From positions 128,001 to 192,000 of the forward strand of contig OZ220480.1 in the NCBI GenBank assembly GCA_965116025.1: a DNA stretch of 64,000 nt, written 5' to 3'. Origin of the DNA: an uncultured candidatus Porisulfidus sp. Its GTDB lineage: Bacteria; Pseudomonadota; Gammaproteobacteria; Poriferisulfidales; Poriferisulfidaceae. Numbering within the stretch: the stretch's first letter is position 1; every line of letters begins with the position of its first letter. The notes beneath the pieces were generated by a model. That model did no database searches. It was given only the letters and a program-made list of their open reading frames with translations, and had not been told where the DNA came from. The translations under genes and the position numbers were made by a program. Below, one piece after another: positions 1-64,000 of the stretch.

Positions 1-3000
1 CCGAAGGCTCGGACTTCAACTTCACCGTGTAGGAGCCACTGCCACCCTCCTCCACCTGCAACCGGACTGAGCTGACCTCGACTTTGGAAGCGACCGTGAT
101 CACCACCTTCTCGGTATCTGTATTACCATTGCCGTCGGAAGCCGTCACCGTCATCGTGTAAACGCCGGGATCGACGGGGGTGAACGTGAGCTGAGCCTGG
201 TTCAGCGCCGTGCCATTCGGCAGGGTTGGCGTGGTCTCGCCAGCCTCGCGCGTCCAAACGTACGTGATGGCGTCGTTATCCTCATCCGTCGCCGAGGCGG
301 TGATGTCAACCATCTGTCCCAGCCCGACCGTCTGGTCACGGATTTCGGCCAGAACCGGCGACGCGTCGTCGTCCGTGATCGTCACCGTGGTCACGGCGTT
401 GCCCAGCGTGAAGCCCGCTGGCAACGCGGCGGAACTGATCGTCACCTTGATCGTCTCCGCGTCATCGTCCAACTCATCGTCCGTGATCGGGATCGTGATG
501 TCTTTCGTTAAATCGGACGCCCCAAACCGCACCGAGGTCGTCGCGTCGTTGTCGTAGTCTACGTTCGCTGGATTGGACGCGCCCGTCGCCGTGCCGCTGT
601 AGCTGACGTTGAAAACCGCCCCATTCGGGAAAGCCTTGGTCGCCGTGATCGTGACCACCGCGTTCCCAGCCCCCTCGGCCACCGAAAGCGTCTTCGGGAC
701 CGAGACCATGGCCGCGGAAACGACCGTGATCGTCACGTCCTCAGTGTCCGTGTTCCCATTGCCATCGGATGCCGTCACCTGCATCGTGTAGGTTCCAGTC
801 TCGACGGGGATGAACGCGAGTCGGGCCCGGTTCCGCACCGCGCGGGCGGGCAACGCGGGCACGGTCTCGCCAGCTTTCCGCGTCCAGGCGTACGTGACAT
901 CGTCGCCATCAGCGTCCATAGCCGAGGCGGTGATGTCCACCACCTGCCCCAGATTGATCGTCTGGTCGTCAATTTCGTCCAGAACCGGCGACGCGTCGTC
1001 ATCCGTGATCGTCACCGTGGCGACGGCGTTGCCCAGCGTGAAACCAGCGGGCAACGCGGCGGAATTGATCGTCACGGCGAACGTCTCCGCGTCCTCATCC
1101 AGGTGATCGTCCGTGATCGGAATCATGATGTTCTTCATCGTGTCCGTGGACGAGAAATTCACCAACGTCACCTGGTCGTTGTCGTAGTCGCCATTCGCTG
1201 GCACCGGAGCGCCAGTCGCCGCGATGCCCACCGACGCGGCGCCGTAACTGACGTTGAGAGTCGTTTCTCGCCCAAACGCTTCAGGTGTCGTGATCTTGAC
1301 CACGGCGCTCGCGTTCGTCCCCTCAGTGACCGCCACCTGAGATGGAATCGAGACCATGAGGGCGGGCACTACCGTGATCACCACCTTTTCGGTGGCCTCA
1401 TTGCCATTGCCGTCCGAGGCCGTCACCGTCATCGTGTAAACGCCGGGACCGACGGGAGCGAACGTGAGCTGATCCTGATTCAACGCCGTGCCGTTCGGCA
1501 AGGCTGGCGTGGTCTCGCCAACCTTCCGCGTCCAAGCGTACGTGATGGCATCTCCATCCTCGTCGGTCGCCGAAGCGGTGATGTCCACGGTCTGGCCCAC
1601 CCGCACCGTCAGATCCTCGATAGCGTCTAAAACCGGCGAGGAGTCGTCGTCCGTGATCGTCACCGTGGCCATGGCGTTGGTCAGCGCGAAATTCGCGGAC
1701 AGCCTCACGGAATTGATGCTCACCGTGAAAGTCTCGTCTTTCTCGTCCAAGTCATCATCCGTGATCGGGATCGTGATGTCTTTCGTGAGATCGGACTCCT
1801 CGAACCGCACCGAGGTCGTCTCGTCGTTGTCGTAGTCGCCATTCGCTGGATCCGAGGCGCCCGTCGCCACGCCACCGTAGAGGACGTTGAAGATCGCTCT
1901 GCCTTGGAACGCCTTGGTCGTCGTGATCGTGACCACCGCGTTCCCGACCCCCTCGGCCACCGTCAGCGCCTTCGGAATCGAGACCAAGTCGGGGGTTGGC
2001 CCGACATCCACCGAATCCGAAGGGGGCCCGCCGTCACCGAAAGGCTCCACCGCCCTTATCCGGAATTGGTACTCTGCTTGGTTAATCAGACCCATCACCA
2101 CGTAACTCGTCGTGCCCGCGCCAGAGCCACCAATATCTACCCAAGGCTGATAATTGGGGTCCGCGCCGGCCTTGAACTGGTACTGCCATTTCGCGATGTT
2201 GGGATTGTTCGGGTTATTCCAAGACAGCGTCACCTGCCCATTGCCTGGTTGCGCCCGGAGGCCGGTCGGCTTGGCTGGCAATGGGACCGGGGTCGCGCTC
2301 GCGCGCGCGGGGTCCCCAATTTCGCCATCAAAAACGTTTGAGCCGGCCAATGCGACGACCTCGAAATCACTCCGCCGACCATTTGGCAAATTCCCCACCA
2401 CGTAGCTCGTGGACTTGATATTACGTTTGACAGTCGGAACGTTTTCATGCCATCTTCTGAATTGGACGATAGGAAATGTGCGGTAGCGCACCATCCAAGA
2501 CGTGATCTTTTCGTCGTCAGGGTCGTCCCAAGACAGTCTCACCTTTCCATTGCCCGGCGTGGCCTTGAGGCCCGTCGGCCTCGCTGGCTTGCCGGAATCC
2601 GGCCCCTGGGTCACTTCCCCCGAGGGCGCTCCAGGGCCAGCAGCATTCACCGCGCGAATCTGGAACGTGCGCGTCTCGCTCACGCCCGTCACCGCGTAAT
2701 ACGTCGTGGTCGCGCGGGAACCGGAGATATCCGCCCAATCGGCATAACTTCCTCGGCCAGATTTCTGCCGGAATTGCCACTTCGTGATGCTGGAGTCGTT
2801 CGGATTGTTCCAGAATAGCGTCACTCGCCGATCGCTCCCTTCGGCTCTAAGACCTGTCGGCGCGGCGGGTCGACTGAGAACTGGCGTCGCCGATACCTCA
2901 GGCGATTCGGCACCCGGACCACCGAGATTCACCGCGCGAATCTTGAAGCCATACGCGATCCCGTTCGTCAGGCCCGTCACCTTGTGACCCGTCGTGCCCG

Positions 3001-6000
3001 CGGCGGAGCCACCGATGTCGATCCAGTCACCGTAGGCGGCCGTGCCAGCCTTCTGCTGGTATTGCCACTTCGTGACGCTGGCATCACCCAAAGCGGTCCA
3101 GGACAACGTCACTTGCCGATCACCCGCCATGGCGGCGAAAGCCGTCGGCGCGGCAGGCAGAGGCGGCAACGGTCTCACCGTGACCTCGACCGATGATGCT
3201 CCAAAACCGGAAGGATTCACCGCGCGAATCTTGAAACCGTATGTGGTTCCGTTCGTCAAGCCCGTCAGCTCGTGGCTCGTCGTGCTCGCGCTAGAGCTCC
3301 GAATGGCCATCCAAGAACCATAGCGCCCGGTTCCTTCTTTCCGCTGGTATTCCCAGCGCGTGACGCTCGCGTCGCCCGGATCTCTCCAAGACAGCGTCAC
3401 CCGCCCATCGCTCGCCGTGGCGGTGAAATCGCTTGGCGCAGAGGGCCGCGGGACCGGTATCGCTCTCACTTCGTCCGAGACCGCGCCCTCGCCGTTGGCG
3501 CTCACCGCGCGGGTCTGGAAGCGATACTCCGTTCCATTGTCCAGATTCGTCACCGTATGGCCCGTGGTGCCCGCGCTAGAGCCCGGTATTCTGGTCCAAG
3601 CGCCTTGGTTGCCAGATGCTTTTCCATGGCGCAACTCCCAGCCAGTGATCAACTCGTTTTTCGGATCGTCCCAAGACAGCGTCACCCGCGCGTCGCCCGC
3701 CATCGCTCTGAAGTTCGTTGGCTTCACGGGCGGGTCGTCCTCCGTCACCGTCACCACGACATCGTCGATATCCACATTGTCGTAGTCCGCGCCCAAGACG
3801 CCATGCGTCAGCGTCACCATGGGGTCCGCGCGCGCGTCGTCATCTTCTCCCGCCGTCACCGTCACCGTCCGCGCCACGTTCCAGTTCGAGGCTCCGAAAA
3901 CCATCGGAAAGCCTGACACCGTCACGTCTCCCGACGCGCCACCCACCGTCACCGTGACGTTCCCCGAAGGCCGCGTGTCCAGCTTCACCTCATATTCGCC
4001 CGCATCTCCCTCCTCCACCATCAGCGCGGATGTCGAGACCGACACGCCCGGCGCGTCGCTTTCCGTCACCGTCACCACGACCTTGTCAATGCTCACATCG
4101 CCATAGCCACCACCCGTGGCCGCATGCGTCAACATCACCGCAGGATCTGGAAGCGCGTCGTCGTCCGACATCGCTGACACCGTCACCGTCTGTGGCGCGT
4201 TCCAGTTCATAGTCGTGAAGGTCAGCAGATTCGGGGCCGCCGTCACGTCACCCGACGCGCCACCCACCGTCACCGTCACGGACCCCGAAGGACGCGCGTC
4301 GAGCGCCACCGTGTAGCTCCGGTCGGAGCCCTCCGGGACTCTCAGCGCGCGTGGTGAAAGCGACACGCCAAGCGGCATTGATGTCGGCGTCGACGTCACT
4401 TCCTCGGACCACGGGCTTGAATTTTCGCCGGAACCAAATCTGGCCCGCAAGCGAAACGTGTATTCCACGCCATTCTTAAGCCCTTCGGCCACTACGGATG
4501 TGGCGCTCGCAAGATTTACAACATGAAAATCCGCAGGCGCTTCGCCATAGTCTTCGCCACCGGATTTGTACTGATATTGCCACGACTGAATGCCCTGGCC
4601 AGACTGAGCGTTCCATCTCAGGGTGACCGAGCCGTTGCCCGCGACCGCCCGCAACTCACTTGGCGCGTCCACCACGCCAGCCCATATCTGGGTCTGGTCG
4701 GATACCGGGCCAGCGACCGTATCATTGACCGCGCGCGCGCGCAAATCCAGCGGTCCACTCCAGCTCGAATCCAGTTCCCTAACAGTGAATGACAGCGTCC
4801 ATACTTTGGTCGCTGACCCACTCTGGGATTTATTAACAGCTGATGACCATGTCGCCGCGTCATCCCAGTTTTCAGCAGGAGCCTTGGTCTGGAATTCGGC
4901 CCCGGTGACCTTCCCGCAATCGGCGGGGATAATCATCCAGAGTGTCCCAGACATCTCACCGTTAGATGATATGAGATTCCCTTCGGCTTTCTGAATTCCG
5001 ACCCTGCAGGGAGCCGCTAGGGTGGGGGTCGCCGTCTTCTCGGGCGATTCCGAGCCATCGCCCGAGGGGTTGATCGCGCGAATCTTGAAGCCGTACGCGG
5101 TTCCGTTCATCAGATTCGTCACTACGAAACTCGTCGTGCCCGCGGCGGAGCCACCGATGTCAATCCAGTCGCCGTAGGCGGCCGCGCCAGCCTTCTGCTG
5201 GTATTGCCACTTCGTGATGCTGGCGTTCCCTGGATTAGTCCAGGACAGTGTCACCTCTCCATCGCCCGCCGTCGCGGTGAAACCCGCCGGCGGCGCGGGC
5301 TTCGGTCTCGGAACCACGGACACACTTCCATATTCAATAGAACCCTGTAGAGACTTCATCGCCCTGATCTGAAAATCGTACTGGATTCCGTTGCTCAATC
5401 CCGTCACCGTGTGGCTAGTGGTGCTTACGCTCACTCGATTCCCCGGGCCTCCCAGCCACTCAGGAAAATTAATCTCGATACTAGTCTTGTACCGCACAAT
5501 CCACCTGTTGGTGATGCCATCGCTAGCGGCATCCCAAGAGAGCGTCACCTGCCCATTGCCCGGTTGCGCCCGGAGACCGGTCGGCTTCGCGGGCGTTCGA
5601 CTCTGCGGGGTCGCCGTCTTCTCGTCCGACGCTTGGCCGTTTCCCTTGGAATTCACCGCGCGGATTTTGAATTTGTACACGGTCCCGTTGGTCAGGCTCC
5701 CCACCACGTGCCGCGTGGAACTCGCGCCGGAGCCAGTGATATCGGTCCAGTTCCCATAATTGGCCGTGCCGGTCTTCTGCTGAAATTGCCACTTCGTGAC
5801 GCTGGCGTCGCCCAAGATGGTCCAGGACAGAATCACCAGCTCGTCACCTCCTATGGCCGTGAAACCGGTCGGTTTCGCGGGCAAGACTCGTTGCGGAGTC
5901 GCCGTCGCCTCGTCTGACGCGGCGCCGGGACCGGCAACATTGACCGCGCGGACCTTAAAACCGTAAGCGGTCTCGTTCGTCAAGCCCATCACCACGTAAC

Positions 6001-9000
6001 TCGTCGTGCCGAAGCCGGAGCCATCGATGTCGGTCCAGTTCCCGTAATTGGGTGCGCCGGCCTTCTGCTGGTATTGCCATTTCGTGACGCTGGCGTCGCC
6101 CAAGACGGTCCAGGACAGCGTCACCTCTCCGTCGCCCGCCATCGCGCTGAAACCGGTCGGCTTGGCGGGACGTGGAGGGAGTGGCGTCACCGCCGCATCG
6201 ACCGACGCGGCACCAGGACCGGCGACATTGACCGCACGGACCTGGAAGGCGTAAATGAGCCCGTTAGTCAGGCCCGTCACCAAGTGACTCGTCGTGCTCG
6301 CGCCGGAGCCATCAATATCGATCCAACCTCCGTAGCCCCCAGCCTCTTCCTTTCTCCGGATCTGCCATTTCGTTATGCTGGCGTCATCCGGGTCGTTCCA
6401 GGACAGCGTCGCCCGACCGTCACCGGCCGTGGCGGCGAAACCGAGCGGAGCGGCGGGAAGCGCGAGTGGCCTCGCCGTCGCCTCGACCGACGCGGCGCCG
6501 TCACCGTAAAGATTCACCGCACGCGTCTGGAAGCCGTAGATCGACCCGTTGATCAAGCCCGTCACCGTATGGCTCGTCGTGCTCGCGTCAGAATTCGGGA
6601 TGTCGGTCCAATCGCTGTACGCGCCACCGTCGACGTTCCGTCGGAATTGCCACTTCGTGATTCTGTCCTCACTCGGCGGGTCGTTCCAGGACAGCGTCGC
6701 CTCTCCATCGCCCGCCATCGCGGTGAAACCGGTCGGCGCGACGGGCGGCACCTCGTCGTTGACGATGGTGATGGTGGCTGAACTCGTAGCGACCCAGTCC
6801 GGGGGCGCGTTCTCCACTCTCAACGTGATCGTCTCGTCTGGTTCGACATTTTCGTCGCCCCGAATGCTGAAAGTGAACTGTTTCGTCTTGCCACCTCCTA
6901 GAAACAAGACGCTGTTGGAGCCCGCGCTCCAACACATGTCCGCGTCTACCGGCTTTGGCTCTTCGCAGGAGTTCACTGAGATGTTGGTGTTCCCTGCCGC
7001 AGTCGACGCGTCGTCGATCACCAAGTGAAACAAAAGTTGCCTGAAATTTCCCCCGAAACCTCCCGAACTGGGCGGCAACTCGCCGAGCAGGATATCGATG
7101 GTCACGGGGGTCTCGCCAGCGTTCCCCTCAATGAACCGGGTCTTGGAGGCCGACAGCAGAATGATCTTGCCCGGCGGGATCGCTTCTGCTTCATTCGAGG
7201 CGACGCCCGCGCCATTTCCATTCACCGCGCGAACCTGAAATTTGTACCGCGTCCCGTTCGTCAGGCTCGTCACCGTATGGCTCGTCGTGCTCGCGTTGGA
7301 GCTCGGAATTCGGATCCATTCGCCGTAGGGCCCGGTTCCAGCTTTCTGTCGATAATCCCAGCGCGTAATAGCGATGCTCTCGTCGCGCGGTCTCAGCCAA
7401 GCCAGCGTCGCCCGCTTTTCGCCCGGAGTGGCGCTCGAAATAAATGGCTTTGGGGGAACTTTATCGTCCTCCTGCACCTTCACAATAACCGAGTCAATGG
7501 CCGTCCAGACGTAGTCACCCCCTCTGGCGCGATGCGCCAGCGTCACGTCGGGGTCCGTGACCGCGTCGGCATCTTGCTTCGCCGTCACCGTCACCGTCCG
7601 CGACGTCTCCCAATTCACCGTGGTGAACGTCAGCACCGCCGGAGTCGCCATCACGTCAGACGAGGAACTACGGACCGTCACCGTCACCTTTCCCGTTGGA
7701 CGGGTCTCCAGAACCACCGCGTACTCGGCATCGGCGCCACCCTCAACCATCGACAATGAGGTCGGCGTGACCGTCACTCTGGCTTCGGCGGGTATGCCCC
7801 TAGCCACTTCCGACGGCGGGCCATCGCCAGAGATATTCACCGCGCGAATCCTGAACGAGTACGTGGTGTCCGCGGTCAAACCCGAAACCGTATGGGTCGT
7901 CGTGGCGGCACCGGAGCTTGGGATCGGCGACCAAGCGTCATTGGACTCAAAATTGCCAGTACCCACCTTTCGCTGGTATTCCCATCGGATGATGCTGGGG
8001 TCAATCGGATCATTCCAGGACAGCATCATCTTCGCGTTGCCCACTGGCGTGGCCTCCAGGCCTGCCGGTTTGCTGGGGGGCGGGATTGGCGTCGCCGTCA
8101 CTTCATCCGATTCTGGGCCTCCGCCTCCCGCATTCCGCGCGTGAATTTTGAAGGTATAGGTTTGCCCGTTCGCCAGGTCCGCCACCGTGTGACTTGTCGT
8201 GCTCGCGTTGGAGGCTATCGGAATCCAGTTACTATAAAGCCTTTTGCCCTGCTTCAGCTGATAACTCCACCCATCGATACTTGGGTCTTCAGGATCATCC
8301 CAAGAGAGCGTCACCTTTTCGTGGCCCGGCGTGGCGGTCAAACCCTCCGGTTTTTCTGGACGCGGGACTTGCGGACTCACAAACAGCCTCTGCGATAGGG
8401 CACCTTCAGCCGAACCATTCCTCGCGCGAATCTGAAAATGGTACCGCGTCCCATTCGCCAGACCCGTCACCGTATGGCTGGTGGTGCCTGCGCCAGAATT
8501 CTGGATAGGAGCCCAAACTGGTTGCCTGCTTGGACGCGGGTACTGGGAGTACTCCCACTTCGTGATTCTGGGGTTGCCGCTTGGAGCATCCCAAGACAGC
8601 GTCACCTGCTTATTGCCCGCCATCACCTGAAAGTTGGTCGGCATGCCTGGCTTGGTGTCATCGTCGACGATAGTGAGAGCGATATCTCCCTGTTCCCAGA
8701 TGAATCCGCTATCATCAAAGTTGCCATCACCGAGAGTGCCTGTGCGTCGCACCCAAACCTGTAGCCGCAACACCTCATCAGCCTCCATATTCTTGTCGCC
8801 CCGGATGCCAACCTCAAGCGTTCCGGTTCTCTTACCAGCCGGTATTAGCACCGTTCTTCTGAGCCAGCAAGCGTCCTCTTCAGTCAGAGCTGTGTTAGTG
8901 CATAAACCGTTGTCCGAGTTTCTATCGAACCAACTTCCCCTAGTCTTCTTAACATAACCAGACCCGAAAGCGCGACTCTCGACGACCTCCAACGCCAAAT

Positions 9001-9547
9001 GATTAGGATATGCTGGATCAACAGAGAACGCGTCCGCGCTGAGCGTGATGTGAAGGGTGACGGTTTTGGTGTCACTATCTCCTTCCGCGATCCGCGGCGT
9101 GGTGGTCGACACATGAATGGGGCCACCCTTTTCCGATGGATCAGCTGGGGGAATTGGCGTCGCGACCGCCTCGTCTTGGACTACGACTATCGCACTCCCA
9201 CTCTCCCCTCGTTTCCGTGCGGTCACCTCGAAGGTGTAGGCGACCCCGTTCACTAAATTTTTCACTACATGGCGAGTAGCACTCGCGGTCTCCGAGATTC
9301 TTACGGCATCCCCGTATTCTTCTCCAGCCGCTTTTATCTTGTATTCCCACCACTGGATAGTAGCGTCTTCTGGATCTGTCCATTCCAGAGTCACTTCCCC
9401 ATCACCCGATGTCGCGGTGAGGACCGTGCTGGAGGCTCTCGTGTCCTGCGGGGCCAGCGCGGCACTCAGCGCGAGCAGAAAAGCGACGGCGAACGCCGCG
9501 TTCTTGCGATAGGCTGTTTTCCAGGAGCAGCCCGCGGATTCAGCCAT
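1..9547 (-). CDS. Giant secreted/surface repeat protein (>3,180 aa, 3' end outside window): about 18 fibronectin type III domains, Calx-beta-like and PKD/cadherin-like Ig repeats
   Basis: ATG at 9547 gives MAESAGCSWKTAYRKNAAFAVAFLLALSAALAPQDTRA (signal-peptide-like). Same frame spot-checked at 8803, 6862, 4315 and 31. Recurrent 'P.GF.A..GD..VTLSW...ITKWQY...Y.F..RAVN..G' (Fn3) and 'TVTITDDD' (Calx-beta) motifs. Not every codon was checked for stops. Confidence 0.88.
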   Translation of the reverse strand, partial: MAESAGCSWKTAYRKNAAFAVAFLLALSAALAPQDTRASSTVLTATSGDGEVTLEWTDPEDATIQWWEYKIKAAGEEYGDAVRISETASATRHVVKNLVNGVAYTFEVTARKRGESGSAIVVVQDEAVATPIPPADPSEKGGPIHVSTTTPRIAEGDSDTKTVTLHITLSADAFSVDPAYPNHLALEVVESRAFGSGYVKKTRGSWFDRNSDNGLCTNTALTEEDACWLRRTVLIPAGKRTGTLEVGIRGDKNMEADEVLRLQVWVRRTGTLGDGNFDDSGFIWEQGDIALTIVDDDTKPGMPTNFQVMAGNKQVTLSWDAPSGNPRITKWEYSQYPRPSRQPVWAPIQNSGAGTTSHTVTGLANGTRYHFQIRARNGSAEGALSQRLFVSPQVPRPEKPEGLTATPGHEKVTLSWDDPEDPSIDGWSYQLKQGKRLYSNWIPIASNASTTSHTVADLANGQTYTFKIHARNAGGGGPESDEVTATPIPPPSKPAGLEATPVGNAKMMLSWNDPIDPSIIRWEYQRKVGTGNFESNDAWSPIPSSGAATTTHTVSGLTADTTYSFRIRAVNISGDGPPSEVARGIPAEARVTVTPTSLSMVEGGADAEYAVVLETRPTGKVTVTVRSSSSDVMATPAVLTFTTVNWETSRTVTVTAKQDADAVTDPDVTLAHRARGGDYVWTAIDSVIVKVQEDDKVPPKPFISSATPGEKRATLAWLRPRDESIAITRWDYRQKAGTGPYGEWIRIPSSNASTTSHTVTSLTNGTRYKFQVRAVNGNGAGVASNEAEAIPPGKIILLSASKTRFIEGNAGETPVTIDILLGELPPSSGGFGGNFRQLLFHLVIDDASTAAGNTNISVNSCEEPKPVDADMCWSAGSNSVLFLGGGKTKQFTFSIRGDENVEPDETITLRVENAPPDWVATSSATITIVNDEVPPVAPTGFTAMAGDGEATLSWNDPPSEDRITKWQFRRNVDGGAYSDWTDIPNSDASTTSHTVTGLINGSIYGFQTRAVNLYGDGAASVEATARPLALPAAPLGFAATAGDGRATLSWNDPDDASITKWQIRRKEEAGGYGGWIDIDGSGASTTSHLVTGLTNGLIYAFQVRAVNVAGPGAASVDAAVTPLPPRPAKPTGFSAMAGDGEVTLSWTVLGDASVTKWQYQQKAGAPNYGNWTDIDGSGFGTTSYVVMGLTNETAYGFKVRAVNVAGPGAASDEATATPQRVLPAKPTGFTAIGGDELVILSWTILGDASVTKWQFQQKTGTANYGNWTDITGSGASSTRHVVGSLTNGTVYKFKIRAVNSKGNGQASDEKTATPQSRTPAKPTGLRAQPGNGQVTLSWDAASDGITNRWIVRYKTSIEINFPEWLGGPGNRVSVSTTSHTVTGLSNGIQYDFQIRAMKSLQGSIEYGSVSVVPRPKPAPPAGFTATAGDGEVTLSWTNPGNASITKWQYQQKAGAAAYGDWIDIGGSAAGTTSFVVTNLMNGTAYGFKIRAINPSGDGSESPEKTATPTLAAPCRVGIQKAEGNLISSNGEMSGTLWMIIPADCGKVTGAEFQTKAPAENWDDAATWSSAVNKSQSGSATKVWTLSFTVRELDSSWSGPLDLRARAVNDTVAGPVSDQTQIWAGVVDAPSELRAVAGNGSVTLRWNAQSGQGIQSWQYQYKSGGEDYGEAPADFHVVNLASATSVVAEGLKNGVEYTFRLRARFGSGENSSPWSEEVTSTPTSMPLGVSLSPRALRVPEGSDRSYTVALDARPSGSVTVTVGGASGDVTAAPNLLTFTTMNWNAPQTVTVSAMSDDDALPDPAVMLTHAATGGGYGDVSIDKVVVTVTESDAPGVSVSTSALMVEEGDAGEYEVKLDTRPSGNVTVTVGGASGDVTVSGFPMVFGASNWNVARTVTVTAGEDDDARADPMVTLTHGVLGADYDNVDIDDVVVTVTEDDPPVKPTNFRAMAGDARVTLSWDDPKNELITGWELRHGKASGNQGAWTRIPGSSAGTTGHTVTNLDNGTEYRFQTRAVSANGEGAVSDEVRAIPVPRPSAPSDFTATASDGRVTLSWRDPGDASVTRWEYQRKEGTGRYGSWMAIRSSSASTTSHELTGLTNGTTYGFKIRAVNPSGFGASSVEVTVRPLPPLPAAPTAFAAMAGDRQVTLSWTALGDASVTKWQYQQKAGTAAYGDWIDIGGSAAGTTGHKVTGLTNGIAYGFKIRAVNLGGPGAESPEVSATPVLSRPAAPTGLRAEGSDRRVTLFWNNPNDSSITKWQFRQKSGRGSYADWADISGSRATTTYYAVTGVSETRTFQIRAVNAAGPGAPSGEVTQGPDSGKPARPTGLKATPGNGKVRLSWDDPDDEKITSWMVRYRTFPIVQFRRWHENVPTVKRNIKSTSYVVGNLPNGRRSDFEVVALAGSNVFDGEIGDPARASATPVPLPAKPTGLRAQPGNGQVTLSWNNPNNPNIAKWQYQFKAGADPNYQPWVDIGGSGAGTTSYVVMGLINQAEYQFRIRAVEPFGDGGPPSDSVDVGPTPDLVSIPKALTVAEGVGNAVVTITTTKAFQGRAIFNVLYGGVATGASDPANGDYDNDETTSVRFEESDLTKDITIPITDDDLDEKDETFTVSINSVRLSANFALTNAMATVTITDDDSSPVLDAIEDLTVRVGQTVDITASATDEDGDAITYAWTRKVGETTPALPNGTALNQDQLTFAPVGPGVYTMTVTASDGNGNEATEKVVITVVPALMVSIPSQVAVTEGTNASAVVKITTPEAFGRETTLNVSYGAASVGIAATGAPVPANGDYDNDQVTLVNFSSTDTMKNIMIPITDDHLDEDAETFAVTINSAALPAGFTLGNAVATVTITDDDASPVLDEIDDQTINLGQVVDITASAMDADGDDVTYAWTRKAGETVPALPARAVRNRARLAFIPVETGTYTMQVTASDGNGNTDTEDVTITVVSAAMVSVPKTLSVAEGAGNAVVTITATKAFPNGAVFNVSYSGTATGASNPANVDYDNDATTSVRFGASDLTKDITIPITDDELDDDAETIKVTISSAALPAGFTLGNAVTTVTITDDDASPVLAEIRDQTVGLGQMVDITASATDEDNDAITYVWTREAGETTPTLPNGTALNQAQLTFTPVDPGVYTMTVTASDGNGNTDTEKVVITVASKVEVSSVRLQVEEGGSGSYTVKLKSEPS
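95..1990 (-). repeat. Three tandem ~630-bp units (Calx-beta-like + PKD/cadherin-like domain) inside the giant gene
   Basis: 'accggcga(c/g)g..tcgtc.tccgtgatcgtcaccgtgg' recurs at ~354, ~984 and ~1632; 'ITYAWTR/VTYAWTR/ITYVWTR' and 'DGNGN' motifs recur with the same period. Confidence 0.85.
2000..8650 (-). repeat. Fn3 domain arrays with ~285-290 bp period, interrupted by Calx-like domains
   Basis: 'gacagcgtcac'-like (VTLSW) motif at ~2225, 2535, 2815, 3100, 3390, 3675, 4620, 5245, 5540, 5825, 6115, 6400, 6690, 7400, 8020, 8305 and 8595 (plus ~9390 outside this span). Confidence 0.85.
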
Positions 9548-9567
9548 CGCGGCCCGTTCCTGCGGGA

Positions 9568-9600
<33 letters not shown>

Positions 9601-9785
9601 GCCCACCCAGGCGGAAAACCGCGACGGAGCGAACGGAGCGGCCCCGCTCGCCATCATCGTCTCAGCCCTGACCGGTGCCTCCGCGCCTAAGCGCGAAGGC
9701 TGGGCGAGAAGCTCGTCCAGCTTGATGCTCCGTTGCCTCATGAAACCAAGTTTCAGGGACTTAAACCATGTTGATTCCTCGCCCG

Positions 9786-9813
9786 ATTATAAACCGGTCA
9801 GGAAAAGCGACAA
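9786..9813 (-). promoter_or_regulatory. Putative sigma70 promoter for the giant gene (TTGTCG-N16-TATAAT)
   Basis: Minus strand reads TTGTCG (9813-9808), 16-nt spacer, perfect TATAAT (9791-9786), in an AT-richer intergenic patch. Confidence 0.55.
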
Positions 9814-10305
9814 CTTTAAGTCACGCCCATTTAACTCGGTGACCACACCAGATTCCCATGCCCGAGCTAGAAGGAATTCCAAGCGAGAGGGCGATATTTT
9901 CTCGCTGGACCACGGACCGCATCGAGAAAACATCATCAGGCGCGCCCCAACGCTCCGAGATCGCTTCATCCAAAGAGCCGTATCAATTCCGCCCTTGCTC
10001 GCGATCCAGAGACCGCGCGATTAGATGGACTCCAACGCCGCCAGCTTCTACCGGACCATGCTCGCTCCGAACCTCCCCGACGGCGTCATCGCCACCGATT
10101 GAAGCCATGCGTCCGCGTCGCGCGAGATTCCTCGATATTCCCTTGACGCTCATGCGCGAGGCACGTCAGCACAACTCGCTGTCGCATATCCCATGTGCTA
10201 CCATGCTCCCGCGTTCTTGAAAAACCATCGCGGATAGAATTGAATCGAATTGGTTCAGGCTCGTGATTTCTTACAAACAGGCATGAGGTGCAGGAAAATC
10301 TGGTC

Positions 10306-10824
10306 ATGCGCACCTTCCGGAAACGCGTCATGGAGCGCGCCAAGAGCCTTACAAAAGAAACGCCACTATGCCCGGCGGGGCCAGCGCGGCTCGTCAACCG
10401 ACCGGCGATGAACCACGCGCTGTCGCGCCTCACGCGATCAGAACGTCTCATGCAGATCTGTCACAGTGCCTGCACACGTCAGATCATGACCCGCTTTGGA
10501 CTTCGGAATCCTTGGAAATATAAGGCGATGGCCACTCTGTTGGAACTGTGGGACGAGACCATTGTCCCTTGTGGCGGAGCCACAACGAACCGGCTCGGGC
10601 TGACGACCCATAATCCGATTCGACGGATCTACTTCACACCTGGGAACGACTGGAAACAGCACTTCGAAAGGCGCGAAATCGTATCGAGTCACGCTCCCGG
10701 CCAGCAACTGGTAGCCCCGCCCCGCGAAGCGGGTAAACATCTCGGTCGCGCGTGCCACCATGCCGGCGTGGATGGAGGAGCCGGTAAGCGAGCACCTGTC
10801 TCATGGCTAATCCTCAATCTCTAG
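10306..10824 (+). pseudogene. Degenerate DUF6088/AbiEi-like antitoxin
   Basis: 'LWDETIVPCGGATTNRLGLTTHNPIRRIYFT' and 'MNHALSRLTRSERLMQI' resemble DUF6088 wHTH antitoxins; many non-conservative changes and a garbled C-terminus. Confidence 0.6.
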
Positions 10825-11000
10825 ATCTTCCCGCCGATGACCGTCGCGCAGTCTTGGCGATAGCGGCGAGAAACCAAGGCCAAGCGGCGTATCTTCCAGA
10901 GAAGGATATCTGGGTCGGCGCGCGGCTTGACAGCCAGTTTCGTGCCCCGTTCGCTGAGCCGCTGATCATTGAAAGCCGCGGAACGGCGATCAGTCATTGA
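10803..11000 (+). pseudogene. N-terminal fragment of AbiEii-family nucleotidyltransferase toxin
   Basis: 'DDRRAVLAIAA...AYLPEKDIWV...PLIIESRGTAIS' matches the AbiEii N-terminus (LLEKD.WV...LVFKGGTSLS) but is degenerate and ends after 65 aa; overlaps the antitoxin. Confidence 0.6.
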
Positions 11001-11008
11001 AAGGGCCC

Positions 11009-11959
11009 ATGCCCACCGAGCCCACTCCACGTTCCCGCACCAACGGCGACTGGACCGTCCTCGGCGTCAGCGGACCTGACGCGCGCGATTTTCTGCACGG
11101 CCAGCTCACCAACGACCTCCTGTCTCTTCCGAAGGATCGAGCCCAGTTGTCTGCCTACTGCGCGCCCAAGGGACAGATGATCGCCAACTTCCTGATCTGG
11201 CGAGCACTCGACGACTCGTTCCGCATCCTGCTTCCCCCAGGCATGGAAACGCACGTGTCGAACCGCCTGCGAATGTTCCAATTACGCGCCGATATCGAGA
11301 TCGAATCGCTGGCGGAATCGCTCCTCCTCTCCGGGGTCGAGGAATCCCATATCGGAGAGTCGCCCGACCTTCCCACGCCGCCGTCCTCCGCGCTCGACAA
11401 AATAGAGACCGAATCCCGCTCCATGATCGCTTGGCCGGGGCCGCGTCGACGGTGGCTGGTGATTCGCCATATTAGCGAGGGCCTCTCTCTGGAGGAGAAG
11501 AAAAGGAAGGTTTCGGGCTTGAGCTCTGATGAATGGCGACTTTGGGATATTGAGGATGGCGTCCCGTTCGTCCGCGCCGAGAACCGCGAGCATTTCGTCC
11601 CGCAACACTTGAACCTGGACTTGATCGGCGCGATCAATTTCGAGAAAGGATGCTACCCTGGCCAAGAAGTGGTCGCACGCATGCGATACCGGGGCCAAGT
11701 CAAGTTCCGCGCCTACCGCTTGAGCGGCGACCTTGAGCGAGCTCCAGCCCCGGGCGACCCCATTCATCTGGGCGATGCCCCTGCCACTCGTCCCTGCGGG
11801 CGGGTGATCGATGCCCGCGTCCCTCCCGAAGGCGGTCCTTGCCAGATTCTGGCCTCCGTCCGCGTGGCGGACGCCAGCGCGCCATTGCGCGCGCATAGTC
11901 CGGATGGCCCGGCGCTCAAGCGGCTCCCGCTCCCCTACGAACTACCTGAGGACGACTGA
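11009..11959 (+). CDS. ygfZ: Folate-binding Fe-S cluster repair/tRNA-modifying protein YgfZ
   Basis: Signature KGCYPGQE and N-terminal 'G.DARDFLHGQLTND'. Confidence 0.92.
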   Translation: MPTEPTPRSRTNGDWTVLGVSGPDARDFLHGQLTNDLLSLPKDRAQLSAYCAPKGQMIANFLIWRALDDSFRILLPPGMETHVSNRLRMFQLRADIEIESLAESLLLSGVEESHIGESPDLPTPPSSALDKIETESRSMIAWPGPRRRWLVIRHISEGLSLEEKKRKVSGLSSDEWRLWDIEDGVPFVRAENREHFVPQHLNLDLIGAINFEKGCYPGQEVVARMRYRGQVKFRAYRLSGDLERAPAPGDPIHLGDAPATRPCGRVIDARVPPEGGPCQILASVRVADASAPLRAHSPDGPALKRLPLPYELPEDD

Positions 11960-11960
11960 A

Positions 11961-12116
11961 ATGTCTCGAATGATGCTAATCCTGTACCTGGCGATCCTGT
12001 TCCTGATAAGCGGTTACATCCTGTTCAAACGCCATCGAGACATAGGCATTCTCCTCTATCTTCTCGGAGCGATCACCGTCGGGCTGGCGATTATCGGCTT
12101 CTTGGAAATCGTCTGA
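11961..12116 (+). CDS. Small hypothetical membrane protein (51 aa, two hydrophobic helices)
   Basis: ATG 1 nt after the ygfZ stop, GAGGA upstream; MSRMMLILYLAILFLISGYILFKRHRDIGILLYLLGAITVGLAIIGFLEIV. Confidence 0.6.
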   Translation: MSRMMLILYLAILFLISGYILFKRHRDIGILLYLLGAITVGLAIIGFLEIV

Positions 12117-12122
12117 CCCGGA

Positions 12123-13622
12123 TCAATTCGCCTCTGGACGCATGTGCGGGAACAGCAACACGTCCCGGATCGACGGCGCGTCGCAGAAAAACATCGCCAG
12201 CCGGTCGATCCCGACCCCGATCCCCGCGGTCGGCGGCATGCCGTGCTCCAAGGCGCGAATGTAGTCGGCATCGTAGCGCATGGCCTCTTGATCGCCCGCG
12301 TCCAGCCTTTCCACCTGCGCCCGAAACCGCTCCGCCTGATCCTGTGGATCGTTCAGCTCGGAAAATCCATTCGCAAGCTCCCGCCCGGCCACGAATAGCT
12401 CGAAGCGGTCGACCAAGCTGGAGTCATGGTCGCAACACCGCGCCAGCGGCGAGACCTCCAACGGATATTCGGTCACGAACGTAGGCTGTTCCAGCCGCTC
12501 CTCCACCGATGCCTCGAACAGATCGAAAAGCAGTCCGCCCGCGCCTCGGTTTCGGTCCACGTCCACCCCATTGTCCCTGCACAGCCCCGCCAGCAACTCC
12601 CGGTTCGACAGGTCAGCGCACGCCAAGCTTGGGTGACGCTCCAGCACCGCCTCGGCCATCGTCACTCTTCGGAAGGGCTTTCGCAGGTCGTATTCCCGCC
12701 CCTGAAAAGATACCATCTCGTCTCCCAGCACGACCCGCGCCGTCTCCCGCATCAACTCTTCCGCGAGGTCCATCAGATCCCGGTAGTCCGCGAACGCCTG
12801 GTACAGCTCCATCATGGTGAACTCCGGGTTGTGCCGCGACGACACTCCCTCGTTTCGGAAACTGCGGTTGATCTCGAACACCTTCTCGAAGCCGCCGACC
12901 ACCAGGCGCTTGAGATACAGCTCCGGCGCGACGCGCAGGTACAGGTCTTGGTCCAGCGCGTTGTGGTGGGTTACGAAAGGCCGTGCCGCCGCGCCACCCG
13001 CGATCGGATGCATCATGGGCGTCTCGACCTCCAAGAATCCTTTTCGCTCCAGTTGCCGCCGCAGGCAGTCCAGCATCCGGCCGCGCCGCAGAAACGCGTC
13101 CCGAGCGTCTTGGTTCATGATGAGATCCACGTAACGTTGCCGATAGCGTCGCTCAATGTCCGTCAGTCCATGGTATTTCTCGGGAAGCGGCCGCAGGGAC
13201 TTGCTCAGTAGCCGCAACTCCCGGGCATCGACCGACAGTTCCCCGGTGCGGGTCTTCATCAGGGCGCCGCGCGCGGCGATGATGTCGCCGATGTCCCACG
13301 TCTTGAATTCGGCGTACCCGTCCTCGCCCAGCTCGTCGCGGCGAACCAACAGCTGAATCCGTCCGGTCTGGTCCTGCATGTGCGCGAACGCGGACTTGCC
13401 CATAACTCGGCGGCTCATCAGCCGCCCGCCCAAGGCCACGTCCACCCGTTCGCTCGCCAGCTCCTCCGCCAACCGCTCGCCATGCGCCTCGCGCAACTCT
13501 CGCGCCGCGCTCGTGGGGCGAAAGTCGTTTGGATAGGCCCAGCCGGACTCCCGTAGCTCCCGTAACTTCTCCCGCCGCCGCGCGAGCAACCGCTCCTCGC
13601 CGGTTTTCATCTTGGCTATCAC
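12123..13622 (-). CDS. lysS: Lysine--tRNA ligase (class II)
   Basis: '[10 protein letters not shown]', '[15 protein letters not shown]', '[15 protein letters not shown]'; follows prfB. Confidence 0.97.
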
Positions 13623-14714
13623 AGCCCCGCCTTGAGGCTCGCCTCGAGGAAAGCGTCCAGATCTCCGTCCAGCACGGTCTGCGGCGCTCCCGTCTCGACC
13701 TGAGTTCGCAAGTCCTTGATTCGCGACTGGTCCAGAACGTAGGACCGAATCTGGCTGCCCCAGCCGATATCCGCTTTCTCTCCGGCGCTTTCCCGCTCGG
13801 CCTCGCGCCGCTTTCGCTCCTCAATTTGGTAGAGCTTAGCCCGCAACTGCCGCATCGCCATCTCCTTGTTCTTGTGTTGCGAGCGACTATTCTGGCACTG
13901 CGTGACCACGCCGCTTGGCAGGTGCGTCAGCCGCACCGCCGATTCGGTCTTGTTAACGTGCTGCCCTCCCGCCCCACTGGCCCGGTACACGTCGATCCGA
14001 AGGTCGCTGGGGTCGATCTCGATCTCGATCTCGTCGCTGACCACCGGGGAGGCGATCACCGAGGCGAACGAGGTATGTCGCCGGTTTCCGGAATCGAACG
14101 GCGACTTGCGCACCAGCCGGTGCACCCCGGTCTCCGTCCGCAACCAGCCATAGCAATAATCGCCGGCGTACTTGACGGTCGCGCTTTTGATCCCCGCCAC
14201 TTCGCCCGCCGACGCGGCGATCAGCTCGGTGCCGAAGCCGCGCTTCTCTCCCCATCGAAGATACATGCGCAACAGCATCTCGGCCCAATCCTGCGCCTCG
14301 GTGCCGCCGGACCCGGCTTGGATATCGAGAAAGGCATCGCCCGCGTCAAAGCGCCCGGAAAACATGCGGCGGAACTCCAGATCGCGCGTCCGCTTCGCGC
14401 ACTCCCGGACATCATCCGCCAAAGCATCCAGCGCCTCCTCATCCTTTTCTTCCAGCGCTAGCTCCAGCAAGTCGCCGGCGTCGCGCAGGGAATCGCCGAG
14501 ATCGTCCAGCGTCCCGACGACGGACTCCAGTCGAGCCCGCGTCTGTCCCAAGTCGCGCGCTTGGCCCGGGTCCTTCCAGACTTCAGGGCTTTCCAGGCGT
14601 TTTCTTATCTCGTCCAGCTGACGGCGCTTACCGTCGATGTCAAAGATACCCCCTGAGCGCGTCCACCCGCTGTGTCAGGTCGCGCAACTGTTCCGGCAGT
14701 GAGATCTCTTCCAT
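13619..14714 (-). CDS. prfB: Peptide chain release factor 2 (programmed +1 frameshift)
   Basis: ATG at 14714 gives [10 protein letters not shown]...ALRGYL, then CTT-TGA-C; downstream frame carries SPF and GGQ motifs. Confidence 0.96.
14639..14654 (-). promoter_or_regulatory. prfB autoregulatory frameshift site (AGGGGG-TAT-CTT-TGA-C)
   Basis: Matches the canonical internal SD plus slippery CUU UGA C. Confidence 0.95.
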
Positions 14715-14738
14715 GGTCGGGGCCTCGCAGGCGGCGAA

Positions 14739-16001
14739 TTATACGCGGATCTGGCCGTCTCCGTACACTACGTACTTCTGGCTGGTCAGTCCCTCCAGCC
14801 CCACCGGCCCCCGCGCGTGCAGCTTGTCCGTGCTGATCCCGATCTCCGCGCCCAATCCGTATTCGAAGCCGTCCGCGAACCGGGTCGAGGCGTTGACCAT
14901 CACCGAGCTGGAATCCACCTCGCGCAGGAATCTCTGGGCCCGCTCCTCGTCCTCGGTGATGATCGCGTCCGTATGGCTCGACCCGTGCTTCGCGATGTGC
15001 TCCATGGCCTCGTCCAGGCCAGCGACCACGCGCGCCGACAAGATCGGCGACAGGTATTCCTCGCTCCAGTCCTCCTCGACCGCGGGCACGGCCCCCTCCA
15101 GCAACGCGCAGGTTCGCGGGCAACCGCGGACCTCCACGCCATGCTCGGCATAGGCCGCGCCTAGAACCGGCAACAGCTCCTCCGCGCGGGACTCCGCCAC
15201 CAGCAAGGTCTCCATCGCGTTGCATACCCCGTAGCGCTGGGTCTTGGCGTTGACGGCGATCCGGATAGCCCGTTCCGAGTCGGCCGCGTCGTCAATATAC
15301 ACGTGGCACACCCCGTGCAGGTGCTTGAGGACCGGAATGCGCGTCCGGTCACGGACCCGCTTGATCAGCTCCGTGCCGCCCCGAGGGATGATCAGGTCCA
15401 CCCACTCGTCCATCTCGAGCAACGCGTCGATCGCGGCACGGTCGGTGGTCGGCAACAGCTGCGCGCCGTCCGCGGGCAGCGAGACCCGTCGCAACCCCTC
15501 CCGCAAACACTCGATCAGGGCCTGATTGGAGCGCCGCGACTCCGATCCGCCGCGCAGAATGACCGCGTTGCCAGATTTCACGCACAGCCCCCCCGCTTCC
15601 ACGGTGACGCCGGGGCGGGCCTCGTAGATCATCCCGATGACCCCGATCGGGACGCGCATCCGGCCGATTTTCAGGCCATTGGGCTGGCGCCGCATATCCG
15701 AGACCCGGCCCAGAAGATCCGGCAACTCGGCGATATGCTCCAACTCCACCGCCAACGCCTCCAGCCGCGGTCCGTCCAGAGCCAAGCGATCCAAAAACGC
15801 CTCGTTCCGACGCTCCCGCGCCTCGTCGACATCCGTGGCGTTAGCCTCGAGAATCGCGTCCGCGCGCTCCCGCAGCAAGCGGGCCGTGCCCCGCAAAGCG
15901 TCATCGCGCGCCGCTCTGTCGGAGGACGCGATCATCCGTCCGGCCGCGCGCGCCGCTGGACCCAGCGCGGCCACTCGAGCGTCCATGCTCTTAGCGGACA
16001 C
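14739..16001 (-). CDS. proA: Gamma-glutamyl phosphate reductase
   Basis: 'VNASTRFADGFEYGLGAEIGIST', 'CNAMETLLV'. Confidence 0.96.
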   Translation of the reverse strand: MSAKSMDARVAALGPAARAAGRMIASSDRAARDDALRGTARLLRERADAILEANATDVDEARERRNEAFLDRLALDGPRLEALAVELEHIAELPDLLGRVSDMRRQPNGLKIGRMRVPIGVIGMIYEARPGVTVEAGGLCVKSGNAVILRGGSESRRSNQALIECLREGLRRVSLPADGAQLLPTTDRAAIDALLEMDEWVDLIIPRGGTELIKRVRDRTRIPVLKHLHGVCHVYIDDAADSERAIRIAVNAKTQRYGVCNAMETLLVAESRAEELLPVLGAAYAEHGVEVRGCPRTCALLEGAVPAVEEDWSEEYLSPILSARVVAGLDEAMEHIAKHGSSHTDAIITEDEERAQRFLREVDSSSVMVNASTRFADGFEYGLGAEIGISTDKLHARGPVGLEGLTSQKYVVYGDGQIRV

Positions 16002-17010
16002 GCTCGGAAATCCCCCGCACGGGCAGCAATCGGTCTTTTCTCGAGAACGCCAGGCAGGCGTTCTGGATGGCGGCCCACGGGTTCTCCGATCCCAGGCCCT
16101 TGACCACCCGCTCCAGCTGGATGAAACGTCTCAGCATCGCCCGAAAATGCTCGCGGGGATACTGCGCCAAAGCCCTCTTCAGAGCATCGCGGCGGGCAAA
16201 TGGAAAGACCGACTCCAGACCGGACGGCTCTCGGCTCAGAGCGAGCGCCTGCCGCGCCTCGCGCAGCAACGTGGCGTGCGTCGCGACCGGGTCACGCCCC
16301 TCGCTCTCGAGATTCCGCGCCACACTGACGACGCGCCGCCCCCGACCCTGCAGCATGGCCAAGGCGAGGTCCATCGGCTCGTAGCGGGAATCTTGCCCCA
16401 TCAACCGCCGCAACGACTCCAGCGGAACCGGCCCCGGACCGTTCAGAATGCGCAACTTCCGCAACTCTTGCTCGGCCGCCAGCAGGTTGCCTTCCGCGCG
16501 CGACAAGAAATACTCCACCTCGACCGTGCCCAGTTCCAGCTCGAATCTCCGCAAGGCCGCCCCCAGCCACTGTCGCGTCTCTCTCTCGTCCAACGGCATG
16601 ATCCGCACGATCAGCCCGATCTTGTCGATAGCGCGCGCCCAGGCCTCGCCCAAGGCCCGGTTGTCGAGCCGGGGCGTCTGCAGGGTGACCAGACTCCCCT
16701 CCGGGGGCCGCGCGCACCATTCCTTGAGCCGGGACTTCGCCGTCGCGTCCAGCTTGCCGCTGAGCAGACGCAAATCCAGCATCGCCTGGTCGCCGAACAG
16801 GGATGGGCCGCACAGCGTGAACAGCTCCTCCCAAGCGAAGCCTCGCTCGACGATGCGCAACTCGCGCCGGTCGAAGCCTTCCCGCTTCGCCCGCGCGCGG
16901 ATCATCCGCGCCGCGTCCCGCATGTGCACGGGCTCGTCCCCGGTGATCAAGTACACCGGGCGAAGCGGGCCGCTCAGGGCCTCGCGGAGCTTCCGAAAAT
17001 AGGTTTTCAC
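15991..17010 (-). CDS. holA: DNA polymerase III delta subunit
   Basis: 'LRPVYLITGDEP', 'SLFGD', 'EGNLLAAEQELRKL'; GTG start at 17010 inferred. Confidence 0.88.
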   Translation of the reverse strand: MKTYFRKLREALSGPLRPVYLITGDEPVHMRDAARMIRARAKREGFDRRELRIVERGFAWEELFTLCGPSLFGDQAMLDLRLLSGKLDATAKSRLKEWCARPPEGSLVTLQTPRLDNRALGEAWARAIDKIGLIVRIMPLDERETRQWLGAALRRFELELGTVEVEYFLSRAEGNLLAAEQELRKLRILNGPGPVPLESLRRLMGQDSRYEPMDLALAMLQGRGRRVVSVARNLESEGRDPVATHATLLREARQALALSREPSGLESVFPFARRDALKRALAQYPREHFRAMLRRFIQLERVVKGLGSENPWAAIQNACLAFSRKDRLLPVRGISERVR

Positions 17011-17259
17011 GACGCGTCCATGATGCGCTCGTATTGTAACGGCCACGAGCGAAACCGATCGGATTTGGCATCGACGCGCGCGAGCGGGAAGAGCGGGCCC
17101 GCCACGAACATCGGTCGCAGCCAGCGAAAGAGACGCTCCAACTCAATGATCGCGCCTCGAAAGGCTTCCCGCGCCCGGGACGGCGTCAAGCGTAAAATGA
17201 AGATCGCTCGCCCAAGGCGACAATGATCGATTCCCATGAATCTCGACGAGGATTAGCGC

Positions 17260-18462
17260 GTGGCCGAACCGAACTGGAAGTCCAGAACTATCTGGACGGG
17301 CGACAACCTCGATATCATGCGGGGCATGAACTCCAATACGGTCGACTTGATCTACTTGGACCCCCCGTTTAATTCCAAACACGATTACGCCACGCCTATT
17401 GGAAGCAAAGCGGCAGGGGCCGCGTTCAAAGACACCTGGACATTGCGGGACGTGGACATCGCTTGGCTCGACCTGGTGGAAGCGAAACACTCAAAACTGC
17501 ACCGCGTCATTCTCGCGGCCATGAGCCAATCGGACAAGTCGTACTTGATCTATATGGCGGTACGACTGCTAGAAATGCGCCGAATCCTGAAACTGGAGGG
17601 ATCGGTCTATCTCCATTGCGACCCGACCATGAGCCACCACCTGAAACTGATGATGGACGCGATTTTCGGAAGGAAATATTTCCGCAACGAGGTGATCTGG
17701 CATTACCGAAAATGGTCTTCAGGGAAATACCAATTTCAGCGCAATCACGACATCGTTCTCTTTTACGGGAAAGAAGGAAAAGAGCGGCCTTTCAACCAAC
17801 TCTATATGCGCCGGGCGGAGTCCACGCGAAAACGGTTTGGGACCGGAAAGATCGTTTCTGGACATGACGAATATGGCAAGCGCGTTCCGTCCACGACGAA
17901 GGGCGAATCCATCGGGGTCAGGCAGGATGACGTGTGGCTGATCAAGCGCGTGCCACCGGTGAAGCAGATTTATCCGACCCAAAAACCTCTCGCGTTGCCA
18001 GAACGTATCGTCAAGGCGTCAAGTGATCCCGATGACGTGGTACTGGACCCCTTCTGCGGATGCGCGACCACGCTGGTCGCGGCGGACGATTCGCGACGGA
18101 AATGGGTGGGCATCGACATATCGGAGAAAGCGGCGGAACTGGTAGTGCGCCGCGTCGAGGAGCGACAAGGATTGTTCCGCGATATCACGCACCGCACCGA
18201 CATTCCCCAACGAACGGATATTGGCGATCTGCCGCCATACAACAGCGCGACGAACAAGCGAAAGCTTTATAGGGAACAGGAAGGAAACTGCGCGGGTTGC
18301 GGCACGCATTTCGAGGCCCGGCATCTGGAGATCGACCATATCATCGCGCGCGGGAAAGGCGGAACCGACCATCTCGACAACCTGCAATTGCTTTGCGGCT
18401 CCTGCAACAAAATCAAGGGTGATCGAGGCATGGAGTACCTGCTCGCCAAACTGCAACTATAG
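17260..18462 (+). CDS. Beta-class N6A/N4C DNA methyltransferase fused to a C-terminal HNH endonuclease domain
   Basis: Motif IV DPPF precedes motif I LDPFCGCATT, plus YPTQKP; C-terminal CAGC...EIDHIIARGKGGTDHLDNLQLLCGSCN (HNH with 2x CxxC). Confidence 0.9.
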   Translation: MAEPNWKSRTIWTGDNLDIMRGMNSNTVDLIYLDPPFNSKHDYATPIGSKAAGAAFKDTWTLRDVDIAWLDLVEAKHSKLHRVILAAMSQSDKSYLIYMAVRLLEMRRILKLEGSVYLHCDPTMSHHLKLMMDAIFGRKYFRNEVIWHYRKWSSGKYQFQRNHDIVLFYGKEGKERPFNQLYMRRAESTRKRFGTGKIVSGHDEYGKRVPSTTKGESIGVRQDDVWLIKRVPPVKQIYPTQKPLALPERIVKASSDPDDVVLDPFCGCATTLVAADDSRRKWVGIDISEKAAELVVRRVEERQGLFRDITHRTDIPQRTDIGDLPPYNSATNKRKLYREQEGNCAGCGTHFEARHLEIDHIIARGKGGTDHLDNLQLLCGSCNKIKGDRGMEYLLAKLQL

Positions 18463-18489
18463 ACGGTCGCTCCAGAACCCACCCAGCGT

Positions 18490-19452
18490 ATGGCCTCAAA
18501 TCTCTCCATCGGATGGATCGGCCCCGGCATCATGGGCCGGCCGATGGCCCTCAATCTGCTACGCGCCGGCCACCCCGTCATGGCGTTCGCGCGCCGACCC
18601 AAACAGCTGGCTCCCTTAGTCGAGGCCGGAGCCACAACTGGAGACAGCCCGGCCGAAGTCAGCTCGGACACCGACCTGACCATCGTCATGGTGGCGGACA
18701 CCCCGGACATGCTGGAAGTCGTCACCGGAAAGCATGGCATCGCCGAAGGAGCCCGACCCGGGCATGTCGTGATCGACATGAGCACCGTCTCGCCAACCGA
18801 AACCCGGGCAGTAGCCCGGAAGCTGGAAGCGAACGGCGTCGCCATGCTGGACGCTCCGGTATCCGGCGGCGAGGCCGGGGCGATAGACGGCGCGCTGTCG
18901 ATCATGGTCGGCGGGCCGGAAGAGGTCTTCAAGCGCGTCCGCCCGGTTCTCGAGATCCTCGGAAAACAAGTGCACCGAATCGGGGACGCAGGTGCTGGAC
19001 AGGTGGCCAAAGCATGCAACCAGCTGCTCGTCGCGCAAACGATGACGGCGGTGGCGGAGGCATTCCTGCTCGCGGAAGCGAGCGGCGTGAGCCGCGAGCG
19101 GACGCGCGAGGCACTGCTCGGAGGCTTCGCCTACAGCCGCGTCTTGGAAGTTCACGGACAACGCATGCTGACCGAAGACTACCGACCCGGTTTCAAGGCC
19201 GAGTTGCACCTCAAGGACCTCAAGATCGTGGAGCGGGAAGCTCGGGAAGCAGGCCTCTCATTGCCCGGAGCGACCGACGCGTCGCGCCTGATGGAGCGGC
19301 TGGTCGCGCACGGCGATGGCGGGCTGGATTCCGCGGCGCTGGCGAAAATGGTTCACCAGCGCTCCCGGAAAACACCTGAATCCAAGCCAAAACCCACCTT
19401 ATCGGACAGAAAGCCGAAAGCGTGCGGGCTGGCTTCAGGAGCCCGAAGTTGA
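18490..19452 (+). CDS. NAD(P)-dependent beta-hydroxyacid dehydrogenase (2-hydroxy-3-oxopropionate reductase/GarR-like)
   Basis: GWIGPGIMG Rossmann motif, LDAPVSGG, GAGQVAKACNQ, FKAELHLKDL. Confidence 0.88.
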   Translation: MASNLSIGWIGPGIMGRPMALNLLRAGHPVMAFARRPKQLAPLVEAGATTGDSPAEVSSDTDLTIVMVADTPDMLEVVTGKHGIAEGARPGHVVIDMSTVSPTETRAVARKLEANGVAMLDAPVSGGEAGAIDGALSIMVGGPEEVFKRVRPVLEILGKQVHRIGDAGAGQVAKACNQLLVAQTMTAVAEAFLLAEASGVSRERTREALLGGFAYSRVLEVHGQRMLTEDYRPGFKAELHLKDLKIVEREAREAGLSLPGATDASRLMERLVAHGDGGLDSAALAKMVHQRSRKTPESKPKPTLSDRKPKACGLASGARS

Positions 19453-19553
19453 CATCGCGGGCGGATGCGACAGAATGAGCGCGTCATGCCAAAGTGGCCG
19501 GATTCGCTCCAAGATCCGCTGGTGCCACATCCCCCGAGGGTGGTTCGAGAAAC

Positions 19554-19915
19554 ATGACTGAACTAAGTTTCGATCAGAAGCTACGCAAGGCAATAGACGA
19601 AGGTGCGGAAATCTCTGGTGGGGCTATCGGAGGTGCGCTTGGCGTGATCTCTGGAGACCCTGCGCTAATGGCGACATTGGGGGCAACTGGTGTCGCAGCA
19701 GGAAGCGCATTGCGGCGAATAGGCCACGAAATCGTCAATCGCATGTTGGGGCCAAGGGAACAAAAGCGGATCGGAGCTGTAGTGGCGATTATCGCCAAAG
19801 ACATTTACGCCCGAATGCAACGCGGTGAAAAAGTCAGGCGTGACGGCTTTTTCAATCAAGATCCAAACAGCAGAAGCGAAGCGGAAGAAGTCGCGGAGAG
19901 CATTTTCTTGAAATG
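19554..19915 (+). pseudogene. Hypothetical gene truncated by the IS30 element
   Basis: MTELSFDQKLRKAIDEG...AEEVAESIFLKC runs directly into the IS inverted repeat; base composition less GC-rich than core genes. Confidence 0.65.
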
Positions 19916-21247
19916 CCCAGTTTCAACTTTCAAGTGCAACAGCATTGTAACCCGGTGGAGAGCGGCGAGAGCGGCAGGATGACGAAGAGGATCGGGGGAA
20001 GGCGGCGAGGGTCGGTCGCCGGACGGGAAGAACGGCAGGATGGTGAAGAGGGTCGGGGGAAGCTGGCGACAGTCGGCCGCGTTCCGTCCGGGGAAGGTCG
20101 GCCTCCCCCGGACGAATCATCGCCGCGCCAACCTGCCCCCTCGGATTTACAAAAGCCGGGACATCTCCTCTCGCCAGGCACGAACCACCTCCGACTCCGC
20201 TCCGAAAAACGCCTCGTTCGGCGCGCGCCATCCCAAGCGGCGCCGAGGCCGATTGTTCAGGCTGTCCTCCACCGCCCGCGCCTCCTCCTCCGAGATCGTG
20301 TCGAACCGCCGCGACTTCGGGAAATACTACCGGATCAGCCCGTTCGCGTTCTCGTCGCTCCCACGCTGCCAAGAGGAATACGGATCCGCGAAATGAAACT
20401 CCGCGCCCAGGAGGCGCGCCACCCGCCGGTGATCCGCGAACTCGGTTCCATTGTCCGAGGTCACGGTCAGAACCCGGTCCTTCAACGGCGCCAGCATGCC
20501 GATGATCGCGTCCGCCACCGCGCGCGCCGAGCGCCGGGGCAACCGCTTGAAACGCACCAGCCGCGACTTGCGCTCGAGCAGCGACGCCAGAACCCCGCTG
20601 CCACGCCGTCCGATCACCGTGTCCGCTTCCCAGTCTCCCAGCCGCGAGCGCGTCTCCACCACCTCCGGACGCTCCTGGATCGGCACCCGCCCCGGAATGC
20701 GCGACCGGCCCTTCCCGCGCCCATACCGCCGGCGTCGGCGGTGGCCTTGCCGCAAATGCAGATACAGGTCGCCGCCCCGCCGCCGATCCGCCCATACCCA
20801 ACGGTAGATGAGCTCGTGGCTCACCTTCCCCAAGCCCTCCTTGTCCAGCCACGCGCTGATCCGCTGCGGGCTCCAGCCCTGCTTCAGCAGCTTCTTGACC
20901 CGCCTCCACACCGTCGGCGAGACCCGCCGCCGAGCTCGCTTCTGGCGGCGCTCTTTCGCCTTTCGGCACGCCAGCTCGGCCCGGTATCGTCCGCTCCGAG
21001 CGTCGGCGTTCCGCTTCAGCTCGCGGCACGCCGTGCCGCGGTCGACGCCGATCCTTCGCGCCACCTCCGCCTGGCTCATGTCGAGGCCCCGCAGCGCCTC
21101 GATCTGGTAACGTTGGGTCTCGGTGAGTTGCGTGTAACTTCTCATAAGCGCCTCTCTCGGGGGCGGTTTTTGACAATGAGACCTTACCGCGACTCATCGC
21201 CTACACCGCCATTCTTCGGAGTGTTGCGCTTGAAAGTTGAAACTGGG
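19916..21247 (-). mobile_element. IS30-family insertion sequence with 26-bp terminal inverted repeats
   Basis: Left cccagtttcaactttcaagtgcaaca versus right (rev-comp) cccagtttcaactttcaagcgcaaca, 1 mismatch; encloses an IS30 transposase; no flanking target duplication seen. Confidence 0.92.
20147..21145 (-). pseudogene. IS30 transposase with in-frame TAG
   Basis: MRSYTQLT.. HTH, GDWEADT, TVTSDNGTEF, WQRGSDENANGLIR*YFPK (family consensus LIRQYFPK); frame continues LNNRPRRRLGW to TAA at 20147. Confidence 0.9.
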
Positions 21248-22068
21248 GGCTGGTAGCAAAAATTCTGGACATGGCCTGCGGCAAGGAATCGATCATTCTC
21301 GATTCATTCGCCGGTTCCGGAACGACCGGGCATGCGGTTCTCATGGCCAACAAAAAGGACGGCGGGCGCCGCCGCTTCATTCTGGTCGAGCTTGAGGAGT
21401 ACGCGGATCAGGTGACGGCCGAGCGCATACGTCGCGCCATTGGCGGCTACGACTTCACCGGCGCTCAGCGCGTGGAGTTGATGCGCGAGAAACTGACCTG
21501 GTCCGCGCTTCGAAGCCCCAAAAAATGGGCGGACACCATCGCCGCCACCGAGAATCTCCAAAGCCTCCACGGCCACGAATACGACGCGATCCGGAAAACG
21601 TTCAAGAACGGGACGCTCGTCGTTACGGGCGAGAAAAAGGCGGACCGCCGCGCTGATGGCCTGGGCGGGGAATTCACCTTCTGCACCTTGGGCGAACCGC
21701 TTGATGCCGATGGAGTGCTGACGGGAAAGACGCTCCCTCAATACGAGGCCCTCGCCGGCTTTCTCTTCCACATGGCGACTGGCCAGTCTCTGGATCTCTC
21801 TTCCGTGCGCGAAGAGGATTTCTACCTCGGAGAGACCGACGCGCGACATGTCTGGATGGTCTACAAGCCCGACCTCGAATGGCTGAAATCGCCAGAATCC
21901 GCCCTGACCTTGACTCGCGCGCGGCGGTGCGCGGCAGCGGACCCGAAGAAAGAGCATCTCGTCCTCGCGTCGGCCCGCTATGTGGGCCGGGAAGTGCTGG
22001 CCGAGGAGAATCTCCCCGTCGAGTTCGTATCCCTTCCGTTCACCCTCTATCGAGCCGGTGGCGGTTGA
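21248..22068 (+). pseudogene. C-terminal fragment of a Type III R-M Mod (DNA methyltransferase) subunit
   Basis: 'IILDSFAGSGTTGHAVL..NKKDGGRRRFILVE' is typical of Mod; the N-terminal part with the catalytic DPPY motif is missing, cut at the IS end. Confidence 0.85.
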
Positions 22069-22071
22069 TCC

Positions 22072-22338
22072 GTGTTTCGTCAGCTGGACTACCAAAAGTG
22101 CGCGCTCGACACGTTCGCGACCTATATCGACGAGCTGAAGGACGCGCGGCGCAACGCGGAAGGCGTCGCCACGCTGATCAAGAGAAACCCGGAGCTGAGA
22201 CTGCAAGCTCCAGATTTCCTGGTGGAAGCCTGGGAAGCAATGCGCGACAAAAACCTGCTCCCCGCCTCGCGTCACGCCATCCCTTTTTCCCCGCGTCTTG
22301 ATGGATGCGGCCGCTCGGTCCCGAACGCGGTCCTCAAG
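22072..22338 (+). pseudogene. N-terminal fragment of a Type III R-M Res subunit
   Basis: 'LDYQ..ALD...RLDGCGRSVPNAVLK' resembles Res N-termini and stops just where the Walker A (PTGGGKT-type) is expected; 3 nt after mod stop. Confidence 0.7.
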
Positions 22339-22399
22339 AGCCCAGAAATCGGGAGAATATGTGAATTCGGCAAACTCAGTGGCTTCGAACATCCACTCG

Positions 22400-25300
22400 T
22401 CAGTTCTCTTTCTCTGCTTCAATTCCCATCCAGCAAAGCAACTCTATATCATCTTCGCTAATTGGCGGAAGGGGAGCCGGGGGCTTGGCTGGCTCCAGAC
22501 CAATCTCAAGAATATGGCCAATCAAGGTGCGCGAACACTCACCATCCTGATTTTCTTCCGATTCAAACCAGCCACGGAGCAGCTGTTCTTCACGGCGCGG
22601 CCAAGGTGACTCCAGGATGTCCAATGCTCTTTCGAATCTCTCTTCCGGCTCATCGTGGGGAGGATGTTCACGGATAAATGTCGCGACTCGGTGGTTGAGA
22701 GGTCGAACGTTTGGCTGGAGGTTGGCAGGGTCGGTTTCCCGCATCCAATCACGCAAAATATCCTGTTGCGCAATTTCCCAAAAATCGTAAACGCATTTTT
22801 CCAAAAGATCTGAATGCCAAGCAGGCGTGTCGCAAGCACATTCGATCCGGCGCAAGCAAGTTCCCAGTTCACTCTCGACAGCATCATCATCCAATCTCGG
22901 ATGCCACTCCTCGTCCGCCACAATGAACCGAAGATAGGTTCGTTCCAAGTCGCTGTCTCTACCAACGACCGCGCAAAAGAACACTCCTCGCTTATCGCCC
23001 CTGATCATGCTAGAACCAGCCTTCCACGGCAACCGGGTAATTCTCTCGCTATCTTGCTGTAGAGCCTTTCGCAATGTCTGCCGGTACTCCTCCCCTGTTT
23101 GCGCGGCGCTTATCGTCCCGCCGCGATTGAAAAGCGACGCGTCTTCAGCAAGCAATTTCTCAATCTCTTGACGTGTTTCCGTGAATACCTGCCGCCCATG
23201 CGAAGCATTTTGAATCGGGGCCATGACCCCGATACTAGCGGCCGCCATCGCAAGCTTGTCAAGTATGCGCTGTTCCAGATTGAGTAGCCGATCAAGTCGA
23301 TCTGCTGGAAACATCGTCCGCAAGAATACACGATTATGGGGGCTACCAATACGATCAATTCGGCCATGCCTCTGGACCAGCCGCATCGGGTTCCACGGCA
23401 CGTCAAAATTAATAATATTCCGGCACTGCTGAAGGTTCACACCTTCGGCGAGCACATCAGTAGCGATCATAAGATCGTAGAGATCATCGTCCTGGCCACG
23501 CGACGCTCCCATCGAAACTGGTGCGAAACCCTGCACCGCGCTTTGGCGAGATTCCTGGGCAAGGTTGCCAGATCCGCTAACCACGGTTATCCGTCCACGA
23601 TAACCTGCAAGGTTTGGTCGAACATCAATCACGAAATTCAGATAGTCTCGAATCCACTCAACGGTATCTTCGAAGAACGAGAATATGACCACTTTGCGCT
23701 TTTGCCGCTCGTCCAAAGCATTTATGGCTTCGCGCTCGGCTCGCTCCACTATCTTTTCCAGAGATTCAGCAAGAACTTGGAGTTTCGGGTCTTGATCCTT
23801 GGTTACTTTCTTAGCCTGATCCTTCAGACTCCGCAACAACTCACGATCTCGCTCAACCGCCGAGCGTAGATTCACTATCTTGTAAGCTGAAGCAGCTTCG
23901 CGGTACTGCGAGGAAGAAAGAAGATCTTCAAATACAGAATCATCGTCTGCTGACAACTCTTTCATGAAACCCGTTCTGACAACATAACCCGCATCAAGTG
24001 CTTTGATAAACACATCGTGTTCTTCAACCATCTTTTTAATAGTGTTGCAAAATGCAAAAATGGAGGACTCGAAGCGTTTCAGCAAACCTGAACGTAATAA
24101 GCCTATCAACGCTCCAGCGCGAGCGATTTCCTCGTGGTCTCGTTCACATGAATATTCCTCGGGTATGTAGCGCGCGAAAGCGATAGATTGTTCATGGTCT
24201 GGATCAAGCGCTCGTTCCAGCTCGTCGAAAAAGCCGGGCAGAATCTCATCTAGGTCATACCGCACACTAATGGCATTAGGCTTGGGAAAGACTATAGGAC
24301 AGGGTTTCCCATCGAGCCCTTTTATGGTGTCTCGAGAGTAATGTTTCTTCACGAACTGGCGAGTCCGCTTGACCGTGGTCGCATCAATAATCGGATAAAG
24401 GATATCTGGACTCAGGCTGGATGGATCTTCACGCATGGCGCGATCGAAACGTTCGCGTATCGACCGAATTCCTCGATCCGAAAGATGTGCGTCTTGTCGC
24501 AGAAAAAAGCGAATTAGATGGTAGAGATCCCATAGCGAATTGTTAACTGGAGTGGCGGTCAGAAGAAGTAGATCACGCCGCTTTCCAAACAAAAGTCGGC
24601 GTAACACGGCCGCTCGCGTAGGCGTGTCAGGATTGCGGTAGTTATGCGCCTCATCAACGATAACAAGTTGATATTCTTCTAACGGTTGCTTAATGTGCTC
24701 TTGATCGGCCCTGGGCCGTTGAACATCACGGAGCTGTCTATCATTCGCGAGTTGCTCAAATGACAGGCATTCGCCAAACAATTGATAAGTGTTCAAAAAT
24801 TCTCTCCATGTCGTGTCACGGAGCGACGCTGGGCAGATCAGCAAGGCGCGTTGCCGACATTCGTGGTAAATCTTGAGTATCTCGCCCGCAATAAACGTCT
24901 TCCCAAGACCAACCTCATCAGCAACAATTACACCACCCATTTCTCGTATCAGTCGGCGTGCTCGCGCAACTCCATGCTTCTGAAAACTAGTCAGTGGCAA
25001 ATTGTTGTCGTCGCTCCTATCGCCTTCGACTTCCTCGCCATAAAGATGCCAAAGCACACGAATGAAGATATCCCACGGCTTATGACGCGCCAAAGCATCC
25101 TCGAAAACAGCAGCGAGGTCATAAGGGACAGAATCCTCCCACAGGTCGTCGAACCATTCCTTTCCTTGCTCCGCGATTTCACGGTCGTAACGCCCCAAGT
25201 TAAGCTCAAGGTTTTGGGTAAGGCCTGCACTGGTCAGATTGGACGAGCCTACTATTAGCCCTTCTGAACCACTGGCATTCTCACTCGACGGTGTGGAAAT

Positions 25301-25753
25301 ATAGGCTTTTGCGTGCAAGAATGCATCCTCATATCGCCTGACCTCAATGTTTCCAGCCTGAAGAGATTCGATCAATTTCCGTAATGTTTTCGCACTCGGA
25401 CCGGTGAAGGGAAGACTGTCTCGCTCCCGCTGAAGTGTAAAGTCCATGCGAGATAAGCCCGCCCGCACCTGTCGCTGTTGGAATGCGGATAAAGTCTCAC
25501 TGAGCTTCTTCCGCTCACCTGCCCAAGTGGCGGCTGGGTCGGCACCGAGAAGAATTCGCACCATTGGCACAGGACGCAGAAAGTCAGCAATTTGCGCGAA
25601 GCCTGTTGGGTTGAAATATGCTGTAGCTATGCGAATAGAATTTGATGAAACATTCGTAGATACCTGTTCATCAAAACTATCAAAAAACAAACGTAGGGCA
25701 CTCTGGAGAGTATTCCCGTCTTGATTGTCGATAAACTCAGGAAGATCCGTCAT
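22400..25753 (-). CDS. PLD-family nuclease domain fused to SNF2-like SF2 helicase (1117 aa)
   Basis: FLHAKAY...GSSNLTSAGL..NLELN (PLD-like); ADEVGLGKT, VDEAHNY, LTATPVNN, ATDVLAEGVNLQ, WNPMRLVQRHGRIDRIG (helicase motifs). Confidence 0.92.
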   Translation of the reverse strand: MTDLPEFIDNQDGNTLQSALRLFFDSFDEQVSTNVSSNSIRIATAYFNPTGFAQIADFLRPVPMVRILLGADPAATWAGERKKLSETLSAFQQRQVRAGLSRMDFTLQRERDSLPFTGPSAKTLRKLIESLQAGNIEVRRYEDAFLHAKAYISTPSSENASGSEGLIVGSSNLTSAGLTQNLELNLGRYDREIAEQGKEWFDDLWEDSVPYDLAAVFEDALARHKPWDIFIRVLWHLYGEEVEGDRSDDNNLPLTSFQKHGVARARRLIREMGGVIVADEVGLGKTFIAGEILKIYHECRQRALLICPASLRDTTWREFLNTYQLFGECLSFEQLANDRQLRDVQRPRADQEHIKQPLEEYQLVIVDEAHNYRNPDTPTRAAVLRRLLFGKRRDLLLLTATPVNNSLWDLYHLIRFFLRQDAHLSDRGIRSIRERFDRAMREDPSSLSPDILYPIIDATTVKRTRQFVKKHYSRDTIKGLDGKPCPIVFPKPNAISVRYDLDEILPGFFDELERALDPDHEQSIAFARYIPEEYSCERDHEEIARAGALIGLLRSGLLKRFESSIFAFCNTIKKMVEEHDVFIKALDAGYVVRTGFMKELSADDDSVFEDLLSSSQYREAASAYKIVNLRSAVERDRELLRSLKDQAKKVTKDQDPKLQVLAESLEKIVERAEREAINALDERQKRKVVIFSFFEDTVEWIRDYLNFVIDVRPNLAGYRGRITVVSGSGNLAQESRQSAVQGFAPVSMGASRGQDDDLYDLMIATDVLAEGVNLQQCRNIINFDVPWNPMRLVQRHGRIDRIGSPHNRVFLRTMFPADRLDRLLNLEQRILDKLAMAAASIGVMAPIQNASHGRQVFTETRQEIEKLLAEDASLFNRGGTISAAQTGEEYRQTLRKALQQDSERITRLPWKAGSSMIRGDKRGVFFCAVVGRDSDLERTYLRFIVADEEWHPRLDDDAVESELGTCLRRIECACDTPAWHSDLLEKCVYDFWEIAQQDILRDWMRETDPANLQPNVRPLNHRVATFIREHPPHDEPEERFERALDILESPWPRREEQLLRGWFESEENQDGECSRTLIGHILEIGLEPAKPPAPLPPISEDDIELLCWMGIEAEKEN

Positions 25754-26022
25754 AGCAACGCGACCAAAAGAAACTGTGCCCGTTTATTGCGCAACATCTC
25801 AAGAGATGTAATTATTGATACCGAACCCCCAAACAAAAGGAAAGTTTTTGATGCAGTGCCTGGATACGAAAGCCATCTCTCTGTTTTTATTATCGGTTGC
25901 ACCTCACCACTCTCCCAAAGACGATATTTGGAGAATTTGTAAGTCAGTTCATCAGCCTCTATCTTGACTCGTTCGCAGATCCAATGCAGAACATCCAGAG
26001 CCACGAGAACCCTAATCATCAT
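25750..26022 (-). CDS. Hypothetical 90-aa protein translationally coupled between MTase and helicase
   Basis: ATGA overlaps at both ends (26019-26022 and 25750-25753); GGAGG just upstream of ATGATG. Confidence 0.55.
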   Translation of the reverse strand: MMIRVLVALDVLHWICERVKIEADELTYKFSKYRLWESGEVQPIIKTERWLSYPGTASKTFLLFGGSVSIITSLEMLRNKRAQFLLVALL

Positions 26023-29000
26023 TTCCTCCATCTCTGGAAATGTCGGTGAACGCCTGTGAGACGCGCATCGTAATCCCAACCTTCATGAAAAGTCTTAAAA
26101 ATATGGATGAGTTGATTCTCATCCAGACCATAAAGGCAGGCGACAATCGCATCAAGCTCATGGATCATGTCATTCTTCTCGTCTTCGGCAAGTGGACCAC
26201 ACTCAACTCCAACCGATTCTGCCCAAGTGGAAAAACGGTCATCTGGACTAGCCAAACGTCCAGCAAGTGCGACGACCCGTTGCCAGCGAGGATCATTACG
26301 TTCGGGACGTGGAATCGGAAAAGGATTGAGGAGAAAAAAATTAACATTCAACTCAACAAAGCACCGCGCATACCAATCCAGTGGAATCGAACTTAGTACG
26401 CCCAGCAAGAAAGATTGATCCTGCTCATCACCACGAGGCCATAGGAAATATGGTCCTTTGTTCGTGAGAAAAATCTTAGGTGGTACGAGGCAAGCGATAA
26501 TAGTCCGCTGAGCTGTTCGACTGGTGATGTCACGGAATGCAATCCTAGGCATCAAACATGGGAGAGTAGAGCGACGCATCAAGTGCTTCGTAGAAAACTC
26601 TCGATGGGGACTGTTGCGCCGACTCTTTTTTGCCTTCAAGCGTTTGCTCTGGAGCCAATCGAGCACCGGTTCCGGTTTGGCCCAAGCATAGTAATGCCCA
26701 GTATCAGGGTTCCAAATATTGAACGATTTCCCCTTGTAAACAGGCCAATAGCCGTTGGGCTGAGTTTGGCTATCAAGAGCCATCAGGTGCTTCTGCGCCG
26801 TGGCGTGGAGTTCAGTGTCAGGCCTCGACCGCCATTTTGGTTGGGATTCTCGAACACCATGAAATCCTTCTGAAGCGTGGCATCCATCTCCCGGTCGGGA
26901 CGCGTACGCCATGCCCCCCCCCCCCCCCCTCATTTAAATCAAGACGTGGTGCTTTGCGCAACTGGGCGAAAACAGCTACAGAGTCCGATTTGGGCAACAG
27001 GGGAAGCGAAGCAGTGTCACCCCAAGAAAACACTTCCTCTCGGTTAAATTTAAAGGCGCATTTTTCGATGCTTTTTTTGAACTTCTCATACGAAGAAAAT
27101 GGGCCACGAAGGTGTATTGACCTCTCCACCGGCTCTCCATGGACTAGGCAGACAAGAGCAATGGTGTATGAACTCGCGACCTCATCAAAAACCCATCTGG
27201 CACGATTGATTAACGTTGTCGCTTTGACGCTCACTGATTGGTCGAAGATAATCCGGCGAAACGCAGTCGACCCCTTTGCTGATAACACGCTACGGGGTAA
27301 CACGACACCGACATGCCCACCCTCGACAGCCGACAACCGCCAGAATCTCCAGCAAAATGCCTTGTAGAAATCTGGATCGCCCGTTCCCATTCCAGGGTAC
27401 GAACCGCCTACGAGTGCCTTACGGACCCGTTCCATTTCGTCTAGTTCCGATTCATAGATGGCGACAAGATCTGGTCGATCAGCACGTAACCGCGATTTTT
27501 CTTGCTCTTGCTTTTTTTGCGTCAAACCACGGAGGCCGGGAAAATGTCGCGCCCAAAAAGCGTGTTCCTCAACTGTAGCCTCTTGCCACGGCGGATTACC
27601 AAGGATGACATCAAAACCCGGACGGTCACGCAAAAACACTTCAGGAAAAGTGATCGGAAAATGCAATGCATGGAGACCTTCGAGTTGCTCCTTCGCGGCT
27701 TTCGCTGTGTCCATCATTTTCTTCTCGTCAGACACCCTCCCCCATTGGTCGAACGTGAACCCTTTGATTGTCGGATCCTCTGATATAGATTGCGCTGTAA
27801 TAAGATCGCAAAGACACTCAGTTTTAGCAACAGCGGTTCGGATTTCCAGCACCGCTTCACGAGCCATGGAAATATCGGCAAGAGTCGCGTCCTTGACGTT
27901 GGCAAGACGATGGAGAGGCTTCTTTGCTGCGCCAAGCAATGCCTCCGCATCCACCTCGAACAATGGCAATGATGCTTCTTTAAATTTTTTTCTGATTTCC
28001 TCTATGCTTCCCACCCCAACGAGTGCATTTCCCCGAACTAGGTTATGGTCAAGAAATGAGAGTGGCAGACCGGGAATAAATGTATGGATCCAGATAGCAA
28101 GCCGGGCAAGTTGTACGGAAAGCGCATTCAAATCGACTCCGTGGATGCAACGCCGGGCAATCAGTCGACGGAGCAATTGGCTATCCTCTATTTCAAAGGT
28201 GGCAGAACCCAACTGTTGATGTGCTGCATTACGAAGCTCTTCTATATCTCTACGCACAGATGGAATCGAGTGGTCAGCAATCCAGTTAGCCATACGTTTC
28301 TCTATTCTATCGATAGCACCAATCAGGAAATGACCTGACCCCATCGCGATATCGGCCACTCGAAAATCGAAAAAATGATCTGCCACATCGGTATCGTCCA
28401 TTCGATCAAGGCAGTCAAAATGCTTATTGAGGGCGGGTTCCAAAGCTTCATCAAGCAGGTGTTCTACTGCAAAAGTCTTGGTGTAGTAGCTACCCGAAGC
28501 TTTGCGGGCGCCCGATTTATTATGGATATAAATCTCTCCACAAGGAACGACAACATCGTCTCCATTTCGAGCGGGCTTGTAATTTCCCCTCTGGTCCAGT
28601 GCCAAATCAGTTTCAGCGAGTGCAAGTCCAGATTCCAGTAACCCCTCGTAAATGGTTCCGAATTCGCGAACACCAAGTGACCGAAAATCGACTGGTCCCT
28701 GGACTCCATCGGGTGTTTCAATCACCAGAAGTTTCCGCAAGGCTGTTTCGAATGTCTTGTTAGACAACGAAAGGCTTGCAAGGGAGGCTCCAGTAGCAGA
28801 AATGTCCGAATCATCGGAAAAAAGCCCTCCATCGTAAGCGGGAACACCCCACTGCGGATTGCCATCAGCAACGGCCCGAAACAGTAATACCGTTTCTTGC
28901 CAATGGGTATCACCATCAGCTATCGGAGCATCCTTCTCGACATACTCGACGAGCTCCTGAGCTTTCTTTTTCAGTGAGCGCCTCCGATACGAATCATTGG

Positions 29001-30114
29001 AACGGTATGGCAATAAATCGCGGTCCTCGGCGTAGGCGATGAAGAGCAACCGAAACAACACCGTGAGCGTCATCTCATAGGTGTGCTCGAGATCCTCCGC
29101 CGTAGGCATATCCATGCGGCGTTCTGTAGCGATACCCTGTCCTAACACCGGAATGACGTGGTCGTAAATGCGCTCGCGGAGACGCTCCGCCAAATCACCC
29201 GCAAAGCGGCTCGAATTCTCGAGTATTTGATGGAGACTTCCTCCTCGTGTGAGAGCGTCCACCGAATAGAGCAACCAAAGATAGGGAGTATGTTCATCGG
29301 ACAGCAATGAGGATTGGCACTCGATAAATGTTTCGGTACGACCGCGTCGACCAACACCCACTTCATTGGCGGTCGCATAAAGACGGATGCGGCTCCCTTG
29401 CGTAAGGAGCACCCAAGGAAGGTTTTCGTCATCGGCCTTCTTGAGCGCGTAGGAAACCGGAGAGAGACTATTGAATCTATTGTTCCCAGCTTCCGGCGAT
29501 TCCTCCTCACACAACATGACCGCGAGCGCAGTACGGCGATCACCTCCCAATAACAAACTGGTTAGATTGTCTATCCGCTTAACACAAAATCCAAGCGCTT
29601 CCAGAAGATCACCGCCACGCTTACCAAGCAATGAAAAAGACTTGTCTCTCGCTGATTCCCAATCCGCCCTTTTCGGTACTCCATACCGTAATTCATGCAG
29701 AGCGAGCAAGCCCTCGTTGTTAAGCCCCGGAATATCCGTGTCAAGGGAAGGCAACGCTCTCGATAGAAACCGGAGGGCCGCATGCCGGCCCGGCTGGCTC
29801 AACGCTTCTCTACAGAGACGTTTAACCTGTGCCGCGTCAAGATCATCATAGATCGGCGGTTGCTCACCAGTGACACCACAAACCAAAACTCCGCCTGGGT
29901 GGATAATCACGAGCAAAACCGGAGCGGCTCGCCTCCCACGGCGGGACTTCCATATCTCAAGAATTTTCGAGTGAGCAAAATTATGCCCACAGGCTACGGC
30001 AACCTCAAGGGCAGGCGTACCTTCTCCTACATAGAGTTCTGGCGATTTTAAACCGTATTTTGAGTCAGGCGACCAAGACCTGACTACGTGACCGGAAAGA
30101 AATTGGGTAGCCAT
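26019..30114 (-). CDS. Type IIG/Eco57I-like gamma-class adenine DNA methyltransferase, frameshifted at a G16 tract (about 1364 aa if G15)
   Basis: RKASGSYYT, VADIAMGSGHFL (motif I), IHGVDLN, GFDVILGNPPW (motif IV) in 30114-26818; C-terminal TRD-like 'PRIAFRDITSRTAQRTIIACLVP...LLGVLSSIPLDWYAR' in a different frame (to 26019). Confidence 0.88.
26914..26929 (-). repeat. G16 homopolymer in the MTase coding strand at the frame switch
   Basis: C16 visible on + strand; upstream and downstream ORFs are out of frame by one base here. Confidence 0.92.
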
Positions 30115-30313
30115 TACCGACAGGCGAATTATAGCGAAAGAAAATGATGTAGCGGGTCGACAAACTCAGCCAAGGCCTGGCGCGAAGGTAGTTGAAACTA
30201 TCATGAGCAAACAGAACGATACCGGGACTGATGATCTTGGCGGCATAGGGATTCGCGAGCGATTTCATTGCACGGCAAATCGCGCCTTTGATCATCCAGT
30301 CATGGCTTCCGCT

Positions 30314-30404
30314 TGGCGGAGAGGGAGGGATTCGAACCCTCGATGGGGTATCAGCCCATACTCCCTTAGCAGGGGAGCGCTTTCAGCCACTCAGCCACCT
30401 CTCC
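30314..30404 (-). tRNA. tRNA-Ser (GCT)
   Basis: GGAGAGGTGGCTGAGTGG...CTCCCCTGCTAAGGGAG (anticodon GCT), long variable arm, GGTTCGAATCC, ends CCA; usual position after csrA. Confidence 0.96.
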
Positions 30405-30409
30405 ACAAT

Positions 30410-30604
30410 CTATCCTTCCCCAGATCCGCGCCCGCGCGGCCGGCCGGTCTCGTCGCGAGGAAAAATCTCTTCGCGAAACACACGGATATCGGCAGGCGCG
30501 TCAATCCCAAGCCGCACGTGATTTCCCTTGATGGCCATCACCGTGACAGTGATATGGTCGTCTATGATGATGGATTCATCGACCTTTCTCGTCAGAACCA
30601 GCAT
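30410..30604 (-). CDS. csrA: Carbon storage regulator CsrA
   Basis: MLVLTRKVDESIII...VRLGIDAP..IRVFREEI. Confidence 0.95.
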   Translation of the reverse strand: MLVLTRKVDESIIIDDHITVTVMAIKGNHVRLGIDAPADIRVFREEIFPRDETGRPRGRGSGEG

Positions 30605-30657
30605 CCCTGCGCTCCCGGACGTCCAGCCCAGAGACCAAACGGGCTTTCAGTGTATCA

Positions 30658-31878
30658 CTACCGGCTTTCCGCCAGACTGAACTCCTCGTGCAGAACCTGG
30701 ACGCATGTCTCGAGCGACGGCTCGTCAACCACCACCGAGACCTTGATCTCCGAGGTGGAGATCATGGAGATATTCACGCCCGCCTCGGCCAAGGCCCGGA
30801 ACATTCGGCTCGCGATCCCCGCGTGCGAGCGCATGCCAACCCCGACCAGCGACACCTTGACGATGTCGCGGTTTCCGCGAGTCTCGCGCGCCCCGAGATC
30901 GCCACCGATTCGCTCCAGAATGTCCAGCGCCTTCGGATAGTCGTTGCGATGCACCGTGAACGTGAAATCCGCCGATCCGTCACTTCCCACGTTCTGCACG
31001 ATCATGTCCACCTCGATATGCGCGTCGGCGATCGGCCCCAGGATGCGCGCGGCGACGCCGGGCATGTCCGGCACGCCGGAGATGGTCAGTTGCGCCTCGT
31101 CGCGGTTATGCGCGATGCCCGCGATGGTGGCCTGCTCCATAGTTTCCGCCTCCTCTGATATCAACGTTCCGGGACCCGCTCCGAACGCGGAAAGAACCCG
31201 AAGCGGCACATTGTACTTTTCCGCGAACAGCACCGAGCGCAACTGCAGCACCTTCGACCCCAGTCCGGACATCTCCAACATCTCCTCATAGGTGAGACGC
31301 TCCAGCCTGCGCGCGTCTGGCACGAGTCTTGGATCCGCCGTATACACTCCTTCGACATCGGTGTAGATATGGCATTCATCGGCCTCCAGCGCGGCCGCCA
31401 GCGCGACCGCCGTCGTGTCCGACCCACCTCGGCCCAAGGTCGTGACCCGACCGCTCTCGTCCATGCCCTGGAACCCAGCCACCACCGCCACCTTCCCATC
31501 GTCCAGCAACTCGTTCAGCCGGGCGGCATTGATGCTCTTGATCCGGGCCTTGTTGGGCTGCCCCTCCGTCAGGATTCCGGCCTGCCGCCCAGTCAGCGCC
31601 ACGGACGAACAGCCCAGCGCCTGCAGAGCCAGCGACAACAGGGCGACGCTAACTCGCTCCCCGGACGACAGTAGAAGGTCCAGCGCCGGACCCGAGGGTC
31701 GCGGATTCACCTGGCGCGCCAGCGACAGCAAGTGGTCGGTCTCTCCGCCCATCGCGGAAAGCACCACCACCAGACGGCGCCCCTGCTCATGCTGTCCGCG
31801 AAGACGCTCGGCGATGGCCAGCAGCTTCTCGGTGCTGGCCACCGAAGTCCCGCCATATTTCTGCACCCAGAGGCTCAT
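30658..31878 (-). CDS. lysC: Aspartate kinase
   Basis: VQKYGGTSV, TLGRGGSDTTAVA, C-terminal ACT domains. Confidence 0.95.
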   Translation of the reverse strand: MSLWVQKYGGTSVASTEKLLAIAERLRGQHEQGRRLVVVLSAMGGETDHLLSLARQVNPRPSGPALDLLLSSGERVSVALLSLALQALGCSSVALTGRQAGILTEGQPNKARIKSINAARLNELLDDGKVAVVAGFQGMDESGRVTTLGRGGSDTTAVALAAALEADECHIYTDVEGVYTADPRLVPDARRLERLTYEEMLEMSGLGSKVLQLRSVLFAEKYNVPLRVLSAFGAGPGTLISEEAETMEQATIAGIAHNRDEAQLTISGVPDMPGVAARILGPIADAHIEVDMIVQNVGSDGSADFTFTVHRNDYPKALDILERIGGDLGARETRGNRDIVKVSLVGVGMRSHAGIASRMFRALAEAGVNISMISTSEIKVSVVVDEPSLETCVQVLHEEFSLAESR

Positions 31879-31879
31879 G

Positions 31880-34480
31880 TCAGGAAAGTCTCTCGCGAAT
31901 CCAACGCGGGACCGATTCCAGCGCCTCCTTCAGTTCCTGTGGGCGATTCCCCCCCGCCTGCGCCATGTCCGGACGCCCCCCGCCCTTGCCTCCGACTCGC
32001 GCGGCCACGGAATTGACTAGATCCCCGGCCTTGATTCGCGCGGTCTGGTCCGGCGTCACCCCGGCCACCAGCGTCACCTTTTCCTTCTCGACCGACGCTA
32101 GCACGATCGCCGCGCTGCCCAGCTTGTCCTTGAGTTGGTCCAGCATGCCACGCATCGACTTGACGTCGGCGTCGACCTGAGTGGCCAGCACCTTGATCCC
32201 ATCGATTTCCACCGCCCGCCGCGCCAGATCTCCACCAGCCTGACTCACCTGCCGATTCTTAAGCCGTTCCAGCTCTTTCTCGAGAACCTGATTCCGGTCG
32301 ACCAGGCGCCGCAATTTCTCACGGAGGTTCCCCGGCTCGGCCCGGATCGCTTCGGCGACGTCGCGCAGCAATTCCTCCCGTTCCCGGACCCAACGGTGCG
32401 CCACCGCCCCGGTCAGCGCCTCGACCCGCCGCACCCCGGCGGCGACGCCCGACTCGCTGACGACGCGGAAGAACCCAATGTCCCCGGTGCGCTCGACATG
32501 CGTGCCCCCGCACAGCTCTATCGAGAAGTCTCCCATTCGAAGCACCCGGACCTCGTCTCCATACTTGTCGCCGAAAAACGCTAGCGCGCCAGCATCCATC
32601 GCTTCCCGAAACGGCATCACGGTCGCTTCCGTCTCGCAGTTTCTTCGAATCGCCGCGTTGACTCTCTCCTCGATCTGGCGCAGCTCCTCCTCCGTCACGG
32701 GCCGCGGATGCGAAAAATCGAAGCGAAGCCGATCCGGCGCGACCAGCGAGCCTTTCTGCATCACGTGGGAGCCCAGCGTCTCGCGCAGGGCCGCATGCAT
32801 CAGATGCGTGGCGGAATGGTTGAGCACGATCGATTGGCGGCGCTCCGCGTCCACTTCCGCCACCACCGAATCGCCAACGCTCAAGCTTCCCTCTCGCAAC
32901 CGGCCAAGATGCAGGTGCGCCTGTCCTCGTTTCCGCGTGTCCAGCACCTCGAACCGAACGTCCGCGCCACGCAACCAGCCGGTATCGCCAACCTGTCCTC
33001 CGGATTCGGCGTAGAACGGGGTTTCCTCCAGCAGCACGGCCGCGTCGGCGCCCGCCTCCAGCGCGCGCGCGCTTCGACCGTCTTGGTACAGCGCGACCAC
33101 CGAACTTTCCTGGACGATCCGCTCATACCCGCTGAAGCGTCCGTCCTGGGCGACATCCCCAAGCTGGGAGTAATCGACCGAGAATTGGGCAGCCTCCCGA
33201 GCGCGGTCGCGTTGCTCATCCATCCGCCGCTCGTAGTCTTTCATATCCACCGTCAAGCCACGCTCCCGGGCGATGTCCCGGGTCAAGTCGATCGGAAAGC
33301 CATACGTGTCGTACAGCAGGAACGCGAGATCCCCAGGAATCTCGCGCTCCCGAATCCGGCTCAGCCCATCCTCCAGCGCCTTCAAACCGGTCTGAAGCGT
33401 TCGCGCGAAACGCTCCTCTTCCCGCGCCAACGTCTCCTCGATCCGTTCGCGAGACTCCGCCAGATCCGGGTAAGCCCCTCCCATCACCTCGACCAGCGGT
33501 CCCACGAGACGGTGGAAGAAAGGCTCGGTCAAGCCGATCTTGTTGCCGTGGCGCAACGCGCGGCGGATGATTCGGCGCAACACGTAGCCCCGTCCCTCGT
33601 TGGACGGAAGCATGCCGTCCATGATCAAGAACCCGCTGGTTCGGATGTGGTCCGCGATCACGTTAATCGACGCGGCTTCCGAGCCATCCGCCACCCTCAC
33701 CATATCCATCACGGCCCGCCGCAACGGCGCGAACAAGTCCGTCTGGTAATTGTCATGCACGCCTTGCAGAACCGCCGCGATTCGCTCCAGTCCCATGCCC
33801 GTATCCACCGAAGGACTCGGCAGCGGCTCCATGTCCCCGTCCACCTCGCGTCGGTATTGCATGAAGACCAGGTTCCAGATCTCGACGAAACGGTCGCTGT
33901 CATCGCCTTGCCCCGGCGGCTTGCCAGGAATCCCCTCACCATGGTCGTAATACACCTCGGAGCAGGGGCCGCATGGTCCGGTGTCCCCCATCGACCAGAA
34001 ATTCTCGTCCGCGCCGAGCCGCGCCAAACGATCCGGACTCACGCCGATATCTTCCCGCCATATCCGTTCCGCCTCGTCATCGTCCCGATACACCGAGACC
34101 CAAAGCCGGTCCGGCGGCAACGCGAGCGTGTCCGTCAAAAACTCCCAGCAATACTGGATCGCTTCCTCCTTGAAATAGTCGCCGAAGCTGAAGTTTCCGA
34201 GCATCTCGAAGAACGTGTGGTGCCGAGCGGTATAGCCGACGTTCTCCAGGTCGTTGTGCTTGCCGCCGGCCCGCGCGCAACGCTGCGCGCTGACCGCTCG
34301 GGGCGGGTCACGGGTTTCATGCCCGAGAAACGTCTCCTTGAACTGCACCATGCCCGCATTGGTGAACAGCAAGCTCAGGTCGTTGGCCGGAATCAACGAG
34401 CTGGAGGGCACGACCTGATGGTCGCGGCTCTCGAAGAAATCCAGAAACGCCTGGCGAATATCGTCGCCGCGCTCAATCAT
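31880..34480 (-). CDS. alaS: Alanine--tRNA ligase
   Basis: [51 protein letters not shown]. Confidence 0.98.
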
Positions 34481-34917
34481 TCCGTCTCTCCACGAAACGC
34501 CTCCTCGACGGCCCGCCTCGCGACCTCGCCCGGATACCCGCGCTGGGCCAGGAAGCGCAACGCTCGCTCGCGCGACCTCGTTCCTCGCTCCAGCGCCTCG
34601 CGGGCGCGACGCGAGTCCCCCTCTCTCGCCAGCGCCTCGAATTCATGCGCGAGTTCGCGCGACACGCCACGCTCGCGCAGGTCGCGCGACACGCGCAAGC
34701 TGCCATAGCCACGGTCCATTAACGAGCGAGAGCGCGCCTCCGCGAAGCGACGGTCGCTCTGCAGGCCTTCCTCGCGGACCGCCGCCAACGCCTCGTCCAC
34801 CGCCTCAGCGGCGTAGCCTCGCGCCCGTAGCTTGTCGCGCAACTCCCGGCTCGAATGTTCGCGTCGCGCCAGAAGGCTGACCGCTTGCCGCGCGGCGTCA
34901 TGCCTCGGTCGCGGCAT
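34477..34917 (-). CDS. recX: Regulatory protein RecX
   Basis: [29 protein letters not shown]; follows recA. Confidence 0.92.
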
Positions 34918-35944
34918 GCTCCGGTTCGGCGGTTTCGGATTCGGTCGACTTCTCGTCCGGGAACAGGATCGCCCGCAAGTCGCGCTCCAGCGTGGCGGCG
35001 ATTTCCGGATGCTCGCTCAGATAGAGCCGCGCGTTGTCTTTTCCTTGCCCGATGCGGTCCCCTTGATAGCTATACCAGGCGCCGGATTTCTGGACCAGTC
35101 CATGGTCCACTCCCAGCGTCAGCAACTCGGACAGACGGCTGATGCCCTCGCCGTACCGGATCTCGAATTCGGCCTTCTTGAACGGCGGAGCCATCTTGTT
35201 CTTAACCACCTTCACGCGGGTTTCGTGGCCCATCACCTCCTCTCCCTTCTTGGTGGCCCCGATGCGGCGGATATCCAGACGCACCGACGAGTAGAACTTC
35301 AGGGCGTTGCCGCCAGTGGTGGTCTCGGGATTGCCGAACATGACCCCGATCTTCATGCGCAACTGGTTGATGAACACGACCAGCGCGTTGGACCGCTTGA
35401 TGTTGCCGGCGAGTTTTCGCAGGGCCTGCGACATGAGCCGCGCGTGCAGGCCCATGTGGCTATCCCCCATGCCGCCTTCCAGTTCGGCCCGTGGCGTCAG
35501 CGCCGCGACCGAATCCACCACGATCAGATCAACCGCGCCGGACGTGACCAAGGTGTCAGCGATCTCCATCGCCTGCTCGCCGTGGTCCGGCTGCGAAAGC
35601 AGCAGGTCGTCCACCTGCACGCCCAGATTAGTGGCGTAGCCCGGGTCCAGCGCGTGCTCCGCGTCGATGAAAGCGGCCACGCCACCCTGTCTCTGGCAAT
35701 TGGCGACGACATGCAGGGTCAGCGTGGTCTTGCCGGAAGCCTCCGAGCCGTAGATCTCGACCACCCGGCCTCGTGGCAAGCCGCCGATGCCGAGAGCCGC
35801 GTCCAACGCCAGCGAACCGGTCGGAATGACTTCGACCTCGGGAACCGCCACCCCCTCGCCGAAGCGCATGACCGCTCCTTTGCCGTACTGCCGCTCAATC
35901 TGCCCGAGCGCGGCTTCCAATGCCTTTTTTCTGTCTTTGTCCAT
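34898..35944 (-). CDS. recA: Recombinase RecA
   Basis: [46 protein letters not shown]. Confidence 0.98.
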
Positions 35945-36032
35945 GAGTGAACTGTTTCTCCATCAAGGCGGTTCCGGTTTCGCAGGCGTATTATTCCACA
36001 GGGACCGATCCGGGGCTTGGCGAACGCTGGAT

Positions 36033-36524
36033 TCATGCGGAAGCCTCCTCCGCCAGTCGTCGCAACGCGTGCAGCGTCGACTTCCGCCGCACCGCGTCAC
36101 GCGCTCCAGAGAAATCCTTCCACTCTCCGCGCGCCCTCCCACCCGAGCGGGCGAACGCGAACCAGACGCGCCCCACCGGGACGCGGTCCGTGCCGCCGGC
36201 AGGGCCGGCCACGCCACTGATCGCGCACGCCAAGTCGCAACAGGCCCGCTCCAAAGCCCCACTCGCCATCGCCTCGACCACCGCCTGGGAGACGGCCCCC
36301 TCGCGATGGATCAGCTCACGGCTCACGCCCAGAGACTGATTTTTCGCCTCATCGCTATAGGTGACCCAGCCGCGCTCGAACCAGTCGGAACTGCCTGGCA
36401 AATCAGTGCAGCATTTCGCCAGCCAGCCGCCGGTGCAAGACTCGGCCACCGCGACGCGCGCTCCCCGCTCTCGGCTTCGGTCCGCCAGCGCCTTCGCGGC
36501 CTCAAGCAACGTCGCGTCATCCAT
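36033..36524 (-). CDS. pncC: CinA C-terminal domain / NMN deamidase PncC
   Basis: AESCTGG, PGSSDWFERGWVTYS, ISGVAGPAGG; upstream of recA. Confidence 0.9.
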   Translation of the reverse strand: MDDATLLEAAKALADRSRERGARVAVAESCTGGWLAKCCTDLPGSSDWFERGWVTYSDEAKNQSLGVSRELIHREGAVSQAVVEAMASGALERACCDLACAISGVAGPAGGTDRVPVGRVWFAFARSGGRARGEWKDFSGARDAVRRKSTLHALRRLAEEASA

Positions 36525-37026
36525 AGGTCAATCTTACCCGCTCGCCATTCGGGAGATACTGGAATTAACGCGCATCAAGGAATGTCGAAGATCTTTACGG
36601 CGCGCGGTTTCCGCGACCTGATGAACAACGTCGCGACCCTCGCGCGGGAGCCGGACTTGAATCACGAGTCCCAAGCATGCATCTTCACATCAAAACCTGA
36701 CCTATGCGACGTTAGATGTCGGGCTATTCGGAGCGAGTTCCGATCGGAACTCACCCGACGACGCCCGTGAATTTCATATCTCCAAGCGGAAAACCTAGAA
36801 AAATCAACGCCCCGCGCGCCCATCGCGCCGACGAGCCCCGGCCAAGAGTCCAAAAAAGCGAGAGCCTAGACGTTCCATAGCGTTGATTTCCTTGGAAAAA
36901 GCGCGAGCGTGGGCAAGCGACCCGATTCCCGCCTCCGGGAGCTCGTGTAAGATAGCCACAAGCCATTCCAAAGCCCCCAAGAGAAGCCCCTCTCCTCAAT
37001 TTCCACTCGGCAAGGATGACACTCGC

Positions 37027-37440
37027 GTGAGCCCCAGCCCGAACGCCCAGCGAAAGCCTGAGCCCGACCCCGCCGCGCGGGAACCGGGATGGCCGCGACC
37101 ACACTTTGATACCATGAAGGCGGCGGGAGGCTTGGTGGAAGCGGGATTCAACGGGCGGCAGGCGAAGGCCATCGTCAACGTCATTCAGGGCGCGCAAGGC
37201 GAGCTGGCCACCAAGGCCGACCTGGACCAAATGGAGTCCAAGCTTGAAGGCAAGATGGAGAAGATGGAGGCCGGCATCCGCTCCGACATGAAAGATATGG
37301 AGAACCGTCTGGAGAAATCGATGCATGAGCTCCAGCTGGACATGAACGCCAAGTTCCAGAGGACGCTGGGCTTCCTTCTACTGGCGATCGGCGCGGCGAC
37401 GGGCATCGTCAGCGCGGTGGTGGTCTTGGCGATCAGGTAA
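37027..37440 (+). CDS. DUF1640/CCDC90-like coiled-coil protein with C-terminal membrane anchor
   Basis: 'FDT.KAA..L.EAGF...QAKAIV', 'LATKADL', heptad coiled coil, terminal TM helix; start uncertain. Confidence 0.75.
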   Translation: MSPSPNAQRKPEPDPAAREPGWPRPHFDTMKAAGGLVEAGFNGRQAKAIVNVIQGAQGELATKADLDQMESKLEGKMEKMEAGIRSDMKDMENRLEKSMHELQLDMNAKFQRTLGFLLLAIGAATGIVSAVVVLAIR

Positions 37441-37643
37441 GCGCGCCTCGTAGCGAGGAAACTGGAACGAGAGGCGGAACCCCGCGCTATCCAATATCCA
37501 AAGGCGTTCCGCGAAGTCGGGCGCGCGGTAGATGGCTGTCAAGGCGTTTACCATTGCGCGGCCATGGTCTCGACCATCGAGGGAAACCATACTTATTGCC
37601 GGGAGATCTACGAGAACAACGTCCTCGGCGCGCGCAACCTCTT

Positions 37644-37990
37644 CCCGACTTCGACGGTTTAGCGATCAAACGCTAGGAAAATCAACGACCCGACTTTTCG
37701 CTAGGCACTACATCAGCGCCTTCGAGGGGGCTGGGAGCGAGGATTATCTGGAGGCCGGGTCGAGCGCGAACGGCTCCCGGTCGTGGGTCTGGCCCGCCAC
37801 CCGATACAGCTTGCGACCCAAGTGGCTGCCTTCGACGGCATCTCGTAGAGGCGCCCGGTGTCCCTGTGCTGAAGCACGCTGTGCTGGACATGCGTCAGGG
37901 CGTACCGGATCCGTTCCGGCGAGACCCGCTCGCCCTGCTGCGGCGGGCATCACGCGGTGTTGCAGATGCTGGGCGCACAGCATGGTCATT
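37644..37990 (-). mobile_element. IS1634-like element remnant (transposase C-terminus plus terminal sequence)
   Basis: Across frameshifts reads 'LCAQHLQHRV...RVSPERIRYALTHVQHSVLQHRDTGRLYEMPSK...RKLYRVAG', like IS1634 transposase tails as recalled; ends in ...CCGTCGAAGTCGGG. Confidence 0.55.
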
Positions 37991-38123
37991 GAACGCGATC
38001 AAGACATGCGCGCGAACGCGCCGCGGGATCCAGTGGAAAATCGTACGCGCTCGCCCTCGCGCGCAATAATGCATGGAAAACCGATTTCCCGATATAAAGA
38101 AATTTTGACAAAATAAGGGGACT

Positions 38124-40724
38124 ATGGTAGCGAAGCAGACTCCACTGTTGACTCCCTCCAAGCCGAATAATCAGCATACTCCCATCATGCGCCAATACCT
38201 TAAGTTCAAGGCGCGTTATCCCAAGCACCTCCTGCTCTACCGCATGGGAGATTTCTACGAGTTGTTTTTCGAGGACGCCAAGCGCGGCTCCGAGTTGCTG
38301 GACATCGCGCTGACCGAGCGCGGGCGCTCCATGGGAAAACCCATTCCCATGGCGGGGATCCCGGTAGTCTCGATCGATACCTACCTCGCGAAACTGGTTC
38401 ATATGGGAGAGTCCGCGGTGATCTGCGAACAGGTCGGCGAAACCCCATCCGGGCAGGGACCTATGGAGCGCCGAATCTCGCGCATCGTCACGCCCGGCAC
38501 CTTGGTCGAGGACGAATTGCTGGAATCGGGGCGCGATGCCCTGCTTCTCGCGCTATCGCTGAACTCCTCGATCGGGCTGGCCAGCCTGAACCTGAGTTCG
38601 GGCCTCTTCAACGTGATGGAGCTTCCCTCCGTGGAAGAGCTGCGCGCCGAGCTGGAGCGCCTGCACCCAGCGGAGATTCTGTACCCGGAATCCTGCGCGC
38701 CTCCCCCGTGGGAAGGCGCGCGCTTGCGGCCGCTCCCGGACTGGCATTTCGATGTCGAGACCGCGACCCGACTGCTGTGTCAGCAGATGCAAGTTCACGA
38801 CCTATCGGCCTTCGACTGCCAAGACGCGCCCTCCGCCATCGGGGCCGCCGGGGCCCTGCTGTACTACGCCCGGGAGGCGCAACAGGCGGCGCTGCCGCAT
38901 ATCATGCGCCTGCGCCGCGAACGGCGCGACGCCCATGTCTATCTTGATGCCGCCACCCGACGCAATCTCGAACTGGAGCGGGCTCTCTCCGGGGATCCCC
39001 GGCATAGCCTGCTCGGCGTGCTGGACAAGACCGTCACGGCCATGGGGCGCCGCTGTCTCGGTCGATGGATCCAGTCCCCTCTTCGCGACCGAGAAACTCT
39101 GGCGACGCGCCAGCGGATCGTTTCCCATTTGCTGAATGGAACGCATCGGAATCCGATCCAAGAGCAACTACGAAAAGCTTCCGACATTGAGCGCGTGATC
39201 GCTCGCATCGCCCTCTGCAGCGCTTCTCCTCGAGATCTGCGCGGGCTGTCCCAAACCTTGAGACTTCTACCAGATCTGCGCCGCTTGCTGGAGGACACCG
39301 GCGCAGAGGAATTCGAGCGCTACCGCGCCGACTTGCGATCCGACCCACGGTTAGCCGAGCGCCTCGCCTCAGCGCTCGCGGACAATCCTCCCCCGACCCT
39401 CCGCGATGGAGGCGCGATCGCTCCGGGCTTCGACGCTGAGCTCGATGAACTGCGCGAGTTGTCGCAGGGAGCCGACGCCCTCTTGTCGGAGATGGAGGCG
39501 ACCGAGCGGGAGCGCACCGGCATCGCGCAACTCAAGATCGCCTACAACAGGGTGCACGGCTATTACATAGAGATCCCACGCGCCCAAGCCACGCGCGCTC
39601 CTGACCACTACCAGCGCAGGCAAACGCTCAAGAACTGCGAGCGCTACCTAACGCCAAAGCTGAAAGAATTCGAGGGCCGGATCCTGAGCGCGCGCGGCCG
39701 GTCGCTCGAGCGGGAAAAAAGAGTGTATCAGGAACTGCTGGAGAGTCTGGCCCCGCATCTGGCCCACTTCCAACGTTACGCGGTGGCGCTCTCCGAGCTG
39801 GACACGCTTTGCTGCTTCGCCGAGCACGCCCAAGCGCATCGCTACTGCTGCCCCGAACTGGTCGATGAGCCTGGCGTCGAAATCCAGGCGGGCCGCCATC
39901 CGGTCATCGAGCTGATCTGGAACGAGCCATTCGTGCCAAACGACACGTCGATTTCCGAACGACGGCGCCTGCTGCTCATCACCGGACCGAACATGGGAGG
40001 CAAGTCCACCTACATGAGGCAGACCGCGCTGATCGTCCTGATGGCACACATCGGCAGCCACGTGCCCGCCGACCGGGCCCGGATTGGTCCCGTCGATCGC
40101 ATCTTCACCCGCATCGGGGCGTCCGACGACCTCACTTCCGGGCGCTCCACCTTCATGGTCGAGATGACGGAGGCGGCCAACATCCTGCATCACGCCTCCG
40201 AATCCAGCCTGGTGCTGATGGACGAGATCGGCCGGGGCACCAGCACCTTCGACGGCATGGCGCTGGCGCTAGGCTGCGCCGAGCGCCTGGCGACCCATAA
40301 TCGAGCCCTCACCCTGTTCTCCACGCACTACCTCGAGCTGACTCAGCTAGCGGAGACTCACCCTGAGATCGTCAACCTGCACTTGGACGCCACGATGCAC
40401 GGCCAGCAGATCGTCTTCCTGCATACTATCAAGGACGGACCGGCCAGCCAGAGCTATGGCCTGCAGGTAGCGCGCTTGGCGGGCGTTCCCCCGGACGTGA
40501 TCCAGCGAGCGCAGACGTACCTGCTGGAGCTTGAGGACGACAGCGTCCAACGCTGGGCCCGCGACAACCAGCAAAAAGACTTGTTCCTCAACCCGCCCGA
40601 ACCGCCACCCGTCTCGATGGCGCTGCAGCGTCTCCGACAGGTAGGCGCTGATCAATTATCACCTAGGGAAGCCCTGGATCTAGTCTATGAACTGCAGAAG
40701 CTGGACGTTCCCACGGATGACTGA
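38124..40724 (+). CDS. mutS: DNA mismatch repair protein MutS
   Basis: [49 protein letters not shown]. Confidence 0.98.
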
Positions 40725-40911
40725 CGCGAGCGCGTTTCGCGCTTTCCGGTAGAGCCAAATGCGGCTTAGGCCACTCTTGCTTTCGGCATGCCGAAAAGTC
40801 GCCGCCCCATGGACGCGACTGTACCGGAATATCCGGCGGGGAGCGGCGCGGCTTCCCGAAGAACTGGTCGAGCGAGGCCCGCGCGTCCAGGCGAGCGCCC
40901 GATACGGGGGA

Positions 40912-42990
40912 ATGGGCGAGCGGGAGCTGGAGCTGCGCATGGAACGAATCGTCGAGCGCATGCTTTCCAGCCGTCACAGCATGCATGAGCCAGCGAAGCG
41001 ACTCGCCATCTTCAACCACTTCGAGCAACGCCGCTTCCTCAAAGCCGGGCGGGACCTGGCCCGTCTCGAGCCCAAACTCGCCTACCAGTTCTTCCACCAT
41101 GGCATTCCCTCGCTCCGGATGATCGATGAGGAGCGCTGGGATGACTGGCTCGAACATCTGCGCTCCTGTCATGGCCTCGCCGGCATCGACGGAGCCGTGG
41201 AGGCCATGCGGCAAGTGGAGACCTATCTGCGGAATACGCTTGGCGACAGCCAGAGCGTTCGGCTGAGCGACGTGGACCAACTGATCGAATCGCTGCTGCT
41301 CGGCTTCGGCGGGAGGCCCTTGAAGGTCAAATCCGCGCCCGAGCCCTACACGGACACGGAGACCGTCTATCTCCCGGATTCGCTTAGCGCCTGCGATACC
41401 CGCGAAGAGAATTTCGATCTGCTCAAGGCGACCGCCGCGCACCTGTGGGCGCAAACCCGTTATGGAACGTACCGCGCGTCACCGGATGCCTTCTCCCGCT
41501 ATTCGGACCGCGCGCGAGCGCGGCGGTACTTTCGCGCGCTGGAAACCTTGCGGCTGGAATCCAAGATCCAGCGCGACATGCCTGGCATCGGCCGCGTGCT
41601 CCAGCGCCACAACCCTCCCGACTCATGGGCTGACCTGCCCGCCGAATGGGCGAGCGCCATCCAAGAGATCTCGCGCCCGCGGGCCACAGTGGAAGATTCC
41701 CTGCGCCTGCTCGAGACGCTGTACCCGACAGTGACGGCGTTGCCGGAAATTCCTTACCAAGGCGCGTTGCGGCCCGAGCTCGCGGCCGACGTCATGAACC
41801 AGCGAATCGAGGAGGAGCGGCATCAACTGGCGAGCGCCCTGCTTGGCATGCGGCGCGACCTGTCTCCCTTTCAGTCCGAGGGCGCGCGAAGCGAGCGCTT
41901 CACCGCGCGCAGAGAACCGGACCAGATAGCCGACGAGTTCTCGTTCTCTCTGGAGTTCGGCGACGAGACCGTCACGCCGCCGGAGGAAGTCCAGAAGTTG
42001 CTGGAATCCATCGTTCAGGATCTCGGGGACCTTCCCGACGAATACCTGGAACCAACCGACGCGAGCGCCTATCCTCCGACATCGGAAGAGCGGGACCCCC
42101 CCTCTTCCACACCGGAAGACGCCCACTACGTCTATCCGGAATGGGACCATTCCCGTCAGAAATACCGGACGAACTGGTGCCAGTTGCGCGACCGCCCGAT
42201 CACGGGCTCCAGCGAGCGGTTCGCTCTGGACACGATGGCCCGGCACCGCCGCCTGCTCACCGGGCTCCGCCGCTCGTTCGAGGCCCTGCGCGACGAGGAG
42301 CGACGAGTCCGCCGGGAAACGCACGGCGATGAAATCGACCTGGACAGTTTCATCCACGCGTACGGCGATTATGTCAGCGGCTCGGAGATGGACGAGCGGC
42401 TGTTCACCCGGGTGAAAAAGCTGGAGCGCGACATCGCCGCGGTGTTTCTCATTGACATGAGCGCGTCAACCTCCGGCTGGGTCAACGACCTCACGCGCGA
42501 GGCGCTGGTTCTGCTATGCGGCGCGCTGGAGGCTTTGGGCGACCGCTACGCGATCTACGGATTCTCCGGCAAAACCCATCGCGGCTGCGAGCTGTACCCG
42601 ATCAAGACCCTGGATGAGCCCTACGACGGCGACACGCGACGGCGCATCAGCGGCATCACGCCCCGAAGCTACACCCGGATGGGCGTCATGATCCGCCACG
42701 CCACGCGCTTGCTGAAGGATACGGAAGCGCGCACCCGATTGCTGATCACGCTGTCCGACGGAAAGCCGGATGACCAGGACGGCTATCGAGGCAGCTATGG
42801 AATCGAGGACACGCGCCAGGCCCTGAACGAGGCCCGGTATTTGGGAATCCACCCGTATTGCATTACCATAGACAAGGAAGGCATGGAGTATCTCCCGCAC
42901 ATGTTCGGAGCCTCCAGCTTCGCCGTGGTCAGCGATCTTCGAAAGCTCCCGGCCAAAGTATCAGACATCTACCGTCGCATCACTCTATGA
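40912..42990 (+). CDS. NorD/CbbO-type VWA domain protein (AAA+ chaperone adaptor)
   Basis: YPEWD, GDEIDLD, MIDAS DMSAS, YTRMG..IRHA, LITLSDGKPDD; start uncertain (40759 or 40912). Confidence 0.85.
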   Translation: MGERELELRMERIVERMLSSRHSMHEPAKRLAIFNHFEQRRFLKAGRDLARLEPKLAYQFFHHGIPSLRMIDEERWDDWLEHLRSCHGLAGIDGAVEAMRQVETYLRNTLGDSQSVRLSDVDQLIESLLLGFGGRPLKVKSAPEPYTDTETVYLPDSLSACDTREENFDLLKATAAHLWAQTRYGTYRASPDAFSRYSDRARARRYFRALETLRLESKIQRDMPGIGRVLQRHNPPDSWADLPAEWASAIQEISRPRATVEDSLRLLETLYPTVTALPEIPYQGALRPELAADVMNQRIEEERHQLASALLGMRRDLSPFQSEGARSERFTARREPDQIADEFSFSLEFGDETVTPPEEVQKLLESIVQDLGDLPDEYLEPTDASAYPPTSEERDPPSSTPEDAHYVYPEWDHSRQKYRTNWCQLRDRPITGSSERFALDTMARHRRLLTGLRRSFEALRDEERRVRRETHGDEIDLDSFIHAYGDYVSGSEMDERLFTRVKKLERDIAAVFLIDMSASTSGWVNDLTREALVLLCGALEALGDRYAIYGFSGKTHRGCELYPIKTLDEPYDGDTRRRISGITPRSYTRMGVMIRHATRLLKDTEARTRLLITLSDGKPDDQDGYRGSYGIEDTRQALNEARYLGIHPYCITIDKEGMEYLPHMFGASSFAVVSDLRKLPAKVSDIYRRITL

Positions 42991-43724
42991 ACTCTCTCCA
43001 ACATCGCGGAATCCGCTTGTGCATGGCGTTGACGATGGCGCTCGCGTCGGTCGGTTGCCAAAACGACTTTCTCAGTAGCCAAGACATCCCCGAAGGGGTC
43101 AAGGAAATGGGCAAGACCAGCGTGGACTACGCGCTGGACGCGCACCTGAACGCCACCACCGATGGACTCGAGGCGCTCATGCGGGAGCTGTACCGGATGA
43201 ATCCCGAGGAGTTGGCCAAAGTGCCCGACGCCACGGTCGACGACCGGCTGACGTTGCTGTTGCCGGACCGCACGTACGACGAATTGCGCTTTGGAGAATT
43301 GAACAGCCACCGCGGCACCGAGGCCATGCAGTTCGCTTTCGAGCCCCGCTTCATCGGGGACCGGGTGTTCGCCCTGATGGTGGGGCTAGTCAGCCAGATG
43401 CGGGTCGCGTACAACGACAAGCTGGAGTTTTTCGCCCTGAACCGGCTGGATCCCCAGAACATCGAGAACTTCGCCGACAACCTGGAAATCGTTCGCGTCA
43501 GCCTCAAGCGCAGAACCGCCGCGGACGGCTCGCCCCTTCTGCTTCATGAGGGAGAGATGCCGCTCCAGGAGTCGGGTTTGCCATACCCCTCCGCCGAGCA
43601 GATTCTGGATCAGCTCATTGGCCACCAGCGGGTGCTGGTCACCATCACGAACAAATGGCGAGACCGCGCCAACCAAACCGCCATTCGGGCGATGGGCGCG
43701 ATCATCCTGTTGCCCATACCCTAA
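42987..43724 (+). CDS. Hypothetical lipoprotein
   Basis: Lipobox-like 'LASVGC'; ATGA overlap with the VWA gene. Confidence 0.7.
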   Translation: MNSLQHRGIRLCMALTMALASVGCQNDFLSSQDIPEGVKEMGKTSVDYALDAHLNATTDGLEALMRELYRMNPEELAKVPDATVDDRLTLLLPDRTYDELRFGELNSHRGTEAMQFAFEPRFIGDRVFALMVGLVSQMRVAYNDKLEFFALNRLDPQNIENFADNLEIVRVSLKRRTAADGSPLLLHEGEMPLQESGLPYPSAEQILDQLIGHQRVLVTITNKWRDRANQTAIRAMGAIILLPIP

Positions 43725-43728
43725 ACGC

Positions 43729-44687
<959 letters not shown>

Positions 44688-45395
44688 TCAGGCGCCGCTT
44701 CCCGAAGCCGGAAGCCGCTCCAGCGTCTCACGCACGAACGGCACGGTGATCCTGCGCTTTCGTCCAAGCGAGGCGTCTTCCAGTCGGTCCAGCAAACGGC
44801 ACAGCTGACCCAGCCCCCGCGCCACATGCCGTTGCATGTAGCGCACCGCCTCCTCGGGCAGGTCGTACCCTTGGCTACGCGCGCGACGACGCAACGCCTC
44901 GGCCTGTCGATCATCGTCCAGAGGACGCAGCGGGAATGACACGGCCCCGCGAAACCGGGACCGAAGGTCGGGCAGGCCCACCGCCACGCTTGACGCGGGA
45001 CCGCGCGCGGCGAGCAACAAACTGGCGCCATGATCCACCGTCTGGTTGACCAGGGCGAACAAGCGGCGCTCCCAATCCTCTCGCTCCATCACGGAGTCCA
45101 CGTCATCCAGGCACACCCACGCGCATCGGTCCAGCCCATCCAAGGCTTCCGGACTCAACTCGCGCATTTTCCTCAGCGGCAGGTAGGCCGCGGACTGCCC
45201 CCGAGCCTTGGCCTGAAGGCAGGCCGCCTGCAGCAAATGCGTCTTTCCGCTGTCTTTCGGGCCATGCAACCATAGGGAGCCGCCTTGCCGAGGCAGGGAC
45301 TCCAGAGCCTCCTGGACCCCCGGATTGCCGTGCGCGCAAAAATTCGCGTAAGTATGCCGCGGGTTGTTTCCGATGGGCAGGACCTTCTGGCTCAT
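44688..45395 (-). CDS. hda: DnaA regulatory inactivator Hda
   Basis: G..DSGKTHLL, CLDDVD, LPDLRSRF, RRITVPFVRE. Confidence 0.9.
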   Translation of the reverse strand: MSQKVLPIGNNPRHTYANFCAHGNPGVQEALESLPRQGGSLWLHGPKDSGKTHLLQAACLQAKARGQSAAYLPLRKMRELSPEALDGLDRCAWVCLDDVDSVMEREDWERRLFALVNQTVDHGASLLLAARGPASSVAVGLPDLRSRFRGAVSFPLRPLDDDRQAEALRRRARSQGYDLPEEAVRYMQRHVARGLGQLCRLLDRLEDASLGRKRRITVPFVRETLERLPASGSGA

Positions 45396-45943
45396 CGCGC
45401 GTCGCCTCCAGGATCCGCCAGCAGTCCACCCCAGACCAGCGCGTACCCGATTCCACTGACGACCGCGGCGAGCACTGTTCCCCACAGAAGGATATCGAGC
45501 ATCATCACCGGCAACGCGACCAACTGGTCGCCCAAAAAAGAGAACGCCGTGACGATCTGCAGAAAGGTATTGATCTTCCCGACTTTGAGAACTGAGGCCT
45601 TCCGCCCGGGGTGAAGCAGATGGTTCAACAACGTTCCGCCAACGATCAGGACATCGCGCCCGACCACTAGCATCACCACCCAAGGCGGCACGATCTCCAT
45701 GTGGCCCAGCATCACGAAAGCGGAAATCAGCATCACCTTGTCCGCGAGCGGGTCCAGCACGGCGCCCAGCGCGCTCGTAGCCTTCAAATAACGAGCCAAA
45801 AAGCCATCCAGCGCGTCCGAAACGCCCATCACGACGAACAAGAGCAACGCCAGATCGAACTGTCGCTCCAGCAGCAGCATGGCGAACCATGGCACCAGAA
45901 GCAAGCGCAGAACGCTGATCAGGTTGGGAATGTGCTGAGCCAT
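45392..45943 (-). CDS. CDP-alcohol phosphatidyltransferase family protein
   Basis: IPNLISVLR, SDALDGFLAR...GAVLDPLADK. Confidence 0.9.
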   Translation of the reverse strand: MAQHIPNLISVLRLLLVPWFAMLLLERQFDLALLLFVVMGVSDALDGFLARYLKATSALGAVLDPLADKVMLISAFVMLGHMEIVPPWVVMLVVGRDVLIVGGTLLNHLLHPGRKASVLKVGKINTFLQIVTAFSFLGDQLVALPVMMLDILLWGTVLAAVVSGIGYALVWGGLLADPGGDAR

Positions 45944-45983
45944 GAGATTTCTGGCCCGGTATTTTATATGGTGGAGGAGTAAA

Positions 45984-47036
45984 ATGGCGCCCGTATCGAG
46001 TGGTCTCGTGCCAGAAAAAATACCTTCCTCTTCCGCGTATCAGGAGGCCGGAGTCGATATTGACGCCGGCAACCGCCTGGTCCAGCGGATCGCTCCGCTC
46101 GCGCGACGAACTTTCGATGAGCGGGTGCTGTCCGGACTTGGCGGATTCGGCGGGCTCTACCAACTGCCGCGGGACTGCGAGCGACCGGTCCTGGTTTGCG
46201 GAACGGACGGCGTCGGCACCAAATTGCGCCTAGCCCAGAGACTCCAGCGGCACGAGACGATCGGCATCGACCTCGTGGCCATGTGCGCCAACGATGTCCT
46301 GACGCATGGCGCTCGCGCCCTGCTGTTCTTGGATTACTACGCCTGCGGAGCGCTCAACGTGGAAGAGACGGAAGAAGTAATTCGAGGAATCGCGGCAGGT
46401 TGCCAGCAGGCCGGCTGCGCGCTCGTCGGCGGGGAAACCGCGGAAATGCCCGGACTCTACCGGCCGGGAGACTACGATATCGCGGGGTTCTGCGTAGGTC
46501 TCGTGGACCGCGGCCGGTTACTCCCTCACCCGGACTGCAGGACGGGAGATGTCCTGATCGGAATGGACTCGAGCGGCGCGCACGCCAATGGCTTCTCCCT
46601 CATCAACCACCTGCTGGACTCGGAGCCGGATGACCAAGAGCGGATGGACGCGCTGTTGCAACCCACCACGATCTACGAGCCGCATCTTAGGGAATCTATC
46701 GATTCCGGAAAGATTCTGGCGCTAGCCCACATCACGGGTGGCGGCCTAACCGAGAACGTTCCGCGCGTTCTTCCAGAGGGCCTGTCCGCGCGAATCGATC
46801 TGGAAAGCTGGCGGCGACCGGAGCTGTTCGACTGGATCCAGTCGCGAGGCGATATCGATGAGGAAGAGATGCGGCGGATATTCAACTGTGGAATCGGGAT
46901 GGTCGCGCTGACTCGCGCGGCGCATGCGGAAGCCCTCGTCCAAGAAATTCAAAACACCGGCCTGGATGCCCGAATCATAGGCGAAGTCATCGCCCGGAAG
47001 GCTCCCCAAAGGGCGATTTATACTACATCGCCATGA
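45984..47036 (+). CDS. purM: Phosphoribosylformylglycinamidine cyclo-ligase
   Basis: YQEAGVDIDAG, GTDGVGTK, GGETAEMPG, AHITGGG. Confidence 0.96.
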   Translation: MAPVSSGLVPEKIPSSSAYQEAGVDIDAGNRLVQRIAPLARRTFDERVLSGLGGFGGLYQLPRDCERPVLVCGTDGVGTKLRLAQRLQRHETIGIDLVAMCANDVLTHGARALLFLDYYACGALNVEETEEVIRGIAAGCQQAGCALVGGETAEMPGLYRPGDYDIAGFCVGLVDRGRLLPHPDCRTGDVLIGMDSSGAHANGFSLINHLLDSEPDDQERMDALLQPTTIYEPHLRESIDSGKILALAHITGGGLTENVPRVLPEGLSARIDLESWRRPELFDWIQSRGDIDEEEMRRIFNCGIGMVALTRAAHAEALVQEIQNTGLDARIIGEVIARKAPQRAIYTTSP

Positions 47037-47668
47037 TTCCGATGGCCATTCTGTTCTCCGGCGAGGGAACCAACCTTCAGGCCCTGATTGACGCCGTGCA
47101 CCAGCGTCGCATCTATGCAGAAATCCGCTGCGTGATCAGCAACCGGCCTCAGGCGCATGGACTGGACCGCGCCCAAGCGGCCGGGATCGAGACGCTGGTC
47201 ATCAGCGACGACGACCGCGCCACCCGGGAAAAGAAAACGCTCACCGCCCTGCAGGAGCGTGGCGTCGAGTTGGTCTGTCTGGCGGGCTACATGCGCGTCC
47301 TATCCGAAATCATGGTCGAGCCCTATCTGGGGCGAATGCTCAACATCCATCCATCTCTTCTTCCCGCCTACCGGGGCGCGAACACGCACCGCCGGGTTTT
47401 GGAGGCGGGCGAGAAGTTCCATGGATGCAGCGTGCATTTCGTGACCCACGAACTAGACGAGGGACCCCTGATCATCCAAGCGAGCGTGCCGGTGTATCCA
47501 GACGATACCGAAAGGGCCCTAGTGCACCGCGTGCTGGAGCAAGAGCACCTGATCCTGCCTCTGGCGGTTCAGTGGTACTGCGATGGCCTGCTACGCATGG
47601 AGGACGGAGTCGCGCATTTGCGCGGAGAGCGACTCGACGAGCCGTTGCTCTATGAAGCGGGCCCTTAG
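47033..47668 (+). CDS. purN: Phosphoribosylglycinamide formyltransferase
   Basis: SGEGTNLQA, LAGYMRVL, NIHPSLLP, LDEGP. Confidence 0.96.
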   Translation: MIPMAILFSGEGTNLQALIDAVHQRRIYAEIRCVISNRPQAHGLDRAQAAGIETLVISDDDRATREKKTLTALQERGVELVCLAGYMRVLSEIMVEPYLGRMLNIHPSLLPAYRGANTHRRVLEAGEKFHGCSVHFVTHELDEGPLIIQASVPVYPDDTERALVHRVLEQEHLILPLAVQWYCDGLLRMEDGVAHLRGERLDEPLLYEAGP

Positions 47669-48359
47669 CCTCTGCGGCCTGCTTCTCTTTGGGTTGTCCG
47701 CCACGGCAGCGGACACCACCCAGGCCACCTACGACCTGTACTACGAAGGCATGCCAGCGGGGACCGTCACCGTCACCATCACCCGCGAAGCCATCCACAC
47801 GCGCTACCGCGCCATCGCGGAGCCGAATTGGCTGGGCCGACTGTTCGGCCAGGACACTATCATTGAACGCGGGGTCATGACTAGCGAAAAACTGCGGCCC
47901 ACGGAGTATTTCTACCATGACGCCGGACGCGAGCGTCACTACAAATACGTCTACGACTGGCCACACGGCCTGGTGCTCATCACGACCCACGAGGGCGGGT
48001 CTTCGGAGCCGCTCGGAGAGGATACGCTGGATCCCGCGGCCATGGCCACGCGCTTGCTTCGCGACCTGCCCGACATCTCTCCAAACTACAGCGTTCTCTC
48101 CAAGGGCCTCCTCAAGGTATATCGCTTCGAGGCCCCGACGGTGGAACCCATCGAGGTGTTAGGACAAGAGCGGCGAGTCTGGAAGGTGGTTCGCGTTCGC
48201 GGAAGTAGCCCGGATTCGCGCGTCATCACTTGGCACGACCCTCAGCGCGAGCAGTGGATGGTGCGTACCGTTCGCATGGAAGGTGGCGAGGAGAAAGTCC
48301 GGCTCGAGTTAACCGGCATGGATCGGCTAGATTCCCGCGACCTGCATCCGGTCGACTAG
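47652..48359 (+). CDS. DUF3108-like secreted protein
   Basis: Signal peptide MKRALSLCGLLLFGLSATA; beta-rich; this family commonly follows purN. Confidence 0.7.
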   Translation: MKRALSLCGLLLFGLSATAADTTQATYDLYYEGMPAGTVTVTITREAIHTRYRAIAEPNWLGRLFGQDTIIERGVMTSEKLRPTEYFYHDAGRERHYKYVYDWPHGLVLITTHEGGSSEPLGEDTLDPAAMATRLLRDLPDISPNYSVLSKGLLKVYRFEAPTVEPIEVLGQERRVWKVVRVRGSSPDSRVITWHDPQREQWMVRTVRMEGGEEKVRLELTGMDRLDSRDLHPVD

Positions 48360-49667
48360 CAACGCTCCGGTTTGGAGAGAGCCACGGCGGTCCGGTTCCG
48401 CGCCGACCGCGACGATGCCACGATACATGTCTGGCAAGGATCCCGCGATCGTGATTTCGTGCACGGGGTAAGCTATCGATCCACCCTCAACCCAGAATCC
48501 AGCGGCGCCCCGCGAATAGTCTCCGGTGACCTGGTTGACGCCTTGCCCCATCAATTCCGTCACCACCAGCCCCCGGTCGAGACGCTGGAGCAACTCGTCC
48601 CACGATAGCGTCGGCGCTCGGGTTTCCAGTGAGAGATTCCGCACGCCACCAGCGTTTCCAGTGGAAACCAGACCGAGCCTGCGGGCGGAGTAACTGCCCA
48701 GAAACCATCCGCGCAAGACTCCATCATCCACCACGACGCGCTCCCGCGTCCTCACGCCTTCCGCGTCGAACGGAGCGCTGGCCACGCCTCCAGTTTCACG
48801 CGGACGCTCGACCAGCCGGATGTCCTCGGCCCAAACCGGCTTATCCATGCGGCCCAGCAAGAAAGACGCCTCCCGGTACAGCGCTCGGCCACTGGCCGCC
48901 CCAACGAAATGCCCGAGCAACGAGCGGGCGACCGGCGCCTCGAACAGCACGGGAGTCGCGCAACTCGCGAGAGAGCGGGCTCCCAAGCGGCGCGCGGCCC
49001 GCGCCGCCGCGACGCGGCCGACCGTCTCGGGATCCTGCACCTCGCGCCAATCACGGTGGGCGCTGTGCCAATAGTCCCGCTCTTGGTCGCCCTTTTCGTC
49101 GCTCGCCACCACGCAACAGATGAGGTCGTGACTACTGCGCCAATAATCCCCCATGAAGCCCAAGCTGTTTCCCAGCACCCGAACTCCATCGTAGCGGCGG
49201 ACTTCCGCGCCTTCCGAATTGACGATGCGCGCATCGTCCCGCGCGGCCCCCTCACACGCGAGCGCCACTCGAGCGGCCTGGTCGCTATCGATTTCCGATG
49301 GGTGATACAGATCCAGATCTGGATACTCGAAAGCCAAAAGCTCTTCCTCCGGCAAGCCATGGCAAAGATCTTCCTCGGTGCTTTGAGCGATCTGGCAGGC
49401 CGCCTCCACCGTGCGGTCGACTGAATCCTCGCGCAAGTCCGTACTGGACGCGTGGCCGCGCCGCTGGCCGAAGTAAGCCGTGATCGACAGGCCCTGATCC
49501 CGCTCGCGCTCCACGGTCTCCAGCTCGCCCATCCGAACCGAGACGGTCAGCCCCTCTCCGCGTTCCAGCGAGACCTCGGCCGCGGTGGCGCCGCGCCGCC
49601 GAGCCTGATCCAGCGCTCGCTGAGCGCATGCGCGGAGGTCCTGTTCCAGCGCGGTTTCAGCCGCCAT
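48327..49667 (-). CDS. pmbA: Metalloprotease PmbA (TldE)
   Basis: SAPFDAEGV, ELMGQGVNQVTGDYSRGAAGFW; follows tldD. Confidence 0.93.
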   Translation of the reverse strand: MAAETALEQDLRACAQRALDQARRRGATAAEVSLERGEGLTVSVRMGELETVERERDQGLSITAYFGQRRGHASSTDLREDSVDRTVEAACQIAQSTEEDLCHGLPEEELLAFEYPDLDLYHPSEIDSDQAARVALACEGAARDDARIVNSEGAEVRRYDGVRVLGNSLGFMGDYWRSSHDLICCVVASDEKGDQERDYWHSAHRDWREVQDPETVGRVAAARAARRLGARSLASCATPVLFEAPVARSLLGHFVGAASGRALYREASFLLGRMDKPVWAEDIRLVERPRETGGVASAPFDAEGVRTRERVVVDDGVLRGWFLGSYSARRLGLVSTGNAGGVRNLSLETRAPTLSWDELLQRLDRGLVVTELMGQGVNQVTGDYSRGAAGFWVEGGSIAYPVHEITIAGSLPDMYRGIVAVGAEPDRRGSLQTGALLVDRMQVAGI

Positions 49668-51117
49668 GCATTCGGGTCCCGCCGACTGTCAACTCATCGA
49701 CCCGTAACGTCGGCTGGCCCACGCCGACCGGAACTTGCTGGCCATCCTTGCCGCACGTGCCCACGCCCTCGTCGAGTTCCAGATCGTTGCCCACCATGCT
49801 GACTTGGCGCAACACGCTGGGACCATCCCCAATCAGAGTCGCCCCCTTCACCGGATGCGCGATCTTTCCGTTCTTGATCAGATAGGCTTCCGAGGCGGAG
49901 AACACGAATTTTCCAGACGTGATGTCCACTTGTCCTCCGTTGAACCCTACCGCGTACAGCCCATGGTCGACCGAGGCCAGTATCTCTTCCGGCGCGTGAT
50001 CGCCCGCCTGCATATATGTATTGGTCATGCGCGGCATTGGCTGGTGCGCGTAGGACTCCCGGCGACCGTTGCCCGTCGATTCCGTTCCGCACAAGCGCGC
50101 GTTGAGTCGATCATAAAGAAAGCCACGGACGATGCCCTCCTCAATCAGCACAGTGTTCTGGGTCGGGGTCCCCTCGTCGTCCACGCGCAAGGATCCACGA
50201 CGGTCTGGCAGGGTGCCATTGTCGACAACAGTGACCTCGGAACTGGCCACGCGCTTCCCCATCAGGTTGGTGAACGCGGAAGTGCCTTTGCGAATCGCGT
50301 CTCCTTCCAGTCCGTGCCCGATGGCCTCATGCAGAAGCACGCCAGGCCAGCCATGCCCGAGGACCACGGTCATCGCGCCCGCCGGCGCGTCCTCGGATTC
50401 CAGATTGAGTAACGCCAGGCGCGCGGCTTCTTTCGCGAAACGGGCCGGCGCTCCGGCATCCAGCAAACGATCATAGCCATAGCGTCCACCTCCGCCATAT
50501 CCTCCCGCCTCTCGCCGCCCGTTCCGTTCGGCGATCACGCTGACGTTGAGGCGCGTCAACGGGCGGATATCGGCCTGATACACTCCCTCCGTCGAGGCGA
50601 TCAGGACCACCTCGTAGGTAGAAGCCAAGGTGGCCGTCACCTTCTTGACCTCGCCCGACGAGACGCGCGCGGCTTCGTCCACCTCTCGCAGCAGCGCGAT
50701 CTTTCGCGTCATATCCATTTCCCGCGACGGATCGGTGGCGGCGCAAATGGCGGGCGGCTGGATTGAGGACAGTCGCGGCAGGCGAGCCTGCCGAGCGCCG
50801 CGCGCGATGGATCGCGCGGCCCGAGCCGCTTCCAGCAACTGATCGGGACTCAGCTCCTCGGAGTACGCGAATCCGGTCTTCTCCCCGAGGGCCACGCGAA
50901 CGCCTGCGCCCTGCTCCAGCGAGAACGCCGCGTCCTTGACCACGCCATCCTCAATCGTGAGCGATTCATGTCGCGCGTGCTGCAGATAGACATCCGCATA
51001 GTCGCAGGCGCGCGACCAGGCACGCGAGAGCGCGCGCTCCAGCGTCCCGGGCGTCAGCCCCCCCGGTTCCAAAAGATAGCGCCGCGCCGCGCCGTCGGTC
51101 AAGCGCTCATCTGGCAT
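49657..51117 (-). CDS. tldD: Metalloprotease TldD
   Basis: GWPGVLLHEAIGHGLEGD, PMPRMTNTYM, CGKDGQ. Confidence 0.95.
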   Translation of the reverse strand: MPDERLTDGAARRYLLEPGGLTPGTLERALSRAWSRACDYADVYLQHARHESLTIEDGVVKDAAFSLEQGAGVRVALGEKTGFAYSEELSPDQLLEAARAARSIARGARQARLPRLSSIQPPAICAATDPSREMDMTRKIALLREVDEAARVSSGEVKKVTATLASTYEVVLIASTEGVYQADIRPLTRLNVSVIAERNGRREAGGYGGGGRYGYDRLLDAGAPARFAKEAARLALLNLESEDAPAGAMTVVLGHGWPGVLLHEAIGHGLEGDAIRKGTSAFTNLMGKRVASSEVTVVDNGTLPDRRGSLRVDDEGTPTQNTVLIEEGIVRGFLYDRLNARLCGTESTGNGRRESYAHQPMPRMTNTYMQAGDHAPEEILASVDHGLYAVGFNGGQVDITSGKFVFSASEAYLIKNGKIAHPVKGATLIGDGPSVLRQVSMVGNDLELDEGVGTCGKDGQQVPVGVGQPTLRVDELTVGGTRMHGG

Positions 51118-51926
51118 GCCAGCCTCCGGTTGTTGATGCAGGGGAAGTTCTTCCTGATTTCCTTAAGGCGATGCAGGTCAATGTCCGCGAGCACCACGCC
51201 CGCCCCGCGCGCGCGCCGCCCCAAAATCGTGCCCCAGGGGTCGAGAATCATGGAATGGCCATGCGTCTCGCGTCCATTCAGATGGTAGCCTCCCTGCGCG
51301 CTGGCGACCAGATAAACGAGATTCTCGATCGCCCGAGCGCGCAAGAGAGCCTCCCAATGCGCCTTCCCGGTCTGCGCCGTGAACGCGGCGGGCAACACGA
51401 TGAGCTCCACGCCCTGGTCCAAGAGCGCGCGGAACAGCTCCGGGAAGCGAAGGTCGTAGCAGACGGTCAGACCGACGCGTCCGAACGGGGAATCGGCGAC
51501 CACCGGCTCGCGCCCGCTTCGAATGGTGGCCGACTCGTTGTAGCTCTCCCCGCTGGCGGGCAGCGTGACGTCGAACAGATGGATCTTGTCGTAGCGCGCG
51601 CGGAGCTCTCCCTGGTCGTCGAACAGCATGCAGGCGGACGCCATCTTGTCCTTGACCTCGCAATGCATCGGGATGGTGCCCGCCACGATCCAGATTTGAT
51701 GGCGGCGGCATCGCTCGCGAACGAATTCCTGGATCGGCCCCTCTCCTTCCCGCTCCCGATACGCCAGAACGTCCGGGTCCCGCAACCCCATCATGGCGAA
51801 GTTCTCGGGCAACGCAACCAGGCGCGCTCCACCATCGGCCGCGGTCTTGATCAGGCGTCCAGCCTCCAGAAGGTTGGCATCCAGATTCGGTCCGGAGGCC
51901 ATTTGCACGGCGGCGATCTTGCTCAT
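51099..51926 (-). CDS. Carbon-nitrogen hydrolase (Nit1-like deaminated glutathione amidase)
   Basis: LPENF, YDKIHLFDV, VCYDLRFPEL, RARAIEN. Confidence 0.92.
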   Translation of the reverse strand: MSKIAAVQMASGPNLDANLLEAGRLIKTAADGGARLVALPENFAMMGLRDPDVLAYREREGEGPIQEFVRERCRRHQIWIVAGTIPMHCEVKDKMASACMLFDDQGELRARYDKIHLFDVTLPASGESYNESATIRSGREPVVADSPFGRVGLTVCYDLRFPELFRALLDQGVELIVLPAAFTAQTGKAHWEALLRARAIENLVYLVASAQGGYHLNGRETHGHSMILDPWGTILGRRARGAGVVLADIDLHRLKEIRKNFPCINNRRLACQMSA

Positions 51927-52402
51927 GATTCTCCGCGAGGTCGGCGCGAGCGGCTCGGCGCCGTCTCGCCCGGAATTCGCTCCTGAAATCGTAACACGTC
52001 CTCGCGCTCAGGTTTTCGCTTGAGCCGTATCCGGTAGCGCTCCGTCACGAACCGCCGAGCCGCTTGGTGCAGCATGTGATCCGGGCTCGCGCCGCAGTAT
52101 TTCTCAAGCCATTCGTTGGTGCGAGTCAGACCAGAGTACTCCGCGATGCTGTACGTGTCGCGCACCAGATAGTTATACGCGGTCAGATATCCAGAAAGCC
52201 AGCTGTAGTACAGGCCACGCTCATCGAGAGGGGTATCAAGAAAGCTCGCGCAGGTGTCCAGCCCCAAGCCTTGGGCCTTGTATCGCTGGTTCAGGTCGCG
52301 CGCGGGCGACGATGTCGCCAAGACCAGAGAAGAGACGCCCGCCCAAACGACCGCCGCGATCCAGCGGCCGCGTGGCGAAACCGGACTCAGCCCCTCGGCC
52401 AT
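51923..52402 (-). CDS. Hypothetical secreted protein
   Basis: Signal-like N-terminus, Cys pair (TCASFL...KYCGA), 'WLSGYLTAYN'; overlaps both neighbours. Confidence 0.7.
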   Translation of the reverse strand: MAEGLSPVSPRGRWIAAVVWAGVSSLVLATSSPARDLNQRYKAQGLGLDTCASFLDTPLDERGLYYSWLSGYLTAYNYLVRDTYSIAEYSGLTRTNEWLEKYCGASPDHMLHQAARRFVTERYRIRLKRKPEREDVLRFQERIPGETAPSRSRRPRGES

Positions 52403-52998
52403 CACGTCCCGAGCGGCGGAAACGGAACTCCAGAGCCGCCATGCCCGCAATACCCTCCCGGATTCTTGCCGAGATACTGCTGATGGCGGAGCTCCGCGAA
52501 GTGGAACTCGGTGGCTGGAATGATTTCCGTCGTGATCTCGCCAAATCCTCTCGCGGCGAGCGCGGCTTGGTACGCGTCGCGGCTTTTTCGAGCCAGCGAC
52601 TCTTGGTCGGGATCGAAAAAATAGATGCCGGAGCGGTACTGGCTCCCGATATCGTTTCCCTGACGCATCCCCTGGGTCGGATCATGCCCTTCCCAAAAGC
52701 ATACCAGCAGATCCGAATACGCGATCCGGTCCGGGTCGTACACGACGCGAACCGCCTCGGCATGCCCCGTCTGGCCAGAGCACACCTTCTCGTAGTCGGG
52801 GTCCGGAGTGTCGCCCGCGGTATATCCGACGGCGGTCGTCCACACGCCTTTCAGTTGCCAAAAACGCCGTTCCGCTCCCCAGAAACACCCCAGCGCGAAC
52901 TCCGCTATAAGCAAACCCGCAGGGTACGGCGGCGTCAAGGGATTGCGAGTGAACCAATGCGATTCCCTCGTCTCCATCGCGGCGCCAGGCTCCATCAT
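52402..52998 (-). CDS. msrA: Peptide-methionine (S)-S-oxide reductase
   Basis: [31 protein letters not shown]; start uncertain. Confidence 0.95.
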
Positions 52999-53010
52999 GG
53001 CGTCCGCCGG

Positions 53011-53038
53011 ACAAAACAAGGCCGCCTAGCGGCGGCCT
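53011..53038 (-). terminator. Rho-independent terminator after the DUF1326 gene
   Basis: Hairpin aggccgcc-tagc-ggcggcct followed on the minus strand by TGTTTTGT. Confidence 0.65.
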
Positions 53039-53097
53039 GAGTTTTGGAGGTAATTATTATTATTGTTGTCTGCGACCCAAAACCGCTCGCGACGCGA

Positions 53098-53709
53098 TCA
53101 ATCCGGCCCATAGGCGAAGTTCGAGGCCAAGCTCACGGTGCCCGAGTGCTCATGGGTGGTTCCGTTATCGTTGTACGACACCTTGACCGTGTCGCTAATC
53201 GTGATGTCGTTGCCCGGGGCGATCGCCAGAGGCGGATTGGAGACGATCACCGGACCGCCGTCCGCGCCCTCGACCTCCACGACCTCGCTCTCGCCAATGC
53301 CATCCCCGACTTTCAGGCGGCGGGTCTTTCCGTCCACGGAATAGTCGATCGAGGTTTGCTTGACGCTGACCACCTCGCCGACCAGACTGCTCACGACCGC
53401 CAAATGCCCGCCCAGCTTGCCGGAGTACATTTGGGTGATCGCGTCGAACTGCTCCTCGCTAGCGCGCTCGTCCACGTACAAGGCCACCCGGAAATTTCCT
53501 TCGGTCAGAAGCCCGGGAGCCTCCAGAAACATCGCGACGTTCAGGTCATTGATCTCGAGATCGTCCAGATGTCCCTCATCAATGTGCCATCCCAGCAACG
53601 CGGTGCAGGTCCCGCCAGTCGGGGGTTTCAACGTGATGCACGGGCAAATCAGGTCGCACGTGCAGGATTCAAAGTAATTGCCCTTGATGCTCCAGTTGTC
53701 TGATGCCAT
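53098..53709 (-). CDS. DUF1326-family metal-binding protein
   Basis: 'W.IKGNYFESCTCDLICPC...PT.G.C' N-terminus; good SD (AGGAGG) before ATG 53709. Confidence 0.82.
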   Translation of the reverse strand: MASDNWSIKGNYFESCTCDLICPCITLKPPTGGTCTALLGWHIDEGHLDDLEINDLNVAMFLEAPGLLTEGNFRVALYVDERASEEQFDAITQMYSGKLGGHLAVVSSLVGEVVSVKQTSIDYSVDGKTRRLKVGDGIGESEVVEVEGADGGPVIVSNPPLAIAPGNDITISDTVKVSYNDNGTTHEHSGTVSLASNFAYGPD

Positions 53710-53764
53710 GGCTTCCCTCCTGTGGTTGTCGTAGGGTGCGCGACTCGACGTTCGCTTGGCAGGG

Positions 53765-53773
53765 AGTATAGCA
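53765..53773 (-). promoter_or_regulatory. Possible extended -10 promoter (TG-C-TATACT) for the DUF1326 gene
   Basis: Minus strand TGCTATACT about 55 nt upstream of the start. Confidence 0.35.
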
Positions 53774-54060
53774 CGTCCAGAAATTGGAGGTTGACTGGAA
53801 TTTCCATGGGTCGGGAAGCGCGCTCGACCGCGCGAATCGTCCAAGAGGTCGCCGTCGCGAACCAGCGCGTCGTCCGCGACGAATCCCATCAGGCCTTCTC
53901 TTCCCGCGAAGAGCCAAACTCTTTAAGAGCGAGATCTTTCCGTCCACGAAAGCAAGAAACGCGCGCCTGGCGTCCATGCCATGGCTGGCGATGCCCTCGT
54001 GGAAGTGGAAAGCGGGCGAGAGCCCGGTCGAGTGGCGAAGCGGCCCGATCACCTGTTAAA

Positions 54061-54906
54061 ATGGGTGCGGAAGCCTCGCTCATGCCCGCCTCGTCCTCGC
54101 CTCCCGAGTTCGCTCCCCTGCCCGCGACCGAGCGCTGGGTCCTGATCGGCGCGGTCTCCGCCGTGGCCGCCAGCGGATGGGCCTGGATGCTGCATATGGA
54201 CTGGGCCATGCGCGACATGATGCGAGGCGGGCCCTCCACCGCCTGGATGCCGCCGCCCGCCGGATTCGGCGGCTGGACAGGATACGATTTCTGGATGCTG
54301 TTCGTCATGTGGTCAATCATGATGGTCGCGATGATGACGCCCAGCGCCGTCCCCATGCTCCGAATGTATCGGGTCGTGCAGCGCAACCGAAGCCGGTGGA
54401 CTCTGGAGACGGTCCCTTGGGCCATCTTTCTGCTTGGCTATCTCGCGTCTTGGGTTCTGTACTCCGTCGCCATTTCGGCGATCCAATGGCCGATGCACGA
54501 ATGGGGGCTTCTCGACCCCATGATGAATAGCCGGAGTCATCTATTCAGCGGCGCTCTGCTGATCGTGGCGGGACTGTATCAATGGACTCCGTGGAAAGAC
54601 GCTTGCCTGACCCAGTGTCGGACTCCGATGCAGTTCCTGCTCGCCCGCTGGAAGGACGGAAAATCCGGCGCCTTGCGCATGTCTTTCGAGCACGGCCTTT
54701 ACTGCATCGGGTGCTGCTGGGCGCTCATGCTGGTCCTGTTCGCCGTCGGCGCGATGAACATGCTGTGGGTCGCCGCCATCATGCTGTTCGTGATCGTCGA
54801 GAAGGCCCTGCCGAGCCCGGCGCGCCTGTTCCGCGCGGTCACCGGGTTGCTGTTGTCTGGCTCGGGCATCTGGATGGCGCTTTCTTATTTTCAAGGCGCC
54901 GCGTGA
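54061..54906 (+). CDS. DUF2182-family predicted metal-binding integral membrane protein
   Basis: [41 protein letters not shown]. Confidence 0.85.
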
Positions 54907-55493
54907 GTTCCGAAGCCGAATCCCGGGTTCAGCGACTGTTCGAGGAGAGCGTCGCGACCCACCAGGCGTCCCAAGACCGCCTCGTCGAACCCATCGCCCG
55001 AGCCGGAGCGACGCTGGCGCGAGCTCTGTCGGAGGGCCGGCGAGCGCTGAGTTGCGGAAACGGCGGCTCGGCGGCGGACGCGCAGCATTTCGCCGCCGAA
55101 CTGATCGGTCGTTTCGAGAAAGAGCGGGCGGCCCTGCCCGCCATCGCCCTTTCCACCGACACCTCAGCGCTGACCGCCATCGGGAACGACTATGGATTCG
55201 AGCGGGTGTTCAGTCGCCAAATAGAGGGACTCGGACGGGAAGGAGACGTATTGATCGCGATCAGCACCAGCGGCAACTCCCCCAACATCGCGCGCGCCGT
55301 CGCGGCGGCGCGCGCCAGAAACATGCGGGTGATCGCCCTGACTGGACGCGACGGAGGCGCCCTGCGCGACCAATTGGGCGAGCTGGACATCGAGTTGCGG
55401 GTCCCGTCCGATTCCACGGCCCGGATTCAGGAAGTCCACATCTTGATCCTGCATTGCCTGTGCGACCTGACCGACCGCCTCGCGCATGGGTGA
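54903..55493 (+). CDS. gmhA: Phosphoheptose isomerase
   Basis: [32 protein letters not shown]. Confidence 0.93.
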
Positions 55494-56895
55494 GCCAGCC
55501 TGGCTGGCCGCGCTGCGCGATCTGGTTGACCCCGAGGATATTCTCGACGACCCGGCCGACTGCTGGGTATACGGCTATGACAATAGCCGGAGGCATCGCG
55601 CCCCGCAGGCGGTGGTGTTCGCCCGGGACGCGCGGCAGATCCAGGATTTGATCCGGTTCTGCCGCGCGCGGCGCGTCGCCCTGACCCCGCGGGGGCTCGG
55701 CACCAGCACCACCGGCGCCGCCGTGCCCGCGCGGAAAGGCATCGTCCTCTCCACCGAGCGCATGAATCGTCTCTTAGACATCGACCAGCGCGAGCAAACC
55801 GCTCGAGTCGAGCCAGGTCTGATCAACCAGAGTCTCCAAGACGCGGCGGGCGAGCGCCAGCTGTTTTGGGCCCCGGATCCCTCCAGCTCTCCGTTCTGCA
55901 CGATTGGCGGCAACCTGGCCTGCAACGCGGCCGGGCCGCGCGCGCTCAAGTACGGCACCACCCGAGACAACACGCTTCAGGTCCGCGCCATCACCGGCGC
56001 CGGAGAAGTCTTGCGCGCTGGCACCCTGACCCGAAAAGGCGTGGTCGGCCTCGATCTGACGCGCCTGCTGATCGGCTCGGAGGGAACGCTCGCGGTCTTC
56101 ACCGAGGCGACTCTGCTATTGCGTCCGCTTCCGCGCGCGCGGGCCACCGCCCGAGCCGTCTACGCCGACCCTCACCACGCGATGGAGGTCATCGAGGCGC
56201 TCCTCGCCCAGCCCCATTCGCCGAGCGCGCTGGAATTCATGGACGCCGCCTGTCTCGACCTGATCCGCGAGGACGGGAAAATCGATCTTCCGAAGTCCGC
56301 TCGCGCTCTTCTGCTGATCGACATGGACGGGGACTCCGAGGAATTGCCACGGACCTCCGCTCCAGTCGCCCGAGCGGCGTCCAACGGGCCCTGCCTGGAC
56401 TTCCAAATCGCGTTCAAGCAAGATGAGAGAGAGGAGCTATGGCAGGCCCGGCGCGCGCTTTCGCCAGCGTTGCGCCGGATCGCCCCGGAGAAAATCAACG
56501 AGGACATCGTGGTTCCGGTTACCCGGCTAGCGGAATTGCTGCGCGAGCTGGACCATCTGCGCGCGCGGCACGCCGTGCCCATCGTCTGCTTCGGCCACGC
56601 CGGATCCGGAAACATCCATGTCAACCTTATGCCAGACGGCTCGGAAGCGCAACGCGAGGCCGCCCGGGCCTGCCTCGACGAGGTGTTCGGCGCGGTTCTT
56701 CGCCTCGGCGGCACCCTGTCCGGCGAGCATGGGGTCGGCATGGCCAAGCGGAAACATATCGCCCGCGAGCTGGATCCGGCGTCGCTGCGGATGATGCGCG
56801 CGATCAAGAAAGCCTTCGATCCAGACGGCATCCTCAACCCCGGGAAGAACCTTCCAGACCCGGAACCGGACGCCAGCGCGTCTCGCGAAGAGTAG
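55486..56895 (+). CDS. FAD-linked oxidase (GlcD/D-2-hydroxyacid dehydrogenase family)
   Basis: PDPSS...[46 protein letters not shown]. Confidence 0.9.
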
Positions 56896-56904
56896 GCTCC
56901 GCCT

Positions 56905-57405
56905 TCAGGCGCTCGCTTCAGAAAGCGATCTTTGGTACGGCTCCGCGTCCCGCGCGGAGAAGCAGCAGCATAGCAAACGTTCGAAGTCGGCCTCGTGCTG
57001 GCGCAAGGATTCCAGCGCGACTCGCGCCGCCTCGATCTTGGGGTAGCCATACGCTCCCGTGCTGATCGCCGGAAACGCCAGCGACCGGATCCCTTCCCGC
57101 TTGGCCAGCCAGCAGCAATCGCGGTAGCAGGACGCGAGCGCTTCCCGCTCGCTTTCCTCTCCACCCCTCCAGATCGGGCCGACCGTCAGCAACACATGGC
57201 GCGCCTTGAGGCGGAAGCCTGGAGCGATCTTCGCCGCGCCGGTCTCGCACCCTCCCAAGCCAGCCGCGTACTGGGCCAGTTCGGGGCCGGCCGCGCGATG
57301 AATGGCTCCGTCCACGCCCCCGCCCGGCATCAGGCTGGCGTTGGCGGCGTTGACGATCGCGTCGACATCCAGCCGGGTGATGTCCCCCACGACGACCTCG
57401 ATCAC
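56905..57405 (-). CDS. Macro domain O-acetyl-ADP-ribose deacetylase (YmdB-like)
   Basis: GDIT..DVDAIVNAAN, GGGVDGAIHRAAG, AFPAISTGAYGYP. Confidence 0.93.
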   Translation of the reverse strand: MIEVVVGDITRLDVDAIVNAANASLMPGGGVDGAIHRAAGPELAQYAAGLGGCETGAAKIAPGFRLKARHVLLTVGPIWRGGEESEREALASCYRDCCWLAKREGIRSLAFPAISTGAYGYPKIEAARVALESLRQHEADFERLLCCCFSARDAEPYQRSLSEASA

Positions 57406-57424
57406 GTCCGGTTCCGCCGCGGCC

Positions 57425-57805
57425 TCACTTGACGACCCTCAGATGAGCCCGCCCCTTTTCCGGCTGCGGGTCTTTTTCCTGGGGATCCGAAGGATCCTCG
57501 TCGCCTCCCCAAGGGAAAATCAGCCCCTCGTCGTTCTCCCGGCAATAGACGCGGACCACGTCCCGCGGGTCCAGAATCACATGTCTGGAGGCCCCTTGGA
57601 AGCGCGCGCGGAAGCGGATTCCCTCATCGTCGATCATGAGATCGCGCACCGCCTGGGGCGAGACGTTGTAGACGGTGAACTCCTCCTCCAGCGCGGCCTC
57701 GGCGTCCGCTCCCCCGCCGCCGCGAACCGCGATCATCGGGGTCATGTCGTTATCGACCACCCACTCGTAGATGGCGCGAATCAGATAGGGACGATTGGAA
57801 GTCAC
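57425..57805 (-). CDS. sspB: ClpXP adaptor SspB
   Basis: MTSNRPYLIRAIYEW, C-terminal HLRVVK. Confidence 0.92.
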   Translation of the reverse strand: MTSNRPYLIRAIYEWVVDNDMTPMIAVRGGGGADAEAALEEEFTVYNVSPQAVRDLMIDDEGIRFRARFQGASRHVILDPRDVVRVYCRENDEGLIFPWGGDEDPSDPQEKDPQPEKGRAHLRVVK

Positions 57806-57832
57806 CGCCAGCTCGGCGCGGGGATCAGCCTG

Positions 57833-58435
57833 TCACAGATTAAGATCCCGCTCGGCCTCGGTGAGGGTGTAGTGGAAGCAATCCATTCCATAGAGGGTCT
57901 CCTCATACGCCCTCAGCGCGCTAGGGACGCGCTTCGAATTTATTTTGTACGCCTTCCGGCGCCACAGGATCGGCGCCAGAGAGGCGTCCAGGACGGTGAA
58001 GTTGTCGCCCATGAAAAATTTCTTTTCCCGTTGCTTCAGCTCCGTGTTCACCAAGGCTAGGAAATCCCGCATGGTCTCCCGGGCGACGGCGGACTTTTTC
58101 GCGCCGGTCGAGCGCAGGCTATCCAGCTGGGCATACAGGCGCCGCTCGATCTCGAGCATCCAGACCCGGGCCCGCGCCTTGTTGACCGGGTCGACCGGCA
58201 TCAGGGGCGGATGCGGGAAGCGGTCGTCCAAGTACTCCATGATGATCCGGGGCTCGAACAGCGTCAGCCCCCGATCGAAGAACGTCGGCGTGGTGCTTTC
58301 GGGGTTGATCGTCGCCAGATCCTCGCGCGCCTGCGGATCGTCCGTATAGGCCACGCTGGCCTGCGCCTCCTTCTCGTACAGAACCATGCGGACCCGCTGG
58401 CATTGCGGGCATTGGGGAGAAGAGAACAGTATCAT
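57833..58435 (-). CDS. sspA: Stringent starvation protein A (GST fold)
   Basis: IIMEYLDDRFPHPPLMPVDPV; between petC and sspB. Confidence 0.9.
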   Translation of the reverse strand: MILFSSPQCPQCQRVRMVLYEKEAQASVAYTDDPQAREDLATINPESTTPTFFDRGLTLFEPRIIMEYLDDRFPHPPLMPVDPVNKARARVWMLEIERRLYAQLDSLRSTGAKKSAVARETMRDFLALVNTELKQREKKFFMGDNFTVLDASLAPILWRRKAYKINSKRVPSALRAYEETLYGMDCFHYTLTEAERDLNL

Positions 58436-58445
58436 CGGGGAGCCT

Positions 58446-59189
58446 CTAGTGAACGTCTCGCCAATACTCGCGCTTGAGGAAATAAGCGAATCCGCCCAGC
58501 GTCAGCAGGAACAGCAGCACCCATGTTCCCACGCTCTCGCGCGTCAGGCGCGCGGGCTCCGAGGCATAAGTCAGAAACGACGTGATATCGACGACCATCC
58601 GCCGGTACTCCTCGGGGGGTTTCCGCCCCGGGGTCTCCAGCGTGAGGGACGAGATGACCTTCTTGACCTCGCCTTCGCGCTCGACTTCCTTCCACTCCGC
58701 CCGTTGCAGGCCCTGCTCGCGCCACAGCGCGTGCGGCATCGTCGTGTATGGGAAGCGCCAGTTGTTGACGCCCCACGGACGGTCCTCGTCGGCATAGAAC
58801 GTCATCAGGTACTGGTAGATGTACGTGGAACCCTTCTGCCGCGCGATCATGCTCAGGTCCGGCGGGACCGCTCCGAACCACCTCTCGGCCTCCTCGGGGG
58901 TCATGGCGATTTCCATTCGCTCGCTGACGCGCTGCCCGGTGAAGATCAGGTTGTCCTCCACCATGCTCATGTCCAGGCCCAGATCCTCGCCAACCCGGCT
59001 GTAGCGGCTGTATTTCAATGAATGGCAACCCAGGCAGTAGTTCATGAAGTATTTGGCGCCGCGCTGGAGGGACGCTCGATTCTTGAGATCGACCACGACC
59101 TGATATCCCGGCAACTCCGCTCCGCCAGCGGCGAGCGCGTACCCGGCCGAGCCGAGGAGCAGAGCGGCCAGGAAGAGCGCGCGCCTCAT
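58446..59189 (-). CDS. petC: Cytochrome c1
   Basis: SLQRGAKYFMNYCLGCH, PPDLS, YFLKREYWRDVH. Confidence 0.95.
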   Translation of the reverse strand: MRRALFLAALLLGSAGYALAAGGAELPGYQVVVDLKNRASLQRGAKYFMNYCLGCHSLKYSRYSRVGEDLGLDMSMVEDNLIFTGQRVSERMEIAMTPEEAERWFGAVPPDLSMIARQKGSTYIYQYLMTFYADEDRPWGVNNWRFPYTTMPHALWREQGLQRAEWKEVEREGEVKKVISSLTLETPGRKPPEEYRRMVVDITSFLTYASEPARLTRESVGTWVLLFLLTLGGFAYFLKREYWRDVH

Positions 59190-60577
59190 CCGGTCACCCG
59201 ATCCGGCACCGGCAAGTCCCGGCCCAACCTCTCGACCCCGCTACCGAGGACCATGATGGCCACGAACGAGGCTGGCATCAGCCACCCCAGAAAGACCAGC
59301 GTCTCGTGGCCAGGCTCCATCCTGACGACATCGTAAAGGCTGATCAGGCCCAGAACCGCCACGAGCGTCAGCAAACGCTCGGAGCCGCCGCGCGGGCGGC
59401 TGAAGAACCACAACGCGATGAAAAACAGGAAATACCATTGGCCGAAGCGCAACGCGAGCTCGCTGTACAGCGGGGTTGGCGGGTTGAATCCGAGATAGCC
59501 CAGCGCCGCGAAGGTGACCACGAACAGGAGCAGGTTGAGCTTGAACAGCGGGCTGCGGTAGCGCACGGACCGCACGGGATTGCGGTCGATCCACGGCAGG
59601 AAGAACAGGACCAGAATAGAGAGCAGCATGGCCAGCGCGCCGAATTGCGGGTCCGGGATCGCCCGGAGTATCGAGTAGAACGGCGTGAAATACCAGACCG
59701 GAACGATATGCTCCGGGGTCAGCAAGGGATTCGCGGGCGTGAAGTTGTCCGGCTCCAGGAAGTAGCCCCCCATTTCAGGGGCGAAGAACACCACCAGCGC
59801 GAACAGAAACAAGAACGCGACCGCTCCCCAAATATCCTTGACGGTGTAGTACGGATGGAACGGAATGCCGTCGACCGGCTTGCCGTCGGCGTCCTTGTGA
59901 TCCTTGATGTCGATGCCGTCCGGGTTGTTGGAGCCGACCTCATGCAGGGCCATGACATGCAGGGCCACCAGCGCCAAGATCGCCAGCGGGATGGCCGCTA
60001 CGTGAAGCGCGAAGAAGCGGGTCAGAGTGGCGTCGGACACGGCGAAGTCCCCGCGTAGCCAGATCGCGATGTCCGGCCCTACCCAGGGAATGGTGCTGAA
60101 GAGGTTGACGATGACCTGCGCCCCCCAGTACGACATGTTCCCCCAAGGGAGCAGATAGCCCATGAAAGCCTCCGCCATCAACGCCATGTACAGAAACATG
60201 CCGAGCAGCCAGAGCAGCTCGCGCGGCGCCTTGAAGGAGCCATACATGATTCCTCGGAACATGTGCAGGTACACCACGATGAAGAAGAACGACGCGCCCG
60301 TGGAGTGCATGTACTGAATCAGCCAGCCGAGGGGAACGTCGCGGCGAATGTACTCCAAAGAGGCGAACGCGAGTTCCGCGTCCGGCTTGTAGTGCATGGT
60401 CAGAAAGATGCCGGTGACGATCTGGATGACCAGCACCAGCAACGCCAGAGAGCCGAAGAAGTACCAAAAATTAAAGTTCTTCGGAGCGTAGTAGCGCGCC
60501 AGATGCTCGTTCCAAAGCCGCGTCAGCGGGAATCGGGCGTCAATCCAGCCCACCAGCCCCGCGAGACGAGCTTTCAT
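59186..60577 (-). CDS. petB: Cytochrome b
   Basis: YYAPKNFNFWYFFGSL, HSTGAS, PWGNMSYWGA, PVWY. Confidence 0.96.
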   Translation of the reverse strand: MKARLAGLVGWIDARFPLTRLWNEHLARYYAPKNFNFWYFFGSLALLVLVIQIVTGIFLTMHYKPDAELAFASLEYIRRDVPLGWLIQYMHSTGASFFFIVVYLHMFRGIMYGSFKAPRELLWLLGMFLYMALMAEAFMGYLLPWGNMSYWGAQVIVNLFSTIPWVGPDIAIWLRGDFAVSDATLTRFFALHVAAIPLAILALVALHVMALHEVGSNNPDGIDIKDHKDADGKPVDGIPFHPYYTVKDIWGAVAFLFLFALVVFFAPEMGGYFLEPDNFTPANPLLTPEHIVPVWYFTPFYSILRAIPDPQFGALAMLLSILVLFFLPWIDRNPVRSVRYRSPLFKLNLLLFVVTFAALGYLGFNPPTPLYSELALRFGQWYFLFFIALWFFSRPRGGSERLLTLVAVLGLISLYDVVRMEPGHETLVFLGWLMPASFVAIMVLGSGVERLGRDLPVPDRVTG

Positions 60578-61173
60578 GCCGGCGCGTCCTCTGGCGTCTC
60601 CCCGATCATGATCCGCGTGTCGCTGACGAAACGGTACGGAGGCACCGGCAGGTTGGCGTTGGCTGGCACGTTGTCATAGACGCGTCCCGCCAGATCGAAC
60701 CGGGAGCCGTGGCAGGCGCAGAAAAACCCGCCCGGCCATTCGGCGCCAAGGTCTTCCGGCGCGGCGTCGGGCCGATAGGTCGGGTTGCACCCTAGGTGGG
60801 TGCACACGCCCACCAGCACCAGAAACTCCGGATTCAGCGAGCGGTGAACGTTTCGCGCGAACTCCGGCTGCTGACTCTGGTCGGAGCGCGGGTCCCGAAG
60901 GTAGTCGGCCTCGGCCTCCAGCGTCGCCACCATTTCCGGCGTGCGGCGGATGACCCAGATCGGCTGTTTGCGCCAGATCAGGTCCAGCTTCTGGCCCCAG
61001 TCCATCTGTCCGACATCCACCTCGATCGGCGCGCCCGCGGTGCGCGCGCGCGCGCTGGGCGACATGGACGCGACGAACGGCCACGCTGCCACCACCGCGC
61101 CAGCCCCCCCCACCAGGGCCGTGCTGCCAGTCAAAAACCTGCGGCGGCCCACATCGACTGCGTCATCTGACAT
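60574..61173 (-). CDS. petA: Ubiquinol-cytochrome c reductase Rieske Fe-S subunit
   Basis: Tat RRRFL, CTHLGC, CACHGS. Confidence 0.96.
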   Translation of the reverse strand: MSDDAVDVGRRRFLTGSTALVGGAGAVVAAWPFVASMSPSARARTAGAPIEVDVGQMDWGQKLDLIWRKQPIWVIRRTPEMVATLEAEADYLRDPRSDQSQQPEFARNVHRSLNPEFLVLVGVCTHLGCNPTYRPDAAPEDLGAEWPGGFFCACHGSRFDLAGRVYDNVPANANLPVPPYRFVSDTRIMIGETPEDAPA

Positions 61174-61306
61174 GCGTCGGAAATCTCCAAGCGAACAAAA
61201 AACGCGGCGCCCATCCTTTTCGCGCGGCCACCGCGTTCACTCCGTATGCGGGGAAAAATTTTAACACACGCGTCCGGGCGCGCCGTTCCGGCGGCGCGCC
61301 TCGACC

Positions 61307-62068
61307 TCAGGCTGGATTCGGGATATCGACGAACTGGTGCCGAAGCCCGAACTTCTCCTCCAGGCGCCTGCCCAAAGCCCGCACCCCGTAACGCTCGGTC
61401 GCATGGTGGCCGCACGCGAAATAGTGGATCCCGCACTCCCGCGCCACATGCGCGGTCTGCTCAGAGATCTCCCCGCTGAGGAAGGCGTCCAGATCCAACC
61501 GCGCCGCCCGCTCGATGAGGCTCTGGCCCGCGCCCGTGCACCACCCGACCGTGGTGATCGGGTCTTCCGTCTCGGGTCCAGCCCAAGTCACGGGGCGCCC
61601 CAGCCGAGTCTCTAGGAACGTCGAGAGCTCGCTCGCCGGGCGCGGCTCTCGCAGGCGCCCGATTCTTCCGGCTTCCGGGAGATCCCGCCGAAGCCTACCG
61701 GTGACCTCCAGTCCCAAGACTTCCGCCAATTGAACGTTGTTCCCGAGCTCCTCGTGCGCGTCCAGCGGCAGATGATAGGCGAACAGGTTGATATCCGCGG
61801 CTAGCAACGCGCGAAGCCGCCGCGCCTTCATGCCCGTGACCGTCATGTCCTCGCCCCGCCAGAAATATCCGTGATGCGCGAGCAGCGCGTCCGCGCTCCG
61901 CTCGCGGGCCACATCGATCAATCGCTGGCTCGCGGTCACTCCCGAAATCAGGAACCCGATCCGCTCGCGCCCCTCGACCTGAAGCCCATTGGGGCAGTAG
62001 TCCGAGAAGGTCGAGGGCCGGAGCAACTCGTCCAGATAGGCGGAAAGCTCCGCGCGCCCGACCATCAC
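61307..62068 (-). CDS. Nif3-like dinuclear metal centre protein (YbgI)
   Basis: DYCPNGLQVEG, HHGYFW, YHLPLDAH, GHHATERYG. Confidence 0.92.
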   Translation of the reverse strand: MMVGRAELSAYLDELLRPSTFSDYCPNGLQVEGRERIGFLISGVTASQRLIDVARERSADALLAHHGYFWRGEDMTVTGMKARRLRALLAADINLFAYHLPLDAHEELGNNVQLAEVLGLEVTGRLRRDLPEAGRIGRLREPRPASELSTFLETRLGRPVTWAGPETEDPITTVGWCTGAGQSLIERAARLDLDAFLSGEISEQTAHVARECGIHYFACGHHATERYGVRALGRRLEEKFGLRHQFVDIPNPA

Positions 62069-63378
62069 TTCGCGCCGCCGCGCCAGCGCGCCGAGGCGGC
62101 GTGGGCGGCCAGGCCCTCAGTGCGGGCGAGACGCTCGGCCAGCGCCGAGAGTTCCGCCGCGCCAGAACGCGACATGCGAATCGTGCTGCTGCGTTTCTGG
62201 AAATCGTGGACCCCCAGCGGCGAGGCGTAGCGGGACGCCCGCATCGTCGGCAGCACGTGGTTGGGTCCAGCGCAATAGTCGCCCATCACCTCCGGGCTGT
62301 CCGCGCCTAGAAAAATCGCGCCAGCATGGCGGATCTGGTCAAGAACCGCGTCCGGCTCCGCCAGCGCAAGTTGCAGGTGTTCCGGGGCCAGCCGATTAGC
62401 CAAATCCACCGCCTCGCTCAGGTCCTTGGTCCGCACCAACGCGCCGTGACTCGCTAGCGCGGCGCGGATGATCTCCGCGCGCGGCATCTCGTCCAGCTGC
62501 CCGGCGAGCGCCTCCGCCACAGCGGAAAGGTGGTTCTGGTCCGGACTCAGGAGGATCGCCTGCGCTTGCTCGTCGTGCTCCGCCTGCGCCATCAGATCGG
62601 TCGCCAGCCATCGCGGGTCCGCGCTTCCGTCACTCACGATCACGACCTCCGAAGGACCCGCCACCATATCGACCCCGACCCGGCCGAACACCTGCCGCTT
62701 AGCTTCAGCCACCCACGCGTTGCCTGGACCGACGATCTTGTCGACCGCCGGGACGGTTTCCGTCCCTAGCGCCAGCGCCGCGATGGCCTGGGCGCCGCCC
62801 AGCGCCCAGCCGCGATCAACCCCGGCCACATGGGCCGCCGCCAGCACGACTGAATTCGCCCGTCCTTCAGGGGTTGGGCTGACCATCAGGATCTCTTCCA
62901 CGCCAGCGACCCGCGCCGGGATCGCGTTCATCAGCACCGAGGACGGATACGCCGCGGTCCCTCCAGGAACGTAGACGCCCACCCGCCGCAAAGCGCCGAT
63001 TCGCTGGCCAAACCGCGAGCCATGGTCATCCTCGAACTCGAACGGCTCCAGTTTTTGCCGGCGCGCGTACTCCCGAATCCGGCTGGCCGCCGTTCGCAGA
63101 GAATCGCGCAACGGCGTTTCCAGAGCCTCGAACGCGGCTTGGAAATCCGGCGCTCCCCAAGACAGGGCCGCGACCGAATCGGGCGCATGGCCATCGAATC
63201 GCCTCGTGCGATCAAGCAAGGCGCGGTCGCCGCGCGCGCGGACTTCCTCAATGATGGCCGCGACCGTCGAAACCTGTTCTGGACGGGCGTCCAGCGACCG
63301 AGCGTCGATCAGCGCCTGAAACTCCTCCTCGAATTCCGGCGTTCCGGTCGACAAAACGCGCGGAAGAGAAGGGCTCAT
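62065..63378 (-). CDS. hisD: Histidinol dehydrogenase
   Basis: YVPGG.AAYPSSVLM, DMVAGPSE, QAEHD, APEHL, GDYCAGPNHVLPT; start MSPSL overlaps the upstream stop. Confidence 0.96.
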   Translation of the reverse strand: MSPSLPRVLSTGTPEFEEEFQALIDARSLDARPEQVSTVAAIIEEVRARGDRALLDRTRRFDGHAPDSVAALSWGAPDFQAAFEALETPLRDSLRTAASRIREYARRQKLEPFEFEDDHGSRFGQRIGALRRVGVYVPGGTAAYPSSVLMNAIPARVAGVEEILMVSPTPEGRANSVVLAAAHVAGVDRGWALGGAQAIAALALGTETVPAVDKIVGPGNAWVAEAKRQVFGRVGVDMVAGPSEVVIVSDGSADPRWLATDLMAQAEHDEQAQAILLSPDQNHLSAVAEALAGQLDEMPRAEIIRAALASHGALVRTKDLSEAVDLANRLAPEHLQLALAEPDAVLDQIRHAGAIFLGADSPEVMGDYCAGPNHVLPTMRASRYASPLGVHDFQKRSSTIRMSRSGAAELSALAERLARTEGLAAHAASARWRGGAK

Positions 63379-64000
63379 GCGGTCTGGCGGGCGCGGCGGC
63401 GCGCCCGGACCGCCTCGGCGAGGCCCTCGAGCAACCGCTCCGTATCCTCGAAACCCAGGCACGCGTCGGTGACGCTTTGCCCATACCGCAAAGATTCTCC
63501 AGGAACCAGCTTCTGGTTGCCCCCGACCAGATGGCTCTCCACCATGACCCCGACGACGCGCCGGTCTCCCGCGCCAATCTGCTCGCCGACGCGGCTGGCC
63601 ACCTGGAGCTGCCGCTCGGGCATCTTCTGGCTGTTCGCGTGACTGCAATCGATCATGACGCGGACCGGCAGTCCGGCGCGCTCCAGACGGGCGCACGCCT
63701 CCTCGACCGCGTTCGCCTCGAAATTCGGTCGCTTCCCGCCGCGCATGATGACATGCGTGTCCTTGTTGCCCGTCGTATGGAAAATCGCGCTTCGCCCCTC
63801 CTTGGTGAGTGACAGGAAGCGGTGCGGCTGAATAGCCGAGCGCAGGGCGTCCACCGCCACCTGGACGTCGCCGCTGGTGCCGTTCTTGAAGCCGACCGGG
63901 CAAGACAGACCGGAGGCGAGCTCCCGGTGACACTGGCTCTCGGCGGTGCGCGCGCCGATCGCCCCCCAACTGACGCTGTCGGCGACGTATTGCGGCGTGA
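63375..64000 (-). CDS. DAHP synthase class I (AroG/F/H type), 5' part outside window
   Basis: WGAIGARTAESQ.HRELASGLSCPVGFKNGT, MIDCSHANS, YGQSVTDAC. Confidence 0.93.
   Translation of the reverse strand, partial: TPQYVADSVSWGAIGARTAESQCHRELASGLSCPVGFKNGTSGDVQVAVDALRSAIQPHRFLSLTKEGRSAIFHTTGNKDTHVIMRGGKRPNFEANAVEEACARLERAGLPVRVMIDCSHANSQKMPERQLQVASRVGEQIGAGDRRVVGVMVESHLVGGNQKLVPGESLRYGQSVTDACLGFEDTERLLEGLAEAVRARRRARQTA

Follow-up and report, generated by a model that had tools for sequence, protein, structure and literature searches.

A guanine tract that may select between DNA-reading loops stored in different frames of a bacterial methyltransferase gene

Introduction

Phase variation of methyltransferases is thought to act by ON/OFF switching, by gain or loss of a domain, or by recombination that shuffles domains. 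In a stretch of 64,000 nucleotides from an uncultured candidatus Porisulfidus sp. (GenBank assembly GCA_965116025.1, contig OZ220480.1, positions 128,001 to 192,000; hereafter the window), a gene for a gamma-class m6A methyltransferase (IIG/DrmMI-like) with a C-terminal TaqI/MmeI-like TRD is interrupted by sixteen consecutive guanines. What does this tract control? A sequence-only reading of the locus had proposed either an ON/OFF switch or a choice between a fused and a split enzyme. The analysis described here points to a third arrangement, which we regard as likely: a phase-variable specificity switch in which alternative DNA-reading loops are stored in different reading frames.

A guanine tract sets the frame of two tandem copies

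Counted from the ATG at 30114, the assembled G16 allele encodes a product of 1098 aa with both copies of the segment described below out of frame (Table 1), while G15 and G18 give fused chains of 1364 and 1365 aa, and G14 and G17 give products of 1109 and 1110 aa. The truncation and the ~1364-aa fusion predicted by the sequence-only reading were reproduced by these computations, and the tract and its flanks, as well as an ATG (26912) placed 1 nt past the tract, are where it had put them. Its view that the tract switches the frame of a gene intact elsewhere also holds, with 65% identity over 1067 aa and 1% gaps relative to the single-copy homolog P0010. Aligned with single-copy homologs, the Gly run and about 26 residues form an insertion, as had been suspected. 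This insertion is a conserved second recognition segment, out of frame, which indicates a choice between segments rather than mere ON/OFF switching.

Table 1. Coordinates of the features discussed, numbered from the first nucleotide of the window.
Feature	Position	Strand	Basis or remark
tRNA-Ser, upstream edge of lower-GC defence island	30314-30404	-	
Constant N-part, gamma-class m6A methyltransferase (IIG/DrmMI-like)	26930-30114	-	PADLOC PDLC03620 800 bits; Pfam Eco57I
G16 tract, proposed frame selector	26914-26929	-	C16 on + strand
ATG in copy-B frame, by-product of base before Trp codon, putative start	26910-26912	-	
Copy A, first TRD strand-loop; Arg7 26893, Asp10 26884	26835-26911	-	in frame at G14/G17
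G16-frame stop; 1098-aa product, neither copy included	26818-26820	-	
Copy B, same segment; Thr7 26816, His10 26807	26784-26834	-	in frame at G15/G18
TGATG, copy-A-frame stop overlapping Met that opens shared C-terminal chain	26781-26785	-	
Shared C-terminal chain (254 aa): remainder of TaqI/MmeI-like TRD with helical bundle	26019-26783	-	
45-codon remnant of 381-aa gene	25885-26019	-	44% identity, 45 aa, E 2e-12
PLD(HKD)-SNF2 helicase, intact-looking	22400-25753	-	Pfam PLDc_2, SNF2-rel_dom, Helicase_C above cut-off
Type III mod/res pair remnants	21271-22461	+	PADLOC MTase_III 342 bits, C-part only; REase_III residues 6-94 only
Insertion sequence, 26-nt inverted repeats, presumably IS30-like	19916-21247	-	HTH_38 + rve transposase
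N6/N4 methylase fused to C-terminal HNH domain, 400 aa	17260-18462	+	

The two copies, A and B, start at 26911 and 26834, 77 nt apart and in different frames, and share 35 of 57 nucleotides and 11 of 19 residues. The frame of copy A continues through copy B and ends at a TGA (26785-26783) that overlaps the ATG at 26783. The locus therefore has three frame states: A in frame with the enzyme split, B in frame with the enzyme fused, and neither in frame (G16). The fused-versus-split proposal captures part of this picture, although the better-supported split chain is the 254-aa chain that starts at ATG 26783 in the G14/G17 frame. The open reading frames 26818-30114 and 26019-26933 match consecutive parts of PDLC03620 (45-1100 and 1089-1361). 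A silent TRD cassette elsewhere in the genome was sought by tblastn, which returned only the present locus.

A contig from a public sequencing run (depth 38) showed 0 differences from the window over 25600-28000 and G16 only; it possibly derives from the same source data as the assembly, and contigs lose rare variants. The tract lies outside the coverage of runs X2 and X3. In the genome of the window (G000), G/C runs number 45 at lengths of 15-39 nt and zero at 9-14 nt, which places the tract beyond chance, and runs of G13 or longer are found in 16/16 genomes of the genus.

The layout recurs across several phyla

A search for the pattern of two tandem copies gave 71 matches (59 genome and 12 metagenome loci), 64 of which are true homologs, with the locus of G010 included and counted once; the seven matches without a homolog (L031, L046, L051, L053, L067, L072 and L075) were left out of all counts. 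Two loci, L030 and L078, are identical across the compared flank and possibly represent one data set. By their tree labels the loci belong to Pseudomonadota, Acidobacteriota, Gemmatimonadota, Actinomycetota and Binatota, and many of the 64 are sponge-associated, judged by titles. As the search pattern itself required tandem copies, these counts describe the loci selected and not how frequent the layout is within the family.

Together with the window, 63/65 loci carry a repeat in the linker, compared with 53/1200 control windows from the same genes. The repeat unit is 1 nt long in 31 loci, 2 in 14, 4 in eight, 5 in one, 7 in seven and 8 in two, and is never 3 or 6. Two copies are present in 36 of the 65 loci, three in 26, four in two and five in one, with a copy finder that may miss some third copies. 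Copy spacing equals 3n+2 in 98/98 cases; the pattern permitted any gap, and four of the seven chance matches have other spacings, so that this frame relation was not imposed by the search. Gly or Pro runs were absent from all 138 single-copy linkers inspected.

Among 41 genomes that were searched, one further genome of the genus, G010, has a close homolog (65%), and carriers number 2 of 53 genomes within the order. The G010 locus has a G11 tract, both copies at the identical 77-nt spacing and a TGATGA, and was assembled in state A. Most listed long homologs are single-copy, and 12 of the 120 listed carry an out-of-frame insertion. All plasmid matches fall below 60% identity, and no relative was found in the viral collection searched. 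G006 (L004) and G040 (L003) hold distant TRD relatives of about 30% identity.

In what follows, loops are classed by positions 7 and 10 as RD (Arg/Asp, as in copy A), H (Thr/His, as in copy B) or QN (Gln/Asn). Of 23 loci organised as in the window, with an RD copy followed by an H copy, 10 were assembled in state A, five in state B and seven in neither, with one unknown; assembled homopolymer lengths may err, and this distribution does not differ from even thirds (p 0.42), with no avoidance of 'neither'. The close relatives L045 and L048 (98% flank identity) differ in both repeat length and state. In three-copy loci each frame holds a different allele (QN, H or RD), and such loci were seldom caught in state 3 (2/22 called). 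Damage is seen in L028, which has a stop inside copy A, and in L057, which is broken upstream.

No detected copy has a frame that reaches the C-domain in 23/61 loci, and in 13 of these 23 the stop of the last copy forms an A/GTGA overlap on the start of the C-chain. There a split enzyme appears to be normal. In three-copy loci such as L025, L033, L035 and L042, the frame of each copy stops at an ATGA/GTGA within the next copy, which suggests that restarts are handed on from copy to copy until the C-chain is reached. A second repeat behind the copies can restore the frame in L015, L021, L032, L041 and L076 (Acidobacteriota plus one metagenome contig), an alternative to stop-start coupling. Seven loci (L011, L016, L025, L030, L035, L039 and L060) have a second tandem pair about 350-450 nt upstream, also in different frames: the copy-1 frame reads on and the copy-2 frame stops. 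This upstream pair duplicates a segment of the methyltransferase domain that is single in the window gene, and in L035 it is accompanied by an upstream G run.

Both copies are under selection in their own frames

Selection was estimated in the 23 loci built like the window, which are kin, so that the statistics drawn from them are non-independent. Read in its own frame, copy A had a pN/pS of 0.20 and copy B of 0.21, compared with 0.14 for a downstream control, while values in the other frames were 1.8-3.5. As the fused protein never reads copy A in its own frame, some other state must read it. Moreover, copy A always carries a natural allele that differs from that of copy B. The B frame runs open through copy A in 23/23 loci versus 8.3 expected by recoding; however, copy B is open in the equivalent frame in 22/23 loci and ordinary windows are open in 143/230 cases, making the dual-coding signal weak. 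Openness of the third frame gave no signal (13 observed versus 11.2 expected).

At the TGATG site the stop overlaps the restart Met in 23/23 of these loci, of which 18 have both a TGATG-type overlap and ATGA, three have ATGA only and two have a TGATG-type overlap only. A stop at this Met is expected anyway, in 21.2 of 23 loci when the protein sequences alone are synonymously recoded, so that only the shift from Met-Asp to Met-Thr/Ser speaks for coupling: Met-Asp, which is incapable of ATGA, occurs in 127/136 single-copy proteins, whereas ATGA occurs in 21/23 tandem loci. Among the short homologs listed, 83/120 are 250-266 aa long and nearly all start at the restart Met; these are gene-caller predictions rather than proof of expression.

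Modelled states and candidate base-reading positions

Structure prediction was applied to natural examples of both coding states. The model of the B-state fragment P0007 shows disorder across the insertion (residues 414-443) and a strand and a helix in copy B. For state A, the N-chain of G010 (residues 480-1124) and its 255-aa C-chain were predicted to form a complex scoring 0.89, while the best of three controls scored 0.01; the mark for a complex was reached by 116/157 solved pairs and by 2/215 mismatched pairs. Contact agreement between runs was at least 82%, partner pLDDT was at least 86, and residues 1082-1102 of copy A lay in the predicted interface. The two chains being parts of a single split gene, this high score may stem from resemblance to enzymes of solved structure.

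The predicted structure from the copy-B Trp onward has a pLDDT of 91. Sequence searches of the PDB gave no match, so the structural link rests on fold searches. These align model residue 1 with MmeI 636 (Z 11.8, rmsd 4.8, 193 aligned), with CamA 340 (Z 14.1, rmsd 3.5, 184 aligned) and with Salmonella PglX 678. If the alignment is ungapped, positions 7 and 10 would correspond to MmeI Tyr642/Lys645 and CamA Gln346/Ile349, a mapping anchored solely at the first residue of the alignment and presupposing 10 gap-free residues. According to the available part of the MmeI study, Tyr642/Lys645 set base pair 2 of TCCRAC, and relatives reading G at this base pair have Lys or Arg at 642 (PMC4833311). For CamA, the accessible text assigns Gln346/Ile349 to A3, with A6 as the flipped base (PMC8187626). 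Both of these bases lie 3 before the methylated A. On the same mapping position 7 would be PglX 684, the first residue of a region whose mutation, in the part of the report available, altered specificity (10.1101/2024.04.12.589231).

On this structural comparison, the RD loop of copy A would most likely ask for G 3 before the methylated A, the H loop of copy B would most likely ask for another base, probably C, and a QN loop would be predicted to read A. The single-copy homologs (n=136) comprise 94 H loops, P0017 among them by loop class, 36 RD, five QN and one other. These classes flip between close sisters on the tree, such as P0011/P0041 and P0107/P0118/P0100; the C-chain tree was built by a quick method from 179 rows, and its resolution is too poor to tell whether the tandem layout had a single origin.

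The methyltransferase gene lies beside a PLD-SNF2 helicase

The island genes have about 51% GC compared with 62-64% in the flanks, and the methyltransferase gene lies 200 nt downstream of the tRNA-Ser. A search of the window for a repeat of the tRNA 3' end (12-20 nt) gave no match, and a scan for promoters and terminators stayed at chance level. A homolog of the PLD-SNF2 helicase is found near the methyltransferase in most loci with enough DNA. In L013, L023, L040, L044, L047 and L052 a gene of ~381-401 aa, which we guess to encode an HTH plus ImmA/IrrE protein, lies between the C-chain and the helicase; L013 has the full-length 381-aa gene at the place of the remnant, and the window keeps its first 45 codons.

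The methyltransferase has motif I before NPPW, and its fold matches M.BseCI, CamA, PglX, MmeI and BpuSI (Z 11-15). Residues 1-300 gave no match to any nuclease family at E values up to 10, and the strand that we take to be the expected site of E-x-K, the motif presumed for a PD-(D/E)xK nuclease at the methyltransferase N-terminus, is hydrophobic by eye; the PADLOC IIG model covers residues 39-1067. Because no nuclease family matches this N-terminus, the helicase-PLD protein is the likely restriction partner or effector.

Comparison with known systems yields partial likenesses. A PLD-SF2 helicase, the effector type of MANTIS and BR type 2, is present, as is a frame-shifting repeat within the methyltransferase gene, a feature of phase-variable methyltransferases. 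The DUF499 ATPase and alpha-class methyltransferase of MANTIS were not found here, DUF499 occurring at 1.68 and 1.95 Mb in G000 and 0 times in G010. DISARM class I does not fit, with a DrmD model score of 169 bits against a cut-off of 610 and no more large same-strand genes in the island that could be its partners. Nor does BREX, with PglX at 26 bits against a cut-off of 400 and brxC and pglZ absent among the island ORFs. In contrast to an H. pylori-type addition of a C-terminal domain by read-through, the copies here sit inside the protein, where the TRD begins, and the frame admits at most one of them at a time.

A proposed frame-stacked specificity switch and its alternatives

Taken together, the conserved layout and the selection on both copies support a model in which slipped-strand mispairing would alter the G tract by single bases in vivo and so choose between loops. 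In state A (G14/G17) the N-chain closes with copy A and some 17 further junk residues; at TGATG translation would halt and restart with the 254-aa C-chain, and the two chains may assemble into a loop-A enzyme. In state B (G15/G18) a single 1364-aa chain has copy B in place, with the fold as modelled, and copy A, read out of frame, is predicted to be a disordered loop. The G16 state, which has neither loop, is probably OFF. Positions 7 and 10 would read base pair 3 before the methylated adenine, as suggested by the structural comparison. By analogy with related systems, the methyltransferase probably guides the PLD-SNF2 helicase, such that marking and restriction would change together, and a switch of specificity may be survivable, as with a MANTIS TRD swap. 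Low-level co-expression of states is possible, as in the leaky Mycoplasma mod gene.

Plain ON/OFF switching is the usual effect of such tracts, as far as the available part of PMC7383803 describes. It would mean that only the fused G15/G18 product works and that copy A is a leftover of duplication, in keeping with the fused B-state proteins in databases (12 of the 120 listed) and with the broken copy A of L028. We consider this unlikely, because copy A is constrained (pN/pS 0.20) in a frame not used by the fused product, because its allele always differs from that of B in the 23-locus group, and because three-copy loci store QN, H and RD in one frame each. Copies A and B might instead be recombination cassettes, with deletion or gene conversion changing specificity and the tract only resetting the frame. 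Unequal exchange does occur, given the extra RD copies of L016, L018 and L058, and four single-copy proteins (three H, one RD) with a tandem-type long linker and Met-Thr/Ser could be collapsed arrays. However, A and B share just 35/57 nt, and neither the invariant 3n+2 spacing (98/98) nor the stop-start overlaps are necessary for a recombination switch, leaving this explanation improbable.

The sequence-only reading had also proposed that G16 yields a 297-aa chain (copy B plus the C-part) from ATG 26912; the G run would serve as ribosome-binding site, making G16 a 'B, split' state. Such a chain can coexist with the specificity switch, and gene callers predict chains of 296-302 aa in four database entries. 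In 11/23 relatives the stop of the third frame falls 4 nt ahead of the NTG in question, which is ATG, GTG or TTG in all 11 compared with 6/12 of the others, and a 297-aa-type chain may therefore exist there. Those 11 loci, however, are kin, and any base preceding the Trp codon TGG yields NTG, with no preference for ATG (ATG 6, GTG 5, TTG 6, CTG 6), so that ATG 26912 carries little weight. In the window itself the G16 frame stops 92 nt beyond ATG 26912, which makes the supposed coupling impossible, and we regard the proposal for G16 as doubtful. An assembly artefact, whether a mis-called homopolymer or merged strains, is a most remote explanation of the locus. The assemblies are metagenomic throughout, and the tract length may be off by one; nevertheless, the 77-nt duplication persists at any tract length, the public-run contig (possibly the same data) has 0 differences, and the two-copy layout is found in a second genome of the genus (65% protein identity) and at 64 loci overall. 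For the two-copy layout, the artefact reading is refuted.

The specificity switch that we favour may be one instance of a general prokaryotic device for the mutually exclusive choice of coding segments without splicing or recombination, a reading to which we give slightly less than an even chance. Such a device would stack as many as three loop alleles, each in a frame of its own. Any repeat that shifts the frame could pick among them, and read-through, a second repeat or stop-start coupling would reconnect the chosen allele with the remainder of the enzyme. The second stacked pair of Acidimicrobiia could make the switch combinatorial, with up to 2 x 3 specificities per gene.

If the model is correct, the 'wrong' frames store alternative specificity loops, two of the three states remain active, and no recombinase is needed to change state. 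Arg/Asp, Thr/His and Gln/Asn would then amount to a compact code by which an uncharacterised family of enzymes recognises a single base position. The layout occurs widely among sponge-associated bacteria from several phyla, away from the pathogens in which such switches have been studied. Annotation would overlook the switch, since the gene resembles a pseudogene in most assemblies.

Relation to known repeat-driven switches

Known repeat-driven switches add or remove a domain; here alternative loops lie in the other frames. Campylobacter jejuni NCTC11168, like the organism of the window a host-associated bacterium, reportedly has a phase-variable Type IIG enzyme that is switched ON and OFF, for which we know of no tandem copies. 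A search of literature with few subscription journals turned up no account of alternative loops stacked by frame, and the passages found in a 2026 review hold nothing on this design (PMC13076061).

The nearest precedents are the H. pylori Type IIG enzymes JHP1272 (Hpy99XIV) and HP1353-HP1354 (HpyAXVI), in which, according to the available text, a homopolymer frameshift changes the recognition sequence (PMC3936762). They and the window gene are both gamma-class and IIG-type, with specificity changed, or in the window probably changed, through a second partial TRD copy; in H. pylori, as the same portion has it, the second tract appends a C-terminal domain, which takes the place of the resident part, and ON/OFF switching falls to another tract (PMC3936762), whereas the window gene would have one tract, mutually exclusive internal copies and one state made of two chains. 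In Type I hsdS genes (NgoAV; the extended three-TRD HsdS), repeat length switches specificity rather than expression; there, as far as the accessible text goes, whole TRDs are truncated or extended, the other frames store nothing and no C-terminal restart is involved (PMC7383803). C-terminal phase variation in Neisseria gonorrhoeae resembles the present locus in that three frames after a repeat lead to different ends, one of them a fusion, but the alternative ends are not described as homologous functional copies in the part available (PMC5320596).

MANTIS and the BREX-related type 2 systems share with the window an m6A methyltransferase and a PLD-SF2 helicase effector, judging from the portions available (10.64898/2026.09.23.753747, PMC12839542). 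MANTIS, in the same portions, requires a DUF499 ATPase and MtsB together with an alpha-class methyltransferase, while the window has a two-gene core and a gamma-class methyltransferase (10.64898/2026.09.23.753747, PMC12839542). In MANTIS, the accessible text reports, swapping the TRD alone shifted specificity with no detectable toxicity (10.64898/2026.09.23.753747). Leaky expression from out-of-frame repeats is described for a Mycoplasma mod gene in the available part of 10.64898/2026.04.01.715767.

Other guanine runs in the genome

Of the 45 long G/C runs in G000, 24 share flanks of a single dispersed family, found where long ORFs begin, and the two checked are autotransporters. The remainder lie in or beside genes for an FN3 adhesin, a glycosyltransferase, and Type ISP, N6/N4 and N6 methylases, as well as DUF499, PAPS-reductase-like and RTX/ABC-export genes. 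Within the window, a 29-nt run (9569-9597) ends 22 nt 5' of the ATG of a giant repeat protein (>3182 aa; 2-9547, minus strand) that is FN3-like by eye.
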